Below are positions 1 to 64,000 of a stretch of DNA of 64,000 nucleotides, piece after piece (the stretch's first letter is position 1; each line of letters starts with the position of its first letter). The notes under the pieces are model-generated. The model had not been told where the DNA came from and did no database searches. It saw only the letters and a program-made list of their open reading frames with translations. This stretch comes from Phaeosaccion multiseriatum. Lineage: Eukaryota; Protista; Ochrophyta, other classes. Both the position numbers and the translations under genes were made by a program. The stretch lies in the NCBI GenBank assembly GCA_965112735.1, contig OZ218956.1, positions 1,488,001 through 1,552,000 of the forward strand, read 5' to 3'.

Positions 1-155
1 CCTCAAGGGGCTCCTTCCTGCGTTCTCGCGCTGAGTCCGCCGCGGGCCATTCATTCCCATCCAAGCAATTAATCAGTTTCCATCAGCCTGGAAGAGGATA
101 TCACCCGTAAACACACAGCCCCATCCACAAGAGCACCACTGCTGCTGCCCACATG

Positions 156-192
<37 letters not shown>

Positions 193-582
193 CTGCTGCT
201 GTCCTGCTTCTCCCTCTCTCGTGGCAGCAGATACGCGTGTTCCATATACAGATACTCGTCATTGCCCTCATATACATATACTCCTCTTTGATCCCCTCCT
301 TCCAAGCCTCCGTGCTGCGCTGGGGTGAAGCTGCTGGTGCTGGTGCTGGTGCTGGTGCTGATGCTGGTCTGGTGCTGCTGTGTACGCAAACCAACCGCCC
401 CCACGCAAAACGGAGAGGACGAGGAGCAACGACGGGGGGCGGGTGGCTTCTCGCTCGCTCACTATTCCACCCCTCTACTCTGCCCAAAGTGGCCATTGGG
501 TCTCTCCTTGCTCATTTGCCTTCCGGCTCTATTCTGAAGTAAAGAGGGAAGAAGCAACTACCCGCCCGTGCGCTCCTCTTTT

Positions 583-2673
583 CTAAGCAAAGTAGTCGTT
601 GCCCGTTCCGGTACCATTGTCTCCAAAGACGATGCTGTCGTGCTTGAGGTTTCTGCTCCAGTAGTTGAGCAACAGCAGGTATGACTCCAAGATCTGCTCC
701 CAGCTGCGACACATTGACAAGTACGCGTTGGACTCCTGTGAGCAGTAGGGGTCAGGACAAGAGGGTAATTGGGTGAGTGGGTGGGAGTGTGCGTGAGTGA
801 GTGCGGGAGTGAGTAAGTGAGTGCGTGCGTGAGTGCGTGAGTGAGTGCGCGCATCGTCATCACCAGAGGCGCGGCAGCAGGGCAGACAAGAGGGGGGGGA
901 GGGTGGGGCAGGCGAAAGACGGGAAGGGAAAGAAAGGGCGGTGGGTGGGTGGGGGAGATACAATGGTAAATTATCACACGGAAGGAAGGAGGCGGGGAGA
1001 GGGAAAGGGCTTTGGCCAAAGGCAAACAACACGAAGCGCTCAGCTCTGTGGTATATGCATCCCCATGCATATAGATACGTGTGTACACACGCACTGGTGT
1101 GGGCATTTGTAGGTACATGGGTCACGGAGGTCCTATCGTCATCGCACCACTACACTACGCACCTGTAGCGTGAGCAGCTCGTGGTGGGCCTTCTCCCAGG
1201 GCTCCAAGTTGTCGACCTTCACCTCCTTCGTTGAGAACATGTGGCGCAACGTGTCCACGCGGGTGGCCAGGTGGGCATTCACCTGTGAGGGGCAAGGACA
1301 CATCCACACACACGCATTTCATCAGACAAATCCCTGTGCACTCGAGCGCGCACACACACACATACGCATAGAGGAGGAGCGAAGCCGGGCGTGCTTTCCT
1401 CCTGACTGACAGACAGACAGACAACCTGCTATCGTTACCAACTGGCGTTCGTGCGTGCGTACGTACCGCCGATCTTGTTGAGTTGCTCCTCTTCATCTCG
1501 CTGACGATCTGTACCTGGAACTTTTGGATCTTCTGTCTGTGAGACTCGGCGAAGGCCTGTGAGCGTCACACGTATCAGCACAGGAGGAGGGGGAGGAAAG
1601 GGGGGGGTTAAGGGGGCATGAGAGGGCGGGTGCCCAACAAGGAAAAGGCTTGGGGTCTAAGCCTGTGCGAGCCTTGGGTCCAAGCGCATGAGCCTTCCTC
1701 GAATCAGTCCATCAACGACGGCTCTGTAAATCCACATCCACCCTACAAGGAGGCACGCACACACATACACACACACACCCACATCCACACACCTGCTCGT
1801 TGGCCGGGAGGCAAAGGTCACACCACGAGAAGAGCCTGTCCAGCAACTCGCGGAACTCGTCCACGAGCACGAGCAGCTCGTGGCTGATGCCGTAGATTTC
1901 GCCCGCCTGGAAGTCATTGGAGCGACCGATGCCGCGGTTGAAGAAGTCGAACACCTTCGGTCGGTGGGTCGATCAGTCAAGCAGTCCATAAGCGGACAAA
2001 CACGGGTGGGTGGGCGGGCGGGCGGGCGGGAGGGTGGGTGAGGCGCAGGGTGCGGGCAAGCATATGGGTGAGAGACTGATTGTGTATGCCCACGCCCGGC
2101 ACGGCGGGGGCGGTGGTGGCGGGGGGCGCAAGAGGGGAAGGGGGACGGGCAGGCCGGCTGACCCGTGTGGTGGACTCCCCTCTCATCTTGTTTCCATCCG
2201 GCTGGGGGGCTTCGTCTCTCGTCTGCCTGCCCGCTGACTGAGTATGCCCTACTCTGTGCCACCCCTGCCTGCCTCCCGACCGCCTCCCTGCAATCCTCCC
2301 ACCGCGTCTCCCACTGCACCTTCCGTCGTCTCTCGTTGGCGTTGTCCTTCTCCTTGATGAGCTGGAAGACGCGGTAGAAGTCGTCCTTGCGTCGGGCCCG
2401 CAGGTCACTGAACGACTCCATCGTTTTGTGGATGTTCTCCTCGTATACTCTAACGTCTGCCTCGGCTGTGAGCTGACTCCTCAACATCCCCTCCAGGGGC
2501 AGCCCGTCATCGCCTCGACTCCCGCTGCGGGAATCGTCTAGGAGGATGGTGGCTGCCCCCAATCCCGAGCTTGTTGTGGTAACCTTTGTTGCTGCCTTTG
2601 GAGAAGAAGAGGGGCTACTTGTACGTCCTCGCTTCACCCCCTTGCCTCCCGATGCCTCCTTCTCGCCCTCCAT
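583..2673 (-). CDS. Hypothetical protein, 5 exons (~2673-2320, 1954-1793, ~1556-1467, ~1282-1163, ~736-583), about 300 aa
   Basis: ATG at 2673 with an open frame up to AAG|GTGCAG. Successive GT-AG-bounded exons join in frame: VFDFFNRG...ANEQ / AFAESHRQK...RSA / VNAHLATR...TLQ / ESNAYLSM...DYFA*. No family recognised. Confidence 0.7.
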
Positions 2674-3236
2674 GGCTCACTGTGACTTCGATTTCTCGTT
2701 GGGCTGGGGGGGGCGTTGAGCTGAAATTCGAAATTTGCCATCATCTGCCGCCCTTTTGATGCCCTTTTCATCGTCACCTCTCACGCGTCTTTCTTTCCTC
2801 TCTGGCTACTGCTGCTGCCGCTGCCCTCCCATAATAAACCACTCGTTCGCTACTACTACCTTCCCACTTCTCTTCCCTCTGCTGGTCGCGCGTGTTGAGG
2901 GTGGCCTGGCCCCGAATTTTGCAAGGAAAGGACGGCACGAGGATCCTGCCTACTCCCCACTTTGTGTCAAGAAGCGCCGCCTCCCCTTAGAGAAACACGG
3001 AACTGCACACCTACTGCCGCTGGACGACTCCTCTTGCAGGATTTGTGCCTGAGTCAGCCTTGTAGGCCTTTCTTGGCCAGCAGGACAACGCGCCTAGGAT
3101 ATAATTTTTTATTTCGCCTCCTGCCTGCCTGCTTTGCAGTGGTTTGAGGAGGTGAGGCGGTGCCGGCACCACGGCGAGAGGCGGGTTGGTTGGGAGGTAG
3201 CTACGGTTGCTAGCGAAGGAGGGGGGCGCGCGTACA
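2674..3236. promoter_or_regulatory. Putative bidirectional promoter / 5' UTR region between divergent genes
   Basis: Head-to-head start codons at 2673 (-) and 3237 (+), about 560 bp apart, with an AT-rich patch (gatataatttttta) near 3100. Confidence 0.4.
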
Positions 3237-6200
3237 ATGGGCTGTGGCCCTTCTCAAGACGCCGCCCCCAGCGGCAACAACAGTAGGGCAGCCAAATCGC
3301 TCTACGACCGAGAGAAGGAGGTTGTAGCGTCAAGGTCGAAGGACAAGTTGATGCACAACCTCGTCAACGAAGTGTTCACTGCAAATATTAGAGACAACTA
3401 TGAAATTGAAGACGAAGGACCCGCGCTGGGCACAGGCACTTTCGCCGTGGTGCGCAAAGCGGTAAAGAAGAGCACCAAGAGGGCCTATGCAGTCAAGATC
3501 TTTCGCCTCAAGAAGACGCTCGAGGCCACGGTGCTGGAGACCATCATGGCAGAGGTGAGGCTAAATTAGGGTCACCATTGCCGCTCACCTCGGCAGACAC
3601 AGCCCCCCCTCGGGCGTCCCATCTGACTGACGCACACTGCAACCTCTGCCACACCATCCACTATCATCCACTGCCATCCACTACCATCCACTGCCACCCA
3701 CCCACTACCTCCCCCCCACCCACTACCATCCCCTGCCATCCACCCCCCGACCCTTCCAGGTCAACATCATGAAGAAGCTGAATCACCCCAACATCATCCG
3801 CCTGCAGGAGGTGTATCAGGAGGACAACAAACTCTTCCTCGTCATGGACCTGGCCACGGGGGGTGATGTCTTCGGCCGATACGCCTCCAATAAGGCCTTC
3901 TTCGCCAAGGAGGCAAACGCCGCCTCCATCATGCTACAGGTAAGTGATGGTAGGTAGGTGGGTAGGTAGGTGCGTAGGTAGGGTAGGGTACGTATGTAGA
4001 TAGGTACTTGGCTATAAAGGTAGGTAGGTAGGTAAGAAGATGGAGGTAGGTAGATGGGTAGGCAGGTGTGTAGGTAGATAGGTGGGCAGGCGTGTAGATA
4101 GGTGGCTAGGTAGATACGTATATAGGTATGTAGGTAGAAAGGCAGGTAGGCAAAAGGTAGGTAAGTGGGTAGGTCGGGAGGGGGGAGGGGAGGGAAGAAG
4201 AAGAAAGAAAGGAATTGCCTCACAAGTCTCCTCCTCCTCCTCCTCCTCCTCCTCCTCGTCCTCCTCCCCCTCCTCCCCCTCCTCCTCCTCCTCCTCCTCC
4301 TCCTCCTCCTCCTCCTCCTCCTCCTCCTCCTCCTCCTCCTCCTCCTCCCCACCCCAACCTCGTTGCGCTGCATGCACCTGTGTGTGTGTGTGTGTGTGTG
4401 TGCGTGTAAAGGTGACCAAGGCCGTGCGCTACTGCCACTCCTATGGGGTGGTGCATAGAGACATCAAACTCGAGAATTTGCTCTATGAAGACGAGGGAGA
4501 GTACTCAGAGGTCGGGCTTGGGAGGACTTAGGAGGGAGGAGGGGAGGGAAAGGGAAAGGGGAGGAGAGGGATGAAGTGGACACACGTAGGGTTACGTATC
4601 ACCGAGGCATCCGCTCCACTCTCACTTACAACCAACTACTACCGCAACGACATACCCCAACCCAACGCCTACCTACTACCACAACAAACAGATCAAGCTA
4701 ATGGACTTTGGCCTGTCCACTCTGACGGATGCCGTGCATAGCAACAACCAAAACGCACAAGGAGGCACGGTGGACTACATGTCACCCGAGCAGATCAAGG
4801 GGAAAGGGGACAAGCCCTGCGACATGTGGGCTATCGGAATCCTGACGTATGTCATGCTAGCGGGCTACTTTCCCTTTAATGCTGCCACCAGCGATGGGGT
4901 CAAGCTCAAGATCAAGTAAGTCAGAGGGAGGGGGGAGGGAGGGAGGGAGGGGCAAGGAGGGGAGAGAGATGAAGCGAGCACGTGGAGGAGGAGAGGGGAG
5001 ACGCGCGGGCGTGCGTGTGTGTCACTTAGCCTTTGGCTTTGCTGTACCTGGGGCCAAGCGGTGCTGGTGGCGCTGCTCTTGTGTGTGTGTCCCTGTCTCT
5101 CTTCTCTCCCTCTCCTCTCTCTCTACATACAATAACAATGATATACATGCCTTTCTCTTTCTCTGCCTCCCTCACCTCTCTCCCTCCCCCTCTTTCTCTC
5201 CCTCTCTCTCTGTCTCTCCGTCCTCTCTCTCCTCTCTCTCTCCTGCTCCCTCTCTCTCTGCCTCTCTCTCTCCTGCTCCCTCCCTCCCTCCCTCCCACCC
5301 TGCCTGCCTGCCTCCCTGCGTCTGTCCCTCCCTCCCAGGTGGGGTGGCTACAGTATGCCCAAGGCAGACTTCGCACACGTCAGCGCCGAGGGCAAAGACT
5401 TCATCTCCAAGCTCCTCACCAAAGACGCTGACAAGCGCCTCACCGCCACAGAGGCCATGGACCACCCCTGGCTGAAGATGAGTCTCGACGCGGAGACCCA
5501 CGGGCCTGTCTCGGAAGGGACAATTTCACAGTTCAAGAAGTTTGGGGAGAAGACGGTAGGGAGGGGGAGGGGGAAGGGGAGGGAGGGGAGGGAAGCAGAG
5601 ATGGATGAAAGCAACTCTCGTGTGCGGATTGTGTGCATGTGTGTGTCCACGCCTCGCAATGTTGCTTGCCCTTCCATTTCCCCTCCTCACCTTTCCTTCC
5701 TCCTCCTCCTCCTCCTCCTCCGCCTCCTCCTCCTCCTCCTCCTCCTCCTCCTCCTCCTCCTCCTCCTCCTCCTCTCCTCCTCCTCCTCCTCCTCCTCCTC
5801 CCCCCTCCCTGCCCCCCCTGAACAGGGCATCTACCGGCTAGCCCTGGAGGTAATAGCCCACCACATGGACTCAGGCCGCCTCGCTCAGCTGTCCAAAGAA
5901 TTCCAGAAGTTCGATAAGGACGGCTCAGGACTCATTTCGGAGGATGAGTTTGTGGCGAGGTTGGTGGAGCATGGCACGGAGGAGGAGGAAGCCAAGGCCC
6001 TCTTTGCTAGCGCGGACGTCGACGGTACGGAAGGAGGAGGGGGGAGGGAGTGAAGGGGAGGGGAGGGGAGGGAAAGATGAGCTGACAGAGGAGGCCTGGG
6101 CATTGGTCACAAGGTGCAAGGAGTAGCGACTGCGCTGGGCGGAGTAGCCCGTGTTTCATGTGTGCGTGTGTGTTTGTGCGTGTGTGCGTGTGCGTGTGTG

Positions 6201-7014
6201 TATGTGTGTACATATATTTATGTGTGTATGCGCGTTCCGTGGCCTCCTCTACCATCTGCCGCCCCGTCGCCCTCACCCCCCCTCCCACCCCCATTCACTG
6301 CCTCCCCCCTCCCCCAGGAAGCAAAGAGATCCAACTCAACGAATTCTTAGCCGCGGCGATGGACCGGAGTATAGTCACAGAGAAGGCAGTGGAAGACGCC
6401 TTTGCGCGTCTCGATACAGAGCAAAGAGGAGTGCTCACCGTGGAGGGCCTACGCAAGCTCGTAGGTACGTAAGGGGCTTCCTCCCTTCCTTCCCTTCCTT
6501 CCTACCCTGTCCTGCCCTTCTTGTCGTGCTCTTTTTTTTATTCTTTACTGTCGTCTTTCCTCCTTATTGTGTCTTTCTCCCTCCGTCCCTCTCCCCCTCT
6601 CTACCTCCCTCCCTCTCTTCCTCTCCCTCCCCCTCCTCTCCCTCCCCCTCCTCCCCCTCCCCTCCCTCCCTTCCTCCTTCCTTGCTTCCTTCCTTCCTTC
6701 CTTCCTTTCTTCCTTGTTTCTCCCCCACTGCCATGTCAGGTACCGACATTGGCCAGGACGAGCTTGCACAAGCCCTAAGTGATATGGCGGGTTCGTCGGA
6801 TGAGCAGGGGGAGCCACAACAAGTAACCTTGAAGGAGTTCCGATCGGCCATGGCCAAGAACGTCAGCTTCATGGACCTTAGCCACCATGTGTCTTCAGAG
6901 AGCCTGGCCATGGCTCGAGAGGCGAGTAAGGATGCCGCCCTTAGTGAGATGCCTGCAACCGTGCCAGAGATGATGGAGGAGGGCAAGGAGGTGGCAGAGG
7001 AGGGCATGGAGTAA
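3237..7014 (+). CDS. CDPK: Calcium-dependent protein kinase (CDPK-like: kinase + EF-hands), 8 exons (~3237-3554, 3760-3939, 4412-4510, 4692-4915, 5339-5555, 5826-6024, 6318-6464, 6740-7014)
   Basis: N-terminal MGC (myristoylation/palmitoylation). Kinase motifs LGTGTFAVV, YAVK, HRDIKLEN, DFGLS, GTVDYMSPE and CDMWAIG. EF-hands DKDGSGLISEDE and DVDGSKEIQLNE, plus degenerate EF3/EF4. Canonical splice sites join in frame. Confidence 0.92.
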
Positions 7015-7440
7015 GAGGAAGAGAGGCAAGGGGGTGGGGGTGTTCAGGCGAAGGGGGAGAGGGAGGGAGGGAGGGAGAGAGGGAGGGGGGGTTAGGAGGG
7101 ATGGTTGGAAGGGGCAAGAGGAGGGGCATCGAACCGAGAGCTGGAGATAACGCCGGCGTCGGATCGAATCGTCGCGGAGAGAGGGGGGGGGGGGGGAAGG
7201 AGGGGGAAGAGGAAAGGATGGAGATGGGGAGCAGGAGGGGGAGGAGCTACGGGAGATGCTATTGACTTTACTCTCTCTCGTTAGACTTCGAAGAATTGTG
7301 GAAGGGAGGAGAGGGGAGGTGAGGGGAGGGGAGGGGATGAGAGGGGGGCGGGGGGGATGCAAAACCGTTACAGGACCTTCATCCCATCTCCTTCCCCAAG
7401 GAACGAACGTGACAAGTGTCCGGTCAGCGCAGAAGCTTTC

Positions 7441-7675
7441 GATGTCGACCAAACGATAAGGCGATATGAATACCATTGTCGACCAAACGATAAGGCGATA
7501 TGAATATCAATGTCGACCAAACGATAAGGCGATATGAATATCATTGTCGACCAAACGATAAGGCGATATGAATATCGTTTGGTCGATATGAATATCAATG
7601 TCGACGAAACGATAAGGCGATATATCGATGTCGACGAAACGATCAGAATATACATCGATGTCGACCAAACGATAT
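7441..7675. repeat. ~34-bp tandem minisatellite (TGTCGACCAAACGATAAGGCGATATGAATATCAA), about 7 copies with one inverted fragment
   Basis: Directly visible repeats. The inverted piece atatcgtttggtcga lies at ~7572-7586. Confidence 0.9.
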
Positions 7676-8323
7676 CTTCTGATGGGTGAATGTAAATCGT
7701 ACTTTGAGTTTTTCATGAAGGTGTTAATTACTTTTTATTCCTAACATACACTCTCATTTGATTTTAAAAAAAGAGACACCTATATTACCCCCCCCCTTCG
7801 CTGCTGCAACCCTTACCTTACATAAGGGCCATAAGGGTCTTACATAAGGGTGGTTGGAAGCTAATGCCCCCTCCCCCCCCCCTTAATGCTTCTATCGCGG
7901 AGTTGTCGTTTTTGTTACGCATCCCGGGTAGCGGTGGGCAAGGGAGGGCAACTAAGACCCTCCAAGTCTTTGATGAGATTAGTCGCACCGAAGTACGCCA
8001 ATCGCCTCTTTGAGTGTCAGTCTGGTAAGTCCGGGAAATGAAATTGAAACGAACTGAAGCTGACGGGGGAAGGAGCGAGATGGCTGTCGCACTCTTCTTC
8101 AGGGGTGTATGGGCCATACCCACGGGACAGGCGACGCCAGCTAGCTAGTGCATGGAAGCCAGCATCTATCAACTTTACCTCAATACTAGAGCTCGTCTTC
8201 CAACAGAAAAAAGTACAAAGAATATTCCCGACCTCTACAACTGTACCTGTCATCCCTATCCCAGATAGCCTTACTATCTTCCCCATCTACTGCAGTCCCA
8301 GAAAGGCTATCTCCCCTTCCCTT

Positions 8324-16660
<8,337 letters not shown>

Positions 16661-17208
16661 CTTCTCTCTTTGACACCTTTCCACCCAAACGATCCCCAAA
16701 CTGTTGTTCAACCTCCCTCGTGGTGTGGTGCTCCAGCGTCGCCAGTGTGAATCCTCCACCATATACTTAAGGGTGTAATATACTCCTATACTTCAAGTAC
16801 TAATTTGCCAGGAGGCAGCCAACCCTTATATAAACCAAATGTGTCACCAGATGTAACCCCTAACCTGCCAGAAAGACTGCCTTGGCGGGGGCGGGCGGGC
16901 AGGGCAATGGGGGAGAGGAGCAAAGAACTCTCATGCACCTCCAGCAGCTGCGGGAGGAGAAGTCATGGAGTGGGCTCACGAGAGAGACAAGAAGGCGAAG
17001 CAGGAGGCTAGGAATGAGGAGGCGAAAGAGAAGGCGCACGAAAGGGACGACAAGGCTCACGAGCTGCTCATCCTGCGCCTCGAGGCACAGCCATCCGCAG
17101 CGATCCCGCAGCCCCCCGAAGCCACAGCCCCCACAATCCAGATGGAATAATTGAGGGAGGGAGGAAGCGGGAGAAGGAAGAGGAGGCTTTAGTACCAAGC
17201 CGAAACTG

Positions 17209-17878
17209 GTGCCCTCGAGAGGAGATGGCGGAATTGGCGGGTGTGCTGCCTCTGCGCAAGAGGGCCGAATGTGGCCTCATTGGCTGTTTTTGAGCTTGTG
17301 CAACGCCCTCCAGCACATGGGCTGTCCCCGGGATTTGACGGTGTACATATCTGCAGCGAAGAATGAGCGGCACAGCATGAGTGTGCTCAAGAGCACATGG
17401 CACAGTGTGAGTGTGCTCAAAGGGACGAGCTCCGATGATTCGAGTGTCTGCGCTGATGCTGCACGGAGAGGGGACTTGCCGCTGCTGGAGCTGCTTCTGT
17501 CGAAGGATGTGGACGCGCCGTTCGATCACGATATGTGGCTCAACGCATTCGAGGAGGGCACATCTCTATGCAAGCATTGCTCCTGAACAACACCAAGGTC
17601 AGGATTGAGCTGGAGAGAGCGGAGGAGGCTGGGATATGGAGGGAGGGGGGCTGAAAAGCCGCGGTCTTCTCTCGACTGGAGTCTTTGCGGTGGCGGCATG
17701 CCTGCCGTTGCGGGTGAGTTCTGTGTGTGGATTGCCGGTGTTTGCAATATTCGCAGTGCAGAATAGCACAAGTCTGGCAATGCTACAGTGGCTCCGCTCA
17801 GAAGAGGTGGGCTGTTGGTGGGACGAGATGGCGTGCCCAGAGACCATCAGGAGAGTGGAGGAGGAGGAATTTCCTTAA
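17209..17878 (+). pseudogene. Decayed ankyrin-like repeat gene fragment (GCPWD-type repeats)
   Basis: Frameshifted segments LQHMGCPRDLTVYISAAKN, SVCADAARRGDLPLLELLLS and SLAMLQWLRSEEVGCWWDEMAC resemble the 'AA..GHL.VLQWLR..GCPWD' divergent ankyrin repeats of algae and giant viruses. Confidence 0.5.
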
Positions 17879-18796
17879 CAATGTGTCATCGAGGACGAGG
17901 TCTTAGAGGAGATGGAAGCATTGGGTCCATGCCAACGGACCCTCCTGCGACTGCCAAGACTGAGGAAGGAGGGAGAGGCGGTTGGTGTGTGACTTGTCGG
18001 GCGGTGAGAGACGAAGGCAAAGACTCAGCGGCGGACGATCGAATGTGGAGCAGTTGGTGCTCTCTGTGTTCCGATGCCCGAAGGCGGTGTCGCAGCGGCT
18101 CCATTGTGGCGAAGACGGAGGCAGGTGGGGGGGGGGCAGAGGCGTGTGTTGAGTTGTTGCAGCGAGGGATGTCGGGGGAGGGCCCCCTTCGTTGTTCTGG
18201 AGCGGCTGGGGCACCACACAGATAACACGATTGGGCTCTTTGACGCCCCGAATTGAGGCGGAGGACGCTGACTGCCCTCGGCTGCTGTTCGACGTGGTGC
18301 GGTCGTGGGAGCAGCGCTTCCTCCCCGCCCTCTACCTCGGCCTCAGGGACACCGTGTTGGCCCAGGGACCTCGATACCGCTACGACCGCAGCGTAACAGG
18401 GGAGGCAGCCCGCGCAGTGGCCCAGAGTAGTGACGAGAGTAGTGACGCTGCGCGGGTACCTCATAGACAGTGTCGGGGACAAGTGTCGAGCGGAGGCACC
18501 CTGAAGCGAAGGGAGGAGGGGTGGGCTGTGGGCCACGTCGAGTGCTGCTGCTTGCGGCTCCTGCTAGTCCTGCTGCTGCTGCCTTTTGTTGAGCGGAAGT
18601 GACAACAGACACAGGCGCAGCGAAGGGTGGGCTTGGCTTGTAGGTTTCGATTCCGCGGACGAGTGGGAGGGTGTGGAGAGGTGAGGAGAGAGCGACAGCA
18701 AGTACCTGGAGAGCAAGTACCTGGAGAGCAAGTACCGCGAGACGGGGGGGGCGGGGGGGGGGCAGGCTTCAGAGGAGGCCGGGGGGGGGGGGGGGT

Positions 18797-18828
<32 letters not shown>

Positions 18829-19359
18829 AGTCGCCGTGGATGGAAGAGCAGAGTGACCCTTTGCTGCTGTAAACCAAGCCTGAAGCTTGAAAGGCCTTGG
18901 GGGGTAAGATCAGGAGGGGAAGAGAGGGGGAGCACAACACTCCAAATGGAAGGGGAGGGGGAGAGGTACAACCCCCAACTCCACAAGGGGAAGTTGCCCT
19001 TTCCTTCCGACTTGTATCTTCATACACACATTGAATAAAGGGCCGTTCCTTGCATCAATATTGTATTTTTTAGAAAAGATAAATTTAAATAAACAATTTA
19101 TGCACAGTTTGAGTTACTCCTCGGGGGCACACCCGTCCGCGACAACACAATCGCACCCCAAATCACGGGGCGCCATCAGGCTGGGGAGGGGATAGTCGTA
19201 TGTGTTGGCGTGTGCTTTGAGAGCCTGAATACCGTAAGTAAGCTTAGTAAAAGCCTCTCGCCCCAAAAGACAGAACAATCACATCCATCATCAATCCCTA
19301 TGGCACGCAGCCTGTGGGAGAAGAGCATTCTTCCGAGCCTTACACAACACCAGGTGCAA

Positions 19360-20100
19360 GCAAGCAAGTCCAGCTGCTGCAAGTCCAGCTACTGCAAGTC
19401 CAGCTGCTGCAAGTCCAGCTGCTGCAAGTCCAGCTGCTGCAAGTCCAGCTACTGCAAGTCCCGCTGCTGCAAGTCCAGCTGCAAGTCCAGCTGCTGCAAG
19501 TCCAGCTACTGCAAGTCCAGCTGCTGCAAGTCCAGCTGCTGCAAGTCCAGCTACTGCAAGTCCAGCTGCTGCAAGTCCAGCTGCTGCAAGTCCAGCTGCT
19601 GCAAGTCCCGCTGCTGCAAGTAAGTCCAGCTGCTGCAAGTCCAGCTACTGCAAGTCCAGCTGCTGCAAGTCCTGCGGCTGCAAGTCCAGCTGCAAGTCCA
19701 GCTGCAAGTCCAGCTGCTGCAAGTCCAGCTGCAAGTCCAGCTGCAGGTCCTGCGGCTACAAGTCCAGCTACTGCAAGTCCCGCTGCAGGTCCTGCGGCTG
19801 CAAGTCCAGCTGCTGCAAGTCCAGCTGCTGCAAGTCCTGGGGCTGCAAGTCCAGCTGCAAGTCCAGCTGCAGGTCCTGCGGCTGCAAGTCCAGCTACTGC
19901 AAGTCCCGCTGCAGGTCCTGCGGCTACAAGTCCAGCTACTGCAAGTCCCGCTGCAGGTCCTGCGGCTACAAGTCCAGCTACTTCAAGTCCCGCTGCAGGT
20001 CCTGCGGCTGCAAGTCCAGCTGCAGGTCCAGCTGCACAGCTGCAAGTCCAGCTGCAGGTCCTGCGGCTGCAAGTCCAGCTACTGCAAGTCCCGCTGCAGT
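19360..20100. repeat. ~15-bp minisatellite array (TGCAAGTCCAGCTGC and 12/15-bp variants), about 50 units
   Basis: Directly visible. It gives long open frames on both strands (CKSSC, ASPAA, LQVQL, AAGLA). Confidence 0.95.
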
Positions 20101-20932
20101 CTCCTCCACTCGCTCGAGCCTTCCTCGAGCGCCCTAGCTCCTCTGCTCCTTTGCGTGTGCATGACAACACACGTAGGATGACATTCTATTCAAAGTACTG
20201 TTGGGTGTTCTTTGGGACCACTTGAGCGGGCGGGCGGGCGGGGGCTTACTGTGGGGAAATACCACAAGGGGGAGTACTGAGTGGTAGCTGTAGGCCTCTC
20301 AGCCACCACTGCAGCACAGAAGCACTCGCTCAGCGGAGCTCATCAGACGTACGCACCCCCTCGCCCCTCTCTCCGCCGCAACGCAGGACGGGAGGGAGCA
20401 AGCCCATTGGCAAAGCACATGGGCAGTCCCCCCCCCCTCCTCACCCCCTCCTCCCTCCCCCTGCTCTGCTTTGCTCTGCTCTCGTGCTCATAGCGCCAAC
20501 TCTCAGGCTCAGCTTCGCCCCTACAGATGGGAGGGAGGACACAACCGCCCCCTGCAGTGCCTTGTTTGGGAGGGCACGTCGGAGGGCACCTGTCGTCGTC
20601 GCCCTCCTTCCTCCTGCATCGCTACTTCATTCTTCTCTTACGGCGACTCACTCCGAAGGCGCACTTGGGCAGTCAAGTTGGGCGGAGACTTCCTCCCTAT
20701 GACTCGTCATCTTCTCCATCATCTCCCTCCACACTTGTGCCTCCCTTTGACTCGTCAGCGTCTCCACCATCTCCCTCCCGACTTGCGCAAATGGACGCAC
20801 TTGGGCAGTCAAGTTGGGCTGAGAATATGAACATCCCACCCCTTTGAAAGGATCCACAGACCGGCCTTGTCGCTGAGGAGGACGAGACAACACCCCTCCC
20901 CTCCCGTCAATAGTCCGCAGCGGTCACCCGTG

Positions 20933-23900
20933 TCACTCTCCCGATACATCCATCGCGTCTACCCCCCCTCCTGCTGTCGCTGCTGCTGGGTCTGCTGCTC
21001 CTCCCGTCGATGCTGCACCTGCTGCTGCTCCTCCTCCTGGTGCTGCTGCTCCTCCTCCCCCTCCTGCTGCTCCTCCTCCTTCTGCTGCTCCTGCTGCTGC
21101 TGCTACTACTCCTCCCTTCCCACCCGCAGATCCTCCTCCTCCTCCTCCTCCTGCTCCTCCTCCTCCTGCTCCTCCTTTGCCAGCCGCCGACTCTCCTCCT
21201 CCCTTGCCAGCGGCAGGTGCTCCGTTGGCGTTGGCCTCAGCGCCGAGGGCAAGTATCTTCTTCTTGTCCAGCAAGATTGTGTTCAGCTCCAGAGGGTCGA
21301 TAGGCTGTAGACAGGCACCCCAGCCGCGCGTGGAGAGTTTTGAGCAGCAAGCAGCAGGGGGAATCGATCGGAAGGTTGCTTGAACGTCTTAATCCTTACT
21401 CTCCGCACTCCCCCTACACTCCGCCCTTTCTCCTTAGCCCTTCCCCTCCTCACCCCAGAATCTCCTTGCTCTCTCTCCTTCATCCTTAGTCTTAGTCTTC
21501 ATCCTTAGTCTTAGTCTTCATCCTTAGTCTTAGTCTTCATCCTTAGTCTTAGTCTTCATCCTTAGTCTTAGTCTTCATCCTTAGTCTTAGTCTTCATCCT
21601 TAGTCTTAGTCTTCATCCTTAGTCTTGTCTTCATCCTTAGTCTTAGTCTTCATCCTTAGTCTCAGTCATCATCCTTAGTCTTAGTCTTCATCCATCTCAC
21701 CCATCCTTCATCCTTAGTCTTAGTCTTCATCCTTAGTCTTAGTCTTCATCCTTAGTCTCAGTCATCATCCTTAGTCTTAGTCTTCATCCTTAGTCTTAGT
21801 CTTCATCCTTAGTCTTAGTCTTCATCCATCTCACCCATCCTTCATCCTTAGTCTTAGTCTTCATCCTTAGTCTTAGTCTTCATCCATCTCACCCATCTCA
21901 TTCTCCACACCCCTCCTCCTTCCTTAGCCTCCTTACTCCGCACTCCCCTGCACTTCGCGCCCCTCACTCCGCCCCCTTTCCTTATTTATGTCTCGCACCC
22001 CTCACCCCCCTCACCTTCATCACACCCCTTGTTACCTCTCCCATCTCCTTACTCCTCACCCTCCTTCTCACCTGCCCCATCTCCTTTAAGAAGCGCTGCG
22101 CCACCGCCACCGCCGTATCTGTCGACATGTTCAAGTAGCCCTCGTTCAGGAACTGGGCAGGCATATGGGGCATGGGCGGAGCATATGGGCACATCATGCA
22201 GACAGGGCATAAAAGGCACAAGTGGTGGGGTGGGCATGGGCATGTATGTGGGTATGGGTGGGGGGTTGGGGCAGCGAGGGGCAGCAGCAAGGGGCCGGAA
22301 AAGACAGTCAAGTACAGCTCAAGCATGGGTCAATCAGGGACATCTCTCTTCCTCGCGGCCTCTCTGTCTCTCTCTCTACTTCTCTCGTTTCTCTCTCTTC
22401 CCCTTCTCTCTATCTCTCTTCTCCCTCTCTCTTCTCTTTCTTCTCGCTCTCTCCCTCTCTCTTCTCTGTCTCCTTCTCCCTCTCTCTCCTCTTTCTTCTC
22501 GCTTTCTCCCTCTCTCTTCTCTGTCTCCTTCTCCCTCTCTCTTCTCTTTCTTCTCGCTTTCTCCCTCTCTCTTCTCTGTCTTCTTCTCCCTCTCTCTTCT
22601 CTTTCTTCTCGCTTTCTCCCTCTCTCTTCTCTTTCTCCTTCTCCCTCTCTGTCTCTCTTCTTTCCCTGTCCCTTCTCTCCTCTCCATGTCGCGACAACGA
22701 TAGTACACACATACAACGGTACATACGTACACTCATATAACGGTACATGTATACATACCTGCAGAATCCACTGAGGAAGCTTGCTGCGCTTGTCATGTCG
22801 ATTGTAGCGACTTCAAGAAGAGTTGGGGGGAGTGGGGGAGGAAGGGAGGAGGGGGAACGGAACGAAAAGAATGCAGGAAGTGAAAGAAGTCAACAAAAGG
22901 AGTGGAAAGCTGCCCAACCCAAGTAAGACACCCAAGCACACCCCCCCGCGGCCCCCACCCGCCCCCAACAGCCCCCCTCACTGACTTACCTGTCCGCGAG
23001 TACGACCAAGCCATAGTCCGTCTTGCTGCGGATCACTCGCCCCACGCACTGGGCCGTCTGGCGGATAGCGTCGAAGGTCAGAAAGTCCGCCTCTCTGGGA
23101 GAGAGGGAGAGAGGGAGAGAGGGAGAGAGGGAGGGAGGGGAGAGAGGGAGAAGCCGCGTAAACATAGACACGGAAGGTCAGGAAGACAGTACAATATCTC
23201 TGATGGAGCGAGAGAGGAAGAGGGGCACCTACACAAGTGAGTAGGGAGCCGTAAAGTATCCGAAAGTTAGAAAGTACGTTGGTAGTACACACCTGAGCTG
23301 GAATGTGGTCCGCAGATACTCCAAGCGAGCCCTGTCATAGTCAGTGAAGAATTAAGTCAGTGATGAAGTCAGTGAGTGAGTGAGTACGTAAAGAACAAGC
23401 AGTCAACGAGGAAACACATCAGCAAGCGAGTAAGTCAATCAACAAGGAAGTAAGTGAGTAACTACGTACGCTTACGTAAGACACACGTACACGTACCTGA
23501 GCACGGGTGAGAGGGTGTACTGGAAGGGCACCCCGAACATGACGACACAGCGACCGTAGTGACGATCAAAATCGATGCCCTCCGCCACCTGCCGGGGATG
23601 AGGGGGGAGGAGGGGTGGCACATACAAACATCAAACATACATACATACATACATACATACATACATACATGCATACATGCGAGGAGTCAGTACAAGGGGA
23701 GTACGAGACAAAGGGTGTGTCCGTGGAGATGAGGGAGGGGAAGCACCAGGGGGGGGGGGGGATGCTCTTAGGCAGGAGAGAAGGAGGAGGAGGAGGAGGG
23801 GGGGGGCAGTCGCGCATGATTGAGTGGGTGAGTGAGTGAGTGAGTGAGTGAGCGACTGAGCGAGTGAGCGAGTGGTGGGTGAGCGTCGCTTACCTTTCCC

Positions 23901-26235
23901 CTGGCCACAGAGAAGAAGATGGCTCCCCTACCGCAGTCGCAGGCCCTCTTGAAGTTGTCCAGCGCCAGGGTGGTCTCCACCACGTCCTGAGAGATGCAAG
24001 GCAGGGCAGTTGGTGATACGCGGCAGGGCAGGGCAGGGCAGAGGAGGGAGGCATTGGCACGGACAAGAGTAGAGGTGAATGGACACAGAGTAAGTTGATG
24101 TTGTATGGGCACACATGTAGAGTGGAGTCGTACGGGCTCAGAGCAGAGCAGAGGCACATGGGTACAGTACTGTAGTGCCCCCCCCATGGCGCCTCACTCC
24201 CACCCCCCTTCCCTTTCCCCTTCCCCTTCCCCTCCCCTCCCCCACCCCCCCCTCCTCCTCCCCCTGACCTTGGTCTCAATGAAGACGAGCTTCTTCTCTA
24301 GCACCCTCCGTAGCACTCCGATCTCGTCCCACTTGGTCACGATGGACTCCATGTATGCATAGGAGGTGAAGAAGCACACCATGCCTGCGGCGCGTGGGGG
24401 GGGGGGGAGGTGGGAGGAGGGGAAGGAAGGGGAGTGAGCAAGGGAGTGCAAATATGATCCTCTCTCTCTGTCCATATGCCTCCCTCTCTCTCCCTGTCTC
24501 TCCGTCTCTCTCGCGCTCTCCCTCTCTCTGTCTCTGCCTCCCTCTCTCTCCATCTCACTCTCCCTCTCTCTGTCTCCCTCTCTGCGGCTGTTTGACCGTA
24601 GTGGACAAGGAGCATGGCACAGGGAGAGGGAAGACCACACACCACACACCACCACACACCACACACAACACACCACACACCACACCACACACCACACATC
24701 ACCACCATTATCATCCCTCTACATGTACGTACAAGTTGCACATGAGCCGCAGCTCGTTCCTTGCATACGCTTGTCTTTATCCTTACGTGTGCTTACTTAT
24801 CTAAAAGCTACATCTGCTTTAACTTCTCCTTCCATATGCTTTCGTTTCCTCATTGTTACTGCTGCTTACGTACCGTCCGGCACGCTGGAGGCGAGCTCCA
24901 CAAGAAGGCTGCCGTAGTTGCGAGTCACCGTTTGGTCCTGCAAGTGAGGGTGAAAGTAAGATTACGTAAGGGTTGACTAGGGTGAGTGAGGGAGGATGGG
25001 GCATAGATATAGACCGGCAAGAGGGCGCGAGAGAGAAGCATGAACTCCTGGAAGATGCCTCGTACTGCACTCCCCGCCCTCTCTCTCATTCTTTTTCCTA
25101 CTCCCCCTCCCTCCCTCCCCTCCCTCCGGCCGTCTCACTTCTCTGAGGTCGAATTTGGTGGAGATGGTAAGTTGGTCGCTGCCCCTCGTCACCACGAGGG
25201 GGCAGATGCAGCGACGGAAAGTGGACATGGGCAAAGAGGCCCGCACCACGGGATTGAACCCGAGCAACTTGGGGTACAGATCCATGGGAGACAGAGTGCC
25301 TGGACGGAATGGGGGTGGGTGGGTGGGTGGGTGGGTGGGTGGGTATGTTTTGGGTGTGTGTTTTTGGCGTGTGTTGGGGGTGCATTTGTGGCTGATTCTT
25401 TGGGGTACTCACTCACTCACTGACTCACTCACTCGCTCACTTCCTGACTTCTCACATTCTCACGATCTCACTCACCACTTGCGCACTTTCCTTACTCACT
25501 CACTCACTCACTCACTCACTCCCTTCTTTAACCCTTCACTCACTCCCTCCTTCCCTCCCTCCCTCCCTCCGTCCCTCCCTCCTTCCCTCGCTCCCTCCTC
25601 TCATTCACTCCTCCCTACCTGAGGTGATGACCACGCTGGCGAAACGCTCGAACACGGGCTTTATAGCGAGGGAGGAGTCGAGACAGCACAGCTGCATCAC
25701 CTATGGGAGGGACGAGGGACGAGGGAGGAGGGAGGAGGGAGGAGGGGGAGAGGGAGGCGCGGGAGGACGGGGTGGGAAGGGGGGGGTGGTAGAAAGGGAG
25801 AGAAAAAGGGGTGAGGGTGAGAGCAGGGGAGGGGATGGGAGAGAAAGAGGACAAGGGACGAAAAAGATGGGAGGGGGGAGAGCAGGAGGTGGAGTGTGAG
25901 TGACTGATAGCAGCACAAGTGGACGAAGGGGAACACCCATAACCCTCACGAAGGGGGACGTGGTGACGTCAGTACCGGCCTTACCGGCTCGTAAATGCCC
26001 GGGATAACGGACCCGTTGGGCTCTGTGATGATGGCGAAGCCCTCGGAGTACGTGGCCACCAGTGTGGCGAAGTCGGCAACCTTTTGGAGAGGATTAAAGT
26101 CGTCCAGAGAGGTAACCTCCAGGGTGCGCAGGAGGGAGTTGAGCCTGAGGGGAGGGAGGGGGTCAGGGAGAGAGGGCGGCAGATACAGACACGGTGGCGG
26201 ATACGCAACGAAGAAGGAGAAGATCATCATCATCG

Positions 26236-26276
<41 letters not shown>

Positions 26277-29200
26277 GTCATGAAGCAGCAGCCCAATAGA
26301 ACCACCCCAGCCCTCCCTCCTATCGCCGTGCAGTACCTGCTGTAGACGAAGCGCAGCGGCTTCCTCTCGAGAGCGGTGGTTCTCTGTAGGGTGTGGAGGA
26401 ACGCCATCGGAGTCAAGTTCTCCACGTGCTCCACGCGGATCCTGCCCGGCAAGGCGTGTGTGCGTGTGTGTGTACGTGCGTGTGTGTGTGCGCGCGCGTG
26501 GTGCAGGGGACAGAAGTAGGAGGGGTCGACCACGAGTTTGGCACGGTGAGGGCAAGATAAAGCATTGAAAACGTTATCCTCTCCTCTGCGGTACCTCTCT
26601 CTCTTGCCCTTCCTCCCCCCTCTCCTTCTTCCTCCTTCACCTGGTCTTGAGGTGTTCAACTATCTTGCGGATGAAGGCAACAAAGTGCTCTGCCCTTCGA
26701 ATGTTGCCAGGCACTGCCTCGTTTAGTATGTCAGCAGGGATGGAGGGGTTAGCGAGAGCCCCGTCCTGACCCCCGGCAACGGCGTTGGCCTGTGCCAGAC
26801 CTGACACCAGGCGTTGGTACTCGGCGGTGAGGCTGAGGGGGGAGGGGGAGGAGTAGGGGGGTGCAGAGAAGGTCTCATTGTCACGCTGCTGCAACTGTTG
26901 GTGCTACTTTTGGTGCTACTACCGCGCTGCTGCTGCTAACGGGGGCTCTGTTGTGATGAGAAGGCAATAAACACACCCACCCACACCCTCTCCCTCTCTC
27001 CCCCTCTCTCTTTCCCGTCCCTCCCACCCTCTCTCTCGCGTATACATATATATATATATATATATACATGGGTACCCCACCCCACCGTACCGTTGATTGT
27101 TGGAGGCCTTCTTTTGATTGACCTTCTCCGAGAGCTTTGCCACGCAGCCACTGGCGGCATCAAGCCCACGTCGGTCCAGAGCCACGCTCAGGGCCTGAGA
27201 GGGAGGGAAGAGAGTATGGGGTTGCCAAGAGTGTGTGAGAGAAAGAAGGCATACACACACATACACATACACATACACTACACGGCTCTGTGCAGACATT
27301 GTCATGAGCGAGAGAGAAGCGAGAGAGACAGAGAGGAAAGAGAGGAGACAAGGATAGGAGACACAGAGAGGAAAGAGATAGCACACACACACACGGCTTG
27401 CCTCTGTGCAGACGTTGTCAATGTTGTGTGCCTCGTCAAACACGACGATGCTCTCGGCCTCGAGCTCGCGACTCACAAGCCCGGCCACCTGCAGGGCGGG
27501 GGAGAGGGAGGGAGGGAAGGAGGAGAGGAAGACAGATGGGGTGTGAGAGGGAGACAGGAGGGGAAGAGAGAAACAAAGAGAAATGCTAGACAGAGGGAGG
27601 GAGGGCTGCAGGGAGAGAGAGAGAAAGGAGAGGATAGAGAGACAGAGTGATACATACAGAGAAAGGGAGGAGGATGAAGGCTACATGTGTGATCTATAGA
27701 CTGTGTGCTCAGTAGATGGAGCGATTGCCTGCCTTCGGGTCATATCTGCATCATGTCAAGGAACCACCGGAAAGAGAGACAGACTGATTGACTGACAGAC
27801 TGATAGAATGGTACGATGGACTGATCGATTGCCTCCATGTGTTCCTACCTTCGGGTCAAGCATGTACTGGTAGTTGTACACGAGCACGTTGGCGTGGTTG
27901 ATGACATGCCGCGCCAGGAAGTACGGGCACCAGCCTGGAAGGGGCATGGGGACACACACACACGGAGAGAGAGGATGGGTGAGTCAGAGGCAGGAGAGGG
28001 GTGGGTGAAAGACATGAGATGGCGTGGGGGGGGGAGGAGGAGAGAGCGACAGCGCGGGGAGAGCGAGAGAGAAAGAGGAAGACAGAGGGTTAGAGAAGAT
28101 GGAAAGAGAGTGTGAGCGAGGTAAGGAGAGAGGGAGGGAGGGAGATTGCGATGATAACCTTTGTCTTTTCCGAAGGCCTTGAGATCGTCCAGGCTGTAGA
28201 TGCCCGCCGGGACTGCGGCGTCGCTGCCGCTGCTCGAATACTCCTCGAAGAAGTCACACTTGGCGCAGGGATTGGAAGAGGCAGGCATATGGGCAGGTCG
28301 ACAGACAGACAGACAGACACACACACACAGAGAGAGAGAGACAGGGCCGATTGCTCTCTCCAATCAGGAGACATGTGGAGGGAAGGGGAGGGAAGGGAAG
28401 CATGCAAGGAGAGCAGAGGGCAGAAGGGCAGAAGAGGGAGAGAGGGCACGAGGGAAGGAGAGGGCGAGAGGGCAAGCAAGAAAGAGGAAGCAGGAGAGCC
28501 CTGTGACTCACCGTGGCCACGGTGGGGTCGTTCTCGGCTTTCTTCCGCACCCAAGTGGCGGTGCGGTTACGGCAGGCGCTATCCACTCCCTGAGGCAGAC
28601 AGGCAATCAGTTAGGGAGGCAGTCAGAGAGTGAGAGGGCAGGGGGCGAGAGAGGGAGCGACGGAGCAAAAGAGAGAGAGGGACAGAGAGCAGGGGGGGGA
28701 AACAGAGACAGAGACAGACAGACAGAGAGAGAGAAAAGAGAACGAGAAAGCAGCCAGCAGATGGGCCAAGTGGACGACGGAGACGCAGCGGCCGAAGGAA
28801 GGGCAGGGATCAAGTGCTTCGTCTGGCAGGGCGGGGCTTCGCATCTCACTTCCCTCCTTCCTCTTTCTCTTCCCACCTCTCTCGTCAATCTCTTGCTCAC
28901 TCTCAAATGCTGTCTCTCTCCACACCCCCACACGCACACACGCACACAAACGCGCGCAGCTCACCTCTCTGTCACTCTCTTCCATGACGGCTTCGTGGAT
29001 GCAGAGATTGCGCCTCGAGCTCAGACACAGGCCCAGCACCTGCCCACAACACAAAACGGGACGGAACACAGAAGAGAGGAGAAGGAGAAGAGAAGAAGAC
29101 TTAAAAGAGGGAGAGAGGCAGAGGCGAGGCCAGGGGCCGACAGGGGCCAACAGGGGCCGAGCTCTACCAACGACAGCCAATCCCCCCCCCCCCCCCCGGT

Positions 29201-30212
29201 TGCTCCCTTCAGGAGGCTGTGCTGCGGGGTGCGGTAGTCGTGAGGTAAGAAGTTCCTGCATAACAAATCGCGCACGCACGCACACACGCACGCACCCACC
29301 CACCTTGCCCCCCTCGGGTCCTAGCTCCTGGGTCCGGTAGTGAATCACCCGCTTGAGCTCCTCCACGCACTTGACCATCTCTGGCACCGTGCGCGTGCAG
29401 TAGATTAGCTTGCCCACCTCCTGGGGGGATGGAGGGGGGGGATGGGAGTGGGGGGATGGCAGTGGAGGGGAAGGAGGCATGACGTTGGAGTCACGCAGGT
29501 GGGCAAAGAGATGAATGGGGCATAGGTTGGTGGGTGTGGGTGGGTGCGGGCGGACGTAGTCTTAGCTCCTAGTTGCGACCAAACTCGCTCATGGGAGGAG
29601 ATGCGTTAGGAGCTCACGAGGCCTCTGGCGTATGAATAGCCCCACCCCCCCACCTAAACTTTGAGCTCTCTGCTTTCTCTCTCCTCCGCCTCTCCTCCAC
29701 TCGCGCGAACGAGTCCCTGCCTTGCGCTGCCACCCCTTGTCATTTGCATGACTACTTACCGGGTGCGCGTACTGGTAGCTGGTGATGAGCGAGATGAGGC
29801 ACACCGTCTTGCCTGTCCCTGTGGGCATCTCCAACAAACAGTGCCCCTGCTCATGTTTTAACGTGGGAGAAGGAGCGCAGGGAGAGGAGAGAGGGGAGGA
29901 GGAGGAGGAGAGGGGAGAGAGTTAGCCACACTCGCATTGCTTGTGTTGCAGTAGACAAGGGGTGTGCACAATCCCCCCCTCCACCCCATTGACTGATCGA
30001 TAGGAACGCGTGTCCTCCTCCCCACAAATGGACAACGCCACAGAGGCTAATTTTCTCTCCCTCCCCAACTCTTCCGGCACCAGAGCTTTCCAATACCTCT
30101 CACCCACCTTGGCATCGAGGGACCGCTTGAGCTCCAGCATGTACTGGTACTGCTCTGGGTATGTGAAGTCATAGGGGAAGAACACCTCCAGGTCCTCCAG
30201 CTGGAAGCGCAT
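20933..30212 (-). CDS. ERCC2: TFIIH helicase XPD (ERCC2/RAD3), about 23 exons, one GC-AG intron, Gly/Ala-rich C-terminal extension
   Basis: [15 protein letters not shown], Walker [20 protein letters not shown], Fe-S cysteines ([24 protein letters not shown]), [46 protein letters not shown] and KLPQWI. Last exon [13 protein letters not shown]...DVSGE*. Confidence 0.96.
21478..21890. repeat. 19-bp minisatellite (CATCCTTAGTCTTAGTCTT)n in the last XPD intron
   Basis: About 20 directly visible copies. Confidence 0.93.
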
Positions 30213-30261
30213 GGTGTCCGGCCGGCGTGGGGCGCAAGGCCGGGAAGAGGTACTTCGACAC

Positions 30262-30394
<133 letters not shown>

Positions 30395-30839
30395 ATTTCT
30401 CTCTTTCCTTAGTCTCTCATCTCTCTGCGGCAGCACAAAGCAACAGCCACAGCGTTCACGATGTATCCTATCCTATAAGGAAAGAGGATATAGAAAGAGA
30501 AAGAAAGAAAGTTTAAGTTTCAATTTGCTACGACCCCCCCGGACGCCCCCCCATCCCGACCACCCGGTACAATTCAAAGCCGGCCGGCTGAGCGACGCTG
30601 GCGATAGCAGATAGCACCCCGACGACAGCAAAAAAAAGCAGATAGCAGATAGCACCTCAAAGCTAGGATGGTCGCTATTGGGGGAGGGGAGAGTGCCCAC
30701 GAGAAGAAGCTGCGGAAGAAGAGGAGAAAGGCCGCGGTAAAGAGAAGAAAAGAGGTAGGCGCGCAGTGCGTGGGGGGAGGAGAAGGCAACGCTCCAGAAA
30801 AGCAGAAAAGGGCTGTGGAGATTGTATATGTCGGCCCGA

Positions 30840-31330
30840 GGCGAGGTGTATCTGGCCCCCGATAAGCAGAAGCCAGAGGCGGTCTGCGGCCGAAAGCCGA
30901 GAAGCCAGGGGCTGGGCTGCGACCAGCAGAAGCCAGTCACCAGCGGGAAAGTAGAGGCGGCCTACGGCCGAAAGCCGAGAAGCCAGCGTTGGCCTGCGGC
31001 CAGAAGCCCGAAGCCAGGAGGGGGCTACGGCCCAGAAGCCAGGAGCCGGAGAAACCTCGCGTGGTGTGGGGCCGATATATGCAACACATTGGTCTTGGTT
31101 AGTTGCCTCTCGTCCTCTTCGGCTCCAGGCGTGGTTTCTCTGGCCCCCGATAAGCAGAAGCCAGAGGCGGCTGTGGCCGAAGAAGCCAGGGGCTGGGTCT
31201 GCGGCTTCAGAAGCCAGCAGGACAGTAGCCCCCCCCCCCCCAGAAGCCAGCACTAGCCTGCGGCCAGAAGCCCGAAGCCAGGAGGGGGCTACGGCCCAGA
31301 AGCCAGGAGCCAGAGAAACCTCGCCTGGAG
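30840..31330. repeat. Complex nested direct-repeat region built on AGAAGCCAG (possible transposon subterminal/LTR remnant)
   Basis: tctggcccccgataagcagaagccagaggcgg x2, cggccgaaagccgagaagccag x2, and a ~55-bp block at ~30992 repeated at ~31256. Confidence 0.65.
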
Positions 31331-33689
31331 CCGATACCATACCATTGTGGACTGGTGGAGGTGGGGACCTCCAACTGTTGCCGGCGTACGAGGAGGAAGG
31401 CAGGCAGGACGGATGGAGCGTCATAAGGCTTGAGAGCGGCAGCCCGTAAATATCACTTCAGGCACTGCATATGGAGTAAGTAAAGCAGCAGATGAAAGGA
31501 GGGAGGACGGAGTAAGTACCCTACCCTTTCGGTCCCTCACGTACGACGGCTGTAGGGGAAAGTCCGCAGGACGGATGCTTCCGCAAACACCAGCCGGTCT
31601 CCTTCGAGTTGATGGTTCAGTCGGGGACGATGTTTGCTGTCTATGCGTGGAGAACAACAGCAGCCAAGCGGCGGCAAAGAAGAGACTGGAGGCGGGGGTC
31701 GATAGTATATGTGGTCAGCGAGCAACGCACTCGCTTTCTGCGCAAGGAATGTGGTCGAAAGAGGCTTAAGAAGCGGAGGCTTTCCTGACAAGCCTCAATA
31801 CCGCAGCTTTTCGATGTGGAAATGGTCCTCTTGGCTGGGGGCGGGCGAGCTGGTGACGGTGACACAAAAGCACTGCTGTTGCTCATGCGCTGGCGCCCGA
31901 TGAAAGGGGGGGATAAGCGCGCGCGCTCGGCGGACGGATGACGCATTTCAGCGGTTGCCGCTGTACGAGGAGGAAGGCAGGGAGGATGGGCGGGGCATCA
32001 TGAGGCTGTTGTTCTTTTCTTCCCCGGCAGACTCGATGGTATCCAAGCCGCCCTCTCCCTGCCTCCACCGCCCTGTCGCGCTTGCTGTGGCCCACCTGGG
32101 GTTCCCGAGAAGCAGCGTCATACTCTGGCACCGCTCTCACAAGGTCTGGAAGGGAGAAAAAGAAGCAAGAAGCAAGACGAATGACGCGAGAAAGAGCACA
32201 CACACGTGAACGGAATCACTTCGGACCTTCTCCTCCAGCTTCCTTCGCAGCATTTCTCGTTTCTTTCAAGAAGCTGATCCATTCCTCCTATGTGCTGGTT
32301 TTGAGGATGGGAGGGTAGACTCCCGAACGAGTAGCCTTGACTGCCCTCCTTGTGTCTCTTTGTCTCTCACCCCTGAGCCCTCATGGGCGCCCTGTAGCGA
32401 TATGGAAGGAGTCATAGCTCGTTATAAACCATTCAGTGCGCTACCGCCCACTTCCCCTGCTTCTCGAGGTACACAAGAAGAGAGTGCTCGCGTGTCTCTA
32501 CCTTCTTCGTGCGGAAGGTGAGGGCGCAGCCTTCTTGGCGGAGGGGAGATCTTTGCTTGCCTGAGGGTTTCCGGTGCACATTTTAGGGTATACTAAGAAT
32601 GTCGGTTTCCAACTTGGGATGACTACCAATCGCGATAGCTGCTCACTGCACAGGGCAGGAGGTCTCTTGCCTCGCTCCGCCAGAGATGGAGCACTCGTGA
32701 GACAAGAAGGGACGAGGGAAGCGAACTAAAGGAAATGAACTGTACACCATTTACTTCGCCACAGCAGTCTATGTGGTGCAGCTGGCAAGGTCTCAATTAC
32801 GTGACCATCATGTTGGCAGTGTACCATGATTCAATGGGTGGGTGACGGATTTGTAGGGGCCGGCTGGCCCCTTCCTCAGTCCTGGACCTGTATGGACCAA
32901 ACTTAAATGCTTCCTTAGCTAAACACAAGGAAGCTTCCTCGCTCGGTCACTGGGTAAGGACAGTGCCCTTGCTCTTTACTATTCCATATAGCTTCTCGCT
33001 CCTCTCCTACTTGATGAAAACCCGGCAGTGCTCAGCTTGGGAGTTATCTCCTCTCCACACAAAAACATGGCTCTACCACCAGTGCTGGCTGGTGGTGGTG
33101 CTGCTGCTGCTGCCGACGAGGTTAGTACCAGCCACTGCCTTGTTTCTCTTCTCCCTCGAATCCGTCTCCACCGTTAAATGGCATGGCGTAAAATGGCCCA
33201 CCTGCCACACCTGCCTGAGCTTTTGTGTACAGCACACTCTCCTGGCTGGCTCAGTCCCGCCGGTGGGGTGCACACCAAAGGCATACGCTCGCTCGGCAAT
33301 CGCACCACCAGCGCTGCTACGGCGACCGCTGCTGCCAGCCAGTGTCGCTGCCGCTGCCACTGTTGCTACTGCCAGAGGATGAGACGTAAAATCGATCGTG
33401 TCACTGCCTAGCCTTTCCCACGACTTCCCGGACAAGCTCCGCGGCGGAAACTACTCGTTCCGGTGGCCACTCTCGCCGATTCCCGCCACTCTCGCCGATT
33501 CCCGCCACTCTCGCCTTCCTCGAAAGAAGAGTGGCTGTCCCCTGCACCGCCGGTGGGAGAAGAAGAAAGCGGAGGAGTACGAAGAAAGAATCGGTCGCAG
33601 CAAGGAGGGGGGGGGCGGCCACGGCCGGAAGAGTGCTGGCTGGTGGAAGGTGCTGCCACTGCCCCTCCATCCTCTTCCCTGAACTCGCT

Positions 33690-34740
33690 CTACGAACGCA
33701 GAGCTTGTCATACTCCACAGCTCCTCTCCCGAGCTCAAATCAAAGGCGGTGACTAGACTAGGTACACCATACGCCCCAGAGAGTGCCATCCAGGTTGGTT
33801 TGCTTGCTGACCTGGAGGAGGGCGGGCGGGCGGGCAAAAAAGACACAACAGAGAATCAAGAACGATGAGGATAGCTAACAGAGAGACAGCAAAGCAAAGT
33901 ACGAAAGCAGGGAAATGCGATTCACCTACACACCTGTTGCAAGAGTCTTCGCTGCGTGTGCAAGCTCTGCACAGGAAGTGCCGAAGTGCCGAGAGGACCT
34001 GTCCCAAGTGGCCGCCATGCATCGATGGACAAGCAGAGCACAAGCGGTTGCCGACATGGTGCCAGTAGACAGGGGGCTTGATCCACCAGGGGTCAAGCAG
34101 GGGGGGCGCTCGACGAGCTGTTTGGCATTGAGGCCAAGCCGTTGGAGAACCTGACCACGCCCGCCTCGCTCCGAATGATGTACCAGCCTGCTCTCCCATC
34201 CAGGGCAGGGATGAGCCAGCGTTTACTCTCCAGGCAGGTTATCTGGCACGCGTTGGTACGTCTGCACAACCAAGGGGATCACCGGTGGGAAAGGTCCACA
34301 ACAGCGCGCCAGCCAGTGGAGGCGTCGGGGGCGTGTACAGCGCCGTCCAAGGTGCCCGCCACCAGGATACGGTCCTCGTCGCGGCCCTCCTCGCTCGTGT
34401 TGTAGCTAGGTCTCGGCCTCCATCCTTCACAGCTGCTGCCCTGTTTCCCCGTCTTCCCTGCTCCGCTCTCTTGTGAGCGGCGTGGTGCAGGTGGCTCGGC
34501 TGGTAGCTAGTGACTGCCATTGCTAACCCCCTTTCCTCCCAATGCTCCCGCTCCGGCTGCCGCTGCTCTGCAACTCCCCGCCCCTCGGCGCCGAAGACCA
34601 CCGACTGCAGGCGAGAAACTGGCTCCACGCCTCCATGGCCCGCTCCCACTTCAGCAGGGAGAGGCAGCCTCGCCTCCAATAAGGAGCGACACCAGCAGGA
34701 GCACAAACCGCTAGATCCGCAATTGAGGCGGGGGATTTTA
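33690..34740 (-). pseudogene. Decayed IRE1/PERK-type luminal (PQQ-like propeller) domain gene fragment
   Basis: Ordered, frameshifted segments: signal-like RFVLLLVSLLIGGEAAS; DRILVAGTLDGAVHAPDASTG/ALLWTFPTGDPL; KRWLIPALDG; LQRLGLNAKQLVER; LVTAFDLSSGEELWS. The order matches the IRE1/PERK luminal motifs. No kinase part was seen. Confidence 0.6.
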
Positions 34741-35668
34741 TGCCGTCACAGATCCAGAATAGGATTAGAACATTCAACATCCAACTCTGCCGCAGGCAAC
34801 AGCCAGCCACTACGAAACTCGAGGTTAAGGTTGCATTATCAAATGCCGCCCTTCCCGTTCTTTATTGCTTGCTCTCTGTTTGTCATTCGCCACGGCCACT
34901 GGCGTCTCGATAACCCCACCATTGCTGCACGCTGTCCATTGACCGCTGCCGCTTCGTATTGCCTCGGTCCTTGCCAGTCTTCTACAGCGTCACTTCCTCA
35001 TCTTTTCTCTCCTCCTCTTCTTCCTCTTCGCGTCATTGGTCGTCCGAAGAACCGAAGAATTAAGAATTTAAAAGGGGGGATGAGAAGGGAACTGTTCAGC
35101 CGTCGCTCGCCAAAAACTTTATATCTTTTACAGTATCTTTTCATTTCTTTCCTTCTCTTGGGGGGCCGCTCGGGGGGGGGGAGAGTGCGGGCCCAGGGGG
35201 GCTCGCCCTCCCTCCCTGTGTGCAGGCACTTTCCTGGCAACTATGGCGACAGGAGAGCGAGGTGGGGAGAGAAATCACGTAACAGGTAAATCGTTTGAGG
35301 AGCGGCGGGCAAACCGGGAGAGGCACGGGCGGGCGTGTGGTGAGGAAGAAAAGGGGGAGAAGGACTGCCCAATAACCTTGGTCTACGAGTGTATCCGAAT
35401 CGACGGAACATTTTCTTCTCCGATTGAGATTGGACTGCCTCCTCTCCTCCTCGCACATTTTATGGCTGCTTCGTCTCGCCGCAACCTCCTGTCTGCTGTG
35501 TGAATCCACTGCTCTGCAGGCTTCTGCTTGATTCAGTGTCGAGAGATGTGGCAGATTTATCAAGTTGCGGCCGGAGCCTTAATGACGGCTTGTTATGCTT
35601 GGCCCCTGTTTCTTGCTTGCCTGCCTTTCGTCGCAGCGGGCATTTGGAGAGTCTGCGAGACTACAGCC

Positions 35669-38600
35669 ATGCTCTCCCCCGTGAAGCAGAACAGCTTCGG
35701 GAGGTGGGCCCTCAGTCTGGTGCTGTGCCTCCTCGCAGCAACACCACCCGCAGCTCTCGCATGTCCACCGGGCCAGGAACCAGCACCAGCAGGCCTTTCC
35801 CGTAAGTTCCAAAGGGCGGGGCTGGCTGGCTGCTGCGTGGGGCGTGGTGCGGCCGTGATCCGCTGCGCGCCATCCAGTAGGCCTAGGTAGGCAGCAACTG
35901 CAGCCCCCCCAGGCCGGGCAATTTTCCAAAATAGGCCTAGGCCGCTAGGCGTGCACGGGGCCGACACGGCCGGCCGGGAGGGAGGCTACTAGGTAGCTTG
36001 CTTAGCTACGGCCGGGGGGTTGTAGCGAAGCTCTGAATGAGCGACTGGAGCTGCAGCCATGTGGAAGGCGAGGGTGAGGGTGTCTACACAACCTGCTTTT
36101 TTGCCTCATCTTCTCTCTTCCCACTTTCTCTTCCTCTCGTCACGCGCTCTTCAGCTTCTTGCACAAACTGCCCACTGGGTACATACAACAACGAAGAAGG
36201 TGCATCAGGTCAGTCCAAATGGTGTTGACTGATGTGTCGTGATATAAGGCCAACATATGTGGGGCATGGTGGTGCCGTGTGTTGTTACCCGCCGCCCACT
36301 CTCACTCTCGGACATCGATGCACTTCATCGCTCAAGTTGTTTTGCCACAGCCAACCTTCTTGCCTCCCCCTTCCTCCCCACCCTCTCTCTCACTCGCTTC
36401 GTCTGCTCCAGCCTGCGAGGGCTGCCAGTGTCAAGTCGGGATGGTATGCATCCCTTCGACGGGTGAATGTGGTGAGTGAGTGATGGCGCACGAATTCTGG
36501 AAGCTGTGTTCATTATCTAGCACCTTGCCTCTTCCAGCCACATGCGGGGAAGCAAGACACCCCACCCAGGCGGTTGATCTGTCCGTCGTTTTCGTTGTGC
36601 TTGCTTCACGTGCCTGAGCTTGCTCAAGAGCCGTGCATCCTTAGCCCTGAAGTCCCCCCCCCCCCCCGCCCTGGCTGCCCTTTTCCCTGGGCTGGACTCT
36701 GTCTCCGTACCTGATTTTCCGTCTGACTCTCCCTCCCCTCCCCCTTCTCTGACATCTCCTATCGCCCTGTTCTTCCTGACTTCCTCCACCCCATCGTCCT
36801 CCTCATCCTTCTCTCCGCCCATCATCGACTCTTCCTGCCTCTCGCCCTGCCTCGATAAGCAACCCCCATCCCGTGCTTTTCCTCCTCGGGCAAGAGCCTC
36901 ATCTCATCTCACCTGACTGCCAGCTAATCAGCACCCCTTCTTCCTTGCCTCACCTGGCCTGGCCTGGCCTGCCTGGCCTGCTGTTGTTCCGTGTGGCGAG
37001 TCCGACTTTCGCGGAATAGCCCTCGTCAGCCAGGCCAGCTCAATTGAAGTTGTATCCACCCGCCCACTAACGCGCCCTCGCACTGCTGCTCACGCCCCCC
37101 TTTCCCTGTGTGGCCTCCTCACTGCTTCTTCTTCTCTATGGTTATGCTACATCTTTCCTTGACCGCACTCTCCCTCCTCTTGCCTGCTGCATGAGAAGCC
37201 TCCTTCGCATCCGGCACTGGCATTTCAGAGCACATTTTCATCCCTCAGCCGGGCGTCACTCGCGACGAAGCGATGGATATATGTGCGGCCAATGGGGCCG
37301 CCCTCGTGTCCGTCAACGACCAGACCGAAGACGGGTACGTCAAGGGTCTCATCCCAGATGATACCAACAACGCCCATGTCTGGGTTAGCTTCGAGCGGGA
37401 AGCAAGCACTGCCAAGAGCAACACAGCATTCACATGGGCAGACGGCACGGCGACGGCGGAGAACACGATGGCGGGCGATAGATGGGGCTGGAAGACCAAC
37501 CAGCCGAACAGTAGGGGCAACGACCAGCTCTGTGGCTCGTATTACTTCGAAGACAGGTTCGAGCCCGGCTGGAGCGATATTCCCAGCAGCGACGACCCTG
37601 GCCCTGTGGCTGGCTTCATCTGCGAGCGAGGCATAGGTGCGTAAGGTAGTGGCCTGATGAGGGCTTGGTTGGAAGTGGCGGTACCACACTATTGCGCGCG
37701 CGTTGCTTAAGGGGGAAACGCCCTCTTCATCCTCTTCCACCTCGCTCCTCCTTCTTCATGTTGTAGGTTGTTCACGATCATCACCACCTCCTCCTAGTCC
37801 ACCATCTCTTGCTCTACAGCCCCCCCCCCCCCCCTCTTCCCCGCTTGAAGGGAAAGCGCCTTTTCCTCCTCATCCCCGCTCCTGCTCTTCCTCCACCTCC
37901 ACCACCACCTCCTCCTCCTCCTCCTCCTACTACTACTACTACTCCACCAACTCTTCCACCACCACATCCTCCTCCCCCGCCTCCTCCTCCAACAAGTATT
38001 CCACCCCCCTCTCTTCCCCTTCTGGTCTAACCTCTTAGTCTGCATCGTATTTCGGGCCCTTAGGCACTGATTTGAATTCACCCGCCCCCCAACACGCCCT
38101 TCCGCTGCTACTCGTGTCTTCCTCCTTTTGCTCGTGTCTTCCTCCTGCTGCCGTGCGGCCTGCTTCACTTGCGGCCCCTACTCCTCGAATGGTTGTGACA
38201 CACCATGGGTGGCTGTCACTGAGCAGTGGACTTCACCCAGAGCAATACCTACACCTCTTCGGCCTCGGAGTACTTCTACGTCCCTCAGCCGGGCGTCACT
38301 CGCGACCAAGCGACTGCCCGGTGTGAGCTGAATGGGGCCGCCCTCGTGTCCGTCAACGACCAGACCGAAGACGGGTACGTCAAGGGTCTCATCCCAGATG
38401 ATACCAACAACGCCCATGTCTTGGTTAGCTTCGAGCGGGAAGCAAGCACTGCCAAGAGCAACACAGCATTCACATGGGCAGACGGCACGGCGACGGCGGA
38501 GAACACGATGGCGGGCGATAGATGGGGCTGGAAGACCAACCAGCCGAACAGTAGGGGCAACGACCAGCTCTGTGGCTCGTACTACTTCGAAGACAGGTTC

Positions 38601-41600
38601 GAGCCCGGCTGGAGCGATGTTCCCTGCAGCGACTTCCCTGCAGTGGTTGGCTTCGTCTGCGAGCGAAGCAAAGGTGCGTGAGAAAATCTCAGTGTTCTGA
38701 AGAGGACTTGGTTGGACGTGGTGGTCACACACAATGCCCGCGTGCGGCTTCAGGGGGATACGCTTTCTTCATCCCCGCTCCTCCTCCTCCTCCTCCTCCT
38801 CCTCCTCCTCCTCCTCCTCCTCCTCCTCCTCCTCCTCCTCCTCCTCCTCCTCCTCCTCCTCCTCCTCCTCCTCCTCCTCCTCCTCCTCCTCCTCCTCCTC
38901 CTCCTCCTCCTCCTCCTCCTCCTCCTCCTCCTCCTCCTCCTCCTCCTCCTCCTCCTCCTCCTCCTCCTCCTCCTCCTCCTCCTCCTCCTCCTCCTCCTCC
39001 TCCTCCTCCTCCTCCTCCTCCTCCTCCTCCTCCTCCTCCTCCTCCTCCTCCTCCTCCTCCTCCTCCTCCTCCTCCTCCTCCTCCTCCTCCTCCTCCTCCT
39101 CCTCCTCCTCCTCCTCCTCCTCACTTACGCGCTGTCCGTAGTCGCGGAACATATGTGCTGGCCTTGTCGAGTAGCCTATGCCATGCCCTCCTCCTCCTTT
39201 GCCCCCTCCCTTCCCTCTCCCTTCGTATGCGATAGGTCAAAGTACCACCCCCCTTATCCTCCTCCTCCGGCTTCGACAGGGCTGTGTGCTTTGATTTATC
39301 GCGGGCACCGCCTGACACTGACGCCTAGTACTCCTTGTTTCACCCCCATCTGCTCTTTGCCTGTTCTCATATCTGGACCGCTGTGATGGTGTTGATTCTT
39401 TCCTCCCACGGGCTGCTCACACTGCCTTCCCTCTTCGAACGCATGTCCGTTCGCTCGGACGGCTCCGTGGATGACTGCCCTTGGGACCATTGTGCACTCT
39501 TCTTCTGCTTGCTCGCCTGTGCCAACAAGAGCCCGGCAAGTAAGTGCCCCTCTGAGAATGAGAGTTCCCCATGGACCCTTCCTTTTCTCCTCACCTTACT
39601 GAGCCACCCCTCCTGCTGCCCAAATGTCGAAATGCAGACAGCCCATCACCCCCAGCGCATGCGAGGTCTCCATCTTACATGTCGGTGCCCTCTCTCCCCC
39701 CACCCTGCCCTCGCTACTCATGTGCCCTAACTCTGACAGGCAGGTCGTGATTGAAGTGCTCCGGGCGGACACTATCCCTGGTGGGCCTGATGGTATCCTC
39801 AATCTGGCTGAAGTTGCTTGTTATGATGGCGGCAGCACGAAGATTCCGCTAGACGGCATCACCTTGAGCTCCCTCTACAGACCCTCCACGTTTCTTGCCA
39901 CTCGATGCACCGACGACGACGACACAACCTTCTGTCACTCCGACGAGAACCCGAACGAAGGAGAAGCCGGCAGCCTCACTCTCTACCTTTCTGGCGGACG
40001 TGACCAAGTTGTTACGTCCTGCGAGGTCACTAACCGTGGCAATTGCTGCAAGGACCGCATCAACGGCGCGAGCTTCAAGATCCTCGACGCGGACGGTACT
40101 ACTGAGCTCTACGCCAGCACTTTCCCCTCGTCCGAACAAGACACATACATTTTTGGTAAGTACACGTGGCTGCGTCATGCCCCCGCGGGGTGGGGGGGGG
40201 GGAGTAGAGGGCGATCAAAACTTGTCAGCTGCCATGGTTGAGCTGCTCTTCGATCATATCCCCACCGTAAATGTCGAGGCTGTGCGTACAAACTTACTCT
40301 TGCCTCAAGAAGTGATGTGCCCACAGCCCCTGACGTGGATGCCACCCGCCCCCAGCCAGACGCACCCCTCGCACTGCTGATGCCCCTCGCCCCCCCCACC
40401 TTCCCTTCGTCTGGACAGCGTGTGCCTCAGACTCAACCTCAGCCCTGTGCCCCTCCTGCTCTGTAATCGGCATGCCCATTGGACGATCAATCCCCGCTTG
40501 CCCGCAGCTTGCTACTCACTCCCCTTGCTTTGTGCTTCTTGTCTCCTTTGCCGCTCCTCGCCTTTTGCCCATCTCCTTCCCCTGTCCCTACCATGACTTA
40601 CAGACGTTTCCGCGAAGCCGATCTGCGAGGCGGGCGGTGGAGACTACGTCACCTCCTCCGACACGTGCACCTGCACTTCTGTGAACCCCCTCGATCAACT
40701 TGTGTGTGGGGGACAGGTCTGCCAGGTGGGTACGGTTGCGCCTTTCACCAGCGCTTCTCGCCAAGTCCTTGACTCGCCCCCATGCACTTCCCGCGCTCTT
40801 TGCCACTACAGTCACTCCCTCTCTCTCTACACCAACAGCCTGCTGCCTGCCACTCTTCCTGTACCCCCTGCATCTATCTGCGTGTAGAGTTGCTGTCCCC
40901 CTCCTTGAAGAGGGGCTAGGCGTTGTCAACGCCTTCACCGTACCAATCTCTCTTTCGAGGAAGTGGGCACATGACTGACTTTTGTTCCGCCGCTCCACTT
41001 AATCACGTTGCGCTGTGCTACGTCCCTTCTTCCCTGCCACAAACCGCTCGCCTTCCCTCATGCCACGGTCACGACTCACCAAAACATCCGCAACGATTGG
41101 TTGGCTGGGCCACACCGCGAACATGCCCCCTGTGCCCCCTGTCTACTGCTCGTCCTCACGGCGGCCTGTGGTTGGCTCCCTCGCCACCCTCCTTCGGCTG
41201 ACGCTGCTGCTCTTCACTGCCACGCTCTTCGCATTTTTTCCTGATGGCTGCATTGCTTCTTCGACGTCCCAGGGCACCACATTCAGGGTGAGTGTTTGCT
41301 ATCGCTCGTTCCATCCGCCGTTTGGCTCACACGCCAGGCAGGGGCTGAGAAGTGGTTCTGAGTGTGGCCTCTGCCGCTTGTTGATTGACGTTTGAGATTC
41401 GCCTTTCATTGTATTAGTGCTTTCTTTGCGACACAGCTTTAGCACCTACCTGGCCTTCGTGCCAGTCTAAGCCTGCGCCGTCGCTGTCTGCCAGGGTCGG
41501 GTCCCCCTTCTCCCCCCCCCTCCTTCGGCTGCTTTCATATTGATGCATCATATCGACTCTGCTCACTCCGCCCCCCTCTCTCGCTTGTCCCCACCTCACA

Positions 41601-44600
41601 ATGCTGCTCATCCTGAAGAACTGCGCTGTTGACTGCACGGAAAGCGGTAGCTGCGAGGTGAGTTCGTTTTGGCATAAGGGGGTAGTAGACGTTACACACG
41701 AGTTAGCGGGGACAGGGCGTTGGGGTGCCTCGCCACCTTCTCGCGCCCCCTCCTTCCCACCCCATTTTCTCTCATGCTTGCTCTGCTTTTCTATATTTAG
41801 TTGGTCTCCTCGCCATGTGTGTGGTAATCCTGTCTCGCGGCCTCCTTTCTGTTTGTCACCTTCCGCTTCTCGCTCGCTCCTGTGCGTTCCTCGCCTCCTT
41901 GCGAGCAAGCCTTGTACCCTCCGCCCTCTCCACATGTCTTTGCGTGCACCTGGGCCCTGACGAAGCGAGAATGGACAGGGTGGATGCTATTCTCCTGCTC
42001 ATCCTCTCGAAAGCGCTCTCCCAACACGTGATTGCTCTCTGTGACCTCGCCCCAACCGCCCTCTACAGAATGTTGTCCTGCAGGGAAGTTCCTACGCCAG
42101 TTGCGGAGCGACCAATGCTTGCAGTAACCTTGAGGTGTGTGTGTCACAAATGAGAGGGGGTGGGGGAAAGCCAAGCACGTCGCCGGCCGTGGTCACCCAC
42201 GAGGTTTTTCTATTAACCGCACCTCTGCTGTCTCCTCCGTCGCTCTCTGTCATGCCTCGCGCCGCTGTGAACAACAGACCGAGGAAGACGCATGCTGCCA
42301 GGGGTGGTAAGTGATCGCAGCAGAGTGATGTGCTTGCTGTGCGTGTCCTTGGCGGCGCGGGAGGGCCGTACGAGCTGTTGGCGAACCCCCCCCACACACG
42401 CGGTCGGGCCCTCGCATTTGTCTCGCTCTCTCCTCCTTTGTGCGCTCATGTTTGTTTGCGTTCTGCCGTGCCGCCTCCGTGTTTCCCGTGAATGCTCTAC
42501 CCGTGCGACTTCAATCATACCAAAAAGCCCTTCTGCTGGGGATACGCTCACGTGTGTAGGTAAGAACGGAGTGATACGATAACACGGGCGGCATGGGCTT
42601 TGAAAGCTGTTACACACTGAGCACCCCATAGTGGTCACTCGCTGCTCATTGCCTTGCTGACTGACAGCGTTCGCTAACTGGCTGTTTCTGTCCTTTTCCC
42701 TTCCACCCCTCGGCCTGGTGGTTTTGCTCTCCTCGTGCCACCCTCTTTGCTGCTCTGCTGGTGGGCGGCGCGGCTTCCTTCTCATCCCCGGACTGGTCGG
42801 CATGGTCGTGACGCTGCGTTGTTGCTTCCTGCAGACCCCGACGGAGATGGGATTCCGGACGATTTCGACAAGTGAGTGCACTGAGACATGGAGAGTATCG
42901 AAGCAGAGTGATGCCGTGCTTACGCGCCTTGCGTGTGTGTGTGTGCGCAATGCCCCCGCGTGTCGAAGAGGGTCCACACTGACTGCATTACTTCCTCCCC
43001 CCCTCGTGCTGACTCCTCGCAGCTGCCCGGACACAGCCAACTCCAAGCAAGACGACAGCAATAATGACGGAATAGGAGACGCGTGTGGTGAGAAAGGGCA
43101 GGGCTCGGGGAGAAGCACTCCATTCTGCACGTCCAAACTTAGACTATACATCTCCAGCGCGTTGCCCCTCGTCTTGCGCGCTGGCGTTCCTCCCCCTCCT
43201 CCGCCTCCCCCTCCCCCTCCTTCTCCTCCTCCTCCTCCTCCTCCTCCCTCCTCCTCCCTCCTCCTCCTCCTGTACCTCCGCCGCCTCCTCCGCCGCCGCC
43301 TCCTCCTCCTCCTCCTCCTCCTCCTCCTCCTCCTCCTCCTCCTCCTCCTCCTCCTCCTCCTCCTCCTCCTCCTCCTCCTCCTCCTCCTCCTCCTCCTCCT
43401 CCTCCTCCTCCTCCTCCTCCTCCTCCTCCTCCTCCTCCTCCTCCTCCTCCTCCTCCTCCTCCTCCTCCTCCTCCTCCTCCTCCTCCTCCTCCTCCTCCTC
43501 CTCCTCCTCCTCCTCCTCCTCCTCCTCCTCCTCCTCCTCCTCCTCCTCCTCCTCCTCCTCCTCCTCCTCCTCCTCCTCCTCCTCCTCCTCCTCCTCCTCC
43601 TCCTCCTCCTCCTCCTCCTCCTCCTCCTCCTCCTCCTCCTCCTCCTCCTCCTCCTCCTCCTCCTCCTCCTCCTCCTCCTCCTCCTCCTCCTCCTCCTCCT
43701 CCTCCTCCTCCTCCTCCTCCTCCTCCTCCTCCTCCTCCTCCTCCTCCTCCTCCTCCTCCTCCTCCTCCTCCTCCTCCTCCTCCTCCTCCTCCTCCTCCTC
43801 CTCCTCCTCCTCCTCGTGGGGCTCTGCCATTTATTGAGCACTGCAGTGTCTGTTGGCAAGCTGACTTTCCCACCTCGTTGCGTGTGGCACTCCATGATCT
43901 GATGGTGCCCTCTTTGCTGCTCTACTGGTGGGCGGGGTGGCTTGCTTCTCATCGCCGAACTTGTCATCATGGTCGTGTCGCGGGGATGTGTGCTTCCTTA
44001 TCACCCAGACATCGACGGAGACGGGATTGTGGACGCAGATGACAAGTGAGTGGACGCTGCAGGAGGGTGTAGCGTGTGTGTGTGCGCGCCAGTTTTTTTG
44101 CCCACGAGTGCGCCAACGTTTGATCGGTTTCAGCCAGGCGCAGTCATAGTAACATGGCCGTGCCCTGGTATCCGACCACTGACTGCCATGCATTGCCTCC
44201 TCCCCTTTGCCCTGTGCAGTTGCCCTGGGGTTGCAAACGCTGATCAACAAGACCTCGACGGAGACGGAGAAGGAGATGCTTGTGATGATGGTGAGGGATG
44301 GGTCTTAAGGCAGAGAAGTGGCGAAGGAAAAACCCTGTCATTGCTTTGTTGAGCACTGCTCTGCGTGATGGCAAGCTGACTTTCCCACCTCGTTGCGTGT
44401 GGCACTCCATGGTCTGATGGTGCCCTCTTTACTGCTCTACTGGTGGGCGGCGCGGTGTGCTTCTCATCCCCTAACTTGGCTTCATGCTCATGCTGCTGCC
44501 TGGGATGTGTGCTTCCTTTTCATCCAGACACCGACGGAGACGGGATTGCGAACGCAGACGACAAGTGAGTGCACTGAGATATGGAGAGAATCGAAGCGGA

Positions 44601-47600
44601 GTGATGCCGTGCTGACGTGCTTTGCGTGTGTGTGCGTGCGCAACGCCGCCGTGTGTCGAAGAGGGTCTACACTGACTTTAGTACTTCCTCCCCCCCTCGT
44701 GCTGACTCCTCGCAGCTGCCCGCTCACTGCCAACTCCGACCAAGACGACGGCAATGATGACGGAGTAGGAGACGCGTGTGGTGAGAAAGGGCAGGGCTCG
44801 GGGAGAAGACTCCACACACTTAGATTCTATGCAAGTCCTTCGAACAACATGGGGCCATGTGGTATGACTGTGGTCTGACTGTGGTCTGACTATCGTCGCC
44901 TGACTGTAGTAAGGTCCTGATCCTCCCATCTGCTCCTTGCTTTCTTCCTGCCATCTGGACTCCACACCCTCCCTGGTTACATGCTCGGGGCCTCTCTTTG
45001 CTTGTGCTCTGCTCTGCTCTCCCTGTTGTTTTGTTGCCCACATTGTACGCCAGACCTGAGCCTTCTATGCACGGAGTCATACATTCCGAACCCCCCTTTC
45101 AGGGGAACATGCACGTGTGCCTCTACTTCTGATCAAGTGGTCTGTACCGGCTTGTTTTGCCAGGTGCGTGCGCAGGCAGGGCATCGTCTCACCAGCGATG
45201 GATGGGCCCCGTGCGCCTCCTTGCTCGTTGACCCATTGAGTCCTCGACCCCGACTCTTTGAATCCTCTGCTGATGCGTGGTTCTGCTTGTGCTCTGTGAG
45301 TCTTGGCATCTGTATGCGAGTAAACGAACCCTTCTGACACGCACCCTCTTGCCTCTTATCTTTGCCTCTGCCTTGCCCTTGCTTGGCACCTGCGGCGTCT
45401 GTCTACACTGTGCGGCCGGCCCCGTCCTCATGTTGTTGGGTATCGTGCATGGGGGTCGTCGGACATGGTCGCTCCTTCCCCACTCGTACCCGCGCGTCTC
45501 CTCCTCGCCTCAACAGAGGGCGACATTTGTGGTGAGGGAGCGAATCCTTTCCTTTTCATCTTGCTTGACTTGTGGCAACTCACCCTCGTTCTTGCGCCAT
45601 TTTGATCTAAGCCTGTGCGTACGGACCCACGCTCATCCCAACACCCCAACACCCCGCTGTTGCCCTTTGTCATGCTTTGCTCATGTCTGTCATGACATGC
45701 GGCTGCTCCCTTCCGCCCCTGGCTGCGGCCCACCTCGCCTCTGCTCAACCGTCATGAAGAATTGCGCCGTGACCTGTACGGATTATCGCAGCTGCCAAGT
45801 GAGTGAGGAAGTCTCTTGTAACAGCTACTGCCCCCTCATCAGTCAGCCAGCCCAAGAACTCCACTCTCGCTGCCCGGCCGTCCGATTGGATTTTAGACTT
45901 TGTGTCATACCCTCCTGTGCCACAGGTGGCTGCAGGGAGGGCCCATACGTTGAGCCTTTCTCCTCTCCTGACCTCCCCCCTGTGCCCCTCGCTCTGCTGG
46001 CCTCCTGCCCTCTTTTCTCTTCAACACACACCCTGCTCCACACAGTATGCCTTTTTCCAAGACACTTCGACCGCCACCTGCTCAGGGGAGGACTCCTGTC
46101 ACGTGAGTTCTCAGTCCGCTCTCGCGGCCTGCTTGGCCGATTGTGTATCTTACTTGTGTCCTACCACTGGCGGTACACACCCCAGGCCTCCCCCCTCTCC
46201 TGACCTCCCCCCTGTGCCCCTCGCTCTGCTGGTCTCCTGCCCTCTTTTCTCATCAACACACACCCTGCTCCACACAGGAGGCCCTTTTCCAAGACACTTC
46301 GACCGCCACCTGCTCAGGGGAGGACTCCTGTTACGTGAGTTCTCAGTCCGCTCTCGTAGCCTGCTTGGCCGATTGTGTATCTTGTGTCGTGCCACTGGCT
46401 GGCGGCACACACCCCAGGCCTCCCCCCTCTCCTGACCTCCCCCCTGTGCCCCTCGCTCTGCTGGTCTCCTGCCCTCTTTTCTCATCAACACACACCCTGC
46501 TCCACACAGTATGCCATTTTCCGAGACACTTCGACCGCCACCTGCTCAGGGAAGAGCTCCTGTTACGTGAGTTCTCAGTCCGCTCTCGTAGCCTGCTTGG
46601 CCGATTGTGTATCTTGTGTCGTGCCACTGGCTGGCGGCACACACCCCAGGCCTCCCCCCTCTCCTGACCTCCCCCCTGTGCCCCTCGCTCTGCTGGTCTC
46701 CTGCCCTCTTTTCTCTTCAACACACACCCTGCTCCACACAGTATGCCGAGTTTTATGACACTTCGACCGCAACCTGCTCAGGGGAGAGCTCCTGTTTGGT
46801 GAGTTCTCAGTCCGCTCTCGCTGCCTGCTTGGCCGATTGTGTATCTTACTTGCGTCGTACCACTGGCGGCACACACCCCAGGCCTCCCCCCTCTCTGACC
46901 TCCCCCCTGTGCCCCTCTGCTGACCTCGCACACCCGCCCTGTTTTCTCATCAACGCCCACCCTGCTCCCCTCGAACAAGTCTGCGGACTTGCTTTGAAGG
47001 CAATTCGATCGCAACTTGCGCCGAACCTTACTCCTGTTTTGTGCTTTATTCGTCTCAGCCCACGTTCGCCCTCCTAACCTGGCTATTTCTGTGGCTTACT
47101 TGTTCTGTCGCACCGCCGCTGAACGGCCCATGCCTCAAGCCTTGCTCCTCTCCTGACCTCCCCTCTGTGCAACTGGCCTCTTGCTGACTCACATCGTCAA
47201 CCCCCACACAGGATGCCGACCTTTATTCCAATTCGGCCGCCATCTGCACCGCTGAAACGGCCTGCAGTAATCTCGAGGTGTGTGTGTAAAGGGAAGTGGG
47301 CCAGTCCATGCAAGGGGAAGTACAAGATACACGCTTGTACGTCTCAGATGATGTGATATGTGATACGATGACTGACCATGCATCCGCGCCTGTCTCCCAC
47401 CTTTCCTTGCATCACTCTCGGCTGTGGCTAATAGACAAGTGAGCGTGGTTCTTCATGCTGCCTGGCCACGGTGGATGGAGCTTGGTAAGTGGGTAGTCGC
47501 AGGCAGAGTGCCTTTGAGGAGTGCATTTACTCTCCTGCAGGGGCTGAGTGTTGGCCAAGAAGGCAAGGAGCGCCAATCTCACCCCTCGCGCTTACACCCC

Positions 47601-47685
47601 CCCCCCTTTCCCTTTTGAACTCTCTCCTTTGCCTTCTTGAACCCCGCCCGTGTGCATCCCTGCAACATTTTTAGCCCAACCACGA

Positions 47686-47726
<41 letters not shown>

Positions 47727-50700
47727 ACAGGAGTCAGAGTGTGCGAAGGTAAGCACGAGTGAGATGGTGAGATGGTGAGGACGAGTTGTGCACCTTCATC
47801 TCGTCGCTCCTCGATACGTGCTGCTTGCTTTTCATGGCCGCACAGCCAGTGAGCTCTTCGGGTTCTTTTGCCGTGGCTGCCCTACCCATTGCCCTCCACA
47901 GTCTGACAATCGTTTCTCTCATGCGCTGGCCCTGTTTGTGCTCTGCTGGGCCGCTCCCCACCCCCTCCTGCCATGGCGTGCGTCTCGTGCGGCGGTGGTG
48001 GCCCTCCTGATTGCAGACACCGACGATGACGGCATTCCGAACGATCGCGACAAGTGAGTGATTTAATTCCTTTTATGCGTTTCGGACCGACTTGACAGGA
48101 GTGGATCGCGTTGCTTGTGCGTGTGGGTGTGCTGCGTGGCGTGGGTGTGCCCCGCCAGCAGCGCATTTCTCTGTGGCCTGCGTTAGTAGCCCTGCTTTTC
48201 ATCACTGTCCGCCGTGCGTGCGTGCGTGCGTGCGTACGTGCCCCCCCCAGCGTCTCTCTGTGTCTAGCTAGTCTTTGGTTTTGGCCTAGTCAATACCCCC
48301 CAATCGGAATGCAAGTGCGAATGCAACGAATGTGTGTGCGCGCGCGACGCCCCCGCGTGTCGAAGGTCCACACTGACTGCATTACTTCCTCCCCCCCTCG
48401 TGCTGACTCCTCGCAGCTGCCCGTTCGCATACAACCCCAAGCAAGACGACATCGACGAAGACAGAGAAGAGAAGGAGACGCGTGTGGTGAGAAAGGGCAG
48501 GGCTCGGGGAGAAGCACTCCACACACTTAGATTCTATGCAAGTCCTTCGAACAACATGGGGCCATGTGGTCTGACTGTGGTCTGACTGTTGTCTGACTAT
48601 CGTCGCCTGACTGTAGTAAGGTCCTGATCCTCCCATCTGCTCCTTGCTTCCTTCCTGCCATCTGGACTCCACACCCTCCCTGTTTACATGCTCGGGGCCT
48701 CTCTTTGCTTGTGCTCTGCTCTGCTCTCCCTGTTGTTTTGTTGCCCACTTGGCGCGCCAGACCTGAGCTTTCTATGCACGGAGTCATACATTCCTTTCAT
48801 CGCGGACGACGGCGCTTTGAGGGGAACATGCACGTGTGCCTCTACTTCTGATCAAGTGGTCTGTACCGGCTTGTTTTGCCAGGTGCGTGCGCAGGCAGGG
48901 CATCGTCTCAACAGCGATGGATGGGTCCCGTGCGCTGTTTGCTCGTTGATTCATTGGGTCCACGACCGCAAATCTTTGAATCCTCTGCTGATGCGTGGTT
49001 CTGCTTGTGCTCTGTGAGTCTTGGCATCTGTATGTGAGTAAACGAACCCTTCTGACACGCACCTTCTTGCCTCTTGACGTGGCTGGTGCCTCTGCCTTGC
49101 CCTTGCTTGGCATCTGCGGCGTCTGTCTACACTGTGCGGCCGGCCCCGTCCTCACGTTGTTGGGTATCGCGCATGGGGGTCGTCGGACATGGTCCTTCCC
49201 CACTCGTACCCGCGCGTCTCCTCCTCGCCTCAACAGTCGAAGACATTTAAGGTGAGGAAGCGAGTGCTGGCATGATCATCTTGCTTGATTTGTGGCAACT
49301 CACCCTCGTTCTTGCGCCATTTGATCTAAGCCTGTGTGTACGGACCCACCCTCATCCCAACACCCTACTAACACCCCGCTGCTTCCCTTCGTCCTGCTTT
49401 GCTAATCTCTGTGTGTCGTGGCATGCGGCTGCTCCCTTCCGCCCCTGGCTGGCTGCGGCCCACCTCGCCTCTGCTCAACCGTCATGAAGAATTGCGCCGT
49501 GACCTGTACGGATTATCGCAGCTGCCAAGTGAGTGAGGAAGTCTCTTGTAACAGCTACTGCCCCCTCATCAGTCAGCCCAAGAACTCCACTCTCGCTGCC
49601 CGGCCGTCCGATTGGATTTTAGACTTTGTGTCGTACCCTCCTGTGGCACAGGTGCAGGGCCCACACGTTGAGCCTTTCTCCTCTCGTGACCTCCCCCCTG
49701 TGCCCCTCGCTCTGCTGGCCTCCTGGGCCTGCCCTCTTTTCTCATCAACACCTGCTTGGCCGATTGTGTATCTTACTTGTGTCGTGCCTCTGGCGGCACA
49801 CACCCCAGGCCTCCCCCCTCTCCTGACCTCCCCCCTGTGCCCCTCGCTCTGCTGGTCTCCTGCCCTCTTTTCTCATCAACACACACCCTGCTCCACACAG
49901 TATGCCTTTTTCCAAGACACTTCGACCGCCACCTGCTCAGGGGAGGACTCCTGTGAAGTGAGATCTCAGTCCGCTCTCGCGGCCTGCTTGGCCGATTGTG
50001 TAGACTATCTTACTTGTGCCGTGCCACTGGCGGCACACACCCCAGGCCTCCCCCCTCTCCTGACCTCCCCCCTGTGCCCCTCGCTCTGCTGGTCTCCTGC
50101 CCTCTTTTCTCTTCAACACACACCCTGCTCCACACAGGAGGCCATTTTCGAAGGCACTTCGACCGCCATCTGCTCAGGGCCGTACTCCTGTGAAGTGAGT
50201 TCTCAGTTCGCTCTCGCTACCTGTTTGGCCGATTGTGTATCTTACTTGTGCCGTGCCACTGGCGGCACACACCCCAGGCCTCCCCCCTCTCCTGACCTCC
50301 CCCCTGTGCCCCTCGCTCTGCTGGTCTCCTGCCCTCTTTTCTCTTCAACACACACCCTGCTCCACACAGTTTGCGGACTTTTATGACACTTCGACCGCAA
50401 CCTGCTCAGCGGAGGAGTCCTGTTTGGTGAGTTCTCAGTCCGCTTTCGCCACCTGCTTGGCCAATTGTGTATCTTGTGTCGTGCCACTGGCTGGCGGCAC
50501 ACACCACACCAGCCAGGCCTCCCCCCTCTCCTGACCTCCCCCCTGTGTTCCTCGTTCTGCTGGTCTCCTGCCCTCTTTTCTCATCAACACACACCCTGCC
50601 TGCTCCACACAGGAGGCCATTTTCGAAGGCACTTCGACCGCCACCTGCTCAGCCGGCAGCTCCTGTTACGTGAGTTCTCAGTCCGCTCTCGTAGCCTGCT

Positions 50701-51803
50701 TGGCCGATTGTGTATCTTGTGTCGTGCCACTGGCGGCACACACCCCAGGCCTCCCCCCTCTCCTGACCTCCCCCCTGTGCCCCCCGCTCTGCTGGTCTCC
50801 TGCCCTCTTTTATCATCAACACACACCCTGCCTGTTCCACACAGGATGCGGTCTTTTATGACACTTCGACCGCAACCTGCTCAGCGGAGGAGTCCTGTGA
50901 AGTGAGTTCTCAGTCCGCTCTCGCTACCTGCTTGGGCTTGGCCAATTGCGTATCTTACTTGCGTCGTACCACTGGCGGCACACACGCCAGGCCTCCCCCC
51001 CTCTCTGACCTCCCCCCTGTGCCCCTCTGCTGACCTCGCACACCCGCCCTCCTTTCTCTTCAACGCCCACCCTGCTCCCCTTGAACAAGTCTGCGGACTT
51101 GCTTTGAAGGCAATTCGATCGTAACTTGCCTTGCGCCGAACCTTACTCCTGTTTTGTGCTTTATTCGTCTCAGCCCACGTTCGCCCTCCTAACCTGGCTA
51201 TATCTGTGGCTTACTTCTGTCGCACCGCCGCTGAACGGCCTATGCCTCAAGCCTTGCTCCTCTCCTGACCTCCCTTCTGTGCCCCTGGCCTCTTGCTGAC
51301 TCACATCGTCAACCCCCACACAGTCTACCGACTTTTATGGCAATTCGGCCGCCATCTGCTCCGCTGAAAGGGCCTGCAGATATCTCCAGGTGTGTGTGTA
51401 AAGGGAAGTGGGCCAGTCCATGCAAGGGGAAGTCCAAGAGACACGGTTGTAGCTACGCCCCAGATGACGTGATATGTGATCCGATGACTGACCATCCATC
51501 CGCGCCTGTCTCCCGCCTTTCCTTGTATCACTCTCGGCTGTGGCCAATAGACAATAGGGAATGGTGCTTCATGCTGCCTGGCCACGGTGGAAGGAGCTTG
51601 GTAAGTGGGTAGTCGCAGGCAGAGTGCCTTTGAGGAGTGCATTTACTCTCCTGCAGGGGCTGGGGGTTGGCCAAGAAGGCAAGGAGCGCCAATCCCACAC
51701 CCTCGCGCTTACACCCCCCCCCCCTTTCCCTTTTGAACTCTCTCCTTTGCCTTCTTGAACCCCGCCCGTGTGCATCCCTGCAACATTTTTAGCCCAGGCA
51801 CGA

Positions 51804-51841
<38 letters not shown>

Positions 51842-54800
51842 ACAGGAGTCAGAGTGTGCGAAGGTAAGCACGAGTGAGATGGTGAGATGGTGAGGACGAG
51901 TTGTGCACCTTCATCTCGTCGCTCCTCGATACGTGCTGCTTGCTTTTCATGGCCGCACAGCCAGTGAGCTCTTCGGATTCTTTTACCGTGGCTGCCCTAC
52001 TCATTGCCCTCCACAGTCTGATAATCGTTTCTCTCATGCGCTGGCCCTGTTTGTGCTCTGCTGGGCCGCTCCCCACCCCCTCCTGCCATGGCGTGCGTCT
52101 CGTGTGTCGGTGGTGGCCCTCCTGATTGCAGACACCGACGATGACGGCATTCCGAACGATCGCGACAAGTGAGTGATTTCATTCATTCTATGCATTTCGG
52201 ACCGACTTGACAGGAGTGGATCGCGTTGCTTGTGCGTGTGGGTGTGCTGCGTGGCCTGGGTGTGCCTCCCCAGCAGCGCATTTCTCTGTGGCCTGCGTTA
52301 GAAGCCCTGCTTTCAGGATTGTCCGCCGTGCGTGCGTGCGTGCGTGCGTGTGCCCCCCCCAGCGCCTCTCTGTGTCTAGCTAGTCTTTGGTTTTGGCCTC
52401 GTCAACACCCTCCTCTCTGCTCCACTTGACAAATTCAAGTGCGACTGCAGCAACTGTGTGTGCGTGCGCTACGCCCCCGCGTGTCGAAGAGGGTCTACAC
52501 TGACTGCATTACTTCCTCCCCCCCTCATGCTGACTCCTCGCAGCTGCCCGTTCACAGCCAACGAAAACCAAGAGGACATCGACGAAGACGGAGTAGGAGA
52601 CGCGTGTGGTGAGTTCTTTCCCTCCTCCTCCTCCTCCTCCTCCTCCTCCTCCTCCTCCTCCTCCTCCTCCTCCTCCTCCTCCTCCTCCTCCTCCTCCTCC
52701 TCCTCCTCCTCCTCCTCCTCCTCCTCCTCCTCCTCCTCCTCCTCCTCCTCCTCCTCCTCCTCCTCCTCCTCCTCCTCCTCCTCCTCCTCCTCCTCCTCCT
52801 CCTCCTCCTCCTCCTCCTCCTCCTCCTCCTCCTCCTCCTCCTCCTCCTCCTCCTCCTCCTCCTCCTCCTCCTCCTCCTCCTCCTCCTCCTCCTCCTCCTC
52901 CTCCTCCTCCTCCTCCTCCTCCTCCTCCTCCTCCTCCTCCTCCTCCTCCTCCTCCTCCTCCTCCTCCTCCTCCTCCTCCTCCTCCTCCTCCTCCTCCTCC
53001 TCCTCCTCCTCCTCCTCCTCCTCCTCCTCCTCCTCCTCCTCCTCCTCCTCCTCCTCCTCCTCCTCCTCCTCCTCCTCCTCCTCCTCCTCCTCCTCCTCCT
53101 CCTCCTCCTCCTCCTCCTCCTCCTCCTCCTCCTCCTCCTCCTCCTCCTCCTCCTCCTCCTCCTCCTCCTCCTCCTCCTCCTCCTCCTCCTCCTCCTCCTC
53201 CTCCTCCTCCTCCTCCTCCTCCTCCTCCTCCTCCTCCTCTGCCTGCATCCTCCTCCCCTCCTCTTCCGCTTCGCTCCTCCTCCTCGTATGACTCTGCTGA
53301 CGTCTTCATGCTCCCTCTCCCTCCCCCCCCCCCTCTCTCTCAATTTGTCTCTCTGTCTCTGAGTAGAGGACTATCCTATAGCGCTCAACCTGGTCGAGGG
53401 CGATTACGTCGCAACAGTGAAGGGAAGCCTTGACACTGCGCCGCCCTCGGATAATGTGAAGTGTGGTGATGCTGGGGCCGGCGTCAACCAACCTACCGTC
53501 ACTTACCGATTCACTGCTCCCTCCCTCGGCGGCACTCTCACTGCTGATACCTGTAGTGATGTCAACACCGACTTCGACACGCAAATCGCTGTCTTCAGTG
53601 TATCATCCTCAGATGGCAGCCTCTCGTGCGTGTCCGACGCGGCCGAGAGTGATAACAGTGGGGGTACTAGTACTACAGCCCCGTGTTCTGTTGGGATGAA
53701 AGCGTCCAACGTGCATGTCATGGGGGGCTTGGAGTATGCTGTTCGAGTATACCCCGCCGCCGCCACTGGTACTACGCGAAGATGGCGAAGATTGCAGTCT
53801 GGTGGAAGCGGTTTCACGCTCAGTGTAGTAGTCAGAGGTGAGAGAGTGAGCGAGCTTGATGCAGTGTATGGGACGGAGGTCGGGACCAGGGAGTGATCTA
53901 GCCATGGCAATTGGAGGGCACTGGACTGGCCTGGCTTGCTGCCGCCCCCCTATTGTTTACAGGGCTCATCTACCATGCGTCGCTCCCTCCCCTTGCTTGT
54001 CCTCGGCCCCATCGTGAAGAGCCCCGCTGCCACTGCCCAGAGCTATTCGAATATTGCTTGTGTGGAAGGAAGCTGCTGGACTGACTCACCGTCGTACGGG
54101 GGCTGTGTCCTTCTGTTTGTGTTTTTTTGTGTACTATGAGAACGCGCTCTTTCTCCATCTCTGTCTCTCTCTTATCTCTCTGTCCCTCCCTACCTCCCTC
54201 CCTCTCTTTCCCTCTGTGTGCATGTGTCGATTCCTGTGTCTGGCTGCACTTCGTGCGGCGCTTCTCAGGCTCTTCGGTGGAGGTGCAAGGGGACCCCATG
54301 GTCTTCGGTTTCCAGCACCAAGTCTTCCTCTTCAAGGGAGCTGACGACGCCTGGTACGCCGCCTTGACCGAGAAGCACCTGCAGTGGAACTGGCGACTGG
54401 GGGTCTTCCCTTCCTGCGAGAACGGCGCCATGCCGGTGAGTGTCTGCGCAGCAAATCGAGGCGGCCAGCCAGTTGCACACAGCCCAAGAGCTGAAAGGCT
54501 TGCTGTATATATATATAGGCTGACTCCACTTGGGACAGTTGGGGGCGGCGTGGAATTGCACTACTGAGTGGAATCACTCTCTCTTGCCGGCCGGGAGCTC
54601 CACCATTTCCGTCATCTGTGCAGCTTCCCGTTGCCAAAGCTAATACCGACCTCCCCACTGTGGCCTGACTGCCGACCTCCTCTTGTGACTGCTTTGATGT
54701 AACCCCCCCCCCGCCACCTACTCCAACACCTGTCCCTCGTACGGACACGCACGCACCCGCAGACGTACGTCACGGCCTCGTCCTTCACCTTCCCTCCCCT

Positions 54801-55560
54801 CGACGGGGTCGATATGCCCGAGTCCAGGGTGCTGGTGGAGGTGATTGATCAGGCCAAGTACAACCCTGCCTACATTGAAGGGGAGGAGCTCTCGCCGCGA
54901 GCCGAGCAGATTCTGGGCTACGGCTCCCTGGCAGTCCACATCGAGGACAAGAGGATCGTCAAGCCGGGGCTGTACCGCATGGCCAACGGCGGCACCGTGA
55001 TGGCGTTCAACGCGTACGGCCCCTGCCAGGTGAAGCGCGACCTCCACATGATGGAGGAGCTGAACGAGGCGGAGAGGGTCAAGACCTCTCGCCGTCTCTC
55101 GGAGATGGCAGTGGATGACGACCTGGCGGCGCTGCTGGCCGTGGAGTCCCGCCTGCACAAGGCGGAGGACAGGGCCTTGTGCGAGGAGTGGATCGCCGAC
55201 AAGCGAATCACTCGTAACCTTTTCACCGAGCCAGGGTCATGGGCCAGTGTCTACATCTTTACGGACACGTATTCGTTCCAGGTGGACTATCGGCAAGAGC
55301 TCGAGCGCTGCTACGCTCACGTGATTGACGTTGGATTCATCCACAAGCCCTCCGACGTGGGTGTGGAGACGTGGAGCGGGGTCATGGGTGAGACGCAGCG
55401 GCTGAGACTTGACAGCGAAGGCAAGCCCATCCTGAGGGACAGGGACCTCATCCTGTCTTCCTCCAAGGACGAGGACTACGTCGTGGACGGACCATGGGGA
55501 ACAGACTTTGTGGCCCGTTTGGACAGCGCATGGGAGCCGGAGTCGCCATCCTCCGAGTGA
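35669..55560 (+). CDS. Large secreted modular lectin/adhesin, ~1650-1700 aa, about 47 exons: SP - Cys-rich (GCC2/3-like) - CTL - CTL - F-type lectin - solenoid module A - 3xTSP3 - module B - TSP3 - module C - TSP3 - PPC-like - GDP(H)/VWD-like; one exon (48417-48486) carries a +5 nt frameshift
   Basis: Signal peptide MLSPVKQNSFGRWALSLVLCLLAATPPAALA. Exon phases chain consistently through GT-AG sites (e.g. 35669-35801, 36155-36208, 36412-36471, 37229-37636, 38227-38673, 39530-39539, 39740-40155, 40604-40725 ... 53367-53837, 54269-54435, 54763-55560). No C-terminal TM helix was seen. Confidence 0.8.
37229..37636 (+). CDS. Exon: C-type lectin domain 1
   Basis: A...C...GAALVSV, VWVS, FTWADG, W...QPN, C, WSD, FICE. 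Phase 1-1 exon of 408 nt. Confidence 0.85.
   Translation, partial: STFSSLSRASLATKRWIYVRPMGPPSCPSTTRPKTGTSRVSSQMIPTTPMSGLASSGKQALPRATQHSHGQTARRRRRTRWRAIDGAGRPTSRTVGATTSSVARITSKTGSSPAGAIFPAATTLALWLASSASEA
38227..38673 (+). CDS. Exon: C-type lectin domain 2
   Basis: Paralogue of domain 1 with WSDVPCS...FVCE. Phase 1-1 exon of 447 nt. Confidence 0.85.
38778..39122. repeat. Pure (CCT)n tract, ~340 bp, intronic
   Basis: Directly visible. Confidence 0.95.
39740..40155 (+). CDS. Exon: F-type lectin (fucolectin / F5-F8 type C)-like domain
   Basis: LNLAEV...SS.Y...A....D....TFCHS...EVTNRGNCCKDRINGA. Confidence 0.75.
42835..44780 (+). CDS. Three thrombospondin type-3 (Ca-binding) repeats, each split over two exons
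   Basis: DPDGDGIPDDFDN/CPDTANSKQDDSNNDGIGDAC; DIDGDGIVDADDN/CPGVANADQQDLDGDGEGDACDD; DTDGDGIANADDN/CPLTANSDQDDGNDDGVGDAC. Confidence 0.88.
43298..43815. repeat. Pure (CCT)n tract, ~515 bp, intronic
   Basis: Directly visible. Confidence 0.95.
45960..47277 (+). repeat. Exon-intron tandem array B: ~232-bp units with 57-nt phase 0-0 exons at 46046, 46278, 46510 and 46742; pseudo-exon 46980-47040; cap exon 47212-47277
   Basis: Each unit has cacacag|57 nt|gtgagt, encoding xAxFxDTSTATCSGxxSCx. Confidence 0.92.
49680..51389 (+). repeat. Exon-intron tandem array C: 57-nt exons at 49901, 50138, 50370, 50613 and 50845; exon-less unit at ~49750; pseudo-exon 51090-51155; cap exon 51324-51389
   Basis: Same unit structure as array B. 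Confidence 0.92.
52620..53238. repeat. Pure (CCT)n tract, ~620 bp, intronic
   Basis: Directly visible. Confidence 0.95.
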
Positions 55561-56513
55561 GCCGACTCCTGCTTCGAGGAGCGGAGAGGTAGCGAAGGAG
55601 GGTGCGTCGTGCGGGCTCTTTGGTCAGCCCTGCTGCTGAGCCACTGCGCGGGGGTGGGGAGCAGCCAGCCATGGCATGGGCTGTGTGGTGCTGGAGGAGG
55701 GGATGGGGGGCGGGGGAGGAGGTGTAACTTTGTTCAATTATAATGCTTGGGAGGGGGGGCGGGGGGTTGCTTGGAGCTTTGTGCTTTACCATTCGCTAGC
55801 GAATGTGAAACACATTTGACGCAAGCAAGGGCCAAGTCTGAGGAGGGCGTGCAATCTCATCATACTTTAGGGGCACGTTGAAACGTTCACCTTGTTTTAG
55901 CTGTGTGTGTGCCGGAGGGGGGGGGGTCTTTAGGCATAGAAGAGAGGCGTTAGCGCTGGTCGGAGGAGAAGCAAGAGGCGGGCGGGCCATCGACGTCCGT
56001 TTGGGAGGTGTGGGGCGGTGCGTAGCGTAGAAATAGCCAGCCGCGAATCGGGGGGATCAGTAGCATAGAGGAGAGGCGTGGCTGAGGGGCGGGGGGAATG
56101 TCATCATCTCCGTTTGGGGAGGGGTGGGTAGCGTAGCGTAGGGTGAGAAATGTGACTGTCAGTACCGTAGACAGCCAGTAGTAGCTACAGTAAAGCTACA
56201 AGTAACTGTACTTAATTTCTTACCCTGGCTGCGCGCGCTGCACTTGCACCAAGGGAGGGCGGAGGGCGGACGCAGACACTTTCGGTCGTTGGCGTTGTTG
56301 GCTGGGGCTGGGTGTATCCGTGTGTATCGTAAAGTTAGGTACGGCATTCAAATCGATCAATCGATCAATCAAAGCTACTCGTGCACACCTTTGATGCTTC
56401 GCCCCGACTGGTGCTTCCTCTCCTGGAGCGGAGCGAGCCGTAGCTGAAGAGTGCGCGAGGTGCGGCTTCACTGTGCTAAGGTTAGGGCCGTGCTGCATGC
56501 ATGGCCACTCCAG

Positions 56514-56789
56514 TCACTGAGCCGCCCGCTGGGCAGAGGTGGCGGGCAGCAGGCATGAAAGGTGCGGTGCTGCTGGAGCGGAGGGGAGGGGAGGGGAGGT
56601 GAGGTGCAGAATAATAATAATAATAATTATTATTATTTTCTGTTCTCTTTTTTATACGAAATCGTTGCAATAAAAAATAAATACACAACACGGTCCTCTC
56701 CTGACTGATGGGCTATGAGGCCACAAATGTGCTGTTGCCTGCCCCACCCACGGGTACGGCTCCCACGCTCGTCTAACAGAGGGGAAGGG

Positions 56790-56834
<45 letters not shown>

Positions 56835-57215
56835 AAGAGGTAAGAATGCACAGTACAGGATGGTAAAACACCCGCCTTTTCCTCTGCTCTGTAGTTGATC
56901 GTCTCTCCCCCTGTCCCCCTCTTCCCTCCCCACCCCTCCCCTCCCCTCCCGTGGTCAAATTCCTCCTTCTCCTCTGCTGACACACTGTAGCCAGTTGGTC
57001 CTCTCTCCCTCCTCCCTCCCTCCCCCTCCTCTCACCTTATTGAACAAGGAGTCAGGAAGGATGCTCTTGAGTCCGCAGCCCACGGCCTGCAGATAGGAGG
57101 AGCCATTCGAGACCGACTCTTGCGCCCACTTGTCCAGCCCGGGCACCGCTGAGGAAGCGCTCTCAGACACCTTCCCCAACACGCCACTCACACGCTCCAG
57201 GCTGGGGAGGGAGGA

Positions 57216-57246
<31 letters not shown>

Positions 57247-59525
57247 GGGTGTGTGGGTAGGGGGGGGGGGGTGGTCGTGGCTGAATAAGTGAGGACAGTG
57301 AGGGTGGCGGGTGGAGGTGCCTCGAGGAAGCCGAACAGAGGAGGATATCGCAAGGGGAATAGTCCTTCACAAATGGGCGGTGCTGCCGAGCGCTCGTCGT
57401 AAACACGGTCCCCTCCCCGGCCCCTCCCTGGCGTCTCTGGTGTGTCCCCCGGGGATATCTCCTACTCCGCCTAGATAGGATTCGAAACCATCTTTGATAT
57501 ACTTTGTAGTACATACAATACAAAGGAGACCGACTGTCTACAGTGTGATCCCGACTGTCTACAGTTGGTCTATACCTCAACACACAAAGGTGCTTCTCCA
57601 GAAAAAAGAAGATATGAAAAGTACCACAGAGAGAGAGAGAGAGAGGTGAAGAGAGATACAGAGAGCCCGACACACAGAGAGAGAGAGACGAGAGAGACGA
57701 GTAGAGAGAGAGAGAGAAGGAAAAAAGCAACCTACCCCAACGTAGGATAGAGACCACCCGATGCCAGCCCTCCCTCCCTTACTTCCCATCTCTCCCTCCC
57801 CTCCTCCCCTCCCTCCCTCCCTCCCGACCCCCTCCCTCCCTCCCTCCCTACCCCCTCCCTCCCCCCCTCCCCTCCCTCCCTCACTTCCCATCTCTCTCTC
57901 CTCCCCTTCCTTCCTCCCTCACCTGCCGTCCAATCCGGCCCCTCTGACCAGCTCACCCCTCTTCTTGTCGAGGCGATCGCGCACTTCGGCCACGCTTGGG
58001 TAGGCCCTCTCTCCCCTCCACCCCCTCCATCGCTCCCGTAGCTCCACCTGCACGCACACACACACACACACGCTCAGTTAGAGTTCCAGTTCCAGCTCCA
58101 TACCATACGTTTGCTTACATGCCTACCGGCGCATCCACTCACACAGCACTTATGCTCATATGCATGCGCAGGCACCTCCATCATGCCTATATGCTTGCCT
58201 TAGGCACCACGGCGGCTTACCTGCACATCCACCTGCAGCTTCCTCAGCCGGTACACCGCAAGGATGGTCAACTTGCCACACGACCGAATGAAGGCCGCGA
58301 ATCTCGACTCGTTGTACGGGTTGCTCCCCACCACGCCCCCCCACAGCCCAAGCACAGTGCCTACGAGGTGCTGCCCCGTGAATCTTCCGAGAACGGTCCC
58401 CAGGAGCGTTCCTGCGGCGGTGCAGGCGAGCAGCATCTGGTCGGAGCGGTCCCCTACCGTGCTGCTGCTCTGCTGCTGCGTCTTTGCGGCGGCGGCTTCA
58501 CGGGCGGCCAACTCTCTCTCCATGCCCGTCTGAATGATTGATTGTTGGGTTGATTAATTGATCGAGTAATGGGGGGGTGATGAGGAGAAGTGGGGGGGGT
58601 TCAGACCGTCAAGGAGTGAGTACGACAGAGGGAGGGAGAACGGACCCATCCACGACGCACGGGATAGGATACGCCCCCCTCCTTACGATAAGCAGGCCAT
58701 CTTAAGCAAGTGCCTATCGGCTAGTACAAGTCCTGGCCAGACTAGGTATTCAATTCTAAGCCATCACAAGTCGCGCTCTCACCAGAAGCAAATCCCTTTG
58801 GCGCAGACGATCCTCCAGCTGCTCAATCCTGAGCAATACACAAGGGGGAGGGGGTCGCCGATGATAAAGACATTGCGCACCTCAGTTTGTCAGTTTGTCG
58901 GACATACAAGACAGACAGACAGACAGATAGACAGACAGACACACACACACACAGACAGAGCTACCTTCCACTCGCACAAGTGGTGCCATAAATCTCCACA
59001 GAAGAGGAGGGGAGAGGGCAGGAGAGTGCGCATCGTGTATCGTCCTCGGGCCCAAGGCTGAGAGAGGTAAAGCAGCTGATGAGGCTACACTACTAACATT
59101 CCCCCAGAAGTTCGCCGTCAAGGTGCATCATCATTCATCAAGCGCTGCACTGCAGAGGTAGAGCAGGCCAGGGCACACTCCTCACCTCGAGCTCATCTCC
59201 TTCATCCCTGCCAGGCTCTTGGCTTGCTTCCTGGCGTGTGCGAGGAGCTCCACGTAAGGCAGGCTCCAGAGGTCCACCCCTGCTTCCTCCTCGCCCACGG
59301 GATTGACGACCGCATCTTTCTCAAAGCGCCTTGACAGCCTGCTTCTGCCCTGCCATCTCCCCACAGGCCACCATCCCCTCCCGCTCGTGCGCCTTGTCCC
59401 GGGAAGCTGGGCACCACTTCTGCTGTTTCCGCCGCTAAGAAGACATGCCTCACCCTCACCACCGTCCAGGGTCGACCACGCTTCTAACAAGAGCACCTCC
59501 CGCCCCCCCCCCCTCCTTCTGCTGC

Positions 59526-59558
<33 letters not shown>

Positions 59559-59781
59559 TCCTCCTCCTGCTGCTGCTGCTGCAGCTGCTGGAGATACCGG
59601 CTGGGGAGATACGCGATGGCGTGAAGCATCTAGGTTTCTGCCTGTACAGCTGGCTCGGCGTCTGCCCCAGCCAGCCCAACGACACCACGACCAGGGCCAG
59701 CAGTATGGCTGCTCGCAATGCTGCTACTGCTGTTGCTTGTGAAGTAACCACCTCCGTTCGTCTCCGTTTGGAAGCAGCCAT
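56514..59781 (-). CDS. Hypothetical membrane protein (N-terminal hydrophobic segment, coiled coil, Gly-rich hydrophobic hairpin), 5-6 exons; 3' end uncertain
   Basis: Exons ~59781-59186, 58829-58783, 58529-58221, 58047-57923 and 57202-57036 join in frame via GT-AG (…MSSR/IEQLEDRLRQRDLLL/TGMERELAA…GTLLGTVLG…LGLWGG…). The terminal exon RAAQ* is tentative. Confidence 0.6.
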
Positions 59782-60737
59782 ATCTCCCGCTTTCTTTCCC
59801 CGCCGTATTAGAGACGGCTAATAAATAATAGAGAAGGGGAGAGAGTAGTGCTTTTGGCAGAGTCAAAAGAACGGAAAAGGACTCTACAACGTGTCCTCAC
59901 CGCCTCCTTAGCCGCAACACACAGCTAACCCAGCTTGAGCTTAAACCCTTCATACATGCATGGTAGTGAAGCCACCTTCAAGACAGAGAAAGGGGGCGAT
60001 GGGGAGCACGATCGGATAAGCCCTTCCATCATGGAGGCATACTTTCGTTTGTCGTCGGATGCGCTTTCTGTCGTTTTATTTTTTCTGATTTTTCGTACTG
60101 GCCGGTCTGGGTGTTTCGTCGAGGGAGCATTGCATTGTACGTGTAAGAAGAGGCCTGGGATAGAGAAAATTGGCGAGACCGTGGTAGCTTGTAGTCGAGG
60201 GTGTGGCGGCTAGGGAGAATAGAGTGAGGGGGAGCAGCACGAGAGAGGAAGAGTCGAAGAGGGAGCAGCAGGAGGTTCCTCTGCACAGAGGGGAGGAGGT
60301 GGGGCAGGAGTAGAGGGGTGAGGGCTGGAGGTCGATGGGCGGCGGGATGGTGGCATGACGGACACCCGCAGAAACAGCAGAGGCCCGCCGGGACTGATTG
60401 CAACAAGGATGGGTGGAAGTGCAACACCGCGCAGGGCGCACGGGTAGAGAGAGAGAGAGAGAGAAGCAATACAGGAATAGGAAGCAGCAACAGCAGCAGC
60501 AGAAGGGACAGGAGCAGCCGTAGCAGCGGTGGCAGTCGCGGTGGCAGCAGCGCAGCAGTAGCAGCAGCGCTGATCATTGAACTTTCCCTGCTCCGTCATA
60601 CCATTCAACGCACAGAGGCAAAGGGGAAGCACTGTGAAAGGCAGGGATCGGCCAGTGCTGTGAGTACAACATAGAATGCAGAGTACGTGCTGGGGAGAGG
60701 CCTCTGCTTAGTGCCTCTCCGCACCTAGAGGTTGGCA

Positions 60738-63700
60738 ATGGGACGCGGATGGCAAGCCTCGGGAGGAGGGGGGGGGGAGGGGGTGGAAAGCCCAGGGCGT
60801 GTAGGGCCTGCTCGTTCCTCATTGCGGAGGAAGATGCAGACCTCGCTAGCGATCATCCTCGGTGATGCCATACGGATGATTTCCCCCGCGATGGGCAGGG
60901 GGCGTCTCAGTCACGTGACAGTGCAGAGGCGAAGGCTGCTGGCAGAGATGAAGCGAGGCGGAGGGACCATGTCTCCCTCTGCACTTATGGGCACCATTGG
61001 TAGCGGCCGGGGCGGTGATGGCTCGGATAATGGGAGAGGGGTCACGATGCGCTCCCCGCGTAAGAGAAAGTATGCCACGGGCGAGTATCAGTCGGCCCGC
61101 AGTAGCCTCACAGAGCACAGCCACTTTCCGCCCCCGCCGCTCAGAACGCGGGCCCCGAACTACGGAGAGGAGGGCGACACAGTCGAGGCAGCAGCAGCAG
61201 GAGGAGCAGGAGGAGCAGGAGGAGCAGGAGTGAGGCCCTCCCCGGGGTCCCCCCTGGGCATGACCTCGTCTGCTTTTCGCGTGACGTACGGGGCTGGATC
61301 TCTGGGCGATCCAAGCGAGAGTCTCTGTCAACAGAACACCACCCGCCCGACCGTCAACGCAGGCAGTCTCAATGCGGTGATCCACTCCACGCAGCGCCAT
61401 AAAATGTCGCTTGACATTCTCATGAAGTGTCAGGAGCTGCACGAAGAGGACTGGCCCGCTGTGCAGGAGGTGCTGGCCAACATGGTCATCTTTCGCAACG
61501 CCTCGAGGGAAGAAATCGACTCGCTGAGTCGGAGGGTGAAGTTGCTTGTGGCGGAGGAGGGAGAGTACATTATCCAGGAGGGATCGCGGTTGCCGCACCC
61601 GGCCGTCTTTCTGATTCAGGAGGGAGGCGTGAGTATTACGCATTTGGAGAGGGGGGAGAACGGGGAGTTTGAGGACGAAACGCACGTAAAGGTGAGTACG
61701 GGAGCGAGGGAGGGCGGGCGGGCGGGCGGGAGGGAGGGAGGGAGGGAGGGAGGGAGGGAGGGAGGGAGGGAGGGGTGGATGGATGGATGGAGGGAGGGAG
61801 GGAGGGAGGGTGGGAGAGAGGGAGGGAGGAAAGAAAGAAGGGAGGAAGGAAGGAGGAGAGTAGGGACGAAAGGAAGGAAGAAAGCAAGCACGCAAGCACG
61901 CAAGCACGCAAGCAAGCTCACAAGCAAGTGCCGCACACTCACCTCACACTCCCTCCCACCCTCCCACCTCTCCAGGACCTCAAACCCCCCGAGTACTTCG
62001 GCGAGGGCATGGTGCTGACGAGCGAGCCCGCCTACGCCTCCATCTACGCAAAGACTCGCGTCAAGTTCTATGTGGTGCCGCAGGAGGACATCAACGAGGG
62101 CATTAGTCTGCAGACGAGGGAGATGATGGTCCGGGATCACTCCATTCGCATGTTCAACATGAACCACGTCAACGACCTCTGGGACGTTATCAAGTGAGTG
62201 TGTGTGTGCATGTGTGCGTGTGTGTGCGTGTGTGTGTGCGTGTGCGTGTGTGTGCGTATGTGTGTGTGTGTGTGTGAGGGTTAGTATGTGTGGTGAGAGA
62301 GTGTGTGTGTTGTACTTCTATGTATTTGTGTGAGGAGCAGCAGTTGGAGAAGGAGGATTGGTGATGGAGGGGTGCTCTCGTTGCGTGACTGGCGCGGATG
62401 ATGACGCGGATGCTGCCGCTGCCCCTCCTTCCCTCCCTCACCACCTCAATCACCCACCCACCAACCCACCTCTCCCTAACCCTCAGACACGACCCCGAGG
62501 GTATGGACGCACTGCGCGAGTTTTGCCTGGAATACAAGACCAACGAGGGGCCCATCCTGCTGTACGACGAGATCAACAAGTTCAAGGAGGAGTGTCGCCG
62601 CCCGGGCGCCAAGCCCAAGTACCTCGTCAAGGAGGCTTATCGTATCTACGGTGAGAGCGAGGAGGGCTCATGCTTTGTAGGATACAGGAGGGTTATTTAT
62701 TGACTTAATAGGAATCACCTAAGAAACTGAAAGTGTGATTGTGTGTGTGTGCGTGTGTGTGTGTGCGCGTGTATGTGTCTCTGTGTCTCTGGGGCCCACG
62801 AGTAGGATACGGCAGTGTAGCGTGTATCACCAACTGCTGCTGCAGTAGAAGTGCGGAAGTGGGATCGAAGTGGGGTGAAGCGAACGAACAGGGCTAATCC
62901 CCTCCCTCCCTCCCTCCCTCCCTCCCCCTATCCCCTTTCCCCTCTCTATCAGAGACGTACCTGGCCAGCGGGCAGGGCCAACGCAAGCTCAACGTCAACC
63001 CCGATCTGCGCGGGGAGCTCGAGCGGAACCTGCAGAAGGAGAAGGCCAAAACGGAACACGAGCACACCTCCTTCCTCTCTTCGCTGTGGCCTCACTCGCA
63101 CTCCAACAAGGGAAGTGCCCGCAGCGGCAGCAAAGACGGGAGCAAGCAGCAGCAGCAGCAGCAGAAGCAGCAGAAGCAACAGCAGCAGCAGTGGGTGTTG
63201 CCATCAGGAGGTGGCGGAGCAGGGGCGGGGGTGGAGGCAAAAGAGCCGGGAACTGAGGGAGAGGAGGAGGGGACAGAGCTTACTGGGGGGGGGGAGAAGC
63301 CGTCTGCGGAGGCGACGCCCAACCGCAGGAAGAGCAGGATGAGCCTCCTTGTGAAAATGGGGCGGCAGAGCTCCATCGCCTTTATGGGGGGAGTCAATCG
63401 AAGGGCATCATTTCGAGGAGGAGGAGGAGGAGGAGGAGGAGGAGAGACAAGCGGCAAGGACAAGGGCGCAGCAGCAGCAGCAGCAGCAGCGGAGGGAGAG
63501 GATGCTGCCGTACCCGCTGGAGCAGCCGCAGGAGCAGCAAGTAAGCGGCCGGTCTTTGCAAAGGGCGGAACTTTCTTGATGAGCGACCACGAGAAGGGAG
63601 AAGAGATCCTCCAAGCGCACAAGAAGAACGCCGTGACGTTGGATACCATCTTTGACGCCCTCATGGTCAAGGCCGTCATCACCACCATCAACTACGATGT

Positions 63701-64000
63701 CATGCCTGCCTTCCAACAGAGCCGCTGTTATCGACTGGTGCGTGCGTTGCACTGGGGGGGCGTGGGCAGGACGGGAGGGAGGGAAGGGAGGGAGGGGAGG
63801 AGGGAGGGAGGAAGAGAGGGAGGAAGGGGAGGAGGGAGGGAGGCGAGGGAGGAAGGGTGAGAGGATGAGCTCCTTCCTACGAGACTTACGTGCTGCACGC
63901 TTTTGAAGCCGCGGAGAGCCTTACATCTCGTTCACCGCATCTCCACCTTTCTAACCACGGAAATTGGCTCCCTCCCTCCGTCCCTTCCTCCCCCCCTCCC
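60738..64000 (+). CDS. Cyclic-nucleotide-binding domain + RGS domain protein (3' partial; start uncertain); exons ~60738-61691, 61976-62193, 62487-62650, 62953-63737
   Basis: cNMP domain: VLANMVIFRN...EGEYIIQEG...FLIQEGGV...LKPPEYFGEG...YASIYA. RGS-like domain: DPEGMDALREFCLEY...LLYDEINKFK...AYRIYETYL...LNVN...LR, then TIFDAL...YDVMPAFQQSRCY. Confidence 0.78.

Follow-up and report, generated by a model that had tools for sequence, protein, structure and literature searches.

The window analysed here is a 64,000-nucleotide stretch of contig OZ218956.1 of the ochrophyte alga Phaeosaccion multiseriatum, and its plus strand between positions 35669 and 55560 raises the question of whether the many small exons found there belong to one gene and what kind of protein they would encode. 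An initial annotation had proposed one large secreted protein of about 1.7k aa, with phase kept across about 47 exons with one exception. A dynamic-programming exon finder followed by hand refinement gave a model of 47 exons with GT-AG at every junction, starting at ATG 35669 and ending with the stop codon at 55558-55560. The coding sequence (5,013 nt; 1,670 aa) contained no internal stop, and exon 1 (35669-35801; phase 0 to 1) carried the start codon and a signal peptide with a hydrophobic core and an A-x-A motif ahead of the first cysteine. The 46 introns had a median length of 268 bp and were richer in C+T on the plus strand than the exons (66% versus 48%). The proposed size, secretion and exon number were thus borne out, while the frame broke at two places instead of one.

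In order, the model protein comprised the signal peptide, a short Cys-rich piece, two C-type lectin (CTL) domains, an F-type-lectin-like domain, three cysteine-rich rod modules with TSP type-3 (TSP3)-like linkers, a PPC-like exon and a VWD-fold tail. Its status as one gene is strongly supported by the sequence, short of proof. We regard it as fairly probable that a single gene, intact or nearly so, occupies the locus and encodes a secreted mosaic protein of about 1,670 aa, which belongs to a family expanded in this alga and may serve adhesion, anchored in the extracellular matrix through its tail.

Two small exons with C-x2-C...G-x-Y type spacing (36155-36208 and 36412-36471), each too short for a family scan by itself, preceded the lectin head. 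Both CTL domains claimed earlier passed the Lectin_C (PF00059) gathering cut-off of 22.6: CTL1 (37229-37636; exon 37273-37644) scored 35.3 bits (E 2.1e-8) and CTL2 (38227-38673; exon 38226-38681) scored 39.1 bits (E 1.4e-9). At the sugar site of CTL2, QPN occupied the EPN/QPD position and WSD the WND position. WSD replaced WND in both CTL copies of the window, and a divergent paralogue at another locus of the genome, C13, had QPN together with WND. PDB matches of CTL2 were weak and included DEC-205 and selectins; in the alignment, QPN faced the EPN of DEC-205.

The domain annotated as an F-type lectin (39740-40155; FTP or galactose-binding-like) was recovered through a paralogue profile and ESM features. 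A profile of 13 copies, namely the window exon and 12 paralogous ones, had the fish F-lectin FBP32 (3cqo; E 6.8e-5) as its only PDB match, which upholds the assignment, and both FBP32 domains aligned with the profile at the NR-x-D-CC-x-x-R-L/I-N-G block. The exon alone scored under the Pfam cut-off (PF22633, 17.8 bits versus 27.8, E 0.005) and reached threshold with neither PF22633 nor PF00754. By ESM features, it fell with F5/8 type C/NedA-like clusters (scores 0.93-0.96). An AF2 model from only 13 alignment rows was poor (pLDDT 59.8), and its Foldseek matches were meaningless. The fucose site of F-type lectins consists of a His and an R-x-D-x4-R motif; in the window, the His and both Arg were kept and the Asp was changed to Asn (R-G-N-C-C-K-D-R), Asp being present in most paralogues.

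One frame break lay between these lectins, as CTL2 ends at 38673 in phase 1 and the F-lectin exon at 39740 requires phase 2. A proposed 10-nt microexon (39530-39539), flanked by AG and GTAAGT, would restore the frame, and the model lacking it ran into a stop at aa 370. The same microexon was found in five close paralogues, and C13 had TAG, 10 nt ending in GGCAA, and GTGAGT within introns that were otherwise unalignable. The junction is also where the locus might be divided into at least two genes, a CTL-CTL protein stopping just past the 38673 donor and an F-lectin/solenoid/VWD gene, unless the division falls at the damaged TSP3 exon described below. Such a division would agree with the frame, which is discontinuous unless the microexon is used, and with the TGA met two codons after read-through of the CTL2 donor. 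However, no start codon followed by a signal peptide was present in the portion downstream (the sequence after ATG 39624 is non-signal), and the 10-nt exon keeps canonical splice sites even at C13. Further, CTL is followed by F-lectin on a single strand at seven loci, and the pyrimidine skew is shared by all 46 introns. We consider a split locus very unlikely. The order of CTL, F-lectin, cassettes and PPC was repeated at two other loci, C5 (colinear, 80-94% DNA identity) and the divergent C13, and a single gene is the model retained below.

Following the lectin head came three occurrences of a module whose flanking exons are homologous: a head, a 15-nt microexon and an NCAV exon precede the n cassettes, and a cap, a CC exon and a CP exon follow them. 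Module A (40604-42559; microexon 41273-41287) had no cassettes, module B (45054-47748; microexon 45517-45531) had four, starting at 46046, 46278, 46510 and 46742, and module C (48761-51863; microexon 49237-49251) had five, starting at 49901, 50138, 50370, 50613 and 50845. The 15-nt microexons are predicted from the exon model. Each cassette was 57 nt long in phase 0 and encoded 19 aa with the consensus xAxFxDTSTATCSGxxSCx and C-x5-C spacing; codons 1, 3, 5, 15, 16 and 19 were variable and the T-S-T-A-T-C core was invariant. The 0/4/5 arrangement put forward in the initial annotation was reproduced by the exon model, by TRF, which detected arrays of a 232-bp exon-plus-intron unit at 45962-46968 (4.3 copies) and 49750-51078 (5.6 copies), and by a cassette profile, which found in the window exactly four plus five cassettes and three caps, with only the cap at 42069 in module A. 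A degenerate cassette pattern gave seven matches in the window and none in 100 shuffles. Modules B and C formed a tandem duplication of about 4.1 kb with 90-91% identity, introns included. At the C3 locus elsewhere in the genome, the profile counted at least 45 cassettes. The rods are predicted to be disulfide-stapled beta-solenoid spacers, whose length may change by unequal crossing-over between the 232-bp units.

The frustulin ACR domain was also considered as a relative of the cassettes. Its hexapeptide motifs are CQGDCD and VPGCSG (PMC4712521), both absent from the cassette consensus, and it was rejected.

TSP3-like Ca-binding repeats lay between the rod modules, and poly-Asp runs were present inside the final (CP) exons of module B, with (GAC)13, and of module C, with (GAC)12. 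Three repeats, each composed of a 37-nt exon and a 65- or 71-nt exon, occupied 42835-44780 (Pfam TSP_3 E 0.014-0.35, below cut-off), one lay between modules B and C (48017-48486), and a fifth covered two exons at 52132-52608 (E 0.0021, below cut-off). Single exons reached 11-18 bits against the TSP_3 (PF02412) cut-off of 25, every repeat being split by an intron, so that each query covered part of a repeat. The motif D-x-D-G-D-G-I-x-D-x-x-D-N-C-P...N..Q.D...D-G-x-G-D-A-C, with its N-C-P and G-D-x-C landmarks, was visible in four of the five exon pairs. The claim of TSP3 repeats separating the modules therefore holds at the level of motif and position, with single exons below the Pfam threshold.

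The exception was the pair 48017/48417, damaged by a 5-bp AGAGA tandem duplication at about 48463-48472. Its exon from 48417 is 70 nt long, compared with 65 nt in all four other window copies and both C5 copies. Because of the duplication, the frame survives only with the donor GTGTGG at 48482, the use of which is a prediction from sequence; the homologous donor at 48487 gives a frameshift and a stop at aa 945. The copy could accordingly be a decaying or truncated allele, with a product that would stop near aa 945, once module B is complete, and be without module C, the PPC-like exon and the VWD tail, or with a message that is degraded. The aberrant exon length fits this reading, as does the stop reached from the donor position at which the 65-nt copies share GTGAGA or GTGAGT, and the rescuing donor is below the local consensus in strength. 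Nevertheless, that donor lies in frame exactly 5 nt upstream, all 16 downstream exons remain open and in phase, and the duplication could be an assembly error. Moreover, the tail exon differed from its C5 paralogue by 33 synonymous and 13 non-synonymous codons, and identity over the tail was 93-97% in exons versus 77-80% in introns, which indicates purifying selection on the tail exon. Decay of the copy is thus unlikely, and an intact or nearly intact gene is preferred.

Beyond the last TSP3-like repeat, the exon at 53367-53837 is a lead for a PPC-like beta-sandwich, as its ESM features scored 0.95 to clusters carrying PF04151 (PPC). Pfam PPC gave no match for this exon at E <=10 or for the C13 paralogue at E <=1, leaving the earlier PPC-like label with the feature lead. 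Four paralogous copies of the exon were present in the genome.

The tail consisted of an exon at 54269-54435, which opens with G-D-P-M and aligns to the wider-family consensus GDPxIxGLxGQxFKF, and the last exon (54763-55560), which contains the remainder of the domain and the stop and lacks a hydrophobic tail. At least 62 matches to the last exon were found in this genome. A tail profile search identified 107 clusters of 1.84 billion, with the domain C-terminal in every case and with varied passengers, including CBM_4_9, peptidases, PAN, ice-binding, chitin-binding and ricin domains. Those relatives that bear a name all come from diatoms, namely Thalassionema, Stephanopyxis and Odontella, the Odontella protein being annotated as VWFD domain-containing. 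Homologue P0014, matched by the window-family profile at E 3.9e-32 and 27-38% identical to the window exons, gave an AF2 model with a pLDDT of 88.2. Compared with 48,161 PDB representatives, this model had VWD proteins as all of its top 19 matches (Z 8.3-11.7), the next match having Z 3.9. The modelled fold of the tail is thus that of VWD, as established on P0014 rather than on the window protein. Pfam VWD (PF00094) matched neither the window exons nor P0014, and one tail relative had a weak RGM_C match at the Asp-Pro (E 0.001). Among family rows with a residue at the column, G was found in 42 of 51, D in 49 of 51 and P in 50 of 52. The His of GDPH was never seen in the family, the next residue being L, I, V, T or M, with M in the window. 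The GDP(H) domain of the initial annotation is accordingly real and of VWD fold, judged on the homologue, and its motif is G-D-P-[LIVM] without the His. ESM Atlas structural neighbours of the tail model included Root_cap, ITI_HC_C, VWD and RGM clusters.

The tail links the gene to a known kind of secreted protein with a C-terminal GDP/VWD-like domain, of which the named examples are all from diatoms. The combination of domains was found nowhere else in word searches and metagenome scans, and none of 53 long tail relatives carried Lectin_C, TSP_3 or F5/8, in agreement with the earlier statement that this is not a described family. The architecture is not a one-off, because the same parts are recombined at no fewer than 10 loci in this genome.

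The lectin and cassette exons differed from the tail in their divergence. Lectin exons were more diverged than their own introns (88-92% versus 96% identity), with 20-34 non-synonymous to 4-10 synonymous differences, and cassette exons were 80% identical versus 89% for cassette introns. With the gene model unchanged, these values would suit a role in recognition of non-self or of a partner (defence, symbiont or gamete) in place of structural adhesion, the lectin heads and one solenoid face being diversified by selection. In line with such a role, lectin and cassette exons outpace their flanking introns with an excess of non-synonymous change, variation is confined to the six variable cassette codons around the fixed core, and modules and paralogues vary in how many cassettes they contain, from none, four and five here to the long C3 array. 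The counts are crude and made without a codon model, however, and homogenisation of introns by gene conversion could mimic the pattern. Recognition in place of adhesion is possible, but we consider it less likely than not.

The best reading overall is that of a secreted protein that would bind glycans and act in adhesion or recognition, probably held in the matrix via its tail, and the adhesive, cell-wall or defence role suggested at the outset is plausible. The lectin head would bind glycans, and the tail would serve as an anchor in the extracellular matrix, possibly through VWD-type multimerisation. Alternatively, the tail might cut itself at Asp-Pro and the passenger be coupled covalently to polysaccharide, comparable to the C-terminal pro-domains of ITI heavy chains. 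A more speculative and rather improbable proposal is an algal recognition-diversifying system, in which fast-evolving lectin heads sit on cassette-varied solenoid stalks and a VWD-like pro-domain, self-cut at Asp-Pro, attaches the whole by a covalent bond to polysaccharide of the wall or mucilage. Gain and loss of cassettes, one coil per exon, would there alter stalk length and the make-up of one face. To our knowledge, Asp-Pro cleavage with covalent coupling to polysaccharide has so far been known from animal inter-alpha-inhibitor heavy chains.

Whichever role applies, the protein of this stramenopile alga unites C-type with F-type lectin domains, mounted on rods of an undescribed 19-residue cysteine repeat. 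The locus also illustrates how variable-length extracellular proteins may be built from exon-sized cassettes and 10- and 15-nt microexons. The abundance of the tail in this genome, its constant C-terminal position and its conserved Asp-Pro suggest a general way in which algae could attach diverse secreted proteins to the polysaccharides of their matrix.

Both C-type and F-type lectin domains are familiar chiefly from animal proteins. The closest solved relatives of the head domains were fish FBP32 and the multi-CTLD receptors DEC-205 and selectins, in which lectin domains also occur in tandem. The similarity is very distant, the Ca and sugar motifs are altered in the window protein, and a union of lectins with solenoid rods plus a VWD tail is not seen in these proteins. 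The Asp-rich motif of the linkers is shared with the type 3 repeats of thrombospondin and COMP; in contrast, the window repeats occur only one to three at a time as intron-split linkers without the TSP C-terminal domain.

The tail shares its fold with VWF, gel-forming mucins, FCGBP and RGM (126-159 residues aligned, Z 8.3-11.7), and its Asp-Pro at the domain start takes the place of the GDPH autocleavage site in Pfam RGM_C, which covers RGM and mucin-type VWD. Unlike these proteins, it lacks the His and subsequent TIL/C8 modules, and a large helical segment is inserted in its model around residues 150-210. ITI_HC_C (PF06668) was a weak structural neighbour (TM only 0.45-0.49); the ITI heavy-chain pro-domain and the tail are both C-terminal and 240-320 aa long, with unrelated passengers. 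The animal ITI pro-domain is removed as the heavy chain is ester-linked to polysaccharide (PMC7170535). The nearest ESM Atlas clusters were brown-algal "Imm upregulated 3" (TM 0.61/0.67) and plant Root_cap/LEA (TM 0.49), likenesses of structure only under automatic cluster names, and the "Imm upregulated 3" family is known merely as developmentally regulated (PMC4421812).

The comparison with diatom adhesives is one of architecture. GDPH-domain proteins have been described as modular secreted adhesives (PMC7335047; bioRxiv 10.1101/2023.03.06.531300), and the literature terms the GDPH domain diatom-specific and ties it to adhesion. The window family differs in having G-D-P-[LIVM] and never His, is likened to these proteins by description, and belongs to an intron-rich genome in which a silicon transporter was not found, so that its host is probably no diatom. 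Diatom adhesive proteins with GDPH domains, including Ac629 of Amphora, were reportedly described by Lachnit et al. in 2019. Like the tail family of the window, whose domain sits behind variable extracellular passengers, the Amphora adhesive-trail proteins and the Seminavis vWD+GDPH family are secreted proteins ending in a GDPH/VWD-like domain.

The gene at 35669-55560 on the forward strand was predicted with a codon and intron model trained on obvious large exons, together with a dynamic-programming exon finder started at the ATG at 35669. Wherever the frame was preserved, spurious small exons were swapped for simpler junctions that use the sister module's homologous donor; because such junctions kept the frame, seven exons of the automatic model (35777, 35949, 36042, 40911, 51965, 54022, and 55628) were discarded. 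The final model comprised 47 exons and a CDS of 5,013 nt encoding 1,670 aa with no internal stop codon, in line with the about 47 exons and about 1.7k aa of the initial annotation. All introns were of the GT-AG type, with a median length of 268 bp (range 143-921). The GC content of the window was approximately 58%, and the forward strand was strongly C/T-rich between about 36 and 54 kb, with a C+T content of 66% in introns and 48% in exons. Exon 1 encoded a typical signal peptide, and the predicted protein contained 99 cysteines and ended in a hydrophilic tail without a membrane anchor. The spliced protein was joined for the phase check, and database searches were made exon by exon. The predicted product is a secreted cysteine-rich mosaic in which three lectin-type domains are combined with repetitive rods, with Ca-binding linkers, and with a tail of VWD fold. 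The multi-lectin mosaic gene initially observed was confirmed. Two unrelated genes occur in other parts of the window: a CDPK-like gene, represented by its kinase end and EF-hands (5355-6053, forward strand), and an M1 aminopeptidase, of which a fragment was found (DUF3458_C; 10890-11810, reverse strand).

The initial annotation described the reading phase as kept with one exception; the model was open throughout, but two frame exceptions were found. The first lies between the second C-type lectin (CTL) exon, which ends at 38673 in phase 1, and the F-lectin exon at 39740, which requires phase 2 (an AG three bases downstream would need phase 0). The frame was mended by a 10-nt exon at 39530-39539, preceded by AAG and followed by GTAAGT. 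This 10-nt exon was also present at five close paralogous loci, which alone prove little because their introns are conserved too. In a divergent paralogue on contig C13, the lectin exons were only 41-42% identical to those of the window and the introns were unalignable with it. This paralogue shares the phase-1 donor after the CTL exon and the phase-2 acceptor before the F-lectin exon, and between them contains 10 nt (C13:805176-805185, in locus L035) flanked by TAG and GTGAGT and again ending in GGCAA. The C13 paralogue thus gives good comparative support that the microexon is real, and so that one gene would span the lectin head through the remainder.

The second exception is the TSP3 exon starting at 48417, which measured 70 nt to the sister-homologous donor, versus 65 nt in the four other TSP3 copies of the window and in both copies of the paralogue on contig C5. 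The extra 5 nt were a tandem duplication of AGAGA (~48463-48472). Use of the homologous donor leads to a frameshift and a stop at aa 945. The GTGTGG donor at 48482 is weaker and sits upstream of the usual site by exactly 5 nt; its use gives a 65-nt exon and restores the frame, at the cost of the last G-D-A-C of the TSP3 repeat. The anomaly may reflect alternative use of donors, an allele that truncates the protein, or a mistake in the assembly, and the duplication itself may be a fresh frameshift rescued by donor choice.

In the lectin head, both CTL exons scored over the Pfam cut-off. The window CTLs had QPN at the position of EPN in DEC-205 and WSD in place of WND; the divergent C13 CTL (L035, C13:804300-807300) had the canonical QPN...WND pair, with WSD in both window copies. 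The F-lectin exon was below the PF22633 threshold. The only PDB sequence matched significantly by a profile of this exon and 12 paralogous copies was that of FBP32, a tandem F-type lectin (E-value 6.8e-5), and the ESM features of the exon pointed to F5/8-type C and NedA-like clusters. The quality of an AF2 model from the 13 paralogous rows was too low for use, and scans of metagenomes with F-lectin peptide patterns gave no match. No match to the CTL2, F-lectin, and tail exons was found among 5.8 billion proteins in a word search covering only proteins of similar length, in which blanks say little, nor did an NCBIfam search of four exons give any match. The TSP type 3 motif was directly readable in the five linker repeats, one of them damaged by the 5-bp duplication, with single exons scoring only 11-18 bits. 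The PPC-like assignment of a further exon is a lead from ESM features alone; PDB matches to this exon were designed Kelch repeats and were rejected as spurious. The interpretation given in the initial annotation was partly supported. Microsatellites of the (CTC)n/(TCC)n/(CCT)n type, perfect or nearly so and 345-665 bp long, lay in introns at 38778-39122, 43188-43815, and 52621-53285, in every case with the pyrimidine-rich repeat on the coding strand. The microsatellite that follows CTL2 varied greatly in length among paralogues.

Of the three cysteine-rich rod modules, modules B and C formed a tandem duplication of ~4.1 kb with 90-91% identity, introns included; module A shared their flanking exons and lacked cassette exons. 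The cassettes formed tandem arrays of a 232-bp unit in module B (45962-46968, 4.3 copies) and module C (49750-51078, 5.6 copies), the unit consisting of one 57-nt phase-0 exon and its intron. Alignment of nine cassettes and three caps gave the consensus xAxFxDTSTATCSGxxSCx, with variation at codons 1, 3, 5, 15, 16, and 19. Because variable and invariant positions alternate and a C-x5-C pair is present, we infer from the sequence that the rod may be a three-sided beta-solenoid of ~19 residues per coil, in which an invariant Thr ladder would occupy one face and the variable residues another. The rod repeat is undescribed. The cassette motif was found in 0 of 116 relatives of the tail, and a metagenome scan with a degenerate cassette DNA pattern gave no match. 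The ACR repeats of frustulins were considered as a cassette source and rejected, as the motifs differ. The last exons of modules B and C contained the coding microsatellites (GAC)13 (~47685-47727) and (GAC)12 (~51803-51841), respectively, which encode poly-Asp.

The last exon had at least 62 matches in the Phaeosaccion genome. A tail profile of 14 genome copies, searched against 1.84 billion representative proteins, matched only 107 clusters (best E-value 2e-41), with the domain almost always at the extreme C-terminus; a PDB sequence search with this profile gave no match. The named relatives were all from diatoms (Thalassionema, Stephanopyxis, and Odontella, the last labelled "VWFD domain-containing"), and the others were environmental sequences. 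The family consensus starts with G-D-P-x-I-x-G-L-x-G-Q-x-F-K-F, in which Asp and Pro were nearly invariant and the following residue was never His. This consensus aligns with the window exon at 54269, and the last two exons therefore form one domain. Apparent in-frame stops in tail paralogues were natural stop codons. A complete homologue, P0014, was folded with AF2 from a 72-row alignment (pLDDT 88.2, pTM 0.86). Foldseek gave MUC2 and RGMB as the best matches with weak E-values, and an exhaustive VIA search returned 19 VWD proteins at Z 8.3-11.7, including VWF, MUC5B, MUC2, FCGBP, MUC5AC, RGMB, vitellogenin, and Cypridina luciferase, with the next match at Z 3.9. Structural neighbours of the tail model in the ESM Atlas were an "Imm upregulated 3" cluster (TM 0.61/0.67), plant Root_cap, ITI_HC_C, VWD, and RGM. 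Passengers in 53 long tail relatives included CBM_4_9, M11/M12/S8 peptidases, PAN, ice-binding, chitin-binding, and ricin lectin domains, with Lectin_C, TSP_3, and F5/8 in none of the 53. On the same contig, ~26 kb upstream of the window, the paralogue L033 (C7:1459800-1462000) encodes a signal peptide and two cadherin-like domains (Cadherin_5/Big_9) joined directly to the D-P of the tail; the tail therefore accepts unrelated passengers.

Further loci, each with its parts on one strand, were found in the searched genome (67.1 Mb, 22 contigs). Two CTLs, three F-lectins, cassettes, PPC, and the tail were encoded on one strand at C5:1136718-1165683, a locus colinear with the window (DNA identity 80-94%), and a CTL, an F-lectin, at least nine cassettes, and PPC on one strand at C13:795980-805853. 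CTL and F-lectin heads occurred at C5:214-222 kb, C5:496-509 kb, and C8:923-927 kb, with cassette matches at both C5 loci, and the tail was accompanied by F-lectin, cassettes and/or PPC at C14:738-748 kb, C2:5805-5809 kb, and C3:5213-5231 kb. Since the parts recur at several loci, the window gene belongs to a shuffled family and is no singular oddity. At C3:5090182-5106380 (partly in L029), a CTL-CTL-F-lectin head on one strand precedes at least 45 exons of cassette type, spaced by ~240 bp, which would give a very long rod. A six-frame whole-genome search for the silicon transporter PF03842, used as a diatom marker, gave no match, although several genes had their closest named relatives in diatoms. 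Taken with the high intron density, this absence speaks against a diatom host.

Selection was gauged by crude counts of codon differences with no codon model. Between the window and the C5 paralogue, tail exons were 93-97% identical, introns 77-80%, and the 3' flank 67%; the last exon had 33 synonymous and 13 non-synonymous codon differences. The lectin exons (37229-40155) were 88-92% identical to those of the C5 paralogue, compared with 96% for the adjoining intron, and the ratio of non-synonymous to synonymous differences was 20-34 to 4-10. Cassette exons shared a mean identity of 80% versus 89% for the 170 nt upstream of them, with 207 non-synonymous and 52 synonymous codon differences among them. 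The pattern in tail and lectin exons fits a conserved, putatively anchoring tail and fast-evolving binding parts. Among paralogues (window versus L011 and L026-L029), lectin exons were more diverged than the flanking intron and carried a marked excess of non-synonymous changes, and tail exons showed the opposite.

We class the protein with those extracellular lectins or adhesive proteins that are modular and have a VWD-like tail. The lectin head would bind glycans, the rods would set the reach, and the protein would be held in the matrix by the tail. Fixing may occur by VWD-type multimerisation, as in mucins. Alternatively, the tail may cleave itself off and the passenger become ester-coupled to polysaccharide, an option suggested by the C-terminal position of the tail, the conserved D-P at the domain start, and the structural neighbour ITI_HC_C; inter-alpha-inhibitor heavy chains shed pro-domains 239 and 244 aa long from the C-terminus upon chondroitin sulfate attachment (PMC7170535). 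By published description only, the tail family can be set beside the GDPH-domain proteins of diatoms, which are secreted, modular, and adhesive, and diatom-specific according to the literature (PMC7335047; bioRxiv 10.1101/2023.03.06.531300).

What the first reader, a model, noticed from the sequence alone, without database searches (positions are those of the whole stretch)
46046..51389. One-exon-per-coil cassette array with hypervariable codons and homogenised introns in a secreted lectin: candidate receptor/adhesin diversification system
Seen: nine intact 57-nt phase 0-0 exons encode YAFFQDTSTATCSGEDSCH, EALFQDTSTATCSGEDSCY, YAIFRDTSTATCSGKSSCY, YAEFYDTSTATCSGESSCL, YAFFQDTSTATCSGEDSCE, EAIFEGTSTAICSGPYSCE, FADFYDTSTATCSAEESCL, EAIFEGTSTATCSAGSSCY and DAVFYDTSTATCSAEESCE. 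A2, F4, T7-S8-T9-A10, C12, S13, S17 and C18 are invariant, with very few synonymous changes. Positions 1, 3, 5, 15, 16 and 19 vary radically, often by multi-nucleotide codon swaps, while the ~175-nt introns are nearly identical. Inference: each exon is one rung of a disulfide-stapled beta-solenoid whose x-A-x-F-x strand forms a variable binding face. Symmetric exons can be added, lost or skipped without frameshift. Established analogy: exon-encoded hypervariable LRR/TPR repeats in brown-algal ROCO and NB-ARC genes. Here the repeat is a different Cys/Thr type, in an extracellular protein.
Basis: partly seen in the sequence, partly recalled or inferred. Interest (0 to 1): 0.92.

Follow-up and report, generated by a model that had tools for sequence, protein, structure and literature searches.

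The report
Hypervariable one-repeat-per-exon cassette arrays
Two young tandem arrays of 57-base exons, each encoding one 19-residue Cys/Thr repeat of a large secreted multi-lectin protein, change about seven times faster at six codons than their own introns do; this points to strong selection for new surface residues in an orphan repeat type, though splicing and fold remain untested.

Summary
Nine 57-nt, phase 0-0, AG/GT-bounded exons lie where stated. They form two arrays, A (4 exons) and B (5), inside a ~4-kb segmental duplication.

**Variability.** Codons 1, 3, 5, 15, 16 and 19 vary at all 18 nucleotides (pi 0.54). The introns have pi 0.078 and the rest of the exon 0.083. One pair has 0/183 differences in its flanks but 7 in the exon.

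**Array turnover.**
- Four-gamete violations across the invariant core show that half-exons have been re-assorted.
- Each array holds one dead cassette.
- Array B carries a 101-nt scar where an exon was deleted.

**Gene model.** 22 exons (40604-48486) read in one frame. A 5-nt insertion in a TSP3 exon (48417-48486) then breaks the frame before array B as assembled.

**Relatives.** None found: 1.84 billion protein representatives, PDB, Pfam, metagenome, viral and prokaryotic contigs.

**Untested.** The available runs are DNA-like, so splicing is inferred only. A spliced module has no reference, so AlphaFold was not run, and the beta-solenoid and binding-face ideas remain inference.

**Verdict.** This is germline diversifying selection plus unequal crossing-over, working like brown-algal LRR exon arrays but in a new extracellular repeat. 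Other first-stage notes report similar arrays elsewhere in this genome.

The parts
46046..46798 (+). Array A: four live 57-nt phase 0-0 cassette exons (46046-46102, 46278-46334, 46510-46566, 46742-46798) separated by 175-nt introns
49901..50901 (+). Array B: five live 57-nt cassette exons (49901-49957, 50138-50194, 50370-50426, 50613-50669, 50845-50901); introns of 180, 175, 186 and 175 nt
45517..45531 (+). 15-nt micro-exon (x-x-T-F-x), first strand of the split first repeat of module A. Paralogs lie at 41273-41287 and 49237-49251. The A and B copies differ at 6/15 nt while flanking introns differ by about 6%
45760..45798 (+). 39-nt 'cap' exon (C-x5-C half of the first repeat). Paralogs lie at 41619-41657 and 49490-49528. 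The A and B copies are identical (0/39)
47212..47279 (+). 68-nt terminal repeat exon of module A (phase 0 to 2, gtgtgt donor). Paralogs lie at 42069-42136 and 51324-51391. The A and B copies differ at 11/68
46980..47040 (+). Dead cassette in array A: 4-nt insertion in the exon and the donor changed to gtgctt. Its twin at 51090-51155 carries a further 5-nt insertion
49672..49817 (+). Remnant unit in array B: a 101-nt deletion (junction about 49750/49751) removed a cassette exon plus 18 and 26 nt of its flanking introns
48417..48486 (+). TSP3-like exon (A.tsp2) with a 5-nt insertion relative to its three paralogs. It shifts the frame and gives a stop at 48764-48766, upstream of array B
45054..45163 (+). 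Cys-rich exon that opens module A. Paralogs lie at 40604-40725 and 48761-48882
47675..47748 (+). Linker exon with a run of 13 Asp codons. The paralog at 51793-51863 has 12
40604..44780 (+). Module 0: the same exon series but with no 57-nt cassette (two repeats only), followed by three TSP3-like exon pairs
35669..40156 (+). Upstream part of the presumed same gene. It holds a signal-peptide-like first exon (35669-35801), two C-type lectin exons (about 37229-37637 and 38227-38676) and an F5/8-type-C-like exon ending about 40156 in phase 1, which matches the next exon at 40604

Best explanation
The 232-bp units are young exon-plus-intron cassettes inside a modular extracellular gene. Its order is signal peptide, two C-type lectin domains, an F5/8-like domain, then three paralogous modules, each followed by TSP3-like calcium-binding repeats. 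Each 57-nt symmetric exon adds one 19-residue repeat (x-A-x-F-x, then a T-S-T-A-T-C stretch, then S-C) to a stack of 2, 6 or 7 repeats. Unequal crossing-over between the near-identical introns adds and removes cassettes without frameshift. Exchange within the invariant 22-nt exon core re-assorts half-exons. After duplication, replacements at six codons (1, 3, 5, 15, 16, 19), often several nucleotides per codon, were fixed about seven times faster than changes in the introns or the rest of the exon. That means positive, diversifying selection on residues that alternate with the invariant core residues and so probably face the solvent. This is germline evolution of a binding or surface module, not a somatic diversification machine. 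Shown: architecture, phases, in-frame concatenation, rate contrast, reassortment, and cassette death and loss. Inferred: splicing, the stacked (solenoid-like) fold, disulfides, surface exposure and ligand binding.
For: Exons and splice sites. The 22 modelled exons from 40604 to 48486 read in one frame, and TSP3 motifs continue across exon joins. Hypervariable codons: 18/18 sites variable, 1.39 minimum mutations per site, pi 0.54. Introns give 0.19 per site and pi 0.078; the rest of the exon gives pi 0.083. Third positions of the invariant codons have pi 0.139. A2 versus A3: 0/183 in the flanks against 7 exon differences, all in codons 1, 3, 5, 15 and 16 (binomial p = 3e-8). A1 versus B1: the only exon differences are two nucleotides of codon 19. 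An independent two-copy test between blocks A and B: introns 5.6-6.0% diverged, cap 0/39, tsp1 0/37, but micro-exon 6/15 and terminal repeat 11/68. Four-gamete violations occur only between the N- and C-halves. Dead cassettes. Exon-deletion scar.
Against: No transcript evidence. Runs X1-X4 are DNA-like unitigs that hold the introns at even depth, with no splice joints. A 5-nt insertion breaks the frame between arrays A and B as assembled, so five of the nine exons may not be translated, unless a cryptic GT donor 5 nt upstream is used. Whole-exon pN/pS is only about 1.5, based on very few synonymous sites. Choosing the six codons after seeing the data inflates that particular contrast, although the unselected whole-exon test still gives p = 9e-5. 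The fold was not modelled.
Confidence: 0.6

Rival explanations
1. Concerted evolution rather than fast evolution. The cassettes are old; gene conversion keeps homogenising whole units, and selection merely preserves old differences at the six codons.
For: Half-exon reassortment shows that exchange among units does occur. Three exons (A4, B3, B5) share linked synonymous variants in codons 2, 4 and 10, which points to older exon subtypes. Intron variants are mosaic relative to exon types.
Against: Hypervariable and invariant codons interleave at a 3-nt scale (1/2/3/4/5), and conversion tracts cannot homogenise codons 2 and 4 while sparing 1, 3 and 5. Synonymous third positions of the invariant codons (pi 0.139) are close to the introns (0.078), not to the 0.54 seen at the variable codons.
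Confidence: 0.15
2. A decaying or non-functional locus. The arrays are relics of a pseudogene, or are never spliced in, and the pattern has no present function.
For: The frameshifting 5-nt insertion and early stop before array B. Dead cassettes and a deletion scar. No RNA support.
Against: Relaxed constraint cannot push six codons to seven times the intron rate while ten codons stay invariant. All nine exons keep AG/GT sites, open frames and both Cys. 22 exons upstream of the break stay in frame.
Confidence: 0.12
3. A regulated isoform generator. Cassettes are alternatively or mutually exclusively spliced, as in Dscam or schistosome micro-exon genes, to give many protein variants per cell or population.
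For: All cassettes are symmetric (phase 0-0), so any subset can be skipped in frame.
Against: There is no docking/selector-type complementarity between the flanking and unit introns. Intron RNA is unstructured (z = +1.27) and has no Rfam match. No joints were seen, but the runs were DNA-like, so this remains untested rather than excluded.
Confidence: 0.08
4. The conserved face, not the variable one, is the working surface. The invariant T-x-T-x-T ladder with a C-x5-C staple acts as a flat lattice-, ice-, mineral- or glycan-binding face (or an O-glycosylation site), and the variable positions only tune solubility or prevent mis-stacking of near-identical rungs.
For: T7, T9 and T11 are invariant in all nine exons with no synonymous change. 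The C-x5-C spacing and Thr ladder recall insect beta-helical antifreeze proteins (from memory, not tested). The neighbouring poly-Asp exon and the TSP3-like calcium-binding exons fit a mineral or calcium context.
Against: No sequence match to any solved structure or Pfam family. This reading does not by itself explain rates above neutral at the six codons.
Confidence: 0.2

Closest known systems
Ectocarpus ROCO-LRR and NB-ARC-TPR exon-shuffling arrays (Zambounis et al. 2012, PMC3341825; also PMC11378527)
   Same: One repeat per symmetric phase-0 exon of constant length (72 nt there, 57 nt here). Inactivated exon copies sit inside the introns. Cassette number varies. Positive selection falls on a few repeat positions.
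   Different: The repeat is not LRR or TPR (no Pfam hit). The protein is extracellular, with lectin and TSP3 domains rather than a cytoplasmic GTPase or NB-ARC. The rate contrast here is calibrated against the cassettes' own introns.
Insect beta-helical antifreeze proteins (Tenebrio-type 12-residue T-C-T repeats); recalled from memory
   Same: Short regular repeat, a Thr ladder and a C-x5-C pair in each repeat.
   Different: The repeat is 19 residues, not 12. There is no detectable sequence similarity to any PDB chain. The fold was not modelled and nothing shows ice binding.
Schistosoma micro-exon genes (PMC10526429)
   Same: Secreted proteins built from runs of short symmetric exons, which allows in-frame exon skipping.
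   Different: MEG exons are 3-81 bp with long introns (up to 5 kb), are not tandem copies of one repeat, and their variation comes from documented alternative splicing. Here the introns are 175 nt, the cassettes are homologous, and splicing variation is unshown.
Accelerated evolution of venom genes (conotoxins, snake PLA2), where exons diverge faster than introns; from general knowledge
   Same: Replacement changes in mature-peptide codons outpace intron divergence.
   Different: Those are whole-gene paralogs. Here the effect is seen between tandem cassettes within one gene and is confined to six of 19 codons.
Dscam-type mutually exclusive exon clusters
   Same: Tandem arrays of homologous alternative-looking exons in an extracellular protein.
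   Different: No docking/selector complementarity. The cassettes read naturally in series as a repeat stack.

Membership tests
Exon-per-repeat shuffling arrays (Ectocarpus ROCO-LRR type) | Each repeat encoded by one symmetric (phase 0-0) exon of constant length | tested here: met
   Nine 57-nt exons, all phase 0 to 0 in the 22-exon in-frame model
Exon-per-repeat shuffling arrays (Ectocarpus ROCO-LRR type) | Inactivated repeat exons retained inside the introns; variable cassette number | tested here: met
   Dead cassettes at 46980-47040 and 51090-51155. Deletion scar near 49750. Modules of 2, 6 and 7 repeats
Exon-per-repeat shuffling arrays (Ectocarpus ROCO-LRR type) | Positive selection on specific repeat positions | tested here: met
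   Intron-calibrated counts: 1.39 against 0.19 minimum mutations per site, p = 5e-13. No codon site-model (PAML) test was run
Exon-per-repeat shuffling arrays (Ectocarpus ROCO-LRR type) | LRR or TPR repeat joined to a ROC-COR or NB-ARC domain | tested here: not met
   No Pfam family for the repeat. The context is C-type lectin, F5/8-like and TSP3-like. It works like this family but is not a member
Beta-solenoid (disulfide-stapled beta-helix) | Short regular repeat with alternating conserved (inward) and variable (outward) positions | tested here: met
   A2 and F4 are invariant and alternate with variable positions 1, 3 and 5. S8, A10 and C12 alternate with T7, T9 and T11
Beta-solenoid (disulfide-stapled beta-helix) | Repeats stack as coils in three dimensions; Cys pairs form intra-rung disulfides | not testable with these tools
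   A spliced module has no reference, so AlphaFold was left out. The PDB profile search found nothing
Thrombospondin type 3 repeat (flanking exons) | Match to Pfam TSP_3 (Asp-rich calcium-binding motif with N-C-P) | tested here: inconclusive
   Single exons hit PF02412 at E = 0.002-0.35, below the cutoff, because each exon holds part of a repeat. The full motif reads across exon joins
C-type lectin domain (upstream exons) | Pfam Lectin_C above the gathering score | tested here: met
   39.1 and 35.3 bits against a cutoff of 22.6
Dscam-like mutually exclusive exon cluster | Docking site complementary to a selector sequence in front of each variant exon | tested here: not met
   Only short, unrelated inverted repeats
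Schistosome-type micro-exon gene | Protein variation by documented skipping of symmetric micro-exons | not testable with these tools
   No RNA runs were found; the laid runs are DNA-like

The most novel reading that the evidence does not exclude
This locus may be one member of a genome-wide family of secreted, exon-per-repeat Cys-repeat proteins; other first-stage notes list arrays of 15-23 such exons on other chromosomes. Their solvent-facing codons would be under continual diversifying selection, and their cassettes re-assorted by recombination, possibly with exon skipping. That would amount to a germline-encoded, rapidly evolving recognition repertoire (pathogen, prey, mate or kin recognition) built on a previously undescribed repeat fold in a protist.
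Probability: 0.2. Interest if true: 0.85.

Novelty: new variant of a known kind. Interest (0 to 1): 0.62.

Why it matters
The contrast here is unusually clean and internally calibrated: six codons are saturated with replacements while the introns and the other 13 codons of the same 232-bp units differ by about 8%. The repeat has no detectable relatives in any searched collection. If the exons are expressed, the locus extends the exon-shuffling receptor idea, known from cytoplasmic brown-algal LRR proteins, to an extracellular lectin and calcium-binding scaffold. It also offers a compact system for studying how cassette duplication, intragenic recombination and positive selection together build a variable binding surface.

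Tried and rejected
**Relatives of the repeat**
- A profile of the 11 repeats against 1.84 billion protein representatives gave one hit, a bacterial Ig-like repeat protein (P0001). I judge it chance similarity.
- PDB profile search: nothing meaningful.
- Pfam on each repeat, on the Cys-rich exons and on the read-through ORFs: nothing.
- ESM Atlas on one repeat: scores below 0.5.
- The search for related loci in metagenome, viral and prokaryotic contigs: no confirmed relative.
- An exact core-DNA scan of metagenomes returned five loci. All are out-of-frame chance matches in unrelated contigs (four of them 73% GC).

**Transcript evidence**
- Both run searches returned the same DNA-like runs.
- The single read-laying run showed introns at exon-like depth and no splice joints.
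- A contig joint that skips exactly 928 nt (4 x 232) has a 23-nt side and low depth, so I treat it as a de Bruijn repeat artefact.

**Other ideas rejected**
- Structured or functional intron RNA: no Rfam match, and folding z = +1.27.
- Dispersed element or introner: within this window the intron motif occurs only in the arrays.
- Dscam-like docking and selector sites: none.

- The organism was not identified.
Full report
**1. The observation**

Reading 45500-52000 and a motif scan of all six frames found the nine exons at exactly the stated coordinates. Each is 57 nt, preceded by a ...cacag acceptor and followed by gtgagt (gtgaga once), and the peptides are as listed. Tandem Repeats Finder reports 232-nt periods at 45962-46968 and 49750-51078. 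The 22-nt invariant exon core occurs nine times exactly, against zero in 100 shuffles.

The per-codon table confirms ten invariant residues. Only four variable sites are synonymous. Codons 1, 3, 5, 15, 16 and 19 each carry four to six alleles.

**2.

The nine exons are two arrays, A with four and B with five, lying in a roughly 3.7-4.1-kb segmental duplication. I modelled exons by splice sites and paralogy. Each block has this exon series:

| Exon | Size and phase |
|---|---|
| Cys-rich exon | 110-122 nt |
| Micro-exon (x-x-T-F-x) | 15 nt |
| 'Cap' exon holding a C-x5-C pair | 39 nt |
| Cassette exons | N x 57 nt |
| Terminal repeat exon | 68 nt, phase 0 to 2 |
| Asp-run linker exon | 32 nt in block 0; 74 and 71 nt in blocks A and B |
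| TSP3-like exon pairs | 37 nt + 65-71 nt |

- The micro-exon plus the cap exon together make an 18-residue first repeat, so the first repeat is itself split by an intron.
- An earlier block (40604-44780) has the same series with no cassette. The three modules therefore hold 2, 6 and 7 repeats.
- The 22 modelled exons from 40604 to 48486 read in one frame, and the TSP3 motif runs across exon joins. This is good indirect support for the splice model.
- Single TSP3-like exons hit Pfam TSP_3 below threshold.
- Upstream on the same strand are two Pfam C-type lectin exons and an F5/8-type-C-like exon (weak Pfam; Atlas features 0.94). That exon's phase-1 end matches the next exon.
- The first exon, at 35669, has a signal-peptide-like sequence by eye. 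I did not resolve continuity between the second lectin exon and the F5/8-like exon.

**3. A break in the gene**

The TSP3-like exon at 48417-48486 is 70 nt, whereas its three paralogs are 65 nt. The alignment shows a 5-nt insertion. With the canonical donor the frame shifts and a stop follows at 48764-48766.

Array B, which holds five of the nine exons, therefore lies behind a frameshift as assembled. A GT five nucleotides upstream would restore the phase, but only RNA can say whether it is used. I could not re-check the insertion in reads.

**4. How unusual is the variability?**

For the seven units with a complete array intron:

| Region | Variable sites | Minimum mutations per site | Pi |
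|---|---|---|---|
| Six hypervariable codons | 18/18 | 1.39 | 0.54 |
| Introns | 26/160 | 0.19 | 0.078 |
| Rest of exon | 7/39 | 0.18 | 0.083 |

- Fisher's test for the hypervariable codons against the introns gives p = 5e-13. The unselected whole-exon test gives p = 9e-5.
- Third positions of the invariant codons have pi 0.139.
- A2 and A3 have 0/183 differences in their flanks but seven in the exon, all in codons 1, 3, 5, 15 and 16 (p = 3e-8).
- A1 and B1 differ only by two nucleotides of codon 19.
- Nei-Gojobori means are pN 0.205 and pS 0.138, against an intron divergence of 0.083.

The A/B block duplication gives an independent check. Introns differ by 5.6-6.0%, the cap exon by 0/39, tsp1 by 0/37 and the linker by 2/71. 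The micro-exon differs by 6/15 and the terminal repeat by 11/68.

So the units as a whole are young, and the same strand positions evolve far above the local neutral yardstick. The introns are not specially homogenised; they match the conserved part of the exons.

**5. Turnover and reassortment**

- Four-gamete violations occur only between codons on opposite sides of the invariant core (1 vs 16, 1 vs 19, 5 vs 19). Identical N-halves or C-halves recur in different combinations. This indicates exchange within the core or the introns.
- Each array keeps one dead cassette between the last live exon and the terminal exon. It has a 4-nt insertion and a spoiled donor, and the B copy has a further 5-nt insertion.
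- Array B has a 101-nt deletion that removed one exon and its splice sites.

**6. Relatives**

A profile of the 11 repeats found one hit among 1.84 billion representatives. It is a bacterial Ig-like repeat protein with a similar short motif, which I regard as chance. PDB, Pfam and the Atlas gave nothing. Metagenome, viral and prokaryotic contig scans gave no confirmed relative.

The profile is short, and this genome's own proteins appear to be absent from the library. 'Orphan' therefore means there are no close tandem arrays elsewhere.

Other first-stage notes, which I did not check, list similar Cys-repeat micro-exon arrays on other pieces of this genome.

**7. Expression**

Both run searches returned the same runs. 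Once laid, they hold introns and exons at similar unitig depth and show no splice joints, so they are DNA-like. Splicing is therefore inferred, not shown.

No docking/selector complementarity was found. No Rfam family matches and the intron shows no fold.

**8. Fold**

The alternation of invariant A2 and F4 with variable positions 1, 3 and 5, and of S8, A10 and C12 with T7, T9 and T11, fits short beta strands. A 19-residue coil with a C12-C18 staple is plausible. It is inference only.

AlphaFold of a spliced module was left out because such a sequence has no reference. The invariant T-x-T-x-T ladder could equally be the working face, which is one of the rival explanations.

**9. Interpretation**

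The best explanation (0.6) is germline diversifying selection on exposed positions of a stacked repeat. Array size is set by unequal crossing-over and half-exons are re-assorted by recombination.

| Rival | Confidence | Main point against |
|---|---|---|
| Concerted evolution preserving old differences | 0.15 | Variable and invariant codons interleave at the codon scale |
| Non-functional relic | 0.12 | Rates above neutral alongside invariant codons |
| Regulated isoform generator | 0.08 | Untested |
| Conserved Thr face as the functional surface | 0.2 | Compatible with the main reading |

**10. Comparison and novelty**

The locus works like the Ectocarpus ROCO-LRR exon arrays: 72-nt phase-0 exons, inactivated exons in the introns, and positive selection (PMC3341825). 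It is not a member, because the repeat is not LRR or TPR and the protein is extracellular. It also recalls schistosome micro-exon genes (PMC10526429) and the accelerated evolution of venom genes.

I rate it a new variant of a known kind, with interest 0.62. The rate contrast is striking and the repeat is an orphan. Against that, expression, fold and the integrity of the gene are unproven, and similar arrays seem common in this genome.

Noticed in passing
window 48417-48486: A 5-nt insertion (a short tandem duplication) in a TSP3-like exon, relative to paralogs at 43023, 44716 and 52544. It shifts the frame and gives a stop at 48764-48766. A GT 5 nt upstream could compensate.
   Followed up: partly
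window 41273-41287, 45517-45531, 49237-49251: Three paralogous 15-nt micro-exons keep only T-F. The A and B copies differ at 6/15 nt while their flanking introns are about 94% identical. They form the first strand of a repeat that is split by an intron.
   Followed up: yes
window 43188-43815, 52621-53285 and about 38700-39100: Very long (TCC)n/(CCT)n runs of more than 200 copies. The first two fall in modelled introns, directly after TSP3-like exons. The status of the third, coding or intronic, was not resolved.
   Followed up: partly
window 45054-45163 vs 48761-48882: The Cys-rich exon of block A is 12 nt shorter (in frame) than its B paralog and its block-0 paralog. The Asp run in the linker exon is 13 codons in A and 12 in B.
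   Followed up: partly
window 45961 to 46890 (read laying joint): One low-depth contig in run X1 skips exactly 928 nt, which is four 232-nt units. It could be an array-length variant or a de Bruijn repeat artefact (side 23 nt).
   Followed up: no
window about 10000-16400, minus strand: ORF fragments whose sequence looks by eye like an M1-family (PepN-like) aminopeptidase, interrupted by introns rich in simple repeats. No family search was run on them.
   Followed up: no
window 53417-53896 and 54814-55560: Two long open exons downstream of array B on the + strand have no Pfam match. They are presumably the C-terminal part of the same gene if the frame is kept.
   Followed up: partly
window 46101, 50900-50901 (read laying other letters): Variant letters in the read contigs fall in hypervariable codon 19 of cassettes A1 and B5. 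They may be alleles, or paralogous cassettes laid across.
   Followed up: no
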